This document shows, piece after piece, positions 1 through 64,000 of a stretch of DNA of 64,000 bases (the first letter of the stretch is position 1; every line of letters starts with the position of its first letter). The DNA comes from Amoebidium appalachense (taxonomy: Eukaryota > Protista > Ichthyosporea). A program made the position numbers and the translations under genes. The DNA lies in assembly GCA_963693365.1 (NCBI GenBank), contig CAVNZM010000019.1:283227-347226 (forward strand), written 5' to 3'. The notes under the pieces were generated by a model. It was given only the letters and a program-made list of their open reading frames with translations, was not told the origin of the DNA and did no database searches.

Positions 1-119
1 TGTGTGTGCAGAGTCTTTGTCCTAGCTGTCTCATGTGAGTGCGTGTGTGTGTGCGTGTGTGTGTGTATGTGTGGGTGTGTGTGGGTGCAAAATCAACCAC
101 ACGCGTTAGCTATCGCAAG

Positions 120-469
120 TGATGACTTCACACGATGCGCTTGCAACTAATCGACAATTTTCCGGCACGGTGCCGGGAAATGATGATGTCACACGATGCG
201 CTTGCAACTAATCGACAATTTTCCGGCACGGTGCCGGGAAATGATGATGTCACACGATGCGCTTGCAACTAATCGACAATTTTCCGGCACGGTGCCGGGA
301 AATGATGATGTCACACGATGCGCTTGCAACTAATCGACAATTTTCCGGCACGGTGCCGGGAAATGATGATGTCACACGATGCGCTTGCAACTAATCAACA
401 ATTTTCCGGCACGGTGCCGGGAAATGATGATGTCACACGATGCGCTTGCAACTAATCAACAATTTTCCG
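120..469. repeat. 61-bp tandem repeat (~5.7 copies) with internal palindrome; iteron-like
   Basis: Unit tgatgatgtcacacgatgcgcttgcaactaatcgacaattttccggcacggtgccgggaaa starts at 120, 181, 242, 303, 364 and 425. It contains ttttccggcac-g-gtgccgggaaa (11-bp arms, 1 mismatch). Degenerate reverse-complement copies lie at ~33108-33285. Confidence 0.95.
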
Positions 470-904
470 AAGTCCGAAGCTTGCCAAAAATAGAACAGGG
501 GGCTTTTGAGCCAGGCCACCACAAAAGTGATGACGTCAACATGGACTATAAATAGAAACCAAAGTCCGAAGCTTGCCAAAAATAGAACAGGGGGCTTTTG
601 AGCCAGGCCAACACAAAAGTGATGACGTCAACATGGACTATAAATAGAAACCAAAGTCCGAAGCTTGCCAAAAATAGAACAGGGGGCTTTTGAGCCAGGC
701 CACCACAAAAGTGATGACGTCAACATAGACTATAAATAGAAACCAAAGTCCGAAGGTTGCCAAAAATAGAACAGGGGGCTTTTGAGCCAGGCCACCACAA
801 AAGTGATGACGTCAACATGGACTATAAATAGAAACCAAAATCCGAAGGTTGCCAAAAATAGAACAGGGGGCTTTTGAGCCAGGCCACCACAAAAGTGATG
901 ACGT
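470..904. repeat. 92-bp tandem repeat (~4.7 copies)
   Basis: aagtccgaagcttgccaaaaatagaacagggggcttttgagccaggccaccacaaaagtgatgacgtcaacatggactataaatagaaacc recurs at 470, 562, 654, 746 and 838. The same array is inverted at 57703-58243. Confidence 0.95.
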
Positions 905-905
905 T

Positions 906-1031
906 GCAAACGCTTACCATCTCCACGACATTGTATAATGATGGATTGAGAAGGCCATCTTTATGGTCGCGCCCCCTAAACATGATCCGAACAAACTCCC
1001 TGTAGTCGCTGTAACCCAGCAGGCCAAACAT
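906..1031 (-). pseudogene. Fragment of exon 1 of an AntA/MSV199-like paralog
   Basis: FGLLGYSDYREFVRIMFRGRDHKDGLLNPSLYNVVEM is followed by a GTAAGC donor. It is the reverse complement of ~57577-57700, with the 5' part deleted. Confidence 0.75.
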
Positions 1032-1032
1032 T

Positions 1033-1114
1033 GCTCACACACCCGTCACAACCCCTGTAACTCCAAAGTGCCAACTTTTCAATTCTAATTTATAATAGCG
1101 CTATCATCGGTGAG

Positions 1115-1117
<3 letters not shown>
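1033..1117. repeat. Conserved element-end motif abutting (TG)n
   Basis: gctcacacacccgtcacaacccc...aagtgccaacttttcaattctaatttataatagcgctatcatcggtgagtag|tgtgtg. Homologs lie at 3147-3230, 28462-28499, 31047-31133, 32977-33010, 48416-48497 and 56976-57064. Confidence 0.85.
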
Positions 1118-1155
<38 letters not shown>

Positions 1156-1401
1156 TGTGTGTGTGTGGGTGTGTGCATGTGTGTGTGCGCGTGTGTATGT
1201 GTGTGTGTGCGCATGGTTCTAGGTCATATGCATGACCAAGAAATTGTCCTCTTAGGATCCAACTTGTGGTAGATCTATGCGAGGACCAATCAAATAACTT
1301 TTGGATCTTGGCGGAAGTTAATTGATTGGTCAATGGACGTCTGGATCTGGGCCGGGTCTTGTTGCTTAGGTACCATTTATCTAACTAGCGCTATGATTGG
1401 T

Positions 1402-1835
1402 AAGTGTGATGCCACTCACCGACTATCCAATCAAATCACTGCAATGACGTCATCGAGGCTTTCATTATTCAAACTGTCGGGATGCGCGCGATTTGATTGG
1501 TGAGTTGAAGAGTTGCTACAGAAACCGACTTTCCATACCCCCACACACCACACACACATACCTCTATTATTCTCATACACATATACATACAAGCGTACAT
1601 ATTTTTATACATATGTATACTTATATACATATAATATATATATATATATATTTCTTTTTATTCTAATTTTTATTTGTATACACTGACCTTTTCATATTCT
1701 TCTAACCTACTTCCAAAAGGATCATGTAGTGATACTACTTCAATGTTCATTTATTATAAATATATCAATGTTCATTTATTATAAATATATAAATAAATAT
1801 TTACAAAAGTGAAGTTCATATGTCTTTTATTTTAG

Positions 1836-1884
<49 letters not shown>

Positions 1885-2092
1885 GATACCTACATATACA
1901 AGAATGATACTGTAACATACGTATACATGTAGGTGTATGGTGTGTGGTGTGTGGGGTATGGAAAGTCGGTTTCTGTAGCAACTCTTCAACTCACCAATCA
2001 AATCAGGCGCATCCCGACAGTTTGAATAATGAAAGCGCCGATGACGTCATTGCAGTGATTTGATTGGATAGTTGGTGAGTGGCATCACACTT
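1402..2092. repeat. Foldback element copy 1 (~150-bp inverted arms, AT-rich core)
   Basis: The left arm aagtgtgatgccactcaccgactatccaatcaaatcactgcaatgacgtcatc... is mirrored by ...gatgacgtcattgcagtgatttgattggatagttggtgagtggcatcacactt. The centre is (TA)n-rich. Confidence 0.9.
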
Positions 2093-2093
2093 G

Positions 2094-2195
2094 AATATGA
2101 GATTAAAGGGTTTATATATCAAAAAAAGCAAAAAACGCGAAAGCTTTGACCAATGCAATCGCTGTATTAATATATAAACCCTTTAATCTCATATT
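2094..2195. repeat. ~25-bp inverted repeat between the two foldbacks
   Basis: aatatgagattaaagggtttatata ... tatataaaccctttaatctcatatt. Confidence 0.9.
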
Positions 2196-2212
2196 TATCT
2201 AATGGCGCTATG

Positions 2213-2447
2213 ATTGGTAAGTGTGATGCCACTCACCGACTATCCAATCAAATCACTGCAATGAGGTCAGTGGCGCTTTCATTATTCAAACTGTCGGGAT
2301 GCGCGCGATTTGATTGGTGAGTTGAACAGTTGCTACAGAAACCCACTTTCCATACCCCCACACACCACACACACATACATCTATATATATCATACACATA
2401 TACATACAAGCGTACATATTTTTATACATATGTATACTTATATACAC

Positions 2448-2478
<31 letters not shown>

Positions 2479-2886
2479 CATGTATATATTTCTTTGTATT
2501 CTAATTTTTATTTGTATACACTGACCTTTTCATATTCTTCTAACCTGCTTCCAAAAGGATCATGTAGTGATACTACTTCAATGTTCATTTATTATAAATA
2601 TATAAATAAATATTTACAAAAGTGAAGTTCATATGTCTTTTATTTTAGTATATATATATATATATTTATATAGATACCTACATATACAAGAATGATACTG
2701 TAACATAACTATACATGTAGGTGTATGGTGTGTGGTGTGTGGGGTATGGAAAGTCGGTTTCTGTAGCAACTCTTCAACTCACCAATCAAATCGCGCGCAT
2801 CCCGACAGTTTGAATAATGAAAGCGCCGATGACGTCATTGCAGCGATTTGATTGGATAGTCGGTGAGTGGCATCACACTTACCAAT
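2213..2886. repeat. Foldback element copy 2
   Basis: Tandem near-copy of 1402-2092 with the same inverted arms. Confidence 0.9.
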
Positions 2887-2941
2887 GCAATTGCTGTATT
2901 ACCTTCATAATTCGCTTTCAGCGCTACACAACTCTAGCGCT

Positions 2942-3149
<208 letters not shown>

Positions 3150-3551
3150 CTTACCTATGATAGCGCTATTATCAATTAGGGCCTTAGAATTGAAAAGTTG
3201 GCACTAGGGGTTGTGACGGGTGTGTGAGCACCGTAAAGCAGCGCTTCATTGGGGGGGGTGGAATGCAGCATTCGATTGGTCAGGGGAATGGCATGCAGCA
3301 TATCTGTAAAAAGTGCACGTAGCGCCGAACAAATCGACCCAATCATCTGGGACCAGTATTCTCTTGCAATCCTCTCCAATCGAATGCTGGATTCCATTCC
3401 TCTCCTCCTACAACCAATGAAGCGTACAACCAATGAAACGCCGGACGCCCCCTATATAAACACAGCAAGCGCTGGACAGCCAGCACCTTTACGGTACACA
3501 CACAACACACAACCCCCAAACCCCAAAGCGCCAACTCTTCCACCAGTGACC

Positions 3552-5345
3552 ATGGCTTCCACCTACGCCATCTATGAGCGCCTCAACATTGCCGGTGCCA
3601 AAGAGGCCGGCTTCCCTCCCATCTCTCCCGAGCTCGAGCGCCTGCTGGGCACCGTGGGCGACGACGTGGTGGTCAAGGTGCTGCGCTTCCTCGACCCGTT
3701 CCTGCTGGACAGCACCGAGACCATCTCCGGGCGCGCTGTGTTCCGGCTGCTGGGGTATGGCAGCTACAACGAGTTTGTGAGAGCTATGTTCAGGGGGCAG
3801 AAAGGTTCTTCTGCCTTTGTCCCCGCTGGATGCTACAGTGTTGTTGAGATGGAGGTGTGTATGTGTATTTTTGTGTTTATGCGTTGCTATGACATAACCA
3901 GTTTGCCATAGATGACATCAATTCATGGAAGCCATCCAATCAAAAAACTTCAGCCATTTTGGCTGAAGTTTTTTTTGCTTGGCTTAGGTGGTATAATGTG
4001 ATGTCATCACTTCTCAGCCTCAGGGCTGAAAAGTCATTTCGTCATTTTTGCGTCATCACTTTAGTCTCTACCATAACTCAAAAGTCTTGTCGTCAAAATT
4101 ACGTCACTGATGTCTTGCCGGTAATCGCGTGACAGCTTGAGTTTTGATTGGCCTTGTGATGTCATCACTTTTCAGCTTTGTAGCTGAAAAGTTTTGATTG
4201 GTGAGGTGACGTCATCACTTTTCAGCTTTGTAGCTGAAAAGTTTTGATTGGTGAAGTGCCGTCATCACTTTCACGCTCCCGAGCGGGAAGGTTCTCTTGC
4301 TGCTCGACACCTAACTAAACGACCACAAATGCAGAGCACTGGAGGTCGTCCTGGTATGGATCACCTGCTGACTGCCGATGGCTTCCTTGTTGCTGCTCTG
4401 GCATCTCCAACCCTGATCGGCAACACAGTCCGAGTCTGGGTCCTTGGAGTCAAGAATGCCTTTGCCCGACTGGCTGCCAACAGCAAGGACGAGGCCGTTT
4501 CTGCCCTGCGCGCCACCCTTGCTGCGGCCGAAGCAAACGCGGCCGCTGCTGCTGCCGAGCGCGACCAGGCCATGGGCGACAAGACAGCTGCCGAGTTGGC
4601 CAAGGAGGACGCTGAGGCCGCCCAGGCCGAGGCACTCGCCACCCTCGCTGCCGCTCTCGCCCGCGTGAAGCTCGAACCACTCACCCTCCCGACCCGCATG
4701 CCTCTCACAACCGGCGGCACGTACACGGACAACCATAAGTTCAAGCGCCTGACGCGCGCGTTCGCGTATGTGTGCGTGGACACGCTGTACGGCGAAGGCG
4801 TGCGCTGCGCCAGCACGTACACGGGCATGATCATGGCCACCACGGGCGTGTGCTTTGTGTTCCAGTCGGGGGAGATTTCCAACATCATCGCCACCACCGG
4901 GCTGCGGAAGGCCATGAAGGAGCGCATCCGGCTGTGGACCGGCGAGGAGCCCAAGTACTCGACCGACATGACCACACAGCAGCTGTACACCTTTGTCTAC
5001 AACTACACGCGCTGGTACGTCGAGTACTGCAAGGCGCCGGTGCTGCGCCAGTCGACCATCAACAACGCGGACACGGGCGCTGCCGAGCACGAGGTGCACG
5101 TCGAGCTGGCGTCGTGGCTGGAGGCCATCCAGGACAAGTTCCCCGACATCGAGCCGCTGGAGCTCGGGCGCACCGTCAGCCTCAACGAGCCGCTGTTGGA
5201 GCGCGGCGAGCAGCTCAAGGGGCAGACCCAGCTGGACGTGTATGTGCAGCGCGGGCGGCTGGGGCGGAAGCGCAAGGTCGCCCGCCTGCAGAAGCCCGAG
5301 GGCCCCGTTGATGTTGTGGTGATTGCGGACAGTGATAGTGAGTGA
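3552..5345 (+). CDS. Spliced AntA/MSV199-like DNA-binding protein with coiled coil and C-terminal PIP-like box, NLS and SIM (exons 3552-3854, 4335-5345)
   Basis: MASTYAIYERL... with TATA (tatataaa) at ~3453. Phase-0 donor GAG|GTGTGT, branch-like ctaac and acceptor GCAG|AGC. The splice joins ...YSVVEME to STGGRPGMDHLLTADGF, an antirepressor-type GGRP..hLT..F motif. The same intron position occurs in copies B and C. Confidence 0.75.
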
Positions 5346-5420
5346 AGTGTGAGTTGTGTAGCGCTGGCTGCTTGGGGATGTTAGTGTATAGCGCTAGAGT
5401 TGTACAGCGCTTTCGGCGGG

Positions 5421-5504
<84 letters not shown>

Positions 5505-6342
5505 TGCTCGGAATTGTGTCAGGCTGTGCAGCGCTAGAGCGCGGCGCCAGCGCGCCTGCCGGCAGGTGTTCTTTGTCATCAGAGTAGATATGTCATCATA
5601 TGCGTTGACGGCATTGTGACGTCATCCGCTTACTTAATAGACTTGGTTGGCGCTGGGAATGATGATGGGCCATCTGCATATGTAGTTCTGCGCTGTACGT
5701 GGGAATAACCTGTGCAACATAAGCTCTCAATTATGATTACAATAAATGCAAAAATCTTGAATTGTATTTTTCATGGTGGGTGCATAAGCGTGAGACTTTC
5801 CATCGTGGGTTCATCAATATGCAAATTGTTCTCTTGGGGCTGAGACTTCATCCAATCGGTTTTCGGTTTAATTTGATTGGTAGTTAGATGTCAGAACCGA
5901 TTGGCCTAACCTGGATTTCCAAATGTTCTCTTGGAAGCCGTTATTGTTCATGATGTTTGGTGGGGAGATAGATGCGTAGATGCGTAAAACACGATTTAAT
6001 TCAAGCAAAATCGCGAGAGAGAAAATGGATTGAAGAGTTCATGGTATATTTGTAAACATTTAGGCAGTCAAGGGCTCCGAAATGGCTTCAGTCCTTTTGC
6101 ACTCACTCCCAATACTGAGATCACCAAAAAGCCAATCAAGCGTAACTGCCAATCGCATGCACCTCAGGAACAAATGCAGCATCCAATAGTATCACCGGCT
6201 GTTTCGATTGGTCATTCAATAACCAATAAAAAGCCATGTTCTCAATTGGCTCACCAGGTGGCGCAGCAAGCTATTTAAGTCAACATCTCGTAGGCCTCTG
6301 CCATCATTCTACAAACACAGACACTCAGGCGACACATACAAA

Positions 6343-7163
6343 ATGTACATGACACAGACACTGCACACCGCGATGGACATCGGCGCTCCTGGTGCTGCGC
6401 CTATCTCCCAGCCGGCCGTATTCAACACCTTCATGTTTCCACCCACCCCACAACCCGACCTGGACATCGTACAGAGTACCGACTTCATTCCGCTGACGTC
6501 CGACGATTTTGCTGCTTTTGACAACCAACTAGGTGACGGCTCCATGCTCTATGCGCCCACCCCGACGACGGCTAAGAGCCACGACCAGCACCACGTCTTC
6601 GACTTCGACATGGTCTGCGGCGAGACAATCCCCCCCTCTCCGGCGCATCCTGTTCCCGCACGTCTGCATCTGCAAGCGGTCTCCTCTCAAGCCCCCACGC
6701 TACCACCCACCACAACAACGCCAGCAACAACATGGGTTGGCCGGCTCAGGTCTGCCGAGAACCAGGATTCCGATACGAGAAAATGGAAGCGCTCGCGCGC
6801 TAACATCTCAATGACCAAAAAGCCACCTGGTGAAATCAAAGCCCTCGCCACTGCTGGTGATTGGAGGCGCCATCTTGCACCCCTGCCTGTTTCACAGATG
6901 TTGGGCGAGGCGCTCGACAGACTTAGCCCGTTGTGCCTTATACCGTTCATCAGCTGCACGCTCCCTTTTGCAGCTAGCAAAGAGCAGCTCTCCTACCTCG
7001 ACGCTGGTAGCATCTGTGCGCTTCTCGGCTTCAGGGACATCGATGAGATACGCGACCGCCTCGATCAGGCCAAAATCGCAAACGCCCGTGATGTGCAAGG
7101 CACAGAAGCGGTAGGAGCCCCCCCCCCCCCCCCCCCCCCCCCCCACACACACACACAAGGCTT

Positions 7164-7197
<34 letters not shown>

Positions 7198-7202
7198 GGC
7201 TT

Positions 7203-7254
<52 letters not shown>

Positions 7255-7257
7255 GGC

Positions 7258-7311
<54 letters not shown>

Positions 7312-8235
7312 AAGCTTCCACCGACACTTTATCGACACCCCTACTAAATGGTGGATCCGGGCACCATAGTGGTCGTGGCTACGGTGGCGTTTTGCGTGGG
7401 CATGTTCTTTCTCAGTGTCCTTGACTATCTCTTCCCCGTGTTCTCGGAACCGATTAAGGGGGACCCACCCCCGCCATACTCAATCCATGCTGATACTTGG
7501 TGATTCCTACAGGGTTCCCCGCACTACTACAAGGAGGGTAACTTCATGCTGGTCTCGCCCGCTGCGTTTCTTCACCTGACCACCCAGGTCTTGTACGAGT
7601 CCCCCCTGGCCCTCGATTTTCTGGGATGGTTTAACAGCGCCCGCAACAAGGAGCTGCACTTGCACGAAACCCGGCTCTATGAGAAGACCCGCGGCGCGCC
7701 CCCTTCCACCACCCCTCTGGATGCCACCCGCCACATTCGCGCTACCTTTGTCGGTTTCCTGGTGGCCACACTCAGCTCGACATCCGTGCTTGACGTCCAC
7801 AGCCTGGTGACCATCCTTGAAAAGGTGGCCAATGTGCAAGTCACTTCCCGCTTCAAGACCCGCAACATCTGCGCCCCGCACGCCGAGGCGCTGGTTTTCA
7901 AGGTGCTTGCCCAGCGCATCAATATAGACACGGGCGTTTCGATAGCGTCTGCGCTCGACATCAACACGTTGCACCTCTACACGTTTCTCTCGCGCGCCCT
8001 TGAGGCTCTGGATGTTGACGTACCCCATCCACACGGCGTCCCAGCCAGCAGCACCCACAAGGACCCCCAGCTGCGCGACCTGAGGAAGCTGGGTCGCTCC
8101 CTCGAGAAGGACTTTGCCGGCATACGCCAGTTGCCCCTGGAGCCCAAGTCCTTCTTCTATGCCATGCCGGAGCGCCAGGACACCCCGACCGGACACGAAG
8201 TGTGCGCGTGCTTCAGGATGGATCGGAGTCTTTAG
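6343..8235 (+). CDS. Spliced Bro-N-like protein (exons 6343-7110, 7513-8235)
   Basis: Phase-0 GCG|GTAGG ... CTACAG|GGT. The join gives [13 protein letters not shown]...[11 protein letters not shown]...[11 protein letters not shown], a Bro-N-like pattern. Exon 2 is 723 nt in all three copies. Confidence 0.7.
7348..7503 (+). CDS. Intron-nested 51-aa single-pass membrane micro-protein with PPPY motif
   Basis: [51 protein letters not shown]. The frame is kept in copies B and C, with synonymous or conservative changes and a 3-nt indel. Confidence 0.6.
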   Translation: MVDPGTIVVVATVAFCVGMFFLSVLDYLFPVFSEPIKGDPPPPYSIHADTW

Positions 8236-8524
8236 GTTGGGCGGACATGTACGGATGGATGCGTCGCACGAGTCCTGTGCACACGGGGCAGCGCCGTGCA
8301 AGCTTGCACGATTTGGAGTTGTTAGGGCACTTGTCCTGGGATACATACTTTTTTTTAGCTGGCTTGAGTGCGCTTGTACTGGTGGGTTTGGGCTTTGCTC
8401 CGTTTAGCTTCGGCATGGTAAGCGCAGCCGGTTTGGGCGCGCTTGTACTGGTGGGTTTGGGCTTTGCTCCGTTTAGCTTCGGCATGGTAAGCGCAGCCGG
8501 TTTGTGATTTTGTGTTTGCGCCAT
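8213..8524 (-). CDS. Small basic protein with internal repeat and Cys-rich C-terminus
   Basis: MAQTQNH(KPAALTMPKLNGAKPKPTSTSA)x2...KKKY...CPNNSKSCKLARRCPVC. TATA (tatataaag) lies ~30 nt upstream. Homologs exist in B and C. Confidence 0.55.
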   Translation of the reverse strand: MAQTQNHKPAALTMPKLNGAKPKPTSTSAPKPAALTMPKLNGAKPKPTSTSALKPAKKKYVSQDKCPNNSKSCKLARRCPVCTGLVRRIHPYMSAQPKDSDPS

Positions 8525-9020
8525 GGCCTCTTCTGTTGGGATTTCAGTCTTTATATACACCTACATAATCATCAACAATAGCCGCTAAACATTGCGCGTT
8601 GTCTGGCGCGTGAGCTTTTGCAACCTTGTTTGTATTTGACAGGCCCGATGGCCCATGCCTACTTATCAAATGTGTAGTAATCTTATCATGTCACGTGATA
8701 TAAAGCTGACCAATCAGATCGTTTGGCATCTGATAATCACCCTTTGATCGCTGAGAGAATGGGGGGTTTATCGATCTTGTCTGATTAAATCGCATTCCGT
8801 GGCGCGGATTGCCCTGTAAATTGTGTTTCAATAACCCCCACTGTTTTTGTCGCTTGCGGGAGATTTCCATGACGCGATGGCATTTTTAATTGAAGGTTGT
8901 GTGACAGGCAAACAGTGTCACATGGACATCAACTCTCACTCCAATCGGGTTCGTTTGTTCACCTTTTCGTTTTTTCACCTTTCGCTCACAGCGATTTCTC
9001 TCCACCCACCCTTGCAAAAC

Positions 9021-10208
9021 ATGAACCCCCCACTCCCCCACCCACTCCCCCCTCCCCTCCCTTCACCCCCAAAGCCCGTTGAAGGGTGTGAATGCACTCG
9101 TTGCACAGACCTTCGCGTCTGTGACGGCTCTTCCGACGCGTGTGCCGTCTGCGGTTACCACAACACCCCGCATCTCAAGACGAAGGCAAAACACTTCCCC
9201 GCCATCACCCATTTTGTTTGTGGCTGCGACCACTGCCTGACCCTTGCGGCAACAAGTGTTCCCCGTCTGTGTAGTTCGTGCTTCACCTCGCTGTCGACTC
9301 ACTCTTCTCCCGTGCCCGGCCTCCCCGGCTGCTGCGACACATGCCGTAGCGGCACCCACTGTGCCTTCCGCATCGCCCGTCGCACCCACAACTATATCAA
9401 CACACAGCGTCGGCGGGCTTGAAATGCCGTCTATTCCCTGCTGACCACCATACCCGTCACGTGCACGTGCATACCCGACATCCCAGACCCCCTCCCCACC
9501 GCCCACCGCATGGCCCCGCACAACCCTGCATGTGCCATGTGGCACGTTGGCTTCCCCGCTCCCGTGCCCGAATGTGCCTCCCCCGCCTGTGCATGCACAC
9601 ACTACCGCAATGGGGAGGCCTTTCTCGCTCACATGCGTGCGGGTCGCCTGCGCCACCTTGTCACTGACATGTACACCCCCGCCCTCGAATACTGCCCCTT
9701 GTGCAGCTGCCGCCGCCGCCCAACTTCCCCCGGCACACCCCAGGCCTACGCGGCCGCCGACCTCCCCCTCCGCTTCCATTCCTGTCCTTGTCCACACTGC
9801 GTGCACATCTTTGCACGTCCTGCCACCGTGCTCGTGTGTGCCGACTGCCACACACTCGTCCTGCAGCATCAGCATGGTGTGGACGGCTGCGCGAGGAGGC
9901 TTGTTGGCCGTAGACGACAGCTGCGACCGGGCCCGGCCCCCCGAAGACTTGTTCCTGCCCCACAAGCCCACACAAACACCCGTTTCTCTCCCCAACCCCC
10001 ACCATGCACATGTCTTCCACCAAGCCCAACAAGCCCATACCCATCCCCAAGCCCGCTCACACCGCCTGTTACAGATACTGTATGCGAGAATTTAGAAGTT
10101 GAAGACCCCAACTCCCCCCAGGGTGAGTGGTTGTGGATGCTTTTCCCCTCTGGGTGGCAAAATGTGTGGGTGCCGGCCACCCCGGGCACCCAGCAAAATA
10201 AATCGTGA
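9021..10208 (+). pseudogene. Cys/His-rich protein with premature stop
   Basis: Many CxCxxC/CxxC clusters. TGA at 9420-9422 where copies B and C have TGG (Trp). Confidence 0.6.
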
Positions 10209-10327
10209 AGACTTGGCATCTGTACATCTGTACGCACCACACACACACCACACACACACCACACACACCACACACACACCACACACCACTCCACACACAC
10301 ACACACACACACACACCACACACCACT

Positions 10328-10360
<33 letters not shown>

Positions 10361-10848
10361 ACACACACACCACACACACACCACACACACCACACACACA
10401 CCACACACCACTCCACACACACACACACACACACACACCACACACCACTCCACACACACACACACACACACACACCACACACCACACCACACACACACCA
10501 CACACATGCACACCACACACGCATACGCACATGCATGTTTCAGATACGTCCAAGTGTGGTTATGTATTGACTTTTGTGTTTATTCACTTGCCGTCGTTAA
10601 GTCTCGCTTACAGGTTAGGGTTCAGATACATAGATGATGATTGCACCAAATCGTGCTTATGAGAAGACATCATACGAAACAAACGATGGCATATTTGCGC
10701 TGGTTTGCACATTTGCACATGTACGGGTTGGGGCATATCATAGCATATCACATGGTCATTGTGGTACTTGTACACACTGCCCTGTCTATTGGGTATAGCA
10801 TTCCTCTCTCCCATACACACTCACCCACCCAGCAAACACCCCACACCA

Positions 10849-11832
10849 CTATCCTGGTCGAATGCACACCCACACCTCATTCACCGCAACGGTGTTTTCT
10901 CCATTGCCTCCTATGACTACACGCAAAGGTTTCTCGTTGTCCTTAAATTGCAGTTGCCACAGCTGCTTGGAGGTGGCCTCGTCGGATGCGATGTGTATTT
11001 TAGAACCCTTGTTTGTTACTTGCACTATGACATGCTTCACGTTGTAGTAGATGTATGGGGGGTGCGGAGATCGATCGACAGACACCCAGATCTCGCACTG
11101 CTCTCCCGCTGTCTCCGACTGGGGGCTGCTCGTGGCTACCACCTGCTCCGTGAAGGCTACCTGGTCGTCGACGTCGACGGAACTGTGGTCCTCGGACACG
11201 AGCGGCTCGCGTGCTGCTTCGCACGCCGGGCTGCTTGGGGGCGCTGCTGCTTTCTCCTTATCCGCTGCCTCCGTGGTCTCTTCCGTGTCCATATCCGGAA
11301 AAGGGAGTGGTCGCCAGGGCGCTTTGGGTTCGGGGTTGACTGCCACTGGTAGGCGCAGGGACGTGAGTTTTTTGGAGGCCCCCATCTTGTTTTGGCGTAT
11401 GTTGCGCCCACATCCTTTTGGATTCGCCCCTGCCTTCCAATAAAATGCATCCCGTTGCTTTTGTACCACGTCGCTGGCCGCGGCACCCGAAGTCTTGTAC
11501 GGGAGAATCCTGCGTAGCGGAATCTTGCCCGGTGGTGGTGGCCATGTTGTCTGCAACGGGTACACTCGCACGTCGTTGCTGCACAGGGGCGGTGCGTGCA
11601 CAGCTGCAAAAGGGGGTTGAGAAGGCTGTGCATCCACGCAGTCGTCTTTGGGCGGTATTGCGCGTGCGGGTTTTGTGTTGGCGGGGAACGAGTGCATGTT
11701 GGCTGGGGGCAAGTGCATGTCGAATTCGCCGAAGACGGGAACGCCCATGAGCGCTGCCTCGCTGGCTGGTGTTGTTGCTTGGAAGAGCTTGTCGCGCAGG
11801 CGCCACAGGTTAACGTTTGGCTTGTGGTTCAT
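10849..11832 (-). CDS. Hypothetical protein, 327 aa
   Basis: ATG ORF conserved in frame in B and C (338 aa, with an 11-aa internal duplication). Upstream CCAAT and TATA-like motifs. No family recognised. Confidence 0.65.
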   Translation of the reverse strand: MNHKPNVNLWRLRDKLFQATTPASEAALMGVPVFGEFDMHLPPANMHSFPANTKPARAIPPKDDCVDAQPSQPPFAAVHAPPLCSNDVRVYPLQTTWPPPPGKIPLRRILPYKTSGAAASDVVQKQRDAFYWKAGANPKGCGRNIRQNKMGASKKLTSLRLPVAVNPEPKAPWRPLPFPDMDTEETTEAADKEKAAAPPSSPACEAAREPLVSEDHSSVDVDDQVAFTEQVVATSSPQSETAGEQCEIWVSVDRSPHPPYIYYNVKHVIVQVTNKGSKIHIASDEATSKQLWQLQFKDNEKPLRVVIGGNGENTVAVNEVWVCIRPG

Positions 11833-12403
11833 AGCTGCAGGTTTGCAAGACTGGCAGCATCCGAAGCAGTGATGGTGTTATATGGGTCCTATAGCCAATT
11901 TGATTGGTCCAGTGGCTTTGCCAGGGTGCGAAAGTGTCCTTCGGCGCAATAAAATTGCAACCGAAATGAAACGAAATGATTAAGCTATAGAAGAAGTAAA
12001 TGTTGTGAAAGCCACAAGAATGGGAGGAACTCCGTCAACTTGATTTAACGAAACAGACATCATATTGTATATAGGGGTTTATGTTTCAGGGATCCCAATT
12101 CGGTTATAACCCTGACCGCGAGTCGCTTTTCCGAACTCTGAGTAGAAACTAAAACAACAACCTGTTCAATAGGAAAACAATGGCAAAAATGTTCTTATAA
12201 ATCGCGTTTAAATATTTCTGTTTTGTTTTCAAATTAATATTTCGGTTTTGTTTTCAAATTGGCGTTCACATCACATCAATACTGTATCATAACCAGTCAA
12301 TTTTAAAATAACACAAATGCTGTAACTGAGCCAATCAGACGCTGCATGCCTTGGCTACAGATCCTTCGGTCATCTTCCACAGGAATACAAGACCCTCTAT
12401 CCG

Positions 12404-12500
12404 ATTGGACATCACGCTGATTGGTCGGCACTCCAAACGTCTGATTGGTCAACGCGTCTGATTGGTCAACGCGTCTGATTGGTCGGCGCGCTATTGGTGG
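12404..12500 (+). promoter_or_regulatory. Tandem reverse-CCAAT (gattgg) / ACGCGT repeats upstream of the F-box-like gene
   Basis: ctgattggtcaacgcgt repeated at 17-bp spacing, giving at least 6 attgg boxes. Also present at 21598-21712 and 38709-38805. Confidence 0.6.
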
Positions 12501-12573
12501 GGTGGCTCTCAGGGAGGGGTATACCACAGCACAGCTTTCAAACTTCACTCTCCATACGAGCGCGTTCATCACA

Positions 12574-14415
12574 ATGGGCGCCGATCAGTCCACCCTTTCT
12601 CCCAGCGCGCAACAGCTGGTCTTGGGCAACCACTACCTGCTTCTGTACATCTGCTCCTTCCTGGATGCACGCTCACGTCGCAGCATTGCGCTCACCTGCC
12701 GAGCGCTTCGCCACGTACACGAGGCAGAGCTGGCGCGCCCGAACAGCCACATGCGCGTCGACCTGTCCAAGGGTCCGAAGTCAATCGAGTTTGCCACGCG
12801 CGTCCGTGCCACCCACGTCCTTGCCACCACTGCTGACTACAAGCGCCTTGCCGAGCTTCCGCCCATGCGCTTCGTTCTCCACATGGTTCTTGATGAGTAC
12901 CGGGACCTGGCCAACCACCATGCAAAGGCTGCCCATAACCACCGCTACACCAGCACGGAGCCCATCTACCCAGACCTGTTTCCCAACCTCAAGGTCGCAG
13001 AGGTCAACTCCTTCAAGTGCCGCACCCCCCTTGTCGCCCCCTTCGCCTTGCTGGGCCGCGCTATCCAGAACCTGACGAGTCTGACCCTTGCCTTCTCTGC
13101 CACTCCCAGGCCCACACCTGGTGTAGTCATGGATCTCGCTGCGCTCGAAAACCTGGCCCATCTGCACGTCCACCTGTGCACGCGTGTGAACCCCTCTAAC
13201 ATCTACGCCATCCCCAGCACGGCGCTGCATGTGCCTGCGGGCCTTGTGAAACTGCATCTGGACTACCGCTTCCGCTCCATGTGCGGCCACCAGTACGGCT
13301 ACGGCAGCGGCGGCTCCGCTCCCGGTATCCACAACATCCACAACATCGAGTCCTGCGTCAACATGCGCAATGTGCACGTGTGCGTCTTTGGCATGGTGGT
13401 GTTCGACACCATCAATCGCGCCCACCGTGTCGAGCTGCTGTGCTCACAGGCCCGCGGCACGCTGCGCGGGTGCACCAGCGTCCAGATCGGCAAGGAGGTG
13501 CGCGACATCGAGATCACCACCACCGGGGACAGCGCCAGTGACTACCCAGGCAACCGGCACCTTGTGGCCGGCGCCCGCGAGTTCGAGTGCTTCCATCCCG
13601 CTCACAACTGGGCGCTGCAGGACGTCCATGTGCTGGAGATCATGCACGTGCCCCACAGCCCGCGCGCGCTGAACAAATTCGCCGGATGTAACATGAAGAC
13701 CAGTAAAAAGCCAAAAACAAAGCATTCGCTCCCCGTGGCCACCGCCCGGACGCGCTCCAAATCCAACCGCTCATCCTCCAAGCACCGACACTCGCACGCG
13801 CGTGCTCGCTGCCCGCACGCGCGCTACAACTTCTGGCCCCGCCGGGCCCTGCACTGGCTCGCCACGCCCTGGGCCACGCTGGGCATGGCCGAATCCACCC
13901 CGCGCCACGGCAACACCGCACCCGGCCGCCTGCTGAGCGCGCTCCCCGGCACGTGGGTGTGGGTCAGGACCAACGAGAGTCTCCGTGTCTCCGACCCGGT
14001 CGCCTACAGGGCCGCCGGCGGGCAGGTGCTGCTCGCACGCACGTTCGACCCGCACGCAGAGGTGCCCGGTGCGGACCTGCACGTGGGGGGCGTCGGGTAC
14101 ACCACACGGGCGTCGCTCGATGCGGCCCGAGGGGTGAGCCCCGGGATGGCCAACGGCTCGGGGTCGGTGTTTGCGAAGAGGCGCATCTCCGCAGCCACCA
14201 AGGTGGGCGACGGCGTGGCCGGCGTGGCGCTGCGACAGGGGCTGGCCGAGCCGGAGGTGCTCTCTGCGCTCAGGGAGCAGGCGCTCGCCCACAGGGACGG
14301 GCTGCTTGTTTATTGGGAGAGCAGCGGGGGCTACAGCATCTACGAGCTGGGGGCGAGCCGGTTGAGCAGAGGCGGGGCGACCAAGAACGAGCTCTGGGAG
14401 CTTGTGGTGCGGTGA
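12574..14415 (+). CDS. F-box-like protein truncated at 13671 and fused in frame to an unrelated ORF
   Basis: Near-identical to the copy B protein up to PHSPRAL, then unrelated sequence with its own possible ATGs (13693, ~13885). The stop overlaps AATAAA. Confidence 0.6.
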   Translation: MGADQSTLSPSAQQLVLGNHYLLLYICSFLDARSRRSIALTCRALRHVHEAELARPNSHMRVDLSKGPKSIEFATRVRATHVLATTADYKRLAELPPMRFVLHMVLDEYRDLANHHAKAAHNHRYTSTEPIYPDLFPNLKVAEVNSFKCRTPLVAPFALLGRAIQNLTSLTLAFSATPRPTPGVVMDLAALENLAHLHVHLCTRVNPSNIYAIPSTALHVPAGLVKLHLDYRFRSMCGHQYGYGSGGSAPGIHNIHNIESCVNMRNVHVCVFGMVVFDTINRAHRVELLCSQARGTLRGCTSVQIGKEVRDIEITTTGDSASDYPGNRHLVAGAREFECFHPAHNWALQDVHVLEIMHVPHSPRALNKFAGCNMKTSKKPKTKHSLPVATARTRSKSNRSSSKHRHSHARARCPHARYNFWPRRALHWLATPWATLGMAESTPRHGNTAPGRLLSALPGTWVWVRTNESLRVSDPVAYRAAGGQVLLARTFDPHAEVPGADLHVGGVGYTTRASLDAARGVSPGMANGSGSVFAKRRISAATKVGDGVAGVALRQGLAEPEVLSALREQALAHRDGLLVYWESSGGYSIYELGASRLSRGGATKNELWELVVR

Positions 14416-14672
14416 ATAAAGACGGGGATAGAGCGTTCCGTCCATCGAATTTCCAAGATCCGAACGATTCGGATCTTGCCCATTCCTGCTTCTTCTGGTA
14501 GCCTTTCTCGCGTTCTCCTTGACTTCCTTTGTGAAGATGAAACAAAATCCAGTCTAAAAAGATGGTTCCATGTCCAGCACGGTGATACCCGTCATGAAGG
14601 AGGCAAATGAACCAGAAGAACCACGCCCACCAATCATTATTTCCTGACAACCAGTCAGGATTTCCTGATTGG

Positions 14673-15947
14673 CTAAGCCAGTTTCACGGTATGCCAGCGT
14701 TCCTCTGCCGCAGCTTCGTTCCACTTGCGCATAACAAGCGAGAACATGTCATAGTTGTTCACCAGTGCTTCGCAGTCGCTAATTCGCATGGTCTTGGCGT
14801 GTGTGCGTGTGAGTGTCTTGAATGTAGCTTCCATCGCGAATGCCTCTGCTCTGTCCTTGCACGGCACAGCCAGCAGCACGTTGTTCAGAATGACGCGGCG
14901 GTTTTTGTCGCGGCTGTAGCGACGCGCCATGCTCAGGCCTGTGCACCCAAACATGATGGTTGTGTCCAGGGAATCAACGAAGTAAAAACAGGGCCCCTTG
15001 CGCGCCGTCTCGGTCATGTGCTCGTTCAGCCCGCGCACCAGGTAGTAGCGCTCGTCCAGGTTCTTGTTGAGCAGCTGCGCCTCGCGGGCCTGTTCGTGCG
15101 CCAGGCGCCTTTCCTCCAGCTTTTGCTCGTGCTGTTGCTTGCTCTTCTCCATCTCCTGGGAGTGAGTTTGCTTGGACAGCTGCATCTCTGCATGTATGGT
15201 TGTGCGCTTGGCCTCCTCTGCACGCTCTACCTCCTCTGCTCGTTGACGGGCTGCTAGTGCTTCTGGGTTGCTCACGATTGCAATTTCCTTTTGCATGTGC
15301 AGAATTCTTTCAAACTTTGCCAGTGCTTTCTCCACATCGTCCCCTTCTTTCTCTATCCAATACTCAAGCTCCGATGGCTTCCACTTCTTTATTGCTTGTT
15401 CCTCACACTCTGCTGTGGCACTTCTCTTCGCACCGCGTTGCTGTTCGCCAATGAAACTTTCACGCATGAATGCGTTGGGACCGTTCGGTTCGTTCTCCGC
15501 CTTTCTCGCATTCTCCTTCACGTCCTCCGTAATGGACTCGTCCCCTCCCTCCACACGCGCTATTGTCGCTGCCCACTCGTCTACAATTCCAGTTCCAATT
15601 CTGGCACCAGATGCAATCTTGAATGTCAATTTGATTAGGTCTGTGGCCGCGACACCGGGGGATTTCTTACCGCCAGCAGTGAAAGAGCAAGCAGTGATCT
15701 TCACTGATGGGTTTTTTAGGCTGTTTCGGACATACCACCCAGCGTCATTGCGATTCAGACCTCTTACCAGCATCACATAGTCCACCAAACTAGCCATGCG
15801 CACGCCATCCACTGTGCATGTTCGTATGCTCTTTCCCGCTATCTCTATCACCCCCTTTTTCACGTGCGCCACCTCGTCTCCTGTGAATGCTGGTTCGTTG
15901 GCCAGGGTCTCGTAGGTGGGTGGTGTGTCTGTGACTGATGCAGCCAT
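14673..15947 (-). CDS. Bro/KilA-like N-terminal domain + coiled coil + T5orf172/GIY-YIG-like C-terminus
   Basis: 424-aa ATG ORF with tataaaa upstream. IR..DG..ASLVD...ARVEGGDESITEDV resembles N-terminal domains of large-DNA-virus Bro-like proteins. CFYFV...IMFGCT...RR...AFAME resembles a degenerate T5orf172. Confidence 0.65.
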   Translation of the reverse strand: MAASVTDTPPTYETLANEPAFTGDEVAHVKKGVIEIAGKSIRTCTVDGVRMASLVDYVMLVRGLNRNDAGWYVRNSLKNPSVKITACSFTAGGKKSPGVAATDLIKLTFKIASGARIGTGIVDEWAATIARVEGGDESITEDVKENARKAENEPNGPNAFMRESFIGEQQRGAKRSATAECEEQAIKKWKPSELEYWIEKEGDDVEKALAKFERILHMQKEIAIVSNPEALAARQRAEEVERAEEAKRTTIHAEMQLSKQTHSQEMEKSKQQHEQKLEERRLAHEQAREAQLLNKNLDERYYLVRGLNEHMTETARKGPCFYFVDSLDTTIMFGCTGLSMARRYSRDKNRRVILNNVLLAVPCKDRAEAFAMEATFKTLTRTHAKTMRISDCEALVNNYDMFSLVMRKWNEAAAEERWHTVKLA

Positions 15948-16373
15948 GATGTGTGTCTAGAAAATGTGTGCACGCCCCTTTTATACCCTCCACACGCCCA
16001 CCCCCCGCCCCCTTCCGCACCTGCACACGCACACGCACCCCACGCCCCCCACACGCACGGGCGCCGGCCGTGCCTTCCGCCGCACCTCGCGCACACACGC
16101 CTTCGGCCGCTTGCGCCGGCTGAGCACGAAGCGCAGGCGCGCCCCCGGGTCGGACTTCACCAGCGCCATGTGGGGGGGCGGGATTTTGTGGGGTCGCCGG
16201 GATAACGTAACCTATAGGCCGAATTCGTGAATAGAGAGATGTCCTTTTTCGGTCATGTTCTCGTTCAGCCCGCGCACCAGGTACGTCCACCAATCTTTTT
16301 TTTCCTGACAACCAGTCAGGATTTCCTGATTGATCAGATCTGGATCAGACTTGGTTCGTTCCCAGGACGGAGG

Positions 16374-17072
16374 TTAGGAGTCAAATCCATTTTTGATTTT
16401 GGTATACGATATCAGATAACACGAGACAACACTGGATGAATCACAAGGTCCCTCCCACGAACATACCCTTCCACCTCTCGCATTCTTCAAAGGGCCCAAC
16501 ACTCGTTTGACTGCAATCCCAAACAATCTTTGACTGAGGCTGTTGGCGGTGTGGGTAGCTTTACGGTCCCACCATAGTTTGTACAAACCAAAGAGTGGTG
16601 TGGGTTGGACGAACGCACCATCCGGGATGACAGGCATGTTCTCGCATCCGTTTTCACGGTTGATTAGATCCCGTAGGAATTGAAGCTCATTTTCGCCATC
16701 GGCCTGTGGGTGGTTGGCTTGTTTTCTTTGCGCACTGGGTGGTTGGTTAAATATGAACGACAACACATCTTCATCCACTGTTACTCGGATCCCATAGTGG
16801 TTCATGGCAGCAAACGCGGTCTGGTAGAGGGACACGGAACCGAATCCAAAAAGATGAACTCGAGGAGAATGGTTTGGGTAAGAAAGCTGATATGCCAAAA
16901 CCTGCCCCATGGCATCCTTCCAATGCACCACTTTCTTCACCTCGATAACTTCTGTCTCCGATAGGACATCAATACGTCCATAGGGGGTTGAAACTTCTGT
17001 CTTTCCATTTTCAGCTACAGCAAGTCTATCGCGTATGATAGACTCCGGTATGTTGATCGTAACAATTGGCAT
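16374..17072 (-). CDS. PD-(D/E)XK nuclease-like domain fused to a helicase-type winged-helix C-terminus
   Basis: EVSTPYGRIDVLSETEVIEVK..HWKDAMGQVLAY...RVHLFG. The C-terminal QFLRDL...NGCENM...LF.LY..W...FGIAVK.VLG matches the end of the adjacent helicase. Confidence 0.75.
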   Translation of the reverse strand: MPIVTINIPESIIRDRLAVAENGKTEVSTPYGRIDVLSETEVIEVKKVVHWKDAMGQVLAYQLSYPNHSPRVHLFGFGSVSLYQTAFAAMNHYGIRVTVDEDVLSFIFNQPPSAQRKQANHPQADGENELQFLRDLINRENGCENMPVIPDGAFVQPTPLFGLYKLWWDRKATHTANSLSQRLFGIAVKRVLGPLKNARGGRVCSWEGPCDSSSVVSCYLISYTKIKNGFDS

Positions 17073-17124
17073 GTCTGAGATGAAGTAGGGGCAAGAAAAT
17101 GTTCGGAGTACAAGCACAGCTTTA

Positions 17125-17382
17125 TTATTCTGTTTGAACATTTGTCTCCCGTGTGTAATCTGTAATGATTTTCCAAAGTTGATTTTTGTGAAAACCGATG
17201 CAAGGATGTGAAAACTTTATTCGAATAATCGAAATATACTGAAATTTGTCACAGTGAAGTTGTGAAATTAAGAGAAATGTACTAATCTTATTAGCACAAT
17301 GGATGTATAGAAATACGAAACACCAAAGTTTCCGAAATATCGTTAGACAAAATAACCGTTTCCACATATCCAGAATTACCAC
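17125..17382 (-). pseudogene. Degenerate C2H2 zinc-finger remnant
   Basis: FSQKSTLENHYRLHTGDK is a C2H2 helix plus linker. The flanking fingers are frameshifted. Confidence 0.5.
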
Positions 17383-17667
17383 TAAATCCAGGGTCCCTCC
17401 CTAACAGCTCTTCCCCCCTTAGATCCACCAATCAAATCGCGTTATTCCCCCTCCTTCCTACTCCTACCTTGTCTCTTGTTTCTGGAAACAAGTGGAAACA
17501 AAACAAATAAACAAATCTCATTGGTCGAGAGAGTCACGTGACCTCAGATCCACCAATCAGCATCCGGTAATGTTGTGGCAACGTTTCTAGAATGTACCCC
17601 AGAACCGTGTCCAGAAGTGGTTGGTCAGGTTTGAAAATCATCCCCGCCGGCCCACAGGGCAGGGGGG

Positions 17668-19185
17668 TCAGTGTTTGAAAATCATCCCTCTGTTCAACTG
17701 GTAGCACCACATGCTTTCAGACGTCCCTGGTCTAGGTGGATGACCATTCCACGTTGTAATATTGGCCAATCGGACACCTTTCCTGTCCCCGAGTATCTTC
17801 TTGATGGCAATCCCGAAACTCCTGAGGCTGGGCATGTTGCGGTCCCTTGCATTGAGGCGGTGCCACTCCTGATACAGCTGGAAGAGACCACTTGATATGA
17901 CATATGCGTTGTCCTGGATGAAGGTCATGTTCTCACATCCATTCTGGTGGTCCAGAAGATCTCGTAGGAACTGTGCCTCGTCACCTCGGCTAATGCCTCT
18001 CAGTGTCTGCTTCACGTCGTTCTCAATCGGGCGTGGCATAGTTCCAGGTACGTTCTGAACTGCCATGAACTCGTGGTAGATAGCCTCCAAAACGGCAGGC
18101 TGCTTGAGATGGGATACAAGGAAATCAAAGTACTGGTGGTCCCCAATGCGGGCGGAGCTTGCCCTGAAGCAGGCATACCTGCGGCATGACTGCTCAATTC
18201 GGACAGGCCACTCTTCGTTCGACAGCATGACATACCTCTCGTAGCAGTCAATGTTTACCGCATCACACCCTTTCTTTTCCAGCATCATGGTTGACTGTGT
18301 GATGCGGGCCTTCATGATGTTGTTGAGTTCGTGAGAACCACCCCAGACCACCTCGTCGCACACAACCAGAAGTTTGTTTGCCAGGTGCTGATTAAACTTG
18401 CCTGCGATGTGTTCCTTGTGGATGATATAAGCACAGTACTCCGGGCTCAGTATATCCATGAGTGCCTGCCACCACACGTTCTTCCCCGCTCCCTGCTCAG
18501 ACTGAAAAAGCAGGGCGGTGCCGGGCTTGCTCTTGGGATGCTGGAACATGTGAGCAACCCACATCCGCAGGTATTCATACTCCTCCGCACGCCCGTTGCA
18601 CAGAATCTCCAACCCATGTCTGTTGAATGGACCGGTCAAATCAAAATTGAGGGGGTACTGTGGGTTGAACACAATGGGCAGCCCCCGGAACGGGTTGTAC
18701 ATACGGTACATCCCAGACGTGGCGGCCGCCTTTGCACCGGTGCGAGGGTCAGGGTCAGAGGGGTCGAACAGTATGCCCATGTACTTGGGAATGGCGGATG
18801 AACGAAGAACATCGGTGCCGTTGATGGGCGGAAGGGCCTTTGTTCCCTTTCCCACCTTCTCGGGTGGTTGGGGGAAGGAGTATCCAGAGAGTGAAATGGA
18901 CAGCTCCTCCTTGCTGACCAACTTGAAAGCATAGCTGAGACGTATGGGGCAAAATGCCTTCATCACATACAGTTTTGTCCCTTGAACATGCGCAACATGT
19001 GATCCAATAAACTCTTCCACCTCCGATTTCTTCCACAGCCGGAGGTCACAGGATGCAGGCATGAACGGAAGACCCCTCATCTCAGTGTTCTCAAATGCAT
19101 CAAACAGACGGAGGGTCCGTGCAACTACCTTGTCGAGCTCCTGTGTCGACACACCACCGGAAAACAATGTCATGGCCGCCTGCAT
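17668..19185 (-). CDS. SF3 helicase, D5/DUF5906-like, with no N-terminal catalytic domain
   Basis: Walker A GTALLFQSEQGAGKN, Walker B LLVVCDE, motif C YVMLSN, arginine finger RRY, and a C-terminal wHTH. First ATG at 19185. Confidence 0.85.
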   Translation of the reverse strand: MQAAMTLFSGGVSTQELDKVVARTLRLFDAFENTEMRGLPFMPASCDLRLWKKSEVEEFIGSHVAHVQGTKLYVMKAFCPIRLSYAFKLVSKEELSISLSGYSFPQPPEKVGKGTKALPPINGTDVLRSSAIPKYMGILFDPSDPDPRTGAKAAATSGMYRMYNPFRGLPIVFNPQYPLNFDLTGPFNRHGLEILCNGRAEEYEYLRMWVAHMFQHPKSKPGTALLFQSEQGAGKNVWWQALMDILSPEYCAYIIHKEHIAGKFNQHLANKLLVVCDEVVWGGSHELNNIMKARITQSTMMLEKKGCDAVNIDCYERYVMLSNEEWPVRIEQSCRRYACFRASSARIGDHQYFDFLVSHLKQPAVLEAIYHEFMAVQNVPGTMPRPIENDVKQTLRGISRGDEAQFLRDLLDHQNGCENMTFIQDNAYVISSGLFQLYQEWHRLNARDRNMPSLRSFGIAIKKILGDRKGVRLANITTWNGHPPRPGTSESMWCYQLNRGMIFKH

Positions 19186-19285
19186 CCTTCCTTGTAGCAC
19201 AGAAAATAATCGATGACCCACCCCCACCACCCACCCAAAACCTATAAAAGGCCCACCCTCCAATATTTTTGTTCACTACTCTAAG

Positions 19286-19918
19286 ATGACTGGAAGTGAT
19301 GGGTCTGAAATCGTAACACGCCTTTTATACCAACCGGAAACCACAAAGCTCGGGGAGGACTGCGTGCTGACGGGAACCGACGTGATACTGGTGGTCCACA
19401 TCACCCGATTCGTAGACGGCCTACAAACAATCCTTGCAAGACAGAGCACATACCCCAACCACCGCCCAACACTTTATTTGTACGGCCACTCCCCGTGGCG
19501 TGCATACAAGTCTGCCTTGGACGACGGGAAGTCACGGGGGGTGCGCATACTTATTGACGATAGGATAGGCGAGTGGATAACAAGGCCGTGGACAAAAGAC
19601 TCCAATCTACGACACAGCAAGGGGTATGAGCTGGTGAAGCAGTTCTTTATTGAATTTTTGAAAGACGAAAACAACAGACACAAGTTTCCCCCAGGGTCCC
19701 CCGTGAAAACATCGTCTCTCTATGCACTGTATTCCGAATGGGTGAGACGACAAGGGTCAGACATGGAGGTTCACATGAACCTATGTGTATTTGGCAAAGT
19801 TCTGAGGCAAATATTCATGATGAAACCAGTAAGTACAAAGAAACTAAGTGCAAACAAGGTGACCATCAAGGCCCACAGATTCGACTACAATCACATGACT
19901 AAGTGTCTAGGGCTCTAA
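19286..19918 (+). CDS. Inactivated PD-(D/E)XK-like domain + winged-helix domain
   Basis: LTGTDVILVVH..FVDGLQTILARQSTYPNHRPTLYLYG aligns to the nuclease at 16374-17072 but lacks D and ExK. The C-terminal SSLYALYSEW...FGKVLR is wHTH-like. tataaaa at 19243. Confidence 0.65.
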   Translation: MTGSDGSEIVTRLLYQPETTKLGEDCVLTGTDVILVVHITRFVDGLQTILARQSTYPNHRPTLYLYGHSPWRAYKSALDDGKSRGVRILIDDRIGEWITRPWTKDSNLRHSKGYELVKQFFIEFLKDENNRHKFPPGSPVKTSSLYALYSEWVRRQGSDMEVHMNLCVFGKVLRQIFMMKPVSTKKLSANKVTIKAHRFDYNHMTKCLGL

Positions 19919-20040
19919 ATTGACCAATCAGAGGAATGTTCAGCCAACTGAACATTCGTCACGTGACTCCTTGATGACCCTGACCATCAAGGCCCACAGA
20001 TTCGACTACAATCACATGACTAAGTGTCTAGGGCTCTAAA
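19860..20040. repeat. 60-bp direct duplication enclosing a 60-bp hairpin-containing insert
   Basis: tgaccatcaaggccc...gggctctaaa occurs twice. The insert has gaatgttcag-ccaa-ctgaacattc. Copy C has a single copy (37089-37149). Confidence 0.9.
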
Positions 20041-20052
20041 CACCCCCCCCCC

Positions 20053-21519
20053 CTACACCCCCTCGGGGAACGGCAGGTGCCTGTACGACTTGTCGCCCAT
20101 GTACTTCAGCTTCCGCCCGAGCGCCCACGGCATGTCGCACTGCGTGATGTGGAGCAGCCGTGTCATGAACCGGTCCCACTTCGAGTCCATCAGGAACCCG
20201 GCCGCACGGAGGAGCCAGTGGTTGTAGAGGACCAGGTCGCAGTCGCTGGAAAACACAAGCGGGCGGATGAGCCCGCTGGGGTCTGCGAGCACGACCAGGC
20301 GCACGTGCCTGAAGTTCACCATCTCGATGGTCGGGGGCATGTGGTAGACGAGCTCCCTGTCGCTGAACATGGGCGCCGTGACGGTCAGCGAGCGCAGGTT
20401 GACGGCCTGCGCGATGGCCGCCAGCGCGCGCGGGCTGTGGGGCACGTGCATGATCTCCAGCACATGGACGTCCTGCAGCGCCCAGTTGTGGGCGGGATGG
20501 AAGCACTCGAACTCGCGGGCGCCGGCCACAAGGAGCCGGTTGCCTGGGTAGTCACTGGCGCTGTCCCCGGTGGTGGTGATCTCGATGTCGCGCACCTCCT
20601 TGCCGATCTGGACGCTGGTGCACCCGCGCAGCGTGCCGCGGGCCTGTGAGCACAGCAGCTCGACACGGTGGGCGCGATTGATGGTGTCGAACACCACCAT
20701 GCCAAAGACGCACACGTGCACATTGCGCATGTTGACGCAGGACTCGATGTTGTGGATGTTGTGGATACCGGGAGCGGAGCCGCCGCTGCCGTAGCCGTAC
20801 TGGTGGCCGCACATGGAGCGGAAGCGGTAGTCCAGATGCAGTTTCACAAGGCCCGCAGGCACATGCAGCGCCGTGCTGGGGATGGCGTAGATGTTAGAGG
20901 GGTTCACACGCGTGCACAGGTGGACGTGCAGATGGGCCAGGTTTTCGAGCGCAGCGAGATCCATGACTACACCAGGTGTGGGCCTGGGAGTGGCAGAGAA
21001 GGCAAGGGTCAGACTCGTCAGGTTCTGGATAGCGCGGCCCAGCAAGGCGAAGGGGGCGACAAGGGGGGTGCGGCACTTGAAGGAGTTGACCTCTGCGACC
21101 TTGAGGTTGGGAAACAGGTCTGGGTAGATGGGCTCCGTGCTGGTGTAGCGGTGGTTATGGGCAGCCTTTGCATGGTGGTTGGCCAGGTCCCGGTACTCAT
21201 CAAGAACCATGTGGAGAACGAAGCGCATGGGCGGAAGCTCGGCAAGGCGCTTGTAGTCAGCAGTGGTGGCAAGGACGTGGGTGGCACGGACGCGCGTGGC
21301 AAACTCGATTGACTTCGGACCCTTGGACAGGTCGACGCGCATGTGGCTGTTCGGGCGCGCCAGCTCTGCCTCGTGTACGTGGCGAAGCGCTCGGCAGGTG
21401 AGCGCAATGCTGCGACGTGAGCGTGCATCCAGGAAGGAGCAGATGTACAGAAGCAGGTAGTGGTTGCCCAAGACCAGCTGTTGCGCGCTGGGAGAAAGGG
21501 TGGACTGATCGGCGCCCAT
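20053..21519 (-). CDS. F-box-like protein (488 aa) with MGxxxS N-terminus
   Basis: MGADQS...VLGNHYLLLYICSFLDARSRRSIALTCRALRHV is an F-box-like pattern. It is followed by LRR-like segments (FPNLKVAEV, IQNLTSLTL, LENLAHLHV, AVNLRSLTV). Confidence 0.75.
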   Translation of the reverse strand: MGADQSTLSPSAQQLVLGNHYLLLYICSFLDARSRRSIALTCRALRHVHEAELARPNSHMRVDLSKGPKSIEFATRVRATHVLATTADYKRLAELPPMRFVLHMVLDEYRDLANHHAKAAHNHRYTSTEPIYPDLFPNLKVAEVNSFKCRTPLVAPFALLGRAIQNLTSLTLAFSATPRPTPGVVMDLAALENLAHLHVHLCTRVNPSNIYAIPSTALHVPAGLVKLHLDYRFRSMCGHQYGYGSGGSAPGIHNIHNIESCVNMRNVHVCVFGMVVFDTINRAHRVELLCSQARGTLRGCTSVQIGKEVRDIEITTTGDSASDYPGNRLLVAGAREFECFHPAHNWALQDVHVLEIMHVPHSPRALAAIAQAVNLRSLTVTAPMFSDRELVYHMPPTIEMVNFRHVRLVVLADPSGLIRPLVFSSDCDLVLYNHWLLRAAGFLMDSKWDRFMTRLLHITQCDMPWALGRKLKYMGDKSYRHLPFPEGV

Positions 21520-22280
21520 TGTGATGAACGCGCGGAGTCGTATGGAGAGTGAAGTTTGAAAGCTGTGCTGTGGTATACCCCTCCCTGAGAGCCACCCCAC
21601 CAATAGCGCGCTGACCAATCAGACGCGCCGACCAATCAGACGCGTTGACCAATCAGACGCATTGACCAATCAGACGTTTGGAGTGCCGACCAATCAGCGT
21701 GATGTCCAATCGGATAGAGGGTCTTGTATTCCTGTGGAAGATGACCGAAGGATCTGTAGCCAAGGCATGCAGCGTCTGATTGGCTCAGTTACAGCAATTG
21801 TGTTATTTTAAAATTGACTGGTTATGATACAGTATTGATGTGATGTGAACGCCAATTTGAAAACAAAACCGAAATATTAATTTGAAAACAAAACAGAAAT
21901 ATTTAAACGCGATTTATAAGAACATTTTTGCCATTGTTTTCCTATTGAACAGGTTGTTGTTTTAGTTTCTACTCAGAGTTCGGAAAAGCGACTCGCGGTC
22001 AGGGTTATAACCGAATTGGGATCCCTGAAACAAAAACCCTATATACAATAGGATGTCTGTTTCGTTAAATCAAGTTGACGGAGTTCCTCCCATTCTTGTG
22101 GCTTTCACAACATTTACTTCTTCTATAGCTTATTCATTTCGTTTCATTTCGGTTGCAATTTTATTGCGCCGAAGGACACTTTCGCACCCTGGCAAAGCCA
22201 CTGGACCAATCAAATTGGCTATAGGACCCATATAACACCATCACTGCTTCGGATGCTGCCAGTCTTGCAAACCTGCAGCT

Positions 22281-23297
22281 ATGAACCACAAGCCAAACGT
22301 TAACCTGTGGCGCCTGCGCGACAAGCTCTTCCAAGCGACAACACCGGCCAGCGAGGCAGCGCTCATGGGCGTTCCCGTCTTCGGCGAATTCGACATGCAC
22401 TCGCCCCCAGCCAACATGCACTCGTTCCCCGCCAACACAAAACCTGCACGCGCAATACCGCCCAAAGACGACTGCGTGCATGCACAGCCTTCCCAACCCC
22501 CTTTTGCAGCTGTGCACGCACCGCCCCTGTGCAGCAAGGACGTGCGAGTGTACCCGTTGCAGACAACATGGCCACCACCACCGGGCAAGATTCCGCTACG
22601 CAGGATTCTCCCGTGCAAGACTTCGGGTGCCGCGGCCAGCGACGTGGTACAAAAGCAACGGGATGCATTTTATTGGAAGGCAGGGGCGAATCCAAAAAGA
22701 TGTGGGCGCCACTTCCGCCAAAACAAGATGGGGGCCTCCAAAAAACTCCCGTCCCTGCGCCTACCAGTGGCAGTCAACCCCGAACCCAATGCGCCCTGGC
22801 GACCACTCTCTTTTCCGGATTTGGACACGGAAGAGACCACAGAGGCAGCGGATAAGGAGAAAGCAGCAGCGCCCCCAAGCAGCCAGGTGTGCGAAGCAGC
22901 AGCGCCCCCAAGCAGCCAGGTGTGCGAAGCAGCACGCGAGCCGCTCGTGTCCGAGGACCACAGGTCCGTCGACGTCGACGACCAGGTGGCGTTCACGGAG
23001 CAGGTGGTAGCCACAAGCAGCCCCCAGTCGGAGACAGCGGGAGAGCAGTGCGAGATCTGGGTGTCTGTCGATCGATCTCCGCACCCCCCATACATCTACT
23101 ACAACGTGAAGCATGTCATAGTGCAAGTAACAAACAAGGGTTCTAAAATACACATCGCATCCGACGAGGCCACCTCCAAGCAGCTGTGGCAACTGCAATT
23201 TAAGGACAACGAGAAACCTTTGCGTGTAGTCATAGGAGGCAATGGAGAAAACACCGTTGCGGTGAATGAGGTGTGGGTGTGCATTCGACCAGGATAG
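22281..23297 (+). CDS. Hypothetical protein, 338 aa (copy B)
   Basis: Homolog of 10849-11832. Confidence 0.65.
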   Translation: MNHKPNVNLWRLRDKLFQATTPASEAALMGVPVFGEFDMHSPPANMHSFPANTKPARAIPPKDDCVHAQPSQPPFAAVHAPPLCSKDVRVYPLQTTWPPPPGKIPLRRILPCKTSGAAASDVVQKQRDAFYWKAGANPKRCGRHFRQNKMGASKKLPSLRLPVAVNPEPNAPWRPLSFPDLDTEETTEAADKEKAAAPPSSQVCEAAAPPSSQVCEAAREPLVSEDHRSVDVDDQVAFTEQVVATSSPQSETAGEQCEIWVSVDRSPHPPYIYYNVKHVIVQVTNKGSKIHIASDEATSKQLWQLQFKDNEKPLRVVIGGNGENTVAVNEVWVCIRPG

Positions 23298-23678
23298 TGG
23301 TGTGGGGTGTTTGCTGGGTGGGTGAGTGTGTATGGGAGAGAGGAATGCTATACCCATAGACAAATATAGACAGGGCAGTGTGTACAAGTACCACAATGTG
23401 ATATGCTATGATATGCCCCAACCCATACATGTGCAAATGTGCAAACCAGCGCAAATATCCCATCGTTTGTTTCTTACGATGTCTTCTCATAAGCACGATT
23501 TGGTGCAAACATCATCTATGTATCTGAACCCTAACATGTAAGCGAGACTTAACGACAGCAAGAGTGAATAAACACAAAAGTCAATACATAACCACACTTG
23601 GACGTATCTGAAACATGCATGTGCGTATGCGTGTGTGGTGTGTGTGTGGTGTGTGGTGTGTGGGGGGGTGGGTTGTGT

Positions 23679-23709
<31 letters not shown>

Positions 23710-23885
23710 GTGTGCATGTGTGTGGTGTGTGTGTGTGGTGTGTGTGGTGTGTGTGTGTGGTGTGTGTGTGTGGTGTGTGTGGTGTGTGTGTGTGGTGTGT
23801 GTGTGTGGTGTGTGTGGTGTGTGTGTGTGGTGTGTGTGTGGTGTGTGTGCCTGTGTGTGTGTACAGATGTACAGATGCCAAGTCT

Positions 23886-25064
23886 TCACGATTTATTTTG
23901 CGGGGTGCCCGGGGTGGCCGGCACCCACACATTTTGCCACCCAGAGGGGAAAAGCATCCACAACCACTCACCCTGGGGGGAGTTGGGATCTTCAACTTCT
24001 AAATTCTTGCATACAGTATCTTTAACAGGCGGTGTGAGCGGGCTTGGGGATGGGTATGGGCTTGGTGGAAGAGATGTGCATGGTGGGGGTTGGGGAGAGA
24101 AATGGGTGTTTGTGTGGGCTTGTGGGGCAGGAACAAGTCTTCGGGGGGCCAAACCCGGTCGCAGCTGTCGTCTACGGCCAACAAGCCTCCTCGCGCAGCC
24201 GTCCACACCATGCTGATGCTGCAGGACGAGTGTGTGGCAGTCGGCACACACGAGCACGGTGGCAGGGCGTGCAAAGACGTGCACGCAGTGTGGACAAGGA
24301 CAGGAATGGAAGCGGAGGGGGAGGTCGGCGGCCACGTAGGCCTGGGGTGTGCCGGGCGAAGCTGGGCGGCGGCGGCAGCTGCACAAGGGGCAGTATTCGA
24401 GGGCGGGGGTGTACATGTCAGTGACAAGGTGGCGCAGGCGACCCGCACACATGTGAGCGAGAAAGGCCTCCGCATTGCGGTAGTGTGTGCATGCACAGAC
24501 GGGGGAGGCACATTCGGGCACGGGAGCGGGGAAGCCAACGTGCCACATGGCACATGCAGGGTTGTGCGGGGCCATGCGGTGGGCGGTGGGGAGGGGGTCT
24601 GGGATGTCGGGTATGCACGTGCATGGGACGGGTATGGTGGTCAGCAGGGAGTAGACGGCATTCCAAGCCCGCCGACGCTGTGTGTTGATATAGTTGTGGG
24701 TGCGACGGGCGATGCGGAAGGCACAGTGGGTGCCGCTACGGCATGTGTCGCAGCAGCCGGGGAGGCCGGGCATGGGAGAAGAGTGAGTCGACAGCGAGGT
24801 GAAGCACGAACTACACAGACGGGGAACACTTGTTGCCGCAAGGGTCAGGCAGTGGTCGCAGCCACAAACAAAATGGGTGATGGCGGGGAAGTGTTTTGCC
24901 TTCGTCTTGAGATGTGGGGTGTTGTGGTAACCGCAGACGGCACACGCGTCGGAGGAGCCGTCACAGACGCGAAGGTCTGTGCAACGAGTGCATTCACACC
25001 CTTCAACGGGCTTTGGGGGTGAAGGGAGGGGAGGGGGGAGTGGGTGGGGGAGTGGGGGGTTCAT
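23886..25064 (-). CDS. Cys/His-rich putative metal-binding protein (intact, 392 aa)
   Basis: Open from MNPPLP to stop. Repeated CxCxxC, CxxC and CxCxH motifs with Pro-rich ends. Confidence 0.65.
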   Translation of the reverse strand: MNPPLPHPLPPPLPSPPKPVEGCECTRCTDLRVCDGSSDACAVCGYHNTPHLKTKAKHFPAITHFVCGCDHCLTLAATSVPRLCSSCFTSLSTHSSPMPGLPGCCDTCRSGTHCAFRIARRTHNYINTQRRRAWNAVYSLLTTIPVPCTCIPDIPDPLPTAHRMAPHNPACAMWHVGFPAPVPECASPVCACTHYRNAEAFLAHMCAGRLRHLVTDMYTPALEYCPLCSCRRRPASPGTPQAYVAADLPLRFHSCPCPHCVHVFARPATVLVCADCHTLVLQHQHGVDGCARRLVGRRRQLRPGLAPRRLVPAPQAHTNTHFSPQPPPCTSLPPSPYPSPSPLTPPVKDTVCKNLEVEDPNSPQGEWLWMLFPSGWQNVWVPATPGTPQNKS

Positions 25065-25545
25065 GTTTTGCAAGGGTGGGTGAAGAGAAATCGCTGTGAG
25101 CGAAAGGTGAAAAAACGAAACCGATTGAGGTGAGAGTTGATGTCCATGTGACACTGTTTGCCTGTCACACAATCTTCAATTAAAAAATGTCATTGCATCA
25201 TGGAAATCTCCCACAAGCGACAAAAACAGTGGGGTTTATTGAAACAATATTTACAGGGCAATCCGCGCCACGGAATGCGATTTAATCAGACAAGATCGAT
25301 AAACCCCCCTTCCCCTCAGCGATCAAAGGGTGATTATCAGATGTCAAACGATCTGATTGGTCAGCTTTATATCACGTGACATGATAAGATTATTACACAT
25401 TTGATAAGTAGGCATGGGCCATCGGGCCTGTCAAATACAAACAAGGTTGCAAAAGCTCACGCGCGAGACAACGCGCAATGTTTAGCGGCTATTGTTGATG
25501 ATTATGTAGGTGTATATAAAGACTGAAATCCCAACAGAAGAGGCC

Positions 25546-25790
25546 ATGGCGCAAACACAAAATCATTCAAACCGGCTGCGCTTACGATGCCGAAGCTAAA
25601 CGGAGCAAAGCCCAAACCCACCAGTACAAGCGCACTCAAGCCAGCTAAAAAAAAGTATGTATCCCAGGACAAGTGCCCTAACAACTCCAAATCGTGCAAG
25701 CTTGCACGGCGCTGCCCCGTGTGCACAGGACTCGTGCGACGCATCCATCCGTACATGTCCGCCCAACCTAAAGACTCCGATCCATCCTGA
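25546..25790 (+). CDS. Small basic Cys protein (copy B, one repeat unit, frame broken near the start)
   Basis: Homolog of 8213-8524. Confidence 0.45.
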
Positions 25791-26695
25791 AGCACGCGCA
25801 CACTTCGTGTCCGGCCGGGGTGTCCTGGCGCTCCGGCATGGCATAGAAGAAGGACTTGGGCTCCAGGGGCAACTGGCGTATGCCGGCAAAGTCCTTCTCG
25901 AGGGAGCGACCCAGCTTCCTCAGGTCGCGCAGCTGGGGGTCCTTGTGGGTGCTGCTGGCTGGGACGCCGTGTGGATGGGGTACGTCAACATCCAGAGCCT
26001 CAAGGGCGCGCGAGAGAAACGTGTAGAGGTGCAACGTGTTGATGTCGAGCGCAGACGCTATCGAAACGCCCGTGTCTATATTGATGCGCTGGGCAAGCAC
26101 CTTGAAAACCAGCGCCTCGGCGTGCGGGGCGCAGATGTTGCGGGTCTTGAAGCGTGAAGTGACTTGCACATTGGCCACCTTTTCAAGGATGGTCACCAGG
26201 CTGTGGACGTCAAGCACGGATGTCGAGCTGAGTGTGGCCACCAGGAAACCGACAAAGGTAGCGCGAATGTGGCGGGTGGCATCCAGAGGGGTGGTGGAAG
26301 GGGGCGCGCCGCGGGTCTTCTCATAGAGCCGGGTTTCGTGCAAGTGCAGCTCCTTGTTGCGGGCGCTGTTAAACCATCCCAGAAAATCGAGGGCCAGGGG
26401 GGACTCGTACAAGACCTGGGTGGTCAGGTGAAGAAACGCAGCGGGCGAGACCAGCATGAAGTTGCCCTCCTTGTAGTAGTGCGGGGAACCCTGTAGGAAT
26501 CACCAAGTATCAGCATGGATTGAGTATGGCGGGGGTGGGTCCCCCTTAATCGGTTCCGAGAACACGGGGAAGAGATAGTCAAGGACACTGAGAAAGAACA
26601 TGCCCACGCAAAACGCCACCGTAGCCACGACCACTATGGTGCCCGGATCCACCATTTAGTAGGGGTGTCGATAAAGTGTCGGTGGAAGCTTCAAA

Positions 26696-26748
<53 letters not shown>

Positions 26749-26821
26749 AAGCCTGTTTTTTGTGTGTGTGTGTGTGTGTGTGGAAGCCTTGTGTGTGTGT
26801 GTGTGTGTGTGTGGAAGCCTT

Positions 26822-26852
<31 letters not shown>

Positions 26853-27629
26853 GCCTCCTACCGCTTCTGTGCCTGGTACATCACGGGCGTTTGCGATTTT
26901 GGCCTGATCGAGACGGTCGCGTATCTCATCGATGTCCCTGAAGCCGAGAAGCGCACAGATGCTACCAGCGTCGAGGTAGGAGAGCTGCTCTTTGCTAGCT
27001 GCAAAAGGGAGCGTGCAGCTGATGAACGGTACAAGGCACAACGGGCTAAGTCTGTCGAGCGCCTCGCCCAACATCTGTGAAACAGGCAGGGGTGCAAGAT
27101 GGCGCCTCCAATCACCAGCAGTGGCGAGGGCTTTGATTTCACCAGGTGGCTTTTTGGTCATTGAGATGTTAGCGCGCGAGCGCTTCCATTGTCTCGTATC
27201 GGAATCCTGGTTCTCGGCAGACCTGAGCCGGCCAAACCATGTTGTTGCTGGCGTGGTTGTGGTGGGTGGCAGCGTGGGGGCGTGAGAGGAGACCGCTTGC
27301 AGATGCAGACGTGCGGGAACAGGACGCGCCGGAGAGGGGGGGATTGTCTCGCCGCAGACCATGTCGAAGTCGAAGACGTGGTGCTGGCCGTGGCTCTTAG
27401 CCGTCGTCGGGGTGGGCGCATGGAGCATGGAGCCGTCACCTAGTTGGTTGTCAAAAGCAGCAAAATCGTCGGACGTCAGCGGAATGAAGTCGGTACTCTG
27501 TATGATGTCCAGGTCGGGTTGTGGGGTGGGTGGAAACGTGAAGGTGTTGAATACGGCCGGCTGGGAGACAGGCGCAGCGCCAGGAGCGCCGATTTCCATC
27601 GCGGTGTGCAGTGTCTGTGACATGTACAT
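25768..27629 (-). CDS. Spliced Bro-N-like protein, copy B (exons 27629-26862, 26490-25768)
   Basis: Same splice sites and exon lengths (768 and 723 nt) as copy A. Confidence 0.7.
26500..26655 (-). CDS. Intron-nested PPxY membrane micro-protein, copy B
   Basis: Same 156-nt ORF as 7348-7503. Confidence 0.55.
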   Translation of the reverse strand: MVDPGTIVVVATVAFCVGMFFLSVLDYLFPVFSEPIKGDPPPPYSIHADTW

Positions 27630-28496
27630 TTTGTATGTGTCACCTGAGTGTCTGTGGTTGTAGAATGATGGCAGAGGCCTACGAGATGTTGACTTAAATA
27701 GCTGGCTGCGCCACCTGGTGAGCCAATTGAGAACATGTTTTTTTATTGGTTATTGAATGACCAATCGAAACAACCGGTGATACAATTGGATGCTGCATTT
27801 GTTCCTGGAGTGCACGCGATTGGCAGTAACGCTTGATTGGCTTTTTGGTGATCTCAGTATTGGGAGTGAGTGCAAAAGGACTGAAGCCATTTCGGAGCCC
27901 TTGACTGCCTAAATGTTTACAAATATACCATGAACTCTTTGGCGCAGCAATCCATTTTCTCTCTCGCGATTTTGCTTGAATTAAATCGTGTTTTACGCAT
28001 CTACGCATCTATCCCCCCACCAAATAACGGCTTCCAAGAGAACATTTGGAAATCCAGGTTAGGCCAATCAAATTCTACCGAAAACCGATTGGATGAAGTC
28101 TCAGCCCCAAGAGAACAATTTGCATATTGATGAACCCATGATGGAAAGTCTCACGCTTATGCACCCACCATGAAAAATACAATTCAAGATTTTTTGCATT
28201 TATTGTAATTACAATTGAGAGCTTATGTTGCACAGGTTATTCCCACGTACAGCGCAGAACTACATGATGCAGATGGCCCATCATCCCCAGCGCCAACCAA
28301 GTCTATTTAAGTAAGCGGATGACGTCAAAATGACGTCAACGCATATGATGACATATCTACTCTGATAACAAAGAACACCCGCCGGCAGGCGCGCTGGCGC
28401 TGCGCTCTAGCGCTGCACAGCCTGACACAATTCCGAGCACCCACACACACACACACAACTCAATTCTAATTTATAATAGCGCTATCATCGGTAAGT

Positions 28497-28532
<36 letters not shown>

Positions 28533-28769
28533 GTTTTGTGTTGTGTGTGTGTGTGTGTGTGTTGGGTGTGTGTGTGTGTGTGTGTGTGTGTGTACCGAGT
28601 TGCGTCATCACTTTTGGTTTTTGGTCAGGGTTAGCCATGACATCATTGTGTAGCGGGACTTTTTTAATTGGGTCTGGTTGCACCGAGTTGTGTCATCACT
28701 TTTGGTTTTTGGTCAGGGTTACACTAACGCAACACAGCCTGACACAACCGCGCCACCAGCGCTACACAA

Positions 28770-28838
<69 letters not shown>

Positions 28839-28937
28839 GAAAGCTACACTACTACGAAGCTACGAAAGCTACGCTACACACAACTCTAGCGCTATACACT
28901 AACACCCCCAATCAACCAGCGCTACACAACTCTCATA

Positions 28938-30722
28938 TCACTCACTATCACTGTCCGCAATCACCACAACATCAACGGGGCCCTCGGGCTTCTGCAGGCG
29001 GGCGACCTTGCGCTTCCGCCCCAGCCGCCCGCGCTGCACATACACGTCCAGCTGGGTCTGCCCCTTGAGCTGCTCGCCGCGCTCGACCAGGGGCTCGTTG
29101 AGGCTGACGGTGCGCCCGAGCTCCAGCGGCTCGATGTCGGGGAACTTGTCCTGGATGGCCTCCAGCCACGACGCCAGCTCGACGTGCACCTCGTGCTCGG
29201 CAGCGCCCGTGTCCGCGTTGTTGATGGTCGACTGGCGCAGCACCGGCGCCTTGCAGTACTCGACGTACCAGCGCGTGTAGTTGTAGACAAAGGTGTACAG
29301 CTGCTGCGTGGTCATGTCGGTCGAGTACTTGGGCTCCTCGCCGGTCCACAGCCGGATGCGCTCCTTCATGGCCTTCTGCAGCCCGGTGGTGGCGATGATG
29401 TTGGAAATCTCCCCCGACTGGAACACAAAGCACACGCCCGTGGTGGCCATGATCATGCCCGTGTACGTGCTGGCGCAGCGCACGCCTTCGCCGTACAGCG
29501 TGTCCACGCACACATACGCGAACGCGCGCGTCAGGCGCTTGAACTTATGGTTGTCCGTGTACGTGCCGCCGGTTGTGAGAGGCATGCGGGTCGGGAGGGT
29601 GAGTGGTTCGAGCTTCACGCGGGCGAGAGCGGCAGCGAGGGTGGCGAGTGCCTCGGCCTGGGCGGCCTCCGCGGCCTCCTTGGCCAACTCGGCAGCCGTC
29701 TTGTCGCCCATGGCCTGGTCGCGCTCGGCGGCAGCAGCTCGGCCGCGTTTGCTTCGGCCGCAGCAAGGGTGGCGCGCAGGGCAGAAACGGCCTCGTCCTT
29801 GCGGTTGGCAGCCAGACGGGCAAAGGCATTCTTGACTCCAAGGACCCAGACTCGGACTGTGTTGCCGATCAGGGTTTTAGAGATGCCAGAGCAGCAACAA
29901 GGAAGCCATCGGCAGTCAGCAGGTGATCCATACCAGGACGACCTCCAGTGCTCTGCATTTGTGGTCGTTTAGTTAGGTGTCGAGCAGCAAGAGAACTTTC
30001 CCGCTCGGGAGCGTGAAAGTGATGACGTCACTTCACCAATCAAAACTTTTCAGTACAAAGCTGAAAAGTGATGACGTCACCTCACCAATCAAAACTTTTC
30101 AGCTACAAAGCTGAAAAGTGATGACATCACAAGGCCAATCAAAACTCAAGCTGTCACGCGATTACCGGCAAGACACCAGTGACGTAATTTTGACGACAAG
30201 ACTTTTGAGTTATGGTAGAGACTAAAGTGATGACGCAAAAATGACCGCTCGAAATGACTTTTCAGACCCTGAGGCTGAGAAGTGATGACATCACATTATA
30301 CCACCTAAGCCAAGCAAAAAAAAAGTTTTTTGATTGGATGGCTTCCATGAATTGATGTCATCTATGGCAAACTGGTTATGTCATAGCAACGCATAAACAC
30401 AAAAATACACATTACATACCTCCATCTCAACAACACTGTAGCTTCCAGCGGGGACAAAGCCAGGAGAACCTTTCTGCCCCCTGAACATAGCTCTCACAAA
30501 CTCGTTGTAGTTGCCGTACCCCAGCAGCCGGAACACAGCGCGCCCGGAGATGGTCTCGGTGGTGTCCAGCAGGAACGGGTCGAGGAAGCGCAGCACCTTG
30601 ACCACCACGTCGTCGCCCACGGTGCCCAGCAGGCGCTCGAGCTCGGGGGAGATGGGAGGGAAGCCGGCCTCTTTGGCACCGGCAATGTTGAGGCGCTCGT
30701 AGATGGCGTAGGTGGAAGCCAT
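28938..30722 (-). CDS. Spliced AntA/MSV199-like protein, copy B (exons 30722-30420, 29952-28938; small indels at ~29740 and ~29880)
   Basis: Homolog of 3552-5345 with a GTATGT donor. The indels may be consensus errors. Confidence 0.65.
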
Positions 30723-31129
30723 GGTCGCTGGTGGAAGAGTTGGCGCTTTGGGTTTGGGGGTTGAGTGCTGTGTGTGTACCGTAAAGGTGCTGGCTGTCCA
30801 GCGCTTGCTGTGTTTATATAGGGAGGCGTCCGGCGCTTCATTGGTTGTACGCTTCATTGGTTGTAGGAGGAGAGGAATGGAATCCAGCATTCGATTGGAG
30901 AGGATTGCAAGAGAATACTGGTCCCAGATGATTGGGTCGATTTGTTCGGCGCTACGTGCACTTTTTACACATATGCTGCATGCCATTCCCCTGACCAATC
31001 GAATGCTGCATTCCACCCCCCCCCCAATGAAGCGCTGCTTTACGGTGCTCACACACCCGTCACAACCCCAATTAACTCCAAAGTGCCAACTTTTCAATTC
31101 TAATTTATAATAGCGCTATCATCGGTAAG

Positions 31130-31230
<101 letters not shown>

Positions 31231-31821
31231 GTGTGTGTAACCCCCCCCCACCCCCATCCAACCCCCCCCACCAAAAAAAATTAAAAAAATAATAATAAAA
31301 AAAAAAAAAAAAAGAAAAAAAAAAAAAAAAAAAATAAAAAATATTAAAAAATATTAAAAAGGGGGGGTAGGAGTCGGTTTCCCCCTCCCTCAATCCGCCC
31401 ACCCGCAACTTCCCTCAACGAAAACCAGGAACCCAACCCCCCCCCCCCCCACCCCCCCCCGGCCCGAGGAAACTCAAACCGCCCATACCCCCACACACCA
31501 CACACCATCACCTACAATACGTATTTACATATCATCTTGTAATTAGGATCTATATAAATATATAAAAAAAAAAAAAAACAATAAAAATAAAAAAAAATAG
31601 AAGAACCCCCCAACTCACCACAAACCGCGCACCCGAAAAAAACCCCCGCAGTGAGAGAAGCGGTAGGGCACACACCCCCACAACACCACACCCCACAAAC
31701 CCCGCGCCCACATATATAGTCCCTATCCCCCAATCAGCAGACACCCAACTTACGCCCCACCCAACGCACCCACCCCCCCCAACAGCCCTCTCCCCCCACC
31801 CGCGCACACACATGCACACAC

Positions 31822-31917
<96 letters not shown>

Positions 31918-32051
31918 ACACACACACACACACACCCACACACACACACACACACACCACACACACACACCCCCACCAAAAAATAAACCCGCCCGCCCCC
32001 CCCGCCCCGGCCCACAGCCCAGGGGGCGAGAGGGGGAGAGAAGGGGGAGGG

Positions 32052-32776
32052 ATGGCAAGTCTGATGGCTGTACGCATGAAACGAACACCCCCCGACCGGA
32101 CGGTCGGAGATGACCACCTCCTGACGTCCAAGGGGCGGGCACTTCATCCTCCAGCACCCACGGGGACAGTCCGTGACTGGGCCTTGAGTCGCTGAGGCCT
32201 CGCCCGTCTGTCCGCAGCCCACAGGAGGCGGGTGCCGCATTGGATGCATCAATCGCGCGCAAGGCGCGCGCCCAAGAGGGAGGGCGCCGGAGAAGGTCGA
32301 GAGTGGTACACGGAGAGGGAGCTCCTGGACCTGCCAACGAGCGCCTGCCATCCACGAGGGTGACAACGAGCACCCCCAGCGCATCGTGTCCCTGCGCCCC
32401 GGCACCTCGCCCAACAGCCGCTGCATGGAGAGGACTACGGCGCGAGCGGCGGCAAGGTGTTCCACGACGCTGCCGTGCTTCTGGGCGCCGCCACGAGGGG
32501 TCGAGCACCTGACGACCCCGCCTACTGGAACTGGCTCATCAAGGCACATGAACGAGCCCCCGACCAGGCGTGTACCGCCGCACATCAACGTGTACACGCG
32601 CCGCAAGGCTGCCACACCTTCCACGGCGTGCCCAAGGTCACCCACCGACCACAACCAGCTCTATGCCGTGCTGTGGCGCGATGGGCGTCTGCCTGGTGCA
32701 GAAGGGAGCTGGAGTTGTGTTTGGTGACCAGCTGGACAAGTACGCACAGACCACCCTGGACAAGTTTATGGCCTAA
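32052..32776 (+). pseudogene. Frameshifted, divergent AntA-like paralog (exon-2 equivalent)
   Basis: DDHLLTSKG near the start (compare DHLLTADG) and GC3-rich codons. It ends GDQLDKYAQTTLDKFMA (compare GEQLKGQTQLDVYV). The region is noisy. Confidence 0.4.
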
Positions 32777-32913
32777 ATGACGGGCAGTTGAAGTATGATA
32801 ATTTAGTGTGGTGTAGGAGAAAAGAGGTGTTTCAAGACAGGCGAGGCAGAAACAAGAAAATAAATGAGCGCTGAGCGTGTAAGTGGTGTGGTCTGATGTG
32901 GTGACCTGAACTG

Positions 32914-32973
<60 letters not shown>

Positions 32974-33107
32974 CACACTACTCACAATGATAGCGCTAAA
33001 AATTAGAATTTAAGAGTTGGACTTGAGTTAATTGCTGAGGTGGTGGGGCACACCATGTCATTGAGATGGAGGTAAGCCTAAGGGTATTCTGTTGTGATAA
33101 ATGCATC

Positions 33108-33290
33108 GCGTGACATCATCATTTCGGCACCGTGCGGAAAATTGTTGATAGTGTAGCGATCGTGACATCATATTCGCACGTGCGGAAAAGGATAGTGAAG
33201 CGATCGGTGACATATATTCGGCACCGTGCCGAAAAGAAGTTGTAAGCGATCGTGACATCATCATTCCGGACCGGCGAAAATGGAAGTGCA
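33108..33290. repeat. Degenerate copies of the 61-bp palindromic repeat upstream of the Rep-helicase
   Basis: gtgacatcatcatttcggcaccgtgcggaaaattg... occurs ~4 times and is the reverse complement of the 120-469 unit. Confidence 0.8.
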
Positions 33291-33476
33291 AGGAGGGGAC
33301 GTCATCACTGGAAGCAACGGTGTGGGAGCACCCACACACACCCAACACATACACACACACACGCACACACACACGCACACACATGACACAGCTAGGACAA
33401 AGACTCTGTTCTTCCATACCGTCAGGGAACATATAAAAGCGACTGTCGTCAGATATAATCTATCACATTAATAGCA

Positions 33477-35516
33477 ATGACCTCCATGGAGAACTCAAAT
33501 GTCTGCTGCGAGGGTGCGGAACAACCGCGCCAGGCCCACCAGGGGTCTTCCATGCGCGGGCGGCACACCGACTGGTTTTTCAGCATCTTTTCAAAAGAGC
33601 GCGCCCACAGCATGCAAGTCGATAGCACGGAGTTTGCCCATGACGACCTGCACCGCTCTTTAGATACAGCGTTCGGGTTGCAATATGCTGAGACCACTGC
33701 TCGTTTCACTAAACGCACGAAGACCGCCCATATTCACAGCAACGCTAAGTTCAAGCCACCCGGTCCTAACCGTGCCGCTCTGAAGAACTGGGCAAAGGAC
33801 AAATTCCCTCCCGAGAACAAACTGAACATGAGTCCAATCACATGCTGGGACAAAATCGACCGTTGGTCTGTTCTTGGTAGCCAGACTACTGTCTTTGGCA
33901 CGTTCCCTGGACCACAGGCACATACTGCTACCGAAAAGGTCATGGAGGCACTCACCAAGTCTACGGAGGAGAAGAACAAAGAACTACGCGATCTCTTTGA
34001 CGCCTTCGAAGTAGAGAGTGAGGATCCGCCCATGGGCCACCGCGCAATGTGGGGCTATATTCCCGCATCATGGGGCGTGCCAGAGGTCGTCAAATTTCTC
34101 CGCCACCACGCCGCATACATACAGAACACCAATCTCTATGTCATGAGGAAGTACAACCACGAGCGCAAGATCTACGAACTGGATGTGTATGGACGTGAAA
34201 CGGCGAAGGCAAATTTGGAGAAGATCGTGCTGGAATACAAGGAAGTCGATCCTGAATCAGGCACGATCCAGAAACGTAAGTACACTGGTGTAGACTTCAT
34301 GACTGGTAGCGACATCCTCACATATGCCGTTGCCGTTTTCGATCCCTCCTCACCTCACCCAAAGGACGGAACCGTAGACCCCGACTACCTTGACCCGAGT
34401 CACCGCGTTTTCAACCTGTTCCGCGGCTTTCCCTACAAGTACAAACCCGACTTCAGCTACACTGGACCTAGCTCCCCAATTATCCCATACCTTCCTGGGC
34501 GTACTCCACCACCCATCACAGCTTCCGTTCTGGGAAAGTACGGTTTGCACAACGGTCACCCTGCAGAGTTGTTTTTTACCCACGCGTTCGAGATTCTCTG
34601 TGCCGGGGACGAAACCTGCTTTGACTACCTAATCACATGGGTAGCTCACGTGTTCCAGCATCCTGCTTCCAAACCTGGGACAGCCATCCTTGTCCGTTCA
34701 GTTCAAGGGACAGGAAAGAATATTTGGTTCAATGTACTCAAGGCGTTGGTTGGTAAAAAATACTTCGTTGATGTTAAGAACAAGGAGCACATTTCAGGGA
34801 AATTCAATGCCCACCTGTGCAACAAGCTATTTGCGGTAGTAGACGAATGTGTATTCGGAGGTGCCCATGAAGTGAACAACCTCATCAAGAGTCTCATCAC
34901 ACAAGAAGAAACTGTATTAGAAAAGAAAGGCGTGGACGCCATACAGTCCACTACCTTTGAACGATATGCTTTTCTGTCCAACGAAGATTGGCCTGTGAAG
35001 ATAGAATCATCCGATCGTCGGTTTATATGCCTCGAAGCCTCTCCTTTGCGGGTGGGACAGACGGAATACTACAGCCAGTTCATCGAACACCACGCCGATG
35101 CCCAGGTACAAGAGACGATCTACCAATTCCTGATGAACATCCCCGGTGTGCCTGTGACCATGCCCCGCCCCCCAAGCACAGAGCTGCATCGCGAACTCAT
35201 GGAGAAGAGTCTTCCGCTGGAGGTTCAGTTTCTAAAGGATTTGGCGCGGGGAGATGATGGAGTTGGGGAAACGGGAATCGTTGATGGGGCATGGGTGACC
35301 ACCGCGGGGATGGTCCAGGTCATGCGCGATTGGGCAACGGCTAACGGAATGGACGCAGCACGAGTGGTGGGATGCAAGAAACTGGGATCTACACTCAGGA
35401 AAGTGCTCGGAGAGCGCAGGTCGGTTGACAGGAAGTATGTGCATGTGGGAAACCCGGCATCGGCGGTGGTGTCGGCATATCGTTTCGACAGGACGATTGT
35501 CATTAACTACAAGTAG
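33477..35516 (+). CDS. Replication initiator-like protein: HUH (CRESS-Rep-like) N-terminal domain + D5/DUF5906-type SF3 helicase + wHTH
   Basis: 679 aa. Walker A GTAILVRSVQGTGKN, Walker B FAVVDE, motif C YAFLSN, and DRRF. The N-terminal WFFSI / TKTAHIHSNAKFK / VFGTFP recall Rep motifs I and II and the post-III EFGEF. The helicase call is firm; the HUH call is tentative. Confidence 0.8.
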   Translation: MTSMENSNVCCEGAEQPRQAHQGSSMRGRHTDWFFSIFSKERAHSMQVDSTEFAHDDLHRSLDTAFGLQYAETTARFTKRTKTAHIHSNAKFKPPGPNRAALKNWAKDKFPPENKLNMSPITCWDKIDRWSVLGSQTTVFGTFPGPQAHTATEKVMEALTKSTEEKNKELRDLFDAFEVESEDPPMGHRAMWGYIPASWGVPEVVKFLRHHAAYIQNTNLYVMRKYNHERKIYELDVYGRETAKANLEKIVLEYKEVDPESGTIQKRKYTGVDFMTGSDILTYAVAVFDPSSPHPKDGTVDPDYLDPSHRVFNLFRGFPYKYKPDFSYTGPSSPIIPYLPGRTPPPITASVLGKYGLHNGHPAELFFTHAFEILCAGDETCFDYLITWVAHVFQHPASKPGTAILVRSVQGTGKNIWFNVLKALVGKKYFVDVKNKEHISGKFNAHLCNKLFAVVDECVFGGAHEVNNLIKSLITQEETVLEKKGVDAIQSTTFERYAFLSNEDWPVKIESSDRRFICLEASPLRVGQTEYYSQFIEHHADAQVQETIYQFLMNIPGVPVTMPRPPSTELHRELMEKSLPLEVQFLKDLARGDDGVGETGIVDGAWVTTAGMVQVMRDWATANGMDAARVVGCKKLGSTLRKVLGERRSVDRKYVHVGNPASAVVSAYRFDRTIVINYK

Positions 35517-35961
35517 ACTCTCTAAGCAGATATAAGCGGTTCTAAGCAGTACACAACCACCTCATCGAGCATTTTCATTGGTGGATCTAGTTGGGGGTGG
35601 CAATTGGTACGATTTGATTGGTCTAGGCATTTAAGCACTTGCCGAGTGCTTAAACCCACTCCCCAATACACTCATCTCCGTCGCGACACAATATATTCAC
35701 ATCTTCAGCTTGACTCTTTTTTTAACTGCTTAGAGTGCTTGAAGTGCTTAGAATAGTGTATTACATAATCAAATTACGGTAGATTCCCCGTTTAAGAAGT
35801 ACAAAACCAGTAAATTGGATTTGATAAATACCGGAAAATAAAATCCCCCCTAGGCACTTGGAATAAAAAACTAGGCACTTGGCATATAAACTAAGCAGAT
35901 CGGTGTGAAGATGGGCGAGATCCATAGTGTACGTGATTGTTTTTATCTGTATATATAAACG

Positions 35962-36498
35962 ATGGACGGTGCCCGCCCGTTTAAGTGCACATGGCCGGAA
36001 TGTAGCTGGGCCTTTAAACAGATGGCCCATTTGAACACCCACATGCACCGTCACTTGGGCGCGCCGTTCAAATGCAAATATCCAGGGTGCACCGCAGCGT
36101 ACACGACTCCCGCCTCTCTGTCTATACACCAATGGAAGCACCGCGACGAAAAACCTTTAGATGCGAGAGATGTGGCAAAGAGTTTATACACCCAAGCCCA
36201 TTCCAACTCCACCGACTCAATGTACATTCAAACACCTATGCACAGTGTGCACATGGCCCAGCTGTGGCAAAGCTTCAAATACAGATATTCTCTGGTAGTC
36301 CATCGACGAAAGCATACCGGGGAACGTCCGTACTCCTGCCGGAACAACATTGGGCAAAGTTTGCAAACTACGTGGAAAAAGCACGGCAAACAACACCAAA
36401 AACCCAACGACAAAAAACAACACCGAAGAACACACACACACCAGCACCCAGCCCCCCCACCCCACCCCCCAAACCGCCCCCCCCCCCCCGCCGAATAA
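35962..36498 (+). CDS. C2H2 zinc-finger protein (frameshifted in this consensus)
   Basis: RPFKCTWPECSWAFKQMAHLNTHMHRH, PFKCKYPGCTAAY...LSIHQWKH, FRCERCGKEF..HRLNVH (alternate frame) and HRRKHTGERPYSC. TATA ~10 nt upstream. Confidence 0.75.
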   Translation: MDGARPFKCTWPECSWAFKQMAHLNTHMHRHLGAPFKCKYPGCTAAYTTPASLSIHQWKHRDEKPLDARDVAKSLYTQAHSNSTDSMYIQTPMHSVHMAQLWQSFKYRYSLVVHRRKHTGERPYSCRNNIGQSLQTTWKKHGKQHQKPNDKKQHRRTHTHQHPAPPPHPPNRPPPPAE

Positions 36499-36524
36499 AG
36501 AATGCCTATTTTCACTACTCTAAG

Positions 36525-37147
36525 ATGACTGGAAGTGATGGGTCGAAATCGTAACACGCCTTACCACCGGAAACCCAAGCTCGGGAGGACTGCGTGCTGA
36601 CGGGAACCGACGTGATACTGGTGGTCCACATCACCCGATTCGTAGACGGCCTACAAACAATCCTTGCAAGACAGAGCACATACCCCAACCACCGCCCAAC
36701 ACTTTATTTGTACGGCCACTCCCCGTGGCGTGCATACAAGTCTGCCTTGGACGACGGGAAGTCACGGGGGGTGCGCATACTTATTGACGATAGGATAGGC
36801 GAGTGGATAACAAGGCCGTGGACAAAAGACTCCAATCTGCGACACAGCAAGGGATACGAGCTGGTGAAGCAGTTTTTTATTGAATTTTTGAAAGACGAAA
36901 ACAACAGACACAAGTTCCCCCAGGATCCCCCGTGAAAACATCATCTCTCTATGCACTGTATTCCGAATGGGTGAGACGACAAGGGTCAGACATGGAGGTT
37001 CACATGAACCTATGTGTATTTGGCAAAGTTCTGAGGCACATATTCATGATGAAACCAGTAAGTACAAAGAAACTAAGTGCAAACAAGGTGACCATCAAGG
37101 CCCACAGATTCGACTACAATCACATGACTAAGTGTCTAGGGCTCTAA
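36525..37147 (+). pseudogene. Inactivated nuclease-wHTH gene, copy C (frameshifted)
   Basis: Near-identical to 19286-19918 with several small deletions, which may be sequencing errors. Confidence 0.6.
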
Positions 37148-37159
37148 ACACCCCCCCCC

Positions 37160-38626
37160 CTACACCCCCTCGGGGAACGGCAGGTGCCTGTACGACTTGT
37201 CGCCCATGTACTGCAGCTTCCGCCCGAGCGCCCACGGCATGTCGCACTGCGTGATGTGCAGCAGCCGCGTCATGAACCGGTCCCACTTCGAGTCCATCAG
37301 GAACCCGGCCGCACGGAGGAGCCAGTGGTTGTAGAGGACCAGGTCGCAGTCGCTGGAAAACACAAGCGGGCGGATGAGCCCGCTGGGGTCGGCGAGCACG
37401 ACCAGGCGCACGTGCCTGAAGTTGACCATCTCGATGGTCGGGGGCATGTGGTAGACGAGCTCCTTGTCGCTGAACATGGGCGCCGTGACGGTCAGCGAGC
37501 GCAGGTTGACGGCCTGCGCGATGGCCACCAGCGCGCGCGGGCTGTGGGGCACGTGCATGATCTCCAGCACATGGACGTCCTGCAGCGCCCAGTTGTGGGC
37601 GGGATGGAAGCACTCGAACTCGCGGGCGCCGGCCACAAGCAGCCGGTTGCCTGGGTAGTCACTGGCGCTGTCCCCGGTGGTGGTGATCTCGATGTCGCGC
37701 ACCTCCTTGCCGATCTGGACGCTGGTGCACCCGCGCAGCGTGCCGCGGGCCTGTGAGCACAGCAGCTCGACACGGTGGGCGCGATTGATGGTGTCGAACA
37801 CCACCATGCCAAAGACGCACACGTGCACATTGCGCATGTTGACGCAGGACTCGATGTTGTGGATGTTGTGGATACCGGGAGCGGAGCCGCCGCTGCCGTA
37901 GCCGTACTGGTGGCCGCACATGGAGCGGAAGCGGTAGTCCAGATGCAGTTTCACAAGGCCCGCAGGCACATGCAGCGCCGTGCTGGGGATGGCGTAGATG
38001 TTAGAGGGGTTCACACGCGTGCACAGGTGGACGTGCAGATGGGCCAGGTTTTCGAGCGCAGTGAGATCCATGACTACACCAGGTGTGGGCCTGGGAGTGG
38101 CAGAGAAGGCAAGGGTCAGACTCGTCAGGTTCTGGATAGCGCGGCCCAGCAAGGCGAAGGGGGCGACAAGGGGGGTGCGGCACTTGAAGGAGTTGACCTC
38201 TGCGACCTTGAGGTTGGGAAACAGGTCTGGGTAGATGGGCTCCGTGCTGGTGTAGCGGTGGTTATGGGCAGCCTTTGCATGGTGGTTGGCCAGGTCCCGG
38301 TACTCATCAAGAACCATGTGGAGAACGAAGCGCATGGGCGGAAGCTCGGCAAGGCGCTTGTAGTCAGCAGTGGTGGCAAGGACGTGGGTGGCACGGACGC
38401 GCGTGGCAAACTCGATTGACTTCGGACCCTTGGATAGGTCGACGCGCATGTGGCTGTTCGGGCGCGCCAGCTCTGCCTCGTGTACGTGGCGAAGCGCTCG
38501 GCAGGTGAGCGCAATGCTGCGACGTGAGCGTGCGTCCAGGAAGGAGCAGATGTACAGAAGCAGGTAGTGGTTGCCCAAGACCAGCTGTTGTGCGCTGGGA
38601 GAAAGGGTGGACTGATCGGCGCCCAT
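37160..38626 (-). CDS. F-box-like protein, copy C
   Basis: Only a few amino-acid differences from 20053-21519. Confidence 0.75.
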   Translation of the reverse strand: MGADQSTLSPSAQQLVLGNHYLLLYICSFLDARSRRSIALTCRALRHVHEAELARPNSHMRVDLSKGPKSIEFATRVRATHVLATTADYKRLAELPPMRFVLHMVLDEYRDLANHHAKAAHNHRYTSTEPIYPDLFPNLKVAEVNSFKCRTPLVAPFALLGRAIQNLTSLTLAFSATPRPTPGVVMDLTALENLAHLHVHLCTRVNPSNIYAIPSTALHVPAGLVKLHLDYRFRSMCGHQYGYGSGGSAPGIHNIHNIESCVNMRNVHVCVFGMVVFDTINRAHRVELLCSQARGTLRGCTSVQIGKEVRDIEITTTGDSASDYPGNRLLVAGAREFECFHPAHNWALQDVHVLEIMHVPHSPRALVAIAQAVNLRSLTVTAPMFSDKELVYHMPPTIEMVNFRHVRLVVLADPSGLIRPLVFSSDCDLVLYNHWLLRAAGFLMDSKWDRFMTRLLHITQCDMPWALGRKLQYMGDKSYRHLPFPEGV

Positions 38627-39338
38627 TGTGATGAACGCGCCGTGAGTTCGTATGGAGAGTGAAGTTTGAAAGCTGTGCTGTGGTATACCCCTCCCTGAGA
38701 GCCACCACACCAATAGCGCGCTGACCAATCAGACGCGTTGACCAATCAGACGTACCGACCAATCAGACGTTTGGAGTTGCCGACCAATCAGCGTGATGTC
38801 CAATCGGATAGAGGGTCTTGTATTCCTGTGGAAGATGACCGAAGGATCTGTAGCCAAGGCATGCAGCGTCTGATTGGCTCAGTTACAGCATTTGTGTTAT
38901 TTTAAAATTGACTGGTTATGATACAGTATTGATGTGATGTGAACGTCGCGATTTACAACACTCCAAGCACGCCAATTTGAAAACAAAACCGAAATATTAA
39001 TTTGAAAACAATACAGAAATATTTAAACCCGATTTATACGAACATTTTTGCCATTGTTTTCCTATTGAACAGGTTGTTGTTTTAGTTTCTACTCAGAGTT
39101 CGGAAAAGCGACTCGCGGTCAGGGTTATAACCGAATTGGGATCCCTGAAACAAAAACCCAAACAAAGATTGAAAAAACGGACCCCCATCCACAACAGACC
39201 CAAGCTCTGTTTAGTTGTTTTTGCGCCGAAGGACACTTTCGCACCCTGGCAAAGCCACTGGGACCAATCAAATTGGCTATAGGACCCATATAACACCATC
39301 ACTGCTTCGGATGCTGCCAGTCTTGCAAACCTGCAGCT

Positions 39339-40355
39339 ATGAACCACAAGCCAAACGTTAACCTGTGGCGCCTGCGCGACAAGCTCTTCCAAGCGACAAC
39401 ACCGGCCAGCGAGGCAGCGCTCATGGGCGTTCCCGTCTTCGGCGAATTCGACATGCACTCGCCCCCAGCCAACATGCACTCGTTCCCCGCCAACACAAAA
39501 CCTGCACGCGCAATACCGCCCAAAGACGACTGCGTGCATGCACAGCCTTCCCAACCCCCTTTTGCAGTTGTGCACGCACCGCCCCTGTGCAGCAAGGACG
39601 TGCGAGTGTACCCGTTGCAGACAACATGGCCACCACCACCGGGCAAGATTCCGCTACGCAGGATTCTCCCGTACAAGACTTCAGGTGCTGCGGCCAGCGA
39701 CGTGGAACAAAAGCAACGGGATGTATTTTATTGGAAGGCAGGGGCGAATCCAAGTAGATGTGGACGGTACTTACGCAAAAACAAGATGGGGGCCTCCAAA
39801 AAACTCACCTCCCCGCGCCTACCAGTGGCAGTCAACGCCGAACCCAACGCGCCCTGGCGACCACTCTCTTTTCCGGATTTGGACACGGAAGAGACCACAG
39901 AGGCAGCGGATAGGGAGAACGCAGCAGCGCCCCCAAGCAGCCAGGTGTGCGAAGCAGCAGCGCCCCCAAGCAGCCAGGTGTGCGAAGCAGCACGCGAGCC
40001 GCTCGTGTACGAGGACCACAGTTCCGTCGACGTCGACGACCAGGTGGCCTTCACGGGGCAGATGGTATCCACGAGCAGCCCCCAGTCGGAGACAACGGGA
40101 GAGCAGTGCGAGATCTGGGTGTCTGTCGATCGATCTCCGCACCCCCCATACATCTACTACAACGTGAAGCATGTCATAGTGCAAGTAACAAACAAGGGTT
40201 CTAAAATACACATCGCATACGAGGAGGCCTCCTCCAACCAGCTGTGGCAACTGCAATTTAAGGACAACAAGAAGCCTTTGCATGTAGTCATAGGAGGCAA
40301 TGGAGAAAACACTGTTGCGGTGAATGAGGTGTGGGTGTGCATTCGACCAGGATAG
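39339..40355 (+). CDS. Hypothetical protein, 338 aa (copy C)
   Basis: Homolog of 22281-23297 with the frame preserved. Confidence 0.65.
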   Translation: MNHKPNVNLWRLRDKLFQATTPASEAALMGVPVFGEFDMHSPPANMHSFPANTKPARAIPPKDDCVHAQPSQPPFAVVHAPPLCSKDVRVYPLQTTWPPPPGKIPLRRILPYKTSGAAASDVEQKQRDVFYWKAGANPSRCGRYLRKNKMGASKKLTSPRLPVAVNAEPNAPWRPLSFPDLDTEETTEAADRENAAAPPSSQVCEAAAPPSSQVCEAAREPLVYEDHSSVDVDDQVAFTGQMVSTSSPQSETTGEQCEIWVSVDRSPHPPYIYYNVKHVIVQVTNKGSKIHIAYEEASSNQLWQLQFKDNKKPLHVVIGGNGENTVAVNEVWVCIRPG

Positions 40356-40719
40356 TGGTGTGGGGTGTTTGCTGGGTGGGTGAGTGTGTATGGGAGAGAG
40401 GAATGCTATACCCGTAATATAGACAGGGCAGTGTGTACAAGTACCACAATGTGATATGCTATGATATGCCCCAACCCATACATGTGCAAATGTGCAAACC
40501 AGCGCAAATATCCCATCGTTTGTTTCTTACGATGTCTTCTCGTAAGCACGATTTGGTGCAAACATCATCTATGTATCTGAATCCTAACATGTAAGCGAGA
40601 CTTCACGACAGCAAGAGTGAATAAACGCAAAAGTCAATACATAACCACACTTGGACGTATCTGAAACATGCATGTGCGTATGTGTGTGTGGTGTGCATGT
40701 GTGGTGTGTGTGTGTGTGG

Positions 40720-40787
<68 letters not shown>

Positions 40788-40865
40788 TATGTGTGTGTGG
40801 TGTGTGTGTGTGTGTGGTGTGTGTGTGTGCCTGTGTGTGCGTACAGATGTACAGATGCCAAGTCT

Positions 40866-42046
40866 TCACGATTTATTTTGCGGGGTGCCCGTGGTGGCCG
40901 GCACCCACACATTTTGCCACCCAGAGGGGAAAAGCATCCACAACCACTCACCCTCGGGGGAGTTGGGGTCTTCAACTTCTAAATTCTCGCATACAGTATC
41001 TTTAACAGGCGGTGTGAGCGGGCTTGGGGATGGGTATGGGCTTGGTGGAAGATATGTGCATGGTGGGGGTTGGGGAGAGAAATGGGTGTTTGTGTGGGCT
41101 TGTGGGGCAGGAACAAGTCTTCGGGGGGGCCAAGCCCGGTCGCAGCTGTCGTCTACGGCCAACAAGCAGCCTCGCACAGCCGTCCACACCATGCTGATGC
41201 TGCAGGACGAGTGTGTGGCAGTCGGCACACACGAGCACGGTGGCAGGGCATGCAAAGATGTGCAGGCAGTGTGGACAAGGACAGGAATGGAAGCGGAGGG
41301 GGAGGTCGGCGGCCACGTAGGCCTGGGGTGTGCCGGGTGAAGCTGGGCGGCGGCGGCAGCTGCACAAGGGGCAGTATTCGAGGGCGGGGGTGTACTTGTC
41401 AGTGACAAGGTGGCGCAGGCGACCCGCACGCATGTGAGCGAGAAAGGCCTCCGCATTGCGGTAGTGTGTGCATGCACAGACGGGGGAGGCACATTCGGGC
41501 ACGGGAGCGGGGAAGCCAACGTGCCACATGGCACATGCAGGGTTGTGCGGGGCCATGCGGTGGGCGGTGGGGAGGGGGTCTGGGATGTCGGGTATGCACG
41601 TGCACGTGACGGGTATGGTGGTCAGCAGGGAGTAGACGGCATTCCAAGCCCGCCGACGCTGTGTGTTGATATAGTTGTGGGTGCGACGGGCGATGCGGAA
41701 GGCACAGTGGGTGCCGCTACGGCATGTGTCGCAGCAGCCGGGGAGGCCGGGCACGGGAGAAGAGTGAGTCGACAGCGAGGTGAAGCACGAATAACACAGA
41801 TGGGGAACACTTGTTGTCGCAAGGGTCAGGCAGTGGTCGCAGCCACAAACAAAATGGGTGATGGCGGGGAAGTGTTTTGCCTTCGTCTTGAGATGCGGGG
41901 TGTTGTGGTAACCGCAGACGGCACACGCGTCGGAGGAGCCGCCACAGACGCGAAGGTCTGTGCAACGAGTGCATTCACAGCCTTCAACGGGCTTTGGGGG
42001 TGAAGGGAGGGGCGGGGGGAGTGGGTGGGGGGAGTGGGGAGTTCAT
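40866..42046 (-). pseudogene. Cys/His-rich protein, copy C (frameshifts in G runs)
   Basis: Homolog of 23886-25064, with a frame change at ~41125. Confidence 0.55.
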
Positions 42047-42527
42047 GTTTTGCAAGGGTGGGTGAAGAGAAATCGCTGTGAGCGAAAGGTGAAAAAACGA
42101 AAAGGTGAACAAACGAACCCGATTGGAGTGAGAGTTGATGTCCATGTGACACTGTTTGCCTGTCACACAATCTTCAATTAAAAATGCCATCGCGTCATGG
42201 AAATCTCCCGCAAGCGACAAAAACGGTGGGGTTTATTAATGAAACGCAATTTACATGGCAATCCGCGCCGCGGAATGCGATTTAATCAGACAAGATCGAT
42301 AAACCCCCCTTTCTCCTCAAAGATCAAAGGGTGGTGATCAGACGCCAAATGATCTGATTGGTCAGCTTTATATCACGTGACATGATAAGATTATGACACA
42401 TTTGATAAGCAGGCATTGGGTTATTGGGGCTGTCGAGCTCAAGTGCGAGACAACGCGCAACGTTTAGCGGCTATTGTTGATGATTATGTAGGTGTATATA
42501 AAGACTGAAATGCCAACAGAAGAGGCC

Positions 42528-42840
42528 ATGGCTCCAACACAAAACCCCAAACCGGCTGCACCTACGATGCCGAACCTAAAAGCAGCAAAGCCCAAACCCA
42601 CCAGTACAAGCGCGCCCAAACCGGCTGCACCTACGATGCCGAACCTAAAAGCAGCAAAGCCCAAACCCACATGCACAAGCGCACTCAAACCGGCTAAAAA
42701 AAAAGTATGTATCCCAGGACAAGTGCCCCAACAACTCCAAATCGTGCAAGCTTGCGCGGCGCTGCCCCGTGTGCACAGGACTCGTGCGACGCATCCATCC
42801 GTACATGTCCGCCCAACCTAAAGACTCCGATCCATCCTGA
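42528..42840 (+). CDS. Small basic Cys protein, copy C (A-run frameshift)
   Basis: MAPTQNP(KPAAPTMPNLKAAKPKPT)x2; homolog of 8213-8524. Confidence 0.45.
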
Positions 42841-43767
42841 AGCATGCACACTCTTCGTGTCCGGCCGGGGTGTCCGGGCGCTCCTGCATGGCATAGAAGA
42901 AGGACTTGGGCTCCATGGGCAACTGCTGTATGCCGGCAAAGGCCTTCTCCAGGGACCGACCCAGCTTCCCCAGGTCGCGCAGCTGGGGGTCCATGAAGGT
43001 GCTGCTGGCTGGGACGCCGTGTGGATGGTGCACGTCAACGTCCAGAGCCTCCAGGGCGCGCGAGAGAAACGTGTAGAGGTGCAACGTGTTGATGTCGAGC
43101 GCAGACGTTATCGAAACGCCCGTGTCTATATTGATGCGCTGGGCAAGCACCTTGAAAACCAGCGCCTCGGCGTGCTGGGCGCAGATGTTGCGGGTCTTGA
43201 AGCGGGAAGTGACTTGCACGTTTGCGACCTTTTCAAGGATGGTCACCAGGCTGTGGACGTCAAGCACGGATGTCGAGCTGAGTGTGGCCACCAGGAAACC
43301 GACAAAGGTAGCGCGAATGTGGCGGGTGGCATCCAGAGGGGTGGTGGAAGGGCGCGCGCCACGGGTCTTCTCGTAGAGCCGGGTTTCGTGCAAGTGCAGC
43401 GCCTTGCTGCGGGCGCTGTTAAACCACCCCAGAAAATCGAGGGCCAGGGGGGACTCGTACAAGACCTGGGTGGTCAGGTGAAGAAACGCAGCCGGCGAGA
43501 CCAGTATGATGTTACCCTTTTTGCAGTAGTGTGGGGTACCCTGTAGGGATCATCAAAGATCAGCATGGATTGAGTATGGTGGGGGTGGGTCACCCTTCGG
43601 ATCCGAGAACACGGGAAAGAGATAGTCAAGGATACTGAGAAAGAACATACCCACGCAAAAAGCTACCGCCGCCACGGCCACTATGGTGCCCGGATCCACC
43701 ATTTAGTAGGGGTGTTGATAAAGTGCCGAGCAACAATTAGCTTTTTGTGTGTGTGTGTGTGTGCGTG

Positions 43768-43815
<48 letters not shown>

Positions 43816-44558
43816 GGGGGGCTGCCTACCGGGTCTGTGCTTGGCACACCGCCGACGACGTTGGCGATTTTGGCCTGGTCCAGACGGTCCCGGATCTCAT
43901 TGATGTCCCTGTAGCCGAGAAGCGCACAGATACTACCAGCGTCCAGGTAGAAGAGTTTGTCCCTGCTCGCGGCATACGGGAGCGTGCAGTTGACGAACGG
44001 TACAAAGCACAGCGGGTGAAGTCTGTCGAACGCCTGTTTCAACAGCTGCGAAACGGGCTGGGGTGCAAGATGGCGCCTCCAATCACTAGCTGTGGCAATC
44101 GCTTTGATTTCACCAGGTGGCTTTCTGGTCATTGAAATGTTAGCGCGCGGGCGCTTTGATTGTCTCGTGTCAGAATCGTGGTTCTCGGCAGACCCGAGCT
44201 GGTCAAACCATGTTGTGGCTGGCGTGGTTGTGGTGGGTGGTAGCGTGGGGGCTTGAGTGGCGACCGCTTGCAGATGCAGATGTGTGGGAACAGGACGCGC
44301 CGCCGGGGAGAGGGGGATTGTCTCGCCGCAGACCATGTCGAAGTCGAAGACGTGGTTCTGGCCGTGGCTCGTGGCTGTCGTCGGGGTGGGGGCATAGAGC
44401 ATGGAGCCATCACCTAGTTGGTTGTCAAAAGCAGAAAAATCGTCGGCGGTCAGCGGAACGAAGTCGGTACTGTGTATGATACCCAGGTCGGGTTGTGGGG
44501 TGGGTGGAAACGTGAAGGTGCTGTATGAGACAGGCGCAGCGCCATGTGTCGTGTACAT
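42818..44558 (-). CDS. Spliced Bro-N-like protein, copy C (exons 44558-43830, 43540-42818)
   Basis: Diverged, but phase-0 GT-AG sites and the 723-nt exon 2 are conserved. Confidence 0.7.
43553..43702 (-). CDS. Intron-nested PPxY membrane micro-protein, copy C (49 aa)
   Basis: [49 protein letters not shown]. Confidence 0.6.
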   Translation of the reverse strand: MVDPGTIVAVAAVAFCVGMFFLSILDYLFPVFSDPKGDPPPPYSIHADL

Positions 44559-45329
44559 TTTGCCTGTGTTGCCTGAGTATCTGTGTTTGTAGAATGCAAT
44601 GGCATCGGCCGAGTGGATGTGACCTTATATACTTGCTTGGCAATTCCGCGACATATGATTGGATGTCAGACTTTGTTATTTGAGTGGATTCTATTGGCAG
44701 CCACGCTGGATTGGCTTTTTGGTGATCTTAGTCCCAGAGTAGTGCAAAACGACTCAAGATATTTCCGAGCCGCTAATGCACTCAATGTTTACAAATGCAA
44801 CATCAAAACATTGACGTAGTACCTACAGTTTCTCGGATGGTTTAACCTTCTTTGATTTAATCGAGTTAAACACAACCTTTTACCCATCAAACATTTCATC
44901 ACCAAGGGCTTCTTTGAAATCGATGCTCGACCAATCGCAGACAACCAATCACAATTAACCAATCAGATATGAATAGAATGTTCACTGAAGTCTCAAGCCA
45001 AAGAGCACAAGTTCGATATCCAGTAAATTCGCGCTTCACATATGAACCCACTATGTTATCATGATTTTTATTGTTTATTTCCCATATATACAGACATACA
45101 TGTTCCCACATAATTTCATGCAGATACAGTTGAACCTACCATCCTTTCCTAATCTTGCCAACATGACCACGAGTCATGAAGGAGCTAGCCTCACCCCCTT
45201 GTGAGCCACATGCTGGGTCCAGGGCGCCACAGCACCAACGTTGCCGACAGTGGGTGACGTCATAATGACGTCATAAACGACGATCCTATCTCAGCGCTCT
45301 GGAGTGTGTCGATCCTATGTCAGCGCTCT

Positions 45330-45447
<118 letters not shown>

Positions 45448-45817
45448 TTGGGGGGGGGTCTGTGGTGTAGGAAAGGATGGTAGGTTCAACTGTATCTGTA
45501 TCTGGTTATTGGTAATAAACAATGACACCACACCAACAAAATTGAGTCGGGTGCGAGCCAAACCATTTTTTTGTGTTGTGTGTGTGTGTGTGTGTGTTGT
45601 GTGTGGTGGGGGGGGGGGGGGAGGAGGGAGGGAGCGCAGATCCTTGCTTTGCACACTTTGTACCGTCTGTAATCACTTACCTGCTCACTCAAGTGAATTC
45701 GAAGCACACAGATGTGATGGTGTGTGTGTGCGTCTGTGTGCACACGTGTGTGTGTGTGCACACGTGTGTGTGTGGTGTGTGTGCACACGTTGTGTTTGCG
45801 TGTTGTGGTTTTTTTTT

Positions 45818-45940
<123 letters not shown>

Positions 45941-46223
45941 TTGGGGGGGGGGGGGGGGGGGGGCTGTGGTGTAGGAAAGGATGGTAGGTCCAACTGTATC
46001 TGTATCTGGGTATTGGTTCACATTAACGAGAGTTTATTCTTAAGTCTTGGATCAAATCCCTGCACTATGCCTGGAACTCTCCGATCGGCTCTGGGGACAT
46101 CATCATTTTTCCGTCATTTACACAGAGCACCAGAGGTGGTTCGGGCGGATCGGTTTGCTCGTTCTATAACTCTAGCGCTATACACTAACACCCCCAAGCG
46201 ACCAGCGCTACACAACCCACACT

Positions 46224-48114
46224 TCACTCACTATCACTGTCCGCAATCACCACAACATCAACGGGCCCCTCGTGCTTCTGCAGGTGCGCGACCTTGCGGC
46301 GACGCCCCAGCCGCCCGCGCTGCACATACACGTCGAGCTGTGTCTGCCCCTTGATCTGCTCGCCGCGATCGGCCAGGGGCGTGTCGAGGCTGACAGTGCG
46401 CCCGAGGTCCAGGGGGCGGATGTTGGGGAACTTGTCCTGGATAGCGCCCAGCCAGACGGCCATCTCAATTGGCACCCCGATGTCTGTGGGGACCACCACC
46501 TTGTCGTCAAGGGTGGACTGGAACAGCTGTCCCCTGCAGAAGCCGACGTACCAGCCCACAAAGTTGTTCATAAACGTGTAGAGCTGCTGCGTGGTCATGT
46601 CCATCCAGCAGGTCAGCACGTGTCCGGTCCACAGGCGGATGCGCTCCTTGATGGCGCGCTGCAGCCCGTTGGTTGCCGCCGCAACCGACAACACATTGGT
46701 CGGGAACAGCACGCACACACCGGTAACGGCCATCACCATACTTGTGTACTTGCCGGCACAGCGCACTTCGTGGCCTTCCAACGTCCCCACACACATGGAG
46801 ATGAATGCCCGAACCAGGCGCCGGAAGTCGGTGTTGTCAATGTACTTGGCATCGGCTGACTGCGGCCCCAGCTTGACGCGTTCGAGGGCGGCGACCAGGG
46901 GTGCGAGCGCCTCGTCCAGTGCGGTCTCGGCTGCCTGCTTGGGATCCTCAAGGGTTGCACGAGCCTCCGCAGCAGCGACAGCTTCAGCCTCTGCAGTGGC
47001 AAGAGTTGCCAAAAAGGCCGTGTACTTCCCGTCGTTGAGGTTGCGCATGAGACGCACAAACCCCTTCTCGATGTCAAGGGCCAGCCCACGGAAATCGCGA
47101 GCCAGCCAGCCCGAGTTCGCATCCGAGCCCATGATAGCGGCCATCCGAAAGCCCTCTGGTTTCAAAAGGTGATCTTGTTCGGTACGGCCACCGATGCTCT
47201 GTGGACAACAAGGTTAGCGATGAGTCTTTTTTTTTTTGCGGGTCATATATGGAGCCCTACAACGATGGATACCCCATATAACAGCGAAAGATTGATGAGC
47301 GAGCTAAACCTTACATGGGGAAGGGCGCAGGAGGCCATAAGAAGAGCAATTATCCGAAATAAATGGAAGAACAACAAGGATTACCGAAGCAAAGCCATGC
47401 CATCAACCGGGGGGCGGCCAAGAATTTCATACAAGTTTACACGCCAAGCTTTTGAAACAATTGTAAAAAGCTTCAAACCATCAGGCAAACAAGCAGAAGA
47501 AATTGTTCGTGTGCGGCTGCAACAACGAGAGGGCGGGAAAAAGCAACGAATAGCACGTGGGGAAATTGATCTCTTAACCGATAAAGATGTAATCGAAGTG
47601 AAACATGTTCGTGGTTGGAAAGGTGCACTCGGACAAATTTTGGTGTACGGGTTGGAATTTCCAAAGCACACAAGAAGAATCCATCTCTTCGGGGAGGCGC
47701 CACCCAGCTATTACGCAGACGTCGTTGGCTGTCTACTGAGGTTTGGAATCTCCGTTTCCATAGAGCCCGGGGAATGCGATATAGCAAAACTCAACGAGTA
47801 CCTCAACAACTCACCTTCTCAACCACCCGGTACTGGTGGGCAGGCATCGCAGCAGGAACACCATTCTGCCCCTTGAACATGACCCTCACGAAGTCATTGT
47901 ACCTCCGGTACCCCAGCAGCTTGAACACGGCGCGCCCGGAGATGGTCTCGGTGCTGTCCAGCAGGAACGGGTCCAGGAAGCGCAGCACCTTGACCACCAC
48001 GTCGTCGCCCACGGTGCCCAACAGGCGCTCGAGCTCGGGGGAGATGGGAGGGAAGCCAGCCTCGCAGGCACCGGCAATGTTGAGGCGCTCGTAGATGGCG
48101 TAGGTGGAAGCCAT
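46224..48114 (-). CDS. Spliced AntA/MSV199-like protein, divergent copy C (exons 48114-47815, 47198-46224)
   Basis: Donor AAG|GTGAGT, branch gctaac and acceptor CCACAG|AGC. The join reads ...YRVVEK|SIGGRTEQDHLLKPEGF. The C-terminus DVVVIADSDSE is conserved. Confidence 0.8.
47265..47876 (+). CDS. AntA-like + PD-(D/E)XK nuclease, nested antisense in an intron
   Basis: KDY...STGGRPRISYKFT..AF, then GEIDLLTDKDVIEVKHVRGWKGALGQILVY...RIHLFG. More AT-rich than the host exons. Confidence 0.8.
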   Translation: MDTPYNSERLMSELNLTWGRAQEAIRRAIIRNKWKNNKDYRSKAMPSTGGRPRISYKFTRQAFETIVKSFKPSGKQAEEIVRVRLQQREGGKKQRIARGEIDLLTDKDVIEVKHVRGWKGALGQILVYGLEFPKHTRRIHLFGEAPPSYYADVVGCLLRFGISVSIEPGECDIAKLNEYLNNSPSQPPGTGGQASQQEHHSAP

Positions 48115-48500
48115 GGTCACTGGTTGTGTGTTGTGTGTGTACCGTAAAGGTGCTGGCTGTCCAGCGCTTGCTGTGTTTATATAGGGGGCATCCGGCGTTT
48201 CATTGGTTGTTCGCTTCATTGGTTGTAGGAGGAGAGGAATGGAATCCAGCATTCGATTGGAGAGAAGTGCAAAGAATACTGGTCCCAGATGATTGGGTCG
48301 ATTTGTTCGGCGCTACGTGCACTTTTTACACATATGCTGCATGCCATTCCCCTAACCAATCGAATGCTGCATTCCACCCCCTCCTTCTACACCCAATGAA
48401 GCGCCGTTTTACGGTGCTCACACACCCGTCACAACCCCTGTAACTCCAAAGTGCCAACTTTTCAATTCTAAATTATAATAGCGCTATCATCAGTAGTGTG

Positions 48501-49976
<1,476 letters not shown>

Positions 49977-49995
49977 TGTTTGTGTGTGGGTGGGG

Positions 49996-50040
<45 letters not shown>

Positions 50041-50083
50041 GGAGGGGGGAAGCACAAAGATATACACACGGGCGTGGGGGGGG

Positions 50084-50120
<37 letters not shown>

Positions 50121-50421
50121 GGATTTGGGGATGGGGGAAGGGGGTGTGTGTGTGTGTGTTTTGGGGGGGAGGGGTGTGTGTGTGTGTGTGTTTTGGTGGG
50201 GGGGGGGGAGGGTTTTTTTTTTTTTTTTGGGGGGCAGGGGGATATGGGGGCACAAAAGCACATACACACGGGCGGGGGGGGGGGGACTCTGCCGGGCGAG
50301 GACTCCTGTTCAGACCGAACCGGACCAGACTGCGGTCCAAAGGGGTCGGACCGGACCGGAAGGGGGTGTTTTAATGCATTTTTACAACCACGTTTTCACT
50401 TCGCCAAGCCCGTTGGCCTTA

Positions 50422-52093
50422 TCAAGCACACACCAGATTCCCGAGAAAGTACCCTCTTGCCTTATGGCACGGATAGCCGGGCTTTCCTAAACGGTTCCTA
50501 GGGAATTTCACAGCATAAACTTCCCCTTTTTTATGGCGCATCACCTCTATCTTGTCTATAGCCCTAAAATACACAGTTACCTGCTTGCCCAAAAACCTAG
50601 CTACTTCATCCGTAGACAGAGGCGCTCGTGCGAAAGTCCTGCTCTCACTGCTAGCCTTCTTGTGGAACAGGTCCCTGAGGTGACGAAGAAGATAGACCGC
50701 ACCACAGGGGGCCGATTCCTTGAGCCGATTGAAGAATTTGCTAACTAGCCGCTCCCTGTGAGTGGGCGTCCTCTTGGTGCGCTTAGCACTTCTGGTGTCG
50801 GCGGCGCGGGTGTCCGAAGCAGGGCGCTTTTGGGGTGCTGTGTGCTGCGCGTCGGCCTTGGCGAGAAGCCCCTGGATCTCGTCGACAACCCGTTTTCCTT
50901 TGGCGCGGACGATATCCGTGTCCGTGCTATCCCGCACGCCGTCGACCAGTAGGATGAGGCTCTCCAGTGTCTGCTGATAAAATACAAGGATGCGGTTGAC
51001 GCCGCGTTCGTCGTAGACGGGGTTGTCATAAATTTCATCGCGGTAGGCCCGCTCGAACCCTCGGGCACTGCTGATAATATCTTGTAGCCGTTTCAGTTTA
51101 TCCTCTTGCGCGGCACGCCGTTCCTCTGTCACTGTGCTCTCCTGTTCGTGTTCCGTCTCCTTTACACCCATCTCCTCGTTATCACAGTCGTTACACAACG
51201 GATGATCCTCCCCGTGTCCCTCAGGCATTTGGGTCTCCCCGCCCCCGTCCGCCTCGACCATTTCCCCGTCTGCCCCCGTCCCTCCATCCCTGTCTGCCCC
51301 GTCCACGACCTCCGCCACATCCACGATATTCGCCACATGCCCCCTCTCGGCATCCATCACCGTCTCCTGTTCCCTCTGTTCGTTTGTTCCCATCCTTCTC
51401 AGTTCTATCTCGAGGCGTGTATTTTGTATACGGAGTTCCATCATCCTCTCGTCGTGCCGACGCTTCATCTCGCGCTCGTCGTGCTCAAGTTGGAGTTTTA
51501 ATTTAAACTCCTCGTGTTGAAAACCCGCTACTTTCGCGGCGAGTGCAGTCGCTTCTGCCTGCTTCGCCGCTACGTGCAGTATGGAGTGGTAGTTGTGCTC
51601 GTCGCCAGGCTCACCGTGGTGTACAGCCTGCTCGTAGTTAGGCAGGGGGGGTGGCAACAAGAGTGGGTTCTGTTTACCCGCTGTCGACGCACTCGCGTTG
51701 TTTGCAGAGACGTCATGTGTGGGGTTTTGGTGGGGCGCAAGGGTGGCCGGGTGGGCGGCGTCGTGTGATTCTTTCGCGCATTTGAACTACTTGGTCCACT
51801 TGGGTCTGAGAGGCGCCTATCGCGCGGAAGAAGCGCTCGCCGTCTGCCTCTAAAAACTCCGCGGATGTGGCGCTCTCGGTGGCCATTAACATTTGGCTGA
51901 TTGTGTCCGCAGGGGCAAAGTAATAGTGGGAGCCACGTGCACCCGAGACCGTGGTAAACAGAGCACGATTCCGCTGCAGCATCAGTTTCATGGCCTTTAT
52001 TGCCGTGCTCCGCATTCCGTTATAAGCTACGGTAAAGCAGTCGACGACGTCGAATTCTCCATTTTTTTTTTCGTACTTCAAACAATTTTCCAT
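50422..52093 (-). CDS. Bro-like N-terminus + coiled coil + BAG-like domain protein (frame break at ~51660-51730)
   Basis: ORFs 52093-51713 and 51660-50422 are collinear. [13 protein letters not shown]....[22 protein letters not shown] fits the BAG helix 2-3 pattern. Basic KRTKR follows. Confidence 0.6.
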
Positions 52094-52418
52094 TACTTCT
52101 GATGAAATGGAGAAGAGATGTCATCGTGCAGTACAGCATCGCGCAGATTCGAAACTACAGAGACTGTGCCGATCAGCAGCCACCGTGATGGTCCATATTA
52201 TATCGCTCATCAAAGGTTTGTCACGAACCCCGCAGTCCCATTGGCTGCACTAACGATTGTTTGTCTACACACACACATATATATATATACATGTACCTGT
52301 CTCTACATAGTATAACATCGGCATACATAGTGTACTTTTACATCCATACTAATGTTTATATTTAAAATATAAGTATATATGTTTATAAGGTAGAAAGTAA
52401 TAAAAAGCCCAATGTTTA

Positions 52419-52757
52419 ACGTGCACCCGAGACCGTGGTTTCTTTTTCAAACAGAGCACGATTCCGATGCAGCATCAGTTTCCGGGTCTTTATTGCCGTG
52501 CTCCGAATTCCGTTATAAGCTACGGTAAAGCAGTCGACGACGTCGAATTCTCCATTTTTTTTTTTCGTACTTCAAACGATTTTCCATTACTTCTGATGAA
52601 ATGGAGAAGAGATGTCATCGTGCAGTACAGCATCGCGCAGATTCGAAACTACAGAGACTGTGCCGATCAGCAGCCACCGTGATGGTCCATATTATATCGA
52701 TCATCAAAGGTTTGACACGAACCCCGCAGTCCCATTGGCTGCACTAACGATTGTTTT
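52419..52757. repeat. Direct duplication of ~51937-52262
   Basis: acgtgcacccgagaccgtgg ... ccattggctgcactaacgattgttt is repeated with few changes. It covers the promoter and 5' end of the BAG-like gene. Confidence 0.9.
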
Positions 52758-52809
52758 GTACAGTTGACCTACCATCCTTTCCTACACCACACCCCCCCCC
52801 CCCCACACA

Positions 52810-52851
<42 letters not shown>

Positions 52852-52918
52852 GTGTATCAACGTATTTTCCATTACATTGTGTGTGTGTGTGTGTGTGTGC
52901 GTGTGTGTGTGTGTGTGT

Positions 52919-53717
52919 GCATAGCGCTAGAGTTGTGTAGCGCTGAAAGCGCATATTTATGAAGGCGCTCCCATCAGTGAGTTGGGTTGCACTCACCGAC
53001 TATCCAATCAAATCACTGCAATGACTTCATCGGCAATTTCATTATTCAAACTGTCGGGATGCGCGCGATTTGATTGGTGAGTTGATGAGTTGCTACAGAA
53101 ACCGACTTTCCATACCCCACACACCACACACCATGCACCTACATGTATACGTATGTTACAGTATCATTCTTGCATATGTAGGTATCTATATAAATATAAA
53201 TATATATATATATATTAAAATCAAATAAAAGACATATGAACTTCACTTTTGTAAATATTTATTTATATATTTATATTAAATGAACATTGAAGTAGTCTTC
53301 CAAGTATAGCAACCCAGTCATCCGATGTAGTATCACTACATGATCCTTTTGGAAGAAGGTTAGAAGAATATGAAAAGGTCAGTGTATACAAATAAAAATT
53401 AGAATACAAAGAAATGTATATATATATATTATGTGTATATAAGTATACATATGTATAAAAATATGTACGCTTGTATGTATATGTGTATGATATATATAGA
53501 TGTATGTGTGTGTGGTGTGTGGGGTATGAAAAGTCGGTTTCTGTAGCAACTCATCAACTCACCAATCAAATCGCGCGCATCCCGACAGTTTGAATAATGA
53601 AATTGCCGATGAAGTCATTGCAGTGATTTGATTGGATAGTCGGTGAGTGCAACCCAACTCACTGATGGGAGCGCCTTCATAATTCGCTTTCAGCGCTACA
53701 CAACTCTAGCGCTATGC
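52919..53717. repeat. Foldback element copy 3 (~210-bp inverted arms) embedded in (TG)n/(CA)n
   Basis: gcatagcgctagagttgtgtagcgctgaaagcg... and ...cgctttcagcgctacacaactctagcgctatgc. Same AT-rich core as 1402-2092, inverted. A fourth noisy copy lies at ~55590-55910. Confidence 0.9.
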
Positions 53718-53743
53718 ACACACACACACACACGCACACACAC

Positions 53744-53990
53744 AAGGCCGGTTCCCCCCCCATCACCCCCGAGCTTGAGCAGCTGCTGGGCACTGTAAGG
53801 GACGATGTGGTTGCTAAGATGCTGCGCTTTCTGGACCCCTTTCTGCATGACAACACCGAGACCATCTCTGGGCGCGCCATTTTTGGGCTGTTGGGGTATG
53901 GCAACTAAACAGTTGTGCGCGCATTCAGGGTGTGAAAAGTTCCATCGTCGGCCTACTGGCAACTACTTGCCGTTGAGATGGAGGTGTGTT
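53744..53990 (+). pseudogene. Degenerate exon-1 fragment of the AntA-like family
   Basis: AGSPPITPELEQLLGTVRDDVVAKMLRFLDPFL...LLGYGN followed by a stop. Confidence 0.7.
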
Positions 53991-54270
53991 CTGTTTCAAT
54001 TGCTTTGAACTATTGACGTAATAATTGTCAGCCAGTTGGGCTGTCAATTGTCTGATTGGTTGTGTGATTAATTTTCTTGGTCATGCATATGGTCTAGAAC
54101 CATGGTTGTAAAAGGCAACGACAATAAAGCACAGCAAAATATAAAAACACGGGAGCAATGGGAGCCCAATGCGCGTTACTATGTTAACACAGAACCACCC
54201 ACCACCAACCCACCACCCCCACAAACACCCACACACCCACACACACACAAACAATAACACACCACACACA

Positions 54271-56973
<2,703 letters not shown>

Positions 56974-57389
56974 CGCACTACTTACGGATGATAGCGCTAT
57001 TATATATTAGAATGGAAAAGTTGGCACTTTGGAGTTACATTGGGTTTGTGACAGGTGTGTGAGCACCGTAAAGCGGTGCTTCATTGGGTGTAGAAGGAAT
57101 GCAGCATTCGATTGGAGAGGAGAATGGCATGCAGCATATGTGTAGAAAGTGCATGTAGCGCCGAACAAATCGACCCAATCATCTGGGACCAGTATTTCTC
57201 CCCAATCCTCTCCAATCAAATGCTGGATTCCATTCCTCTCCTCCTACAACCAATGAAGCGTACAACCAATGAAGCGTAGGCAGCCCCCTATATGACACAG
57301 CAACTCGCGCTGGACAGTCAGTACCTTTACGGTACACACACAGCACACAACCCCCAAACTCCAAAGCGCCAACTCTTCCACCAGCGACC

Positions 57390-57688
57390 ATGGCTTCCAC
57401 CTACGCCATCTACGAGCGCCTAGACATTGCCGGCGCCCGCGAGGCCGGTTTCCCCCCATCACCCCCGAGCTTGAGCAGCTGCTGGGCACCGTGGGGGACG
57501 ATGTGGTGGCGAAGGTGCTGCGTTTTCTCGACCCATTCCTGTTGGACAGCACCGAGACCATCTCAGGGCGTGCTGTGTTTGGCCTGCTGGGTTACAGCGA
57601 CTACAGGGAGTTTGTTAGGATCATGTTTAGGGGGCGCGACCATAAAGATGGCCTTCTCAATCCATCATTATTCAATGTCGTGGAGATG
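57390..57688 (+). pseudogene. Exon 1 of an AntA-like paralog (1-nt frameshift in a C run; no exon 2 seen)
   Basis: MASTYAIYERLDIAGAREAGFPP...FNVVEM|GTAAGC, preceded by the end motif and a CCAAT promoter (56976-57389). Confidence 0.65.
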
Positions 57689-57702
57689 GTAAGCGTTTGC
57701 TA

Positions 57703-58243
57703 CGTTTTGTGGTGGCCTGGCTCAAAAGCCCCCTGTTCTATTTTTGGCAAGCTTCGGACTCTGGTTTCTATTTATAGTCCATGTTGACGTCATCACTTTT
57801 GTGGTGGCCTGGCTCAAAAGCCCCCTGTTCTATTTTTGGCAAGCTTCGGACTCTGGTTTCTATTTATAGTCCATGTTGACGTCATCACTTTTGTGGTGGC
57901 CTGGCTCAAAAGCCCCCTGTTCTATTTTTGGCAAGCTTCGGACTCTGTTTTCTATTTATAGTCCATGTTGACGTCATCACTTTTGTGGTGGCCTGGCTCA
58001 AAAGCCCCCTGTTCTATTTTTGGTAAGCTTCGGACTCTGGTTTCTATTTATAGTCCATGTTGACGTCATCACTTTTGTGGTGGCCTGGCTCAAAAGCCCC
58101 CTGTTCTATTTTTGGCAAGCTTCGGACTTTGGTTTCTATTTATAGTCCATGTTGACGTCATCACTTTTGTGGTGGCCTGGCTCAAAAGCCCCCTGTTCTA
58201 TTTTTGGCAAGCTTCGGACTTTGGTTTCTATTTATAGTCCATG
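57703..58243. repeat. 92-bp tandem repeat (~5.9 copies), inverted relative to 470-904
   Basis: ttttgtggtggcctggctcaaaagccccc... at 57705, 57797, 57889, 57981, 58073 and 58165. Confidence 0.95.
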
Positions 58244-59448
58244 CAATTCTAGTTGCTAACACAAAGACTGTTTGTAAACAGTTGGACTAGCTAGGATAAG
58301 GCAGAGTACAACTGAATCAAAATAAAGACAGAGAACGGGTAGAAAGGCACACGCGGCCAGGTTGCTTTTACTATGGGCCGACTCAGTCTGTCTCAGACTT
58401 CACTGATGTGATCCCCGTACTGGGACGGCTTTGTTATATAGCCCCCAGGTTTCGGATCAAGGCCCAGGATTGGTTCATCCGCGGCCAGCGCGGGTGGCAA
58501 CATGCCATTCGTGATTCTGGTGCGGTCCGAGCCAGTCAGACCTTTGTCCTATTTATGCAAACCTCTTATTGGTTCAATTCGTTTATGTGGTATGCAGCTG
58601 AAGAACCATATATGGTTCAATTCTTAGGTCAGAGTGAGTCCTATTGGTGTGGACATAATATTTATGTGATATTCATGACAAAGAACGAATTGTGTGCTAG
58701 TAGATCACATTCTTTAGTAAACATGTACAGTTCATGTGTACAGTTGTTTACACTCCCCCCCTTGTCGGGAGCCTGGTGGTGTCGTTAGGCAAGCAAACCA
58801 CCAGGCTGAGAGGCGATAAACAACCTTCAGCGAGAATTCTTGTGCGCCGAGCTGCTGGGCAGAACAGAGCAAGGATGGTTGAATAGAGTTGTGCACGTCT
58901 ATGAGCACTTCTTCGTTTGCCAAAACGTAAATTCATGCAGCATTCTTCTGTGCGTTCATTTTCGTGGCGAAGATTGTTGCAGTGTTCGTGCGAATTGTTC
59001 GCTTCGTCTCTGTGCTTGGCTTTTTCTGTAGAAGTAATATTTTCCTTTTTGGGAATTTTTCCTTTTTAGGATACTCCCGCAGATTCGTTTTCAATTGCGA
59101 GTAATTTGGTTGTGTGGATGAATGATCATACCAAGCATTCGATAATGAATATAACTCAAGCCTTAGGTCACTTCGTAGCTCAGGTAGTGGTGGATAGCTT
59201 CAAGGCTTAGCCGCTGCTCCTTATCCCGGTTCTACCTTAAGACTGTAAGGCGAGTCGCCATGGCCAGAAAAGCCACTTCTTTCATGAACAAATAGCACTT
59301 CTTTCCTTTCAGCTTTAACCCTGCATCATCGGAGCTGGGAAAAACAGAATAAAAATGCCCTTAGTGTTCTTCGTTGGGTGACATAAAGAAATCTATCAGC
59401 CCGTTAGAACCATTAAAAACCCGGTTCATAATTCATAAGTCTATGAAA

Positions 59449-62176
59449 AACACGGCGGGGGGGCGCGGGGGGCGCGGCGGGACCCGGGGGGGGGCGCCGG
59501 GGCGGAGGGGCGCCGCGCGCGGGCGGGCGGGGCGGCGCCGCGGAGCGGCGCGGGGGGGGCCCCGGGGCGCCGGCCGGCCGGGCGGCGCGCCCGGGGGGGC
59601 GCGCACCCCGCCGGGCGGGCGGGCGGGCGAGACAGCGCCGAACGGTGGGCGCGAGAGGGGACACACGCAGACGCCCGCACAGCGCGGGCAGGACCGAGGT
59701 GGAGGTGGACGGGAGCGGGCGCCGCGCCGAGCCGACGGGGCGCGGAGCGGGCGGGGAGGGGCGGGCAGCGGCGGCGGGGAGGCGAGAGGAGGACGCGGCA
59801 CGGGGCGGGGGGCGGAGCGCGGGAGGACGACACCGGGCGGCGGGGGGGGCGAGAAGGCGAGGGTCAGACCCAGGCGGAAGCGCGCCCAGCAGCGCGATGG
59901 GAGCGACAAGCGGGCGCGGCACGAAGGAGACCTCCGCGACCGAGGTGGGAAACAGGCGGGAGATGGGCCCGCGGAGCGGGGCACCGGCAGCGGCGAAGTG
60001 GTCGCGAGGTCCGACCGCAGAACGAGGGAGACGAGCGCAGGGCGGAAGCGGGCAAGGCCGACTCGGCGGTGGTGGCAACGACGTGGGGGCACGGACGCGC
60101 ATGGCAAGTCGATGGACTCGGGCCCCCGGATGTCGACGCGGATGCGGGTGTCGCTGCTGGCGAGGTCGGCCCGTGCCGGGAGCGCGCGGCAGACGAGCGC
60201 GGCGCGGCGCGAGGAAGCGAAGGAAGGAGCAGAGTGCACAAGCAGGTAGTGGTGCCGAAGACCAGCTGTTGTGCGCTGGGGGAAGGGTGGACAGATCGGC
60301 GCCCAGTGGATGGGTGGTGACTGCAAATGGCCGCGGTGAAGAGTGACGGGACGGAAGCAGGCCAGCAACCCCCTGCAGGAGAGCCGCGGACCAACCAGAA
60401 GGGATGCAGGCTGCACGGAACCAATCCGCTGCAGTCGCAGATGGCAGCCGGCCACACAACATCCCCCAACGAAGAATCGAGGGACAGAACGCCCGAAACA
60501 GCAACATAGAACAATGTCAGATGAGCAACCCGAATCTCCCGTGCAGTGCCGCCCGGAACACGCACAGTGGACGGTGGATCGAACCTCGGCACGGTGCAGT
60601 GCAGGCACAGGGCACAATTCCGCGCAGAGTGGCAGCGAACAGAGAAGCGGAACCTGTCATGACAAGCGAGACAAAACAGTGCCCAAGAAAGGACCGAGAG
60701 AACACCGCGGACCAGGAGACACCCTGGCGAGGACAGCCGAGCAGCGACGAGGCCAGACGATGCCGGGCCAGCCGCGGCCCCTCCGTGCCAGTCCCACATC
60801 CACCCGTCGGACACACACACGCATGGACACTGCAACCACGCACGGGGGCGGGCGACCGGCTCCAGGCAACACGACATCGAGATGCGCCGCGGGGTGCCCC
60901 AGGCGCCGACCAGCCCCCACACCGGGCGGACAGCCTCCCCCCTACCCCCGACCCGACCCGAGCCACCCCCCCCCCCGACCCCCCGCACAACCAGCGCGCC
61001 AGCCCGCGCGAGGAGAACCAGCCGCCTGCCCGCCGCCACCGCCTGCACCAGACAATCAGGAACCACGACCCGCCGCGGCCCCCCCCGCGGAGGGGGAGAG
61101 GGGGCCACAGAGACGACGACCACACGGGACGCACAGACGCCCGCGCCCCCAGTGGCCGAGGAGACGCCGGCCCACAGGGCCGGGAGAGGGCGGGGGAGGG
61201 ACGTCGAGGAGCAGGGGCGACAGACGGCACGCGACGCACCGGTCACCGAGCTCGAGAGCTGGGGGTCGGCGACGACCAGGTGCAGGAGAAGCCACGGAGG
61301 ACAGCCCCGTGCCCAGAGTACTGGGGAGGTGTCCGTGGACCGCGCCCCACCCCCACACACTACAGCAGAGAAAAGTCACAGCGGCGGCGGAGCCCCGACC
61401 CCCCCACCGAGCACGCAGTGGACTGCAAGGCGACGAAAGGCGGGGAAGGGGAGGGGGAAAAAACTGCGTGGACGAGGGGGGCAGGGAGAGAAAAAGGAGG
61501 AGAGAAAAAAAAGGAGAAGAGAGCCCAACGGCTGCACGAAAAGGGCGGACAAAATGGGGGGGGGGGGTGTGGGGTGTGTGGTGGGTCCCCTTTTTGTTGT
61601 TGTCCCCCTCCCCCAAAGTGGGTGTGTGTGGGTAGTGTGTGTTGTTGTCCCCCCCCCCAGAATGTGGGTGTGTGTGTGGTGGTGTCCCCCTCCCCCCCAG
61701 AATGTGGTGTGTGTGTGTTGTGTGTGTGTGTGTGTGTGTGTGCCCCCTCCCCCCCCCCAACGAATTGTGGTGTGTGTGTGGTGTGTGTGTGTGTGTGTGT
61801 GTGTGTGGGTCCCCCCTCCCCCTCAACGAATTGGGGTGTGTGTGTGGTGTGTGTGTGTGTGTGTGGGTCCCCTCCCTCCCCCTCAACGAATTGTGGTGTG
61901 TGTGTGGTTGTGTGTTGTGTTGTCCCCCCCCCCCAACGAATGTGGGGGTTTTGTGTGTGTGTGTGTGGGTCCCCCCCCCCCCCAACGAAGGGTGTGTTGT
62001 GTGTGTGTGTGTGGTCCCCCCCCCCCCACGAATGGGGGTGTTTGTGTGTGTGTGTGTGGGTCCCCCCCCCCCCAACGAATGTGGGTGTGGTTGTGTGTGT
62101 GTGTGTGGGTCCCCCCCCCCCTCAACGAATGTGGGTGTTGTGTGTGTGTGTGTGTGGGTCCCCCCCCCCTCAACGA

Positions 62177-62212
<36 letters not shown>

Positions 62213-64000
62213 CCCCCCCCCCCTCAACGATGTGGTGTGTGTTTGTGTGTGTGTGTGTGGGGCCCCCCCCCCCTCAGATTGTGTGTGTGTGTGGTGTGTG
62301 TGTGTGTGTGGTCCCCCCCCCCCTCAACGATTGTGGTGTGTGTGTGTGTTGTGTGTGTGTGTGTGGGTCCCCCTCCCCCCCAACGATTTGTGGTGTGTGC
62401 CAACGATGTGGTGTGTGATGGTGTGAAAGCCAGCCCTAACACGGTTTCGGCTCGTGTCGGTGTCGCGTCCGCACCCACCCCCAGCCGAGAAGCCCCACAC
62501 CCACCATCTCCGAGGGAGCGGGGTGACCCCACCACAGCACGACAAAAGTTCACACACGCAGTTACACCAATGGGAGGGGAAGGGAGTGGGGAGAGGGGGG
62601 GAGGGCGACGTGTCTGTGGATGAGAGGGGGGGGCGCCAGCCGGAGGTCCCGTCGGCGGCCGAGCCAACGAACAACAGCGCCCACACAATGTCGGCACCGG
62701 GCGACACGAGCGGTGGAGGGGCGCACACGAGCCGGCCGGGCGTGCAAAGATGCGCAGGAGTGGTGCACGGGACGAGTGGAAGGGAGGGGAGGGGGGGCGG
62801 GGCATGCGAAACCTACCGGGGTGGGGGGGGGGCGGCAGCTGCACACGGGGAGTGGTCGAGGGGGGGTGTACGAATGAGAAATGGGCAGCCGACCGGCGCA
62901 TGCGTGTTCAAGGACTGTCTGCGATGCGGTAGTGTGTGCAGGAGCAGGCGGGATCCACACAGTCGGGCACGGGCGCGGGGAAGCGATGTGCCACAGCGCA
63001 CATGTGGGCAGGTGGGGGTCCCGTGGTGGTGGGTGGGGGTGGGTCTGGAAGGTCGGGAATGCACGTGAGGTGACGGGAACACGCCCAGAAGCGAAAGACA
63101 GGTCCACGCACGTAGGCGCTGGGCGTTGAGTAGTTGTGGGTGCGGCGGGCAAGCGGAAAGCACAGTGTGTGTCGCTGCGGCACGTGTCGCAGCAGCCCGG
63201 GAGGCCAGGAGGGCGGGATGGTGGGTTGACAGGGGAAAACACGCATGGCACAAACGGGGAACGCCGCGCACAAGGGTCAGGAGTGGTCACACCCACAGGA
63301 AAGTGCTACTGTGCTAGCTTTCCCCCCAGTGCCCGTGGCGTGTTCGAGAAGCTGCAGTGACACAAACATCAGAGGCGCACAGACACGAAGGTCCGTGCAG
63401 CGCGACACTCGCAGTAAACGGGGGGTGGTGGGGGGAGGTAGGGGGCGAGGGGGGAGAAAAGGCAAGAAGTAGCAGACACAGGTGAACGGCAGTCATGATG
63501 AGACAGTGGGGAACAAACTGATGGTGGTGTGACACAGCGCAACCCAGTTAGGGGCGTCGTGAATCCCCTGCGCTAACATGGGGGGATCGGAAGGGAAACA
63601 CAACTGTGGGGCAATCGCGATGGAAATCGGAAAACCCCCCCAGGAAATAAGACACACCAGAAGATAGGCGCGAGTGATGGGGGAAGATTGGATCATTAGA
63701 TTCCCCGACCGGCAGATCAGTACGTGGGAAAAACAAGACCGAGACACAGATCCGAGTTCGAACTAGGCAGCTCCAAACCCAGGCCCCCAACAGCAGCTCC
63801 AAGAGCACTGTGGGAGCGCACCTATGTCATCACCAGCCCCCAAACCGATCATGGCTCAACCGCAAAACATGCAAACGGCTAGTCTGTTTACCCCCCAGTC
63901 GCAAAAGAAAAAGAAACTACCGAAGCACATACACACCCGACCCACCGAAACCAAAGAAAAAGTACAACACGGACAAGTGTCCCTACAAGTCCAAGTCGTG
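59449..64000 (-). mobile_element. Module copy D, highly corrupted (probably low-accuracy sequence)
   Basis: Recognisable relics in B/C order: F-box start (agcaggtagtggtgccgaagaccagctgttgtgcgctg, ~60241), the 338-aa gene (~60700-61500), the Cys-rich gene (~62450-63450) and the small basic gene (ggacaagtgtccctac, ~63971). Confidence 0.65.

Follow-up and report, generated by a model that had tools for sequence, protein, structure and literature searches.

We found that a 679-aa ORF on the forward strand of the window (the whole 64,000-nucleotide stretch of DNA analysed), with the same limits as in the initial annotation, probably encodes the initiator-helicase that starts replication of a large mobile element of a eukaryote; in this protein, a tyrosine-less domain with a predicted HUH fold would bind the origin and load a D5/NrS-1-type SF3 helicase (Table 1). 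Since a predicted Rep-fold domain lacking Tyr and a D5-type helicase are joined in one gene, the protein is likely to find and unwind an origin, as the papilloma- and polyomavirus initiators do. It is likely a convergent E1/large-T-like initiator, apparently assembled independently from different parts.

Table 1. Features of the helicase gene and its surroundings, in window coordinates.
Feature	Position	Strand	Remarks
679-aa ORF	33477..35516	+	Order: HUH-fold domain, linker, collar-like middle, DUF5906 SF3 ATPase, C-terminal winged-helix-like region
TATA-like box	33432..33439	+	45 bases 5' of the start codon
HUH Rep-fold domain (predicted), aa 30-141	33564..33899	+	AF2 model, VIA, Foldseek
Motif I-like strand WFFSI	33573..33587	+	First strand of model
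Basic hairpin turn KRTK, aa 79-82	33711..33722	+	Candidate DNA-reading loop; turn between two model strands
Motif II HIH	33729..33737	+
Motif III position WSVL	33864..33875	+	Neither Tyr nor Lys
Middle region, aa 199-330, likely collar/D5_N-like oligomerisation part	34071..34466	+	Common to HUH-less paralog
DUF5906 SF3 ATPase	34695..35021	+	Walker A GTGKN 411-415, Walker B VVDE 454-457, motif C SN 501-502, DRR 513-515
C-terminal winged-helix-like region, aa 580-675 (putative, by homology)	35214..35501	+	NrS-1 alignment, PHROG 1156
Paralogous DUF5906 helicase, 505 aa, without HUH domain	17668..19185	-	Core of neighbouring 28-kb element
Putative left element end, CACTACT...ATGATAGCGCTA	32976..32998	+	Adjoins CA run
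Putative right element end, identical motif inverted	48479..48498	-	Adjoins CA run
Related 28-kb element	3145..31134		CACTACT ends; ~10.5-kb inverted arms (94-98% identity); core with HUH-less helicase
Clean 61-bp tandem array	120..469	-	5.7 copies; palindrome-like core CCGGCACCGTGCCGG per unit
Gap-riddled 61-bp repeat copies adjoining helicase gene	33109..33288	+	78% identity, 70 gaps/375 columns
C2H2 zinc-finger gene, downstream, broken across frames	35962..36400	+	15 gaps in public contigs vs window
Stand-alone winged-helix-like gene	36555..37150	+	Copy of 19286-19918; 97% DNA identity between copies

The N-terminus is predicted to adopt the HUH Rep fold. The AF2 model, built from six family members (nine alignment rows), reached a pLDDT of ~72–90 per block over aa 28–127, about 58–72 in the motif III segment, and a pTM of 0.45. 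In VIA, each of the best nine of 48,161 chains was a Rep or an origin-binding domain from E1 or large T (Z 8.6–10.4), and a second comparison placed such domains at ranks 1–11 of 999, with 1f08 of the E1/large T group at Z 10.6. Individual matches were the papillomavirus E1 DBD 1ksy (Z 10.4, rmsd 3.8, 124 aligned), the geminivirus Rep 1l2m (Z 9.7, rmsd 3.5, 109 aligned) and SV40 LT 4gdf (Z 9.4, rmsd 4.0, 117 aligned). Overall, the HUH matches showed Z 8.6–10.6 and rmsd 2.9–4.0 with 90–126 residues aligned, and share an RRM-like five-stranded sheet with flanking helices. Foldseek against the PDB ranked CRESS Reps at positions 1–7 (top E 1.7e-3, with zero matches at E ≤ 0.001), while against BFVD it gave 86 matches at E ≤ 1e-3, and of the 50 matches listed, 19 carry a name, every one a Rep protein. 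The ESM-atlas search placed CRESS Rep clusters first (score 0.93, 198/256 features; E1 DBD 0.88), and its ten best matches with an assigned family belonged to one family or clan. The agreement of ESM-atlas, Foldseek, BFVD and VIA favors the HUH fold proposed in the initial annotation over an AEP or an unrelated fold. AEP chains were absent from the 50 best structural matches listed (Foldseek PDB and both VIA comparisons), and neither Pfam nor PHROG matched a primase family (AEP, prim-pol or DnaG) on the ~120-aa domain.

Sequence methods (Pfam, hhalign and the family profile) detected no Rep kinship of this domain. Pfam gave no Viral_Rep match at E ≤ 1, hhalign against 42 CRESS Reps returned a non-significant probability of 0.8%, and querying PDB sequences with either the N-terminal profile or the relative P0047 yielded nothing at E ≤ 10. 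The family profile matched 3 proteins in a search of 1.84 billion, no relative of the N-terminal part was found in viral_contigs or genome_contigs, and the 160 loci matched by the helicase profile did so in the helicase part only, none with an N-terminal match. A Pfam adenosine-deaminase assignment (aa 79–137; E 0.056 for the whole protein and 0.003 for the domain, under the cut-off) was at odds with the model and was rejected. The missing sequence-level link to Reps, together with a pLDDT of 35 for the single-sequence model and VIA Z scores of 8.2–8.9 for ACT domains, could indicate a generic ferredoxin/RRM-like (ACT-like) fold with a chance likeness to the motifs. An ACT domain at Z 8.5 comes within 1 of ranks 4–9, but over just 84 residues; ACT matches end at about model residue 116–125, whereas the HUH matches include the C-terminal helix and strand. 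HUH domains were ranked first by the language-model search and two structural aligners, and in the model the HxH/HxE motif occupies the central strand, as expected for them, which makes an ACT-like fold very improbable.

The stretches quoted in the initial annotation, WFFSI (aa 33–37), HIH (aa 85–87), WSVL (aa 130–133) and FG (aa 140–141), are all present. Motifs were counted in six distinct N-terminal domains (P0045 left out) and in 42 control CRESS Reps, two of 44 loci having been dropped as too short. Asp32-Trp33 is kept in all five sequences that reach the motif I position. In motif II, His85 is invariant (6/6) and position 87 is His in three domains and Glu in three, giving HIH in 3/6 (the window included) and HLE in 3/6; the window's motif has the HUH or HUQ form of active Reps. 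At the motif III position, Trp130 occurs in 6/6 domains, no Tyr lies at aa 121–135 in any of them, and YxxK, present in 40/42 control Reps, is found in 0/6. The six Tyr-less domains share 36–69% identity with the window's domain. Since Tyr is gone from every homolog found, with an invariant Trp instead, its absence is a family trait and not a dead allele.

The earlier description of the motifs as in register holds only loosely. The trailing Gly lies 11 residues beyond the motif III position, comparable to the 11–12 seen in 13 CRESS Reps out of the 19 with the Gly located, whereas the intervals from motif I to motif II (50 vs 32–39) and from motif II to motif III (45 vs 36–44) are longer than in CRESS Reps. 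As the profile–profile result is non-significant, the Tyr register is not fixable from the CRESS Rep alignment, and because of the pLDDT of the motif III segment, the Trp/Tyr equivalence was deduced from spacing, within one or two residues.

The substitution of WSVL for YxxK, as first annotated, was confirmed in public contigs. The 5' part of the ORF is identical in these contigs, without a difference, and the motif III Trp codon (33864–33866) is covered by contigs from 3/4 public runs. In runs X1 and X9, a single contig spans 33693–34000 and matches the window with 0 deviating letters and 0 gaps, which rules out an assembly error at the Trp. Among the public-run copies, we counted 14 synonymous versus 2 non-synonymous differences in the HUH domain (aa 30–141), and 29 versus 7 across all 36 rows; these counts indicate that the domain is maintained.

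The motif III Tyr is the nucleophile of the HUH superfamily, so Tyr-linked nicking would not be expected here, and the domain would bind origin DNA without cutting it. Sequence-specific binding might proceed through the basic hairpin, in which Lys79, Arg80 and Lys82 each occur in 6/6 domains, and through the following loop and helix. The partly kept motif II may reflect a residual role in metal or single-strand binding. MOBV relaxases use a histidine nucleophile. The domain could also be read as a metal-dependent ssDNA or hairpin enzyme or clamp that lost the Tyr chemistry and uses the His85/His-or-Glu87 site, with water, another group or another protein's Tyr as the nucleophile, in the service of transposition or rolling-hairpin replication. 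Glu72, His85 and Asn89 never vary, position 87 holds either His or Glu in every domain, and by strand alternation these residues would lie on one sheet face of the model. Yet where the control Reps have an acidic residue ahead of motif II, the six domains offer no counterpart (aa 74/76 acidic in 0/6), His87 changes to Glu, and aa 25–150 contain no conserved Tyr save the one at strand position 70, where P0047 has Phe. All three motifs are described as missing from LT and E1 in the excerpt of PMC6668415, and motif II is partly kept here. The absence of a transposase from the scanned ORFs, which leaves mobility unexplained, would also suit such an enzyme, but the 28-kb sister element has identical ends and a helicase without the HUH domain, so the domain is unneeded for those ends. 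We consider this reading unlikely.

The remainder of the ORF supports the D5-type helicase of the initial annotation, with DUF5906, NrS-1 structures and PHROG in agreement. Residues 375–655 constitute a DUF5906/NrS-1-type (D5-clade) SF3 helicase with intact motifs: Pfam matched DUF5906 at aa 407–515 (E 2e-19), and the family profile against the PDB (E ≤ 1) retrieved only the NrS-1 helicase 6k9c/6k9e (profile positions 375–655, E 1.8e-17). Walker A, Walker B, motif C as well as the Arg finger that define D5/NrS-1 helicases are all present, and Pfam matched DUF5906 in the 679-aa ORF instead of an E1 or LT helicase family. The middle region aligns with the paralog and P0005 and is modelled as a helix plus a small sheet. 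The C-terminal region was aligned via the C-termini of NrS-1 and PHROG 1156 and has no Pox_D5 match of its own; its equivalent in the paralog resembles the stand-alone Pox_D5-like ORF, of which the 19286 copy matched Pox_D5 with E 0.003, below the curated cut-off.

The 505-aa paralog shows 35% identity to the 679-aa ORF over aa 162–678 of the latter, and 5' of its start we found an in-frame stop at 29 codons and then a divergent gene. In a midpoint-rooted tree of 62 helicase domains (near-duplicates P0045, P0004 and P0044, and P0047, without the ATPase part, left out), the HUH-bearing helicases, five rows plus one fragment, formed a single clade (support 100/98). The HUH-less window paralog was its sister (99/92), and the HUH-less P0005 came next (100/94). 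Outside this group, the full-length relative with the best score is P0049, whose N-terminus is AEP_C962R-like (atlas 0.97), and the remaining relatives with an N-terminal Pfam domain mostly carry prim-pol, PriCT, Toprim or CHC2 zinc-finger domains. Tree position and N-termini suggest that the primase was lost first and the HUH domain gained afterwards.

Because the paralog and P0005 are without the HUH domain, it is dispensable for the wider family. Such intact HUH-less relatives would fit a protein-interaction or non-specific DNA-holding module, for oligomerisation or for recruiting host primase or RPA, with the winged helices (C-terminal and stand-alone) recognising the origin. Winged-helix-like ORFs adjoin both helicase genes, and in pRN1 ORF904 the proposed reader of the origin is a C-terminal winged helix, while the winged helix of P4 alpha is termed an origin-binding domain in the title of a reference (PMC2777425, excerpt). 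However, the surface positions with the strongest conservation carry basic residues (K79, R80, K82 and K103, in the hairpin turn and helix), and the nearest structures are DNA-binding domains; a purely accessory module is thus quite unlikely.

The intronless helicase gene is located in a multi-copy ~15-kb chromosomal element with CACTACT ends, within CA microsatellites. The end pattern gave five exact matches versus 0 in 100 shuffles, with two variants besides, and the terminal motif had no exact match in viral_contigs. The DNA of these elements holds 92-bp arrays besides the 61-bp ones. The 61-bp repeat, a candidate origin previously tied to the gene, could not be linked to it: the clean array lies far off, at 120–469, no public contig connects the gap-riddled copies with the gene, and the repeat–gene junction (33408/33409) is seen in this assembly only, without support from public contigs. 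Positions 1–116 were rejected as the 5' region of a second gene copy, the likeness ending exactly where public contigs diverge. An ORF scan covered 127/259 stop-to-stop ORFs of at least 100 aa, leaving out repeat arms and low-complexity ORFs. No transposase (CACTA, DDE) was found among these 127, a scan that spliced, remote or trans copies would escape, and the mobility of the element is for this reason unexplained. Pfam and PHROG gave no match to a double jelly-roll capsid, packaging ATPase, integrase or pPolB, several element ORFs being unannotated (4329–5345, 7546–8235, 10849–11832 and 14673–15947). Neither a polymerase nor a primase was detected in the element, so priming and synthesis would be left to the host primase and polymerase.

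In the preferred reading, the origin-binding initiator-helicase, a hexamer would form and unwind the DNA, on the analogy of D5, NrS-1, E1 and large T. A primase-helicase would have lost its primase and gained the HUH domain in one lineage, independently of the papilloma/polyoma lineage. The change from HUH nuclease to non-cutting origin binder is treated as the origin of papilloma- and polyomavirus replication, its driving forces being termed obscure (PMC6668415, excerpt). A wider account is tentative, and we place it somewhat short of an even chance: giant eukaryotic elements of 15–28 kb, forming a class not yet described, would sit in CA microsatellites via their CACTACT ends, and their primase-less D5-type helicase would have captured a CRESS-like Rep and made it a non-cutting origin reader, a second, independent invention of the E1/large-T design, seen part-way through the change while some of the metal-binding motif persists. 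If true, this second case on another helicase clade would make the initiator design convergent, and the HUH-less sisters in the same genome, together with the partial motif II, would make the intermediate stage testable. A family of large eukaryotic elements with unexplained mobility is likewise suggested by the finding.

We found no published description of an HUH–D5 fusion or of the element in a search mainly of non-subscription papers without supplements. CACTA/EnSpm transposons have inverted ends starting CACTA; the present element shares such ends and sub-terminal repeat arrays, and differs in showing no CACTA transposase domain in the 127 ORFs and in carrying an intronless D5-type helicase. 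Replitrons and Helitrons are likewise multi-copy eukaryotic elements with a CRESS-like HUH domain. In the excerpt of 10.1101/2022.12.15.520654, Replitrons have GYxxK, short direct terminal repeats and no helicase, and Helitrons two Tyr and an SF1 helicase, in contrast to the inverted CACTACT ends, fused helicase and missing catalytic Tyr seen here.

The NrS-1 prim-pol helicase, poxvirus D5, P4 alpha, pRN1 ORF904 and ASFV C962R-like primase-helicases share the DUF5906 ATPase and collar-like and winged-helix-like flanks, but the HUH-fold domain replaces their primase here. Mriyaviruses are described as having D5-like SF3 helicases with the AEP inactivated or replaced, and an HUH protein in the genome; that protein, however, is separate, predicted to be active and nearest to SIRV1 ORF119, and the N-terminal replacement domain in their SF3_hel2 is reported without a structural match (PMC11253617, excerpt). 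In the present element, neither capsid nor packaging genes of mriyaviruses were detected.

CRESS Reps (gemini-, circo-, nano-, smaco- and redondovirus) share the fold, the motif I-like strand, the HUH-like motif II, the trailing FG strand and the fusion to an SF3 helicase. The 679-aa protein differs from them in lacking YxxK, in its longer motif I–II spacing, in its helicase clade, in its size and in showing no sequence-level similarity. Papillomavirus E1 and polyomavirus large T differ in their helicase, which here belongs to the DUF5906/NrS-1 type and probably carries a winged helix at its C-terminus, in having lost the motif II that is partly kept here, and in their setting, here a 15-kb chromosomal element in which a capsid gene was not detected. 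D5-clade helicases are described as having diverged early from those of E1, Rep68 and LT (PMC9611036, excerpt). In Papovaviricetes, an inactivated HUH is described as acting as the origin-recognition domain (PMC13595969, excerpt). E1 and large T provide the best structural matches, have no primase of their own and likewise consist of an SF3 helicase preceded by an inactive HUH-fold domain.

The initial annotation predicted a gene at 33477-35516 (+), and this open reading frame was confirmed to encode 679 amino acids. Its assignment to the D5-type SF3 helicases was supported by a Pfam match to DUF5906 (aa 407-515, E 2e-19) and by structure matches; in the PDB, the family profile matched NrS-1 helicase structures only (positions 375-655). 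PHROG primase-helicase families matched this profile across aa 363-648. All helicase motifs are intact, and the family conserves them: GTGKN (Walker A, 411-415), VVDE (Walker B, 454-457), SN (motif C, 501-502), and DRR (513-515).

The HUH fold proposed for the N-terminus was recovered by structural methods, while sequence methods were silent: Pfam detected no Rep family at E≤1, a PDB sequence search gave no match at E≤10, and an hhalign comparison with 42 CRESS Rep segments returned a probability of 0.8%. After a single-sequence model failed, aa 8-284 were modelled from a nine-row alignment, with block pLDDT of 72-90 across aa 28-127. The modelled core is strand-helix-strand-strand-helix-strand, followed by a short helix and the last strand. 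Among 48,161 structure chains, the top four matches were, in order, the BPV E1 DBD (Z 10.4, rmsd 3.8, 124 aligned), a geminivirus Rep (Z 9.7, rmsd 3.5, 109 aligned), a Vientovirus Rep (Z 9.6, rmsd 2.9, 106 aligned), and SV40 large T (Z 9.4, rmsd 4.0, 117 aligned). Ranks 5-9 comprised a smacovirus Rep, a second Vientovirus entry, HPV18 E1, a nanovirus Rep, and a circovirus Rep, and a second structural comparison left the order unchanged. With Foldseek, seven CRESS Reps took the top ranks in the PDB, none reaching E 0.001, and BFVD gave 86 matches at E≤0.001 (19 named among the 50 listed, all Reps). In the ESM atlas, CRESS Rep clusters were the top matches of aa 22-150 (0.93; 198/256 features), with the E1 DBD at rank 30. 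The predicted structure very probably represents an HUH fold. A chance ferredoxin-like fold is very improbable; the first match after the nine HUH ranks was an ACT domain (Z 8.5 across 84 residues). Structure cannot tell whether E1/LT or CRESS Reps are the closer kin, because their matches tie. Upstream of this domain, a CC[ED]G...P.QA motif (aa 10-22; 33504-33542), modelled as disordered, was conserved in all five sequences reaching that far.

Six distinct N-terminal domains emerged from protein searches, a look-up of clusters, and a profile search, run unfiltered, across 1.84 billion representatives: the window's and those of the database proteins P0001, P0002, P0003, P0046, and P0047, 36-69% identical to the former over aa 30-141. 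Position 130 is Trp in every one of the six, and residues 121-135 contain no Tyr; the sole common Tyr, strand residue 70, is Phe in P0047. YxxK was present in 40 of 42 control CRESS Reps. Trp130 precedes the trailing Gly by 11 residues (11-12 in 13/19 control Reps), a spacing from which we infer that it is the counterpart of the catalytic Tyr. Motifs I and II are 50 residues apart, versus 32-39 in control Reps, and motifs II and III 45, versus 36-44. Judged from these alignments, the Tyr loss is family-wide, and the suspicion of a dead allele did not hold.

The Trp codon is real, because public contigs agree on it without another letter or indel: contigs of three of four public sequencing runs covered the gene from 33409 without indels (region compared, 33380-34400), and one contig across 33693-34000 had zero differing letters in runs X1 and X9. 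X1 contains three or more diverged versions of the gene's 5' part. Copies in the public runs showed 14 synonymous versus 2 non-synonymous differences in the HUH domain and 29 versus 7 in all 36 rows, with every letter treated separately and the count biased by an 80% likeness filter; this excess fits purifying selection.

Invariant positions include E72, K79, R80, K82, H85, N89, PGP 95-97, K103, W105, W124, and W130, and position 87 is His in three domains and Glu in three. By analogy with E1/LT, the protein would, on balance, act through a non-cutting origin-reading domain, and all functional steps that follow are conjectural. Origin DNA would be read, and not cut, by the invariant basic hairpin together with the helix beside it, the collar and ATPase would form a hexamer that unwinds DNA, and host primase and polymerase would carry out the remaining replication steps. 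The retention of His85, His/Glu87, Glu72, and Asn89 would be compatible with a metal-dependent single-strand role, which we consider unlikely. A histidine nucleophile is known from relaxases. The origin-reading scheme follows that of E1 and large T (PMC13595969, PMC6668415).

In a midpoint-rooted tree of 62 helicase domains, the five full HUH-bearing proteins and the fragment P0048 formed one clade (support 100/98). Its sister (99/92) was the window's paralog at 17668-19185 (-), in which an N-terminal domain would not fit, followed by P0005 (100/94), which likewise lacks one as annotated. P0049, the best-scoring full-length protein outside these, has an AEP_C962R-like N-terminus, and many phage-type relatives bear prim-pol, PriCT, or Toprim domains. 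The simplest reading of these sequences is that the primase was lost first and the HUH domain then gained once; no active intermediate was found among the relatives gathered. HUH-less paralogs would also suit a non-specific HUH-fold domain with a winged helix reading the origin (PMC2777425), a quite improbable alternative to origin reading by the HUH-fold domain. P0003, which begins after motif I, and P0048 are annotated by their source in a Daphnia sinensis assembly, the longest contig being 183,011 bases for each; P0003 may derive from the animal or from a contaminant.

The initial annotation proposed binding and nicking assays on a 61-bp repeat. Public contigs do not support a link of that repeat to the gene: the clean array lies elsewhere (see table), and the copies beside the gene fall in a stretch where public contigs have many letters absent from the window. 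In X1, X4, and X9, the contig with the gene start begins at 33409 and carries a different 5' flank, and it wholly accounts for the depth in bins upstream of 33409. Because this flank differs, the repeat-gene junction, which no public contig supports, either reflects a minority arrangement or was created by the assembly; the absent cover could be attributable to errors and skipped repeats. The 61-bp unit has a palindrome-like core and is only a candidate target. At 31240-33408 and 36081-36399, the window is error-rich and lacks many letters that public contigs contain, which likely accounts for the split zinc-finger gene.

Features of the window and their positions
Feature	Position (strand)	Description
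CACTACT...ATGATAGCGCTA motif	1119(-), 3145(+), 31134(-), 32976(+), 56976(+)	beside CA runs
Variants of this motif	28490(-), 48498(-)	
28-kb element	3145-31134	CACTACT ends in CA runs; inverted arms ~10.5 kb, 94-98% identical
92-bp tandem arrays	467-904, 57705-58243	mutually inverted, near element ends; GATGACGTCA core per unit
AT-rich fold-back repeats	1375-2986, 52878-53744	CA-run flanks; mutually related
Clean 61-bp array	120-469	
61-bp copies beside gene	33109-33288	gap-riddled
F-box-like gene, three copies	12574-14415 (+), 20053-21519 (-), 37160-38626 (-)	Pfam E 0.003-0.004, under cut-off
348-aa ORF	50422-51468 (-)	outside defined elements; weak BAG-domain match, E 0.023
Small family of related ORFs	16374-17141 (-), 19286-19918 (+), 36555-37150 (+), 47220-47876 (+)	blastp E 1e-6 to 1e-20

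The window has a eukaryotic appearance, with CA microsatellites, C2H2 and F-box-like genes, and TATA-like boxes. The terminal motif had five matches, versus none in 100 shuffles. A CACTA terminal motif is characteristic of CACTA/EnSpm transposons. This motif and its variants delimit the 28-kb element, the core of which contains the HUH-less helicase along with several ORFs that lack annotation. Tentatively, they also delimit a 15.5-kb element comprising the fusion gene, one arm, the zinc-finger gene, and a winged-helix-like gene. Neither the 127 of 259 window ORFs scanned nor the 15 compared with PHROG revealed a transposase, integrase, capsid, or polymerase. An element-end motif at 28477-28490, inside the 28-kb element's right arm, is missing at the left-arm counterpart (~5500), a difference that points to nesting or to a rearrangement at an internal CA run. 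The arm boundary truncates the first F-box-like copy, which continues into unrelated sequence. The first member of the four-ORF family ends in a segment sharing 46% identity with the C-terminus of the paralog helicase; the second has a weak Pox_D5 match. Their shared N-terminal part, which by eye we take to resemble a PD-(D/E)XK nuclease, had no database match; these ORFs may encode winged-helix regulators or supply the missing nuclease.

The fusion protein is not an active Rep, because it lacks the YxxK of motif III, and although likened to E1/LT in its working, it is no member of that family, because its helicase falls outside the E1/LT clade. According to PMC9611036, D5/NrS-1 helicases belong to a clade whose separation from E1, Rep68, and LT was early, so the likeness is best read as convergence. 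Its helicase belongs to the D5 clade, but the protein is no primase-helicase. As far as the available portions of the sources describe them, mriyaviruses have D5-like helicases without primase plus a separate, predicted-active HUH protein (PMC11253617), replitrons keep GYxxK and have no helicase (10.1101/2022.12.15.520654), and Polinton-like elements have D5-like or DUF5906 helicases and HUH genes, not this fusion (PMC11296320, PMC13215967, 10.64898/2026.06.19.733378). The part of the literature that was searched contained no description of an HUH-fold/D5-helicase fusion. The function put forward here is a proposal by analogy, the fold and the family-wide Tyr loss are well supported, and the fusion protein is a real, apparently undescribed variant.
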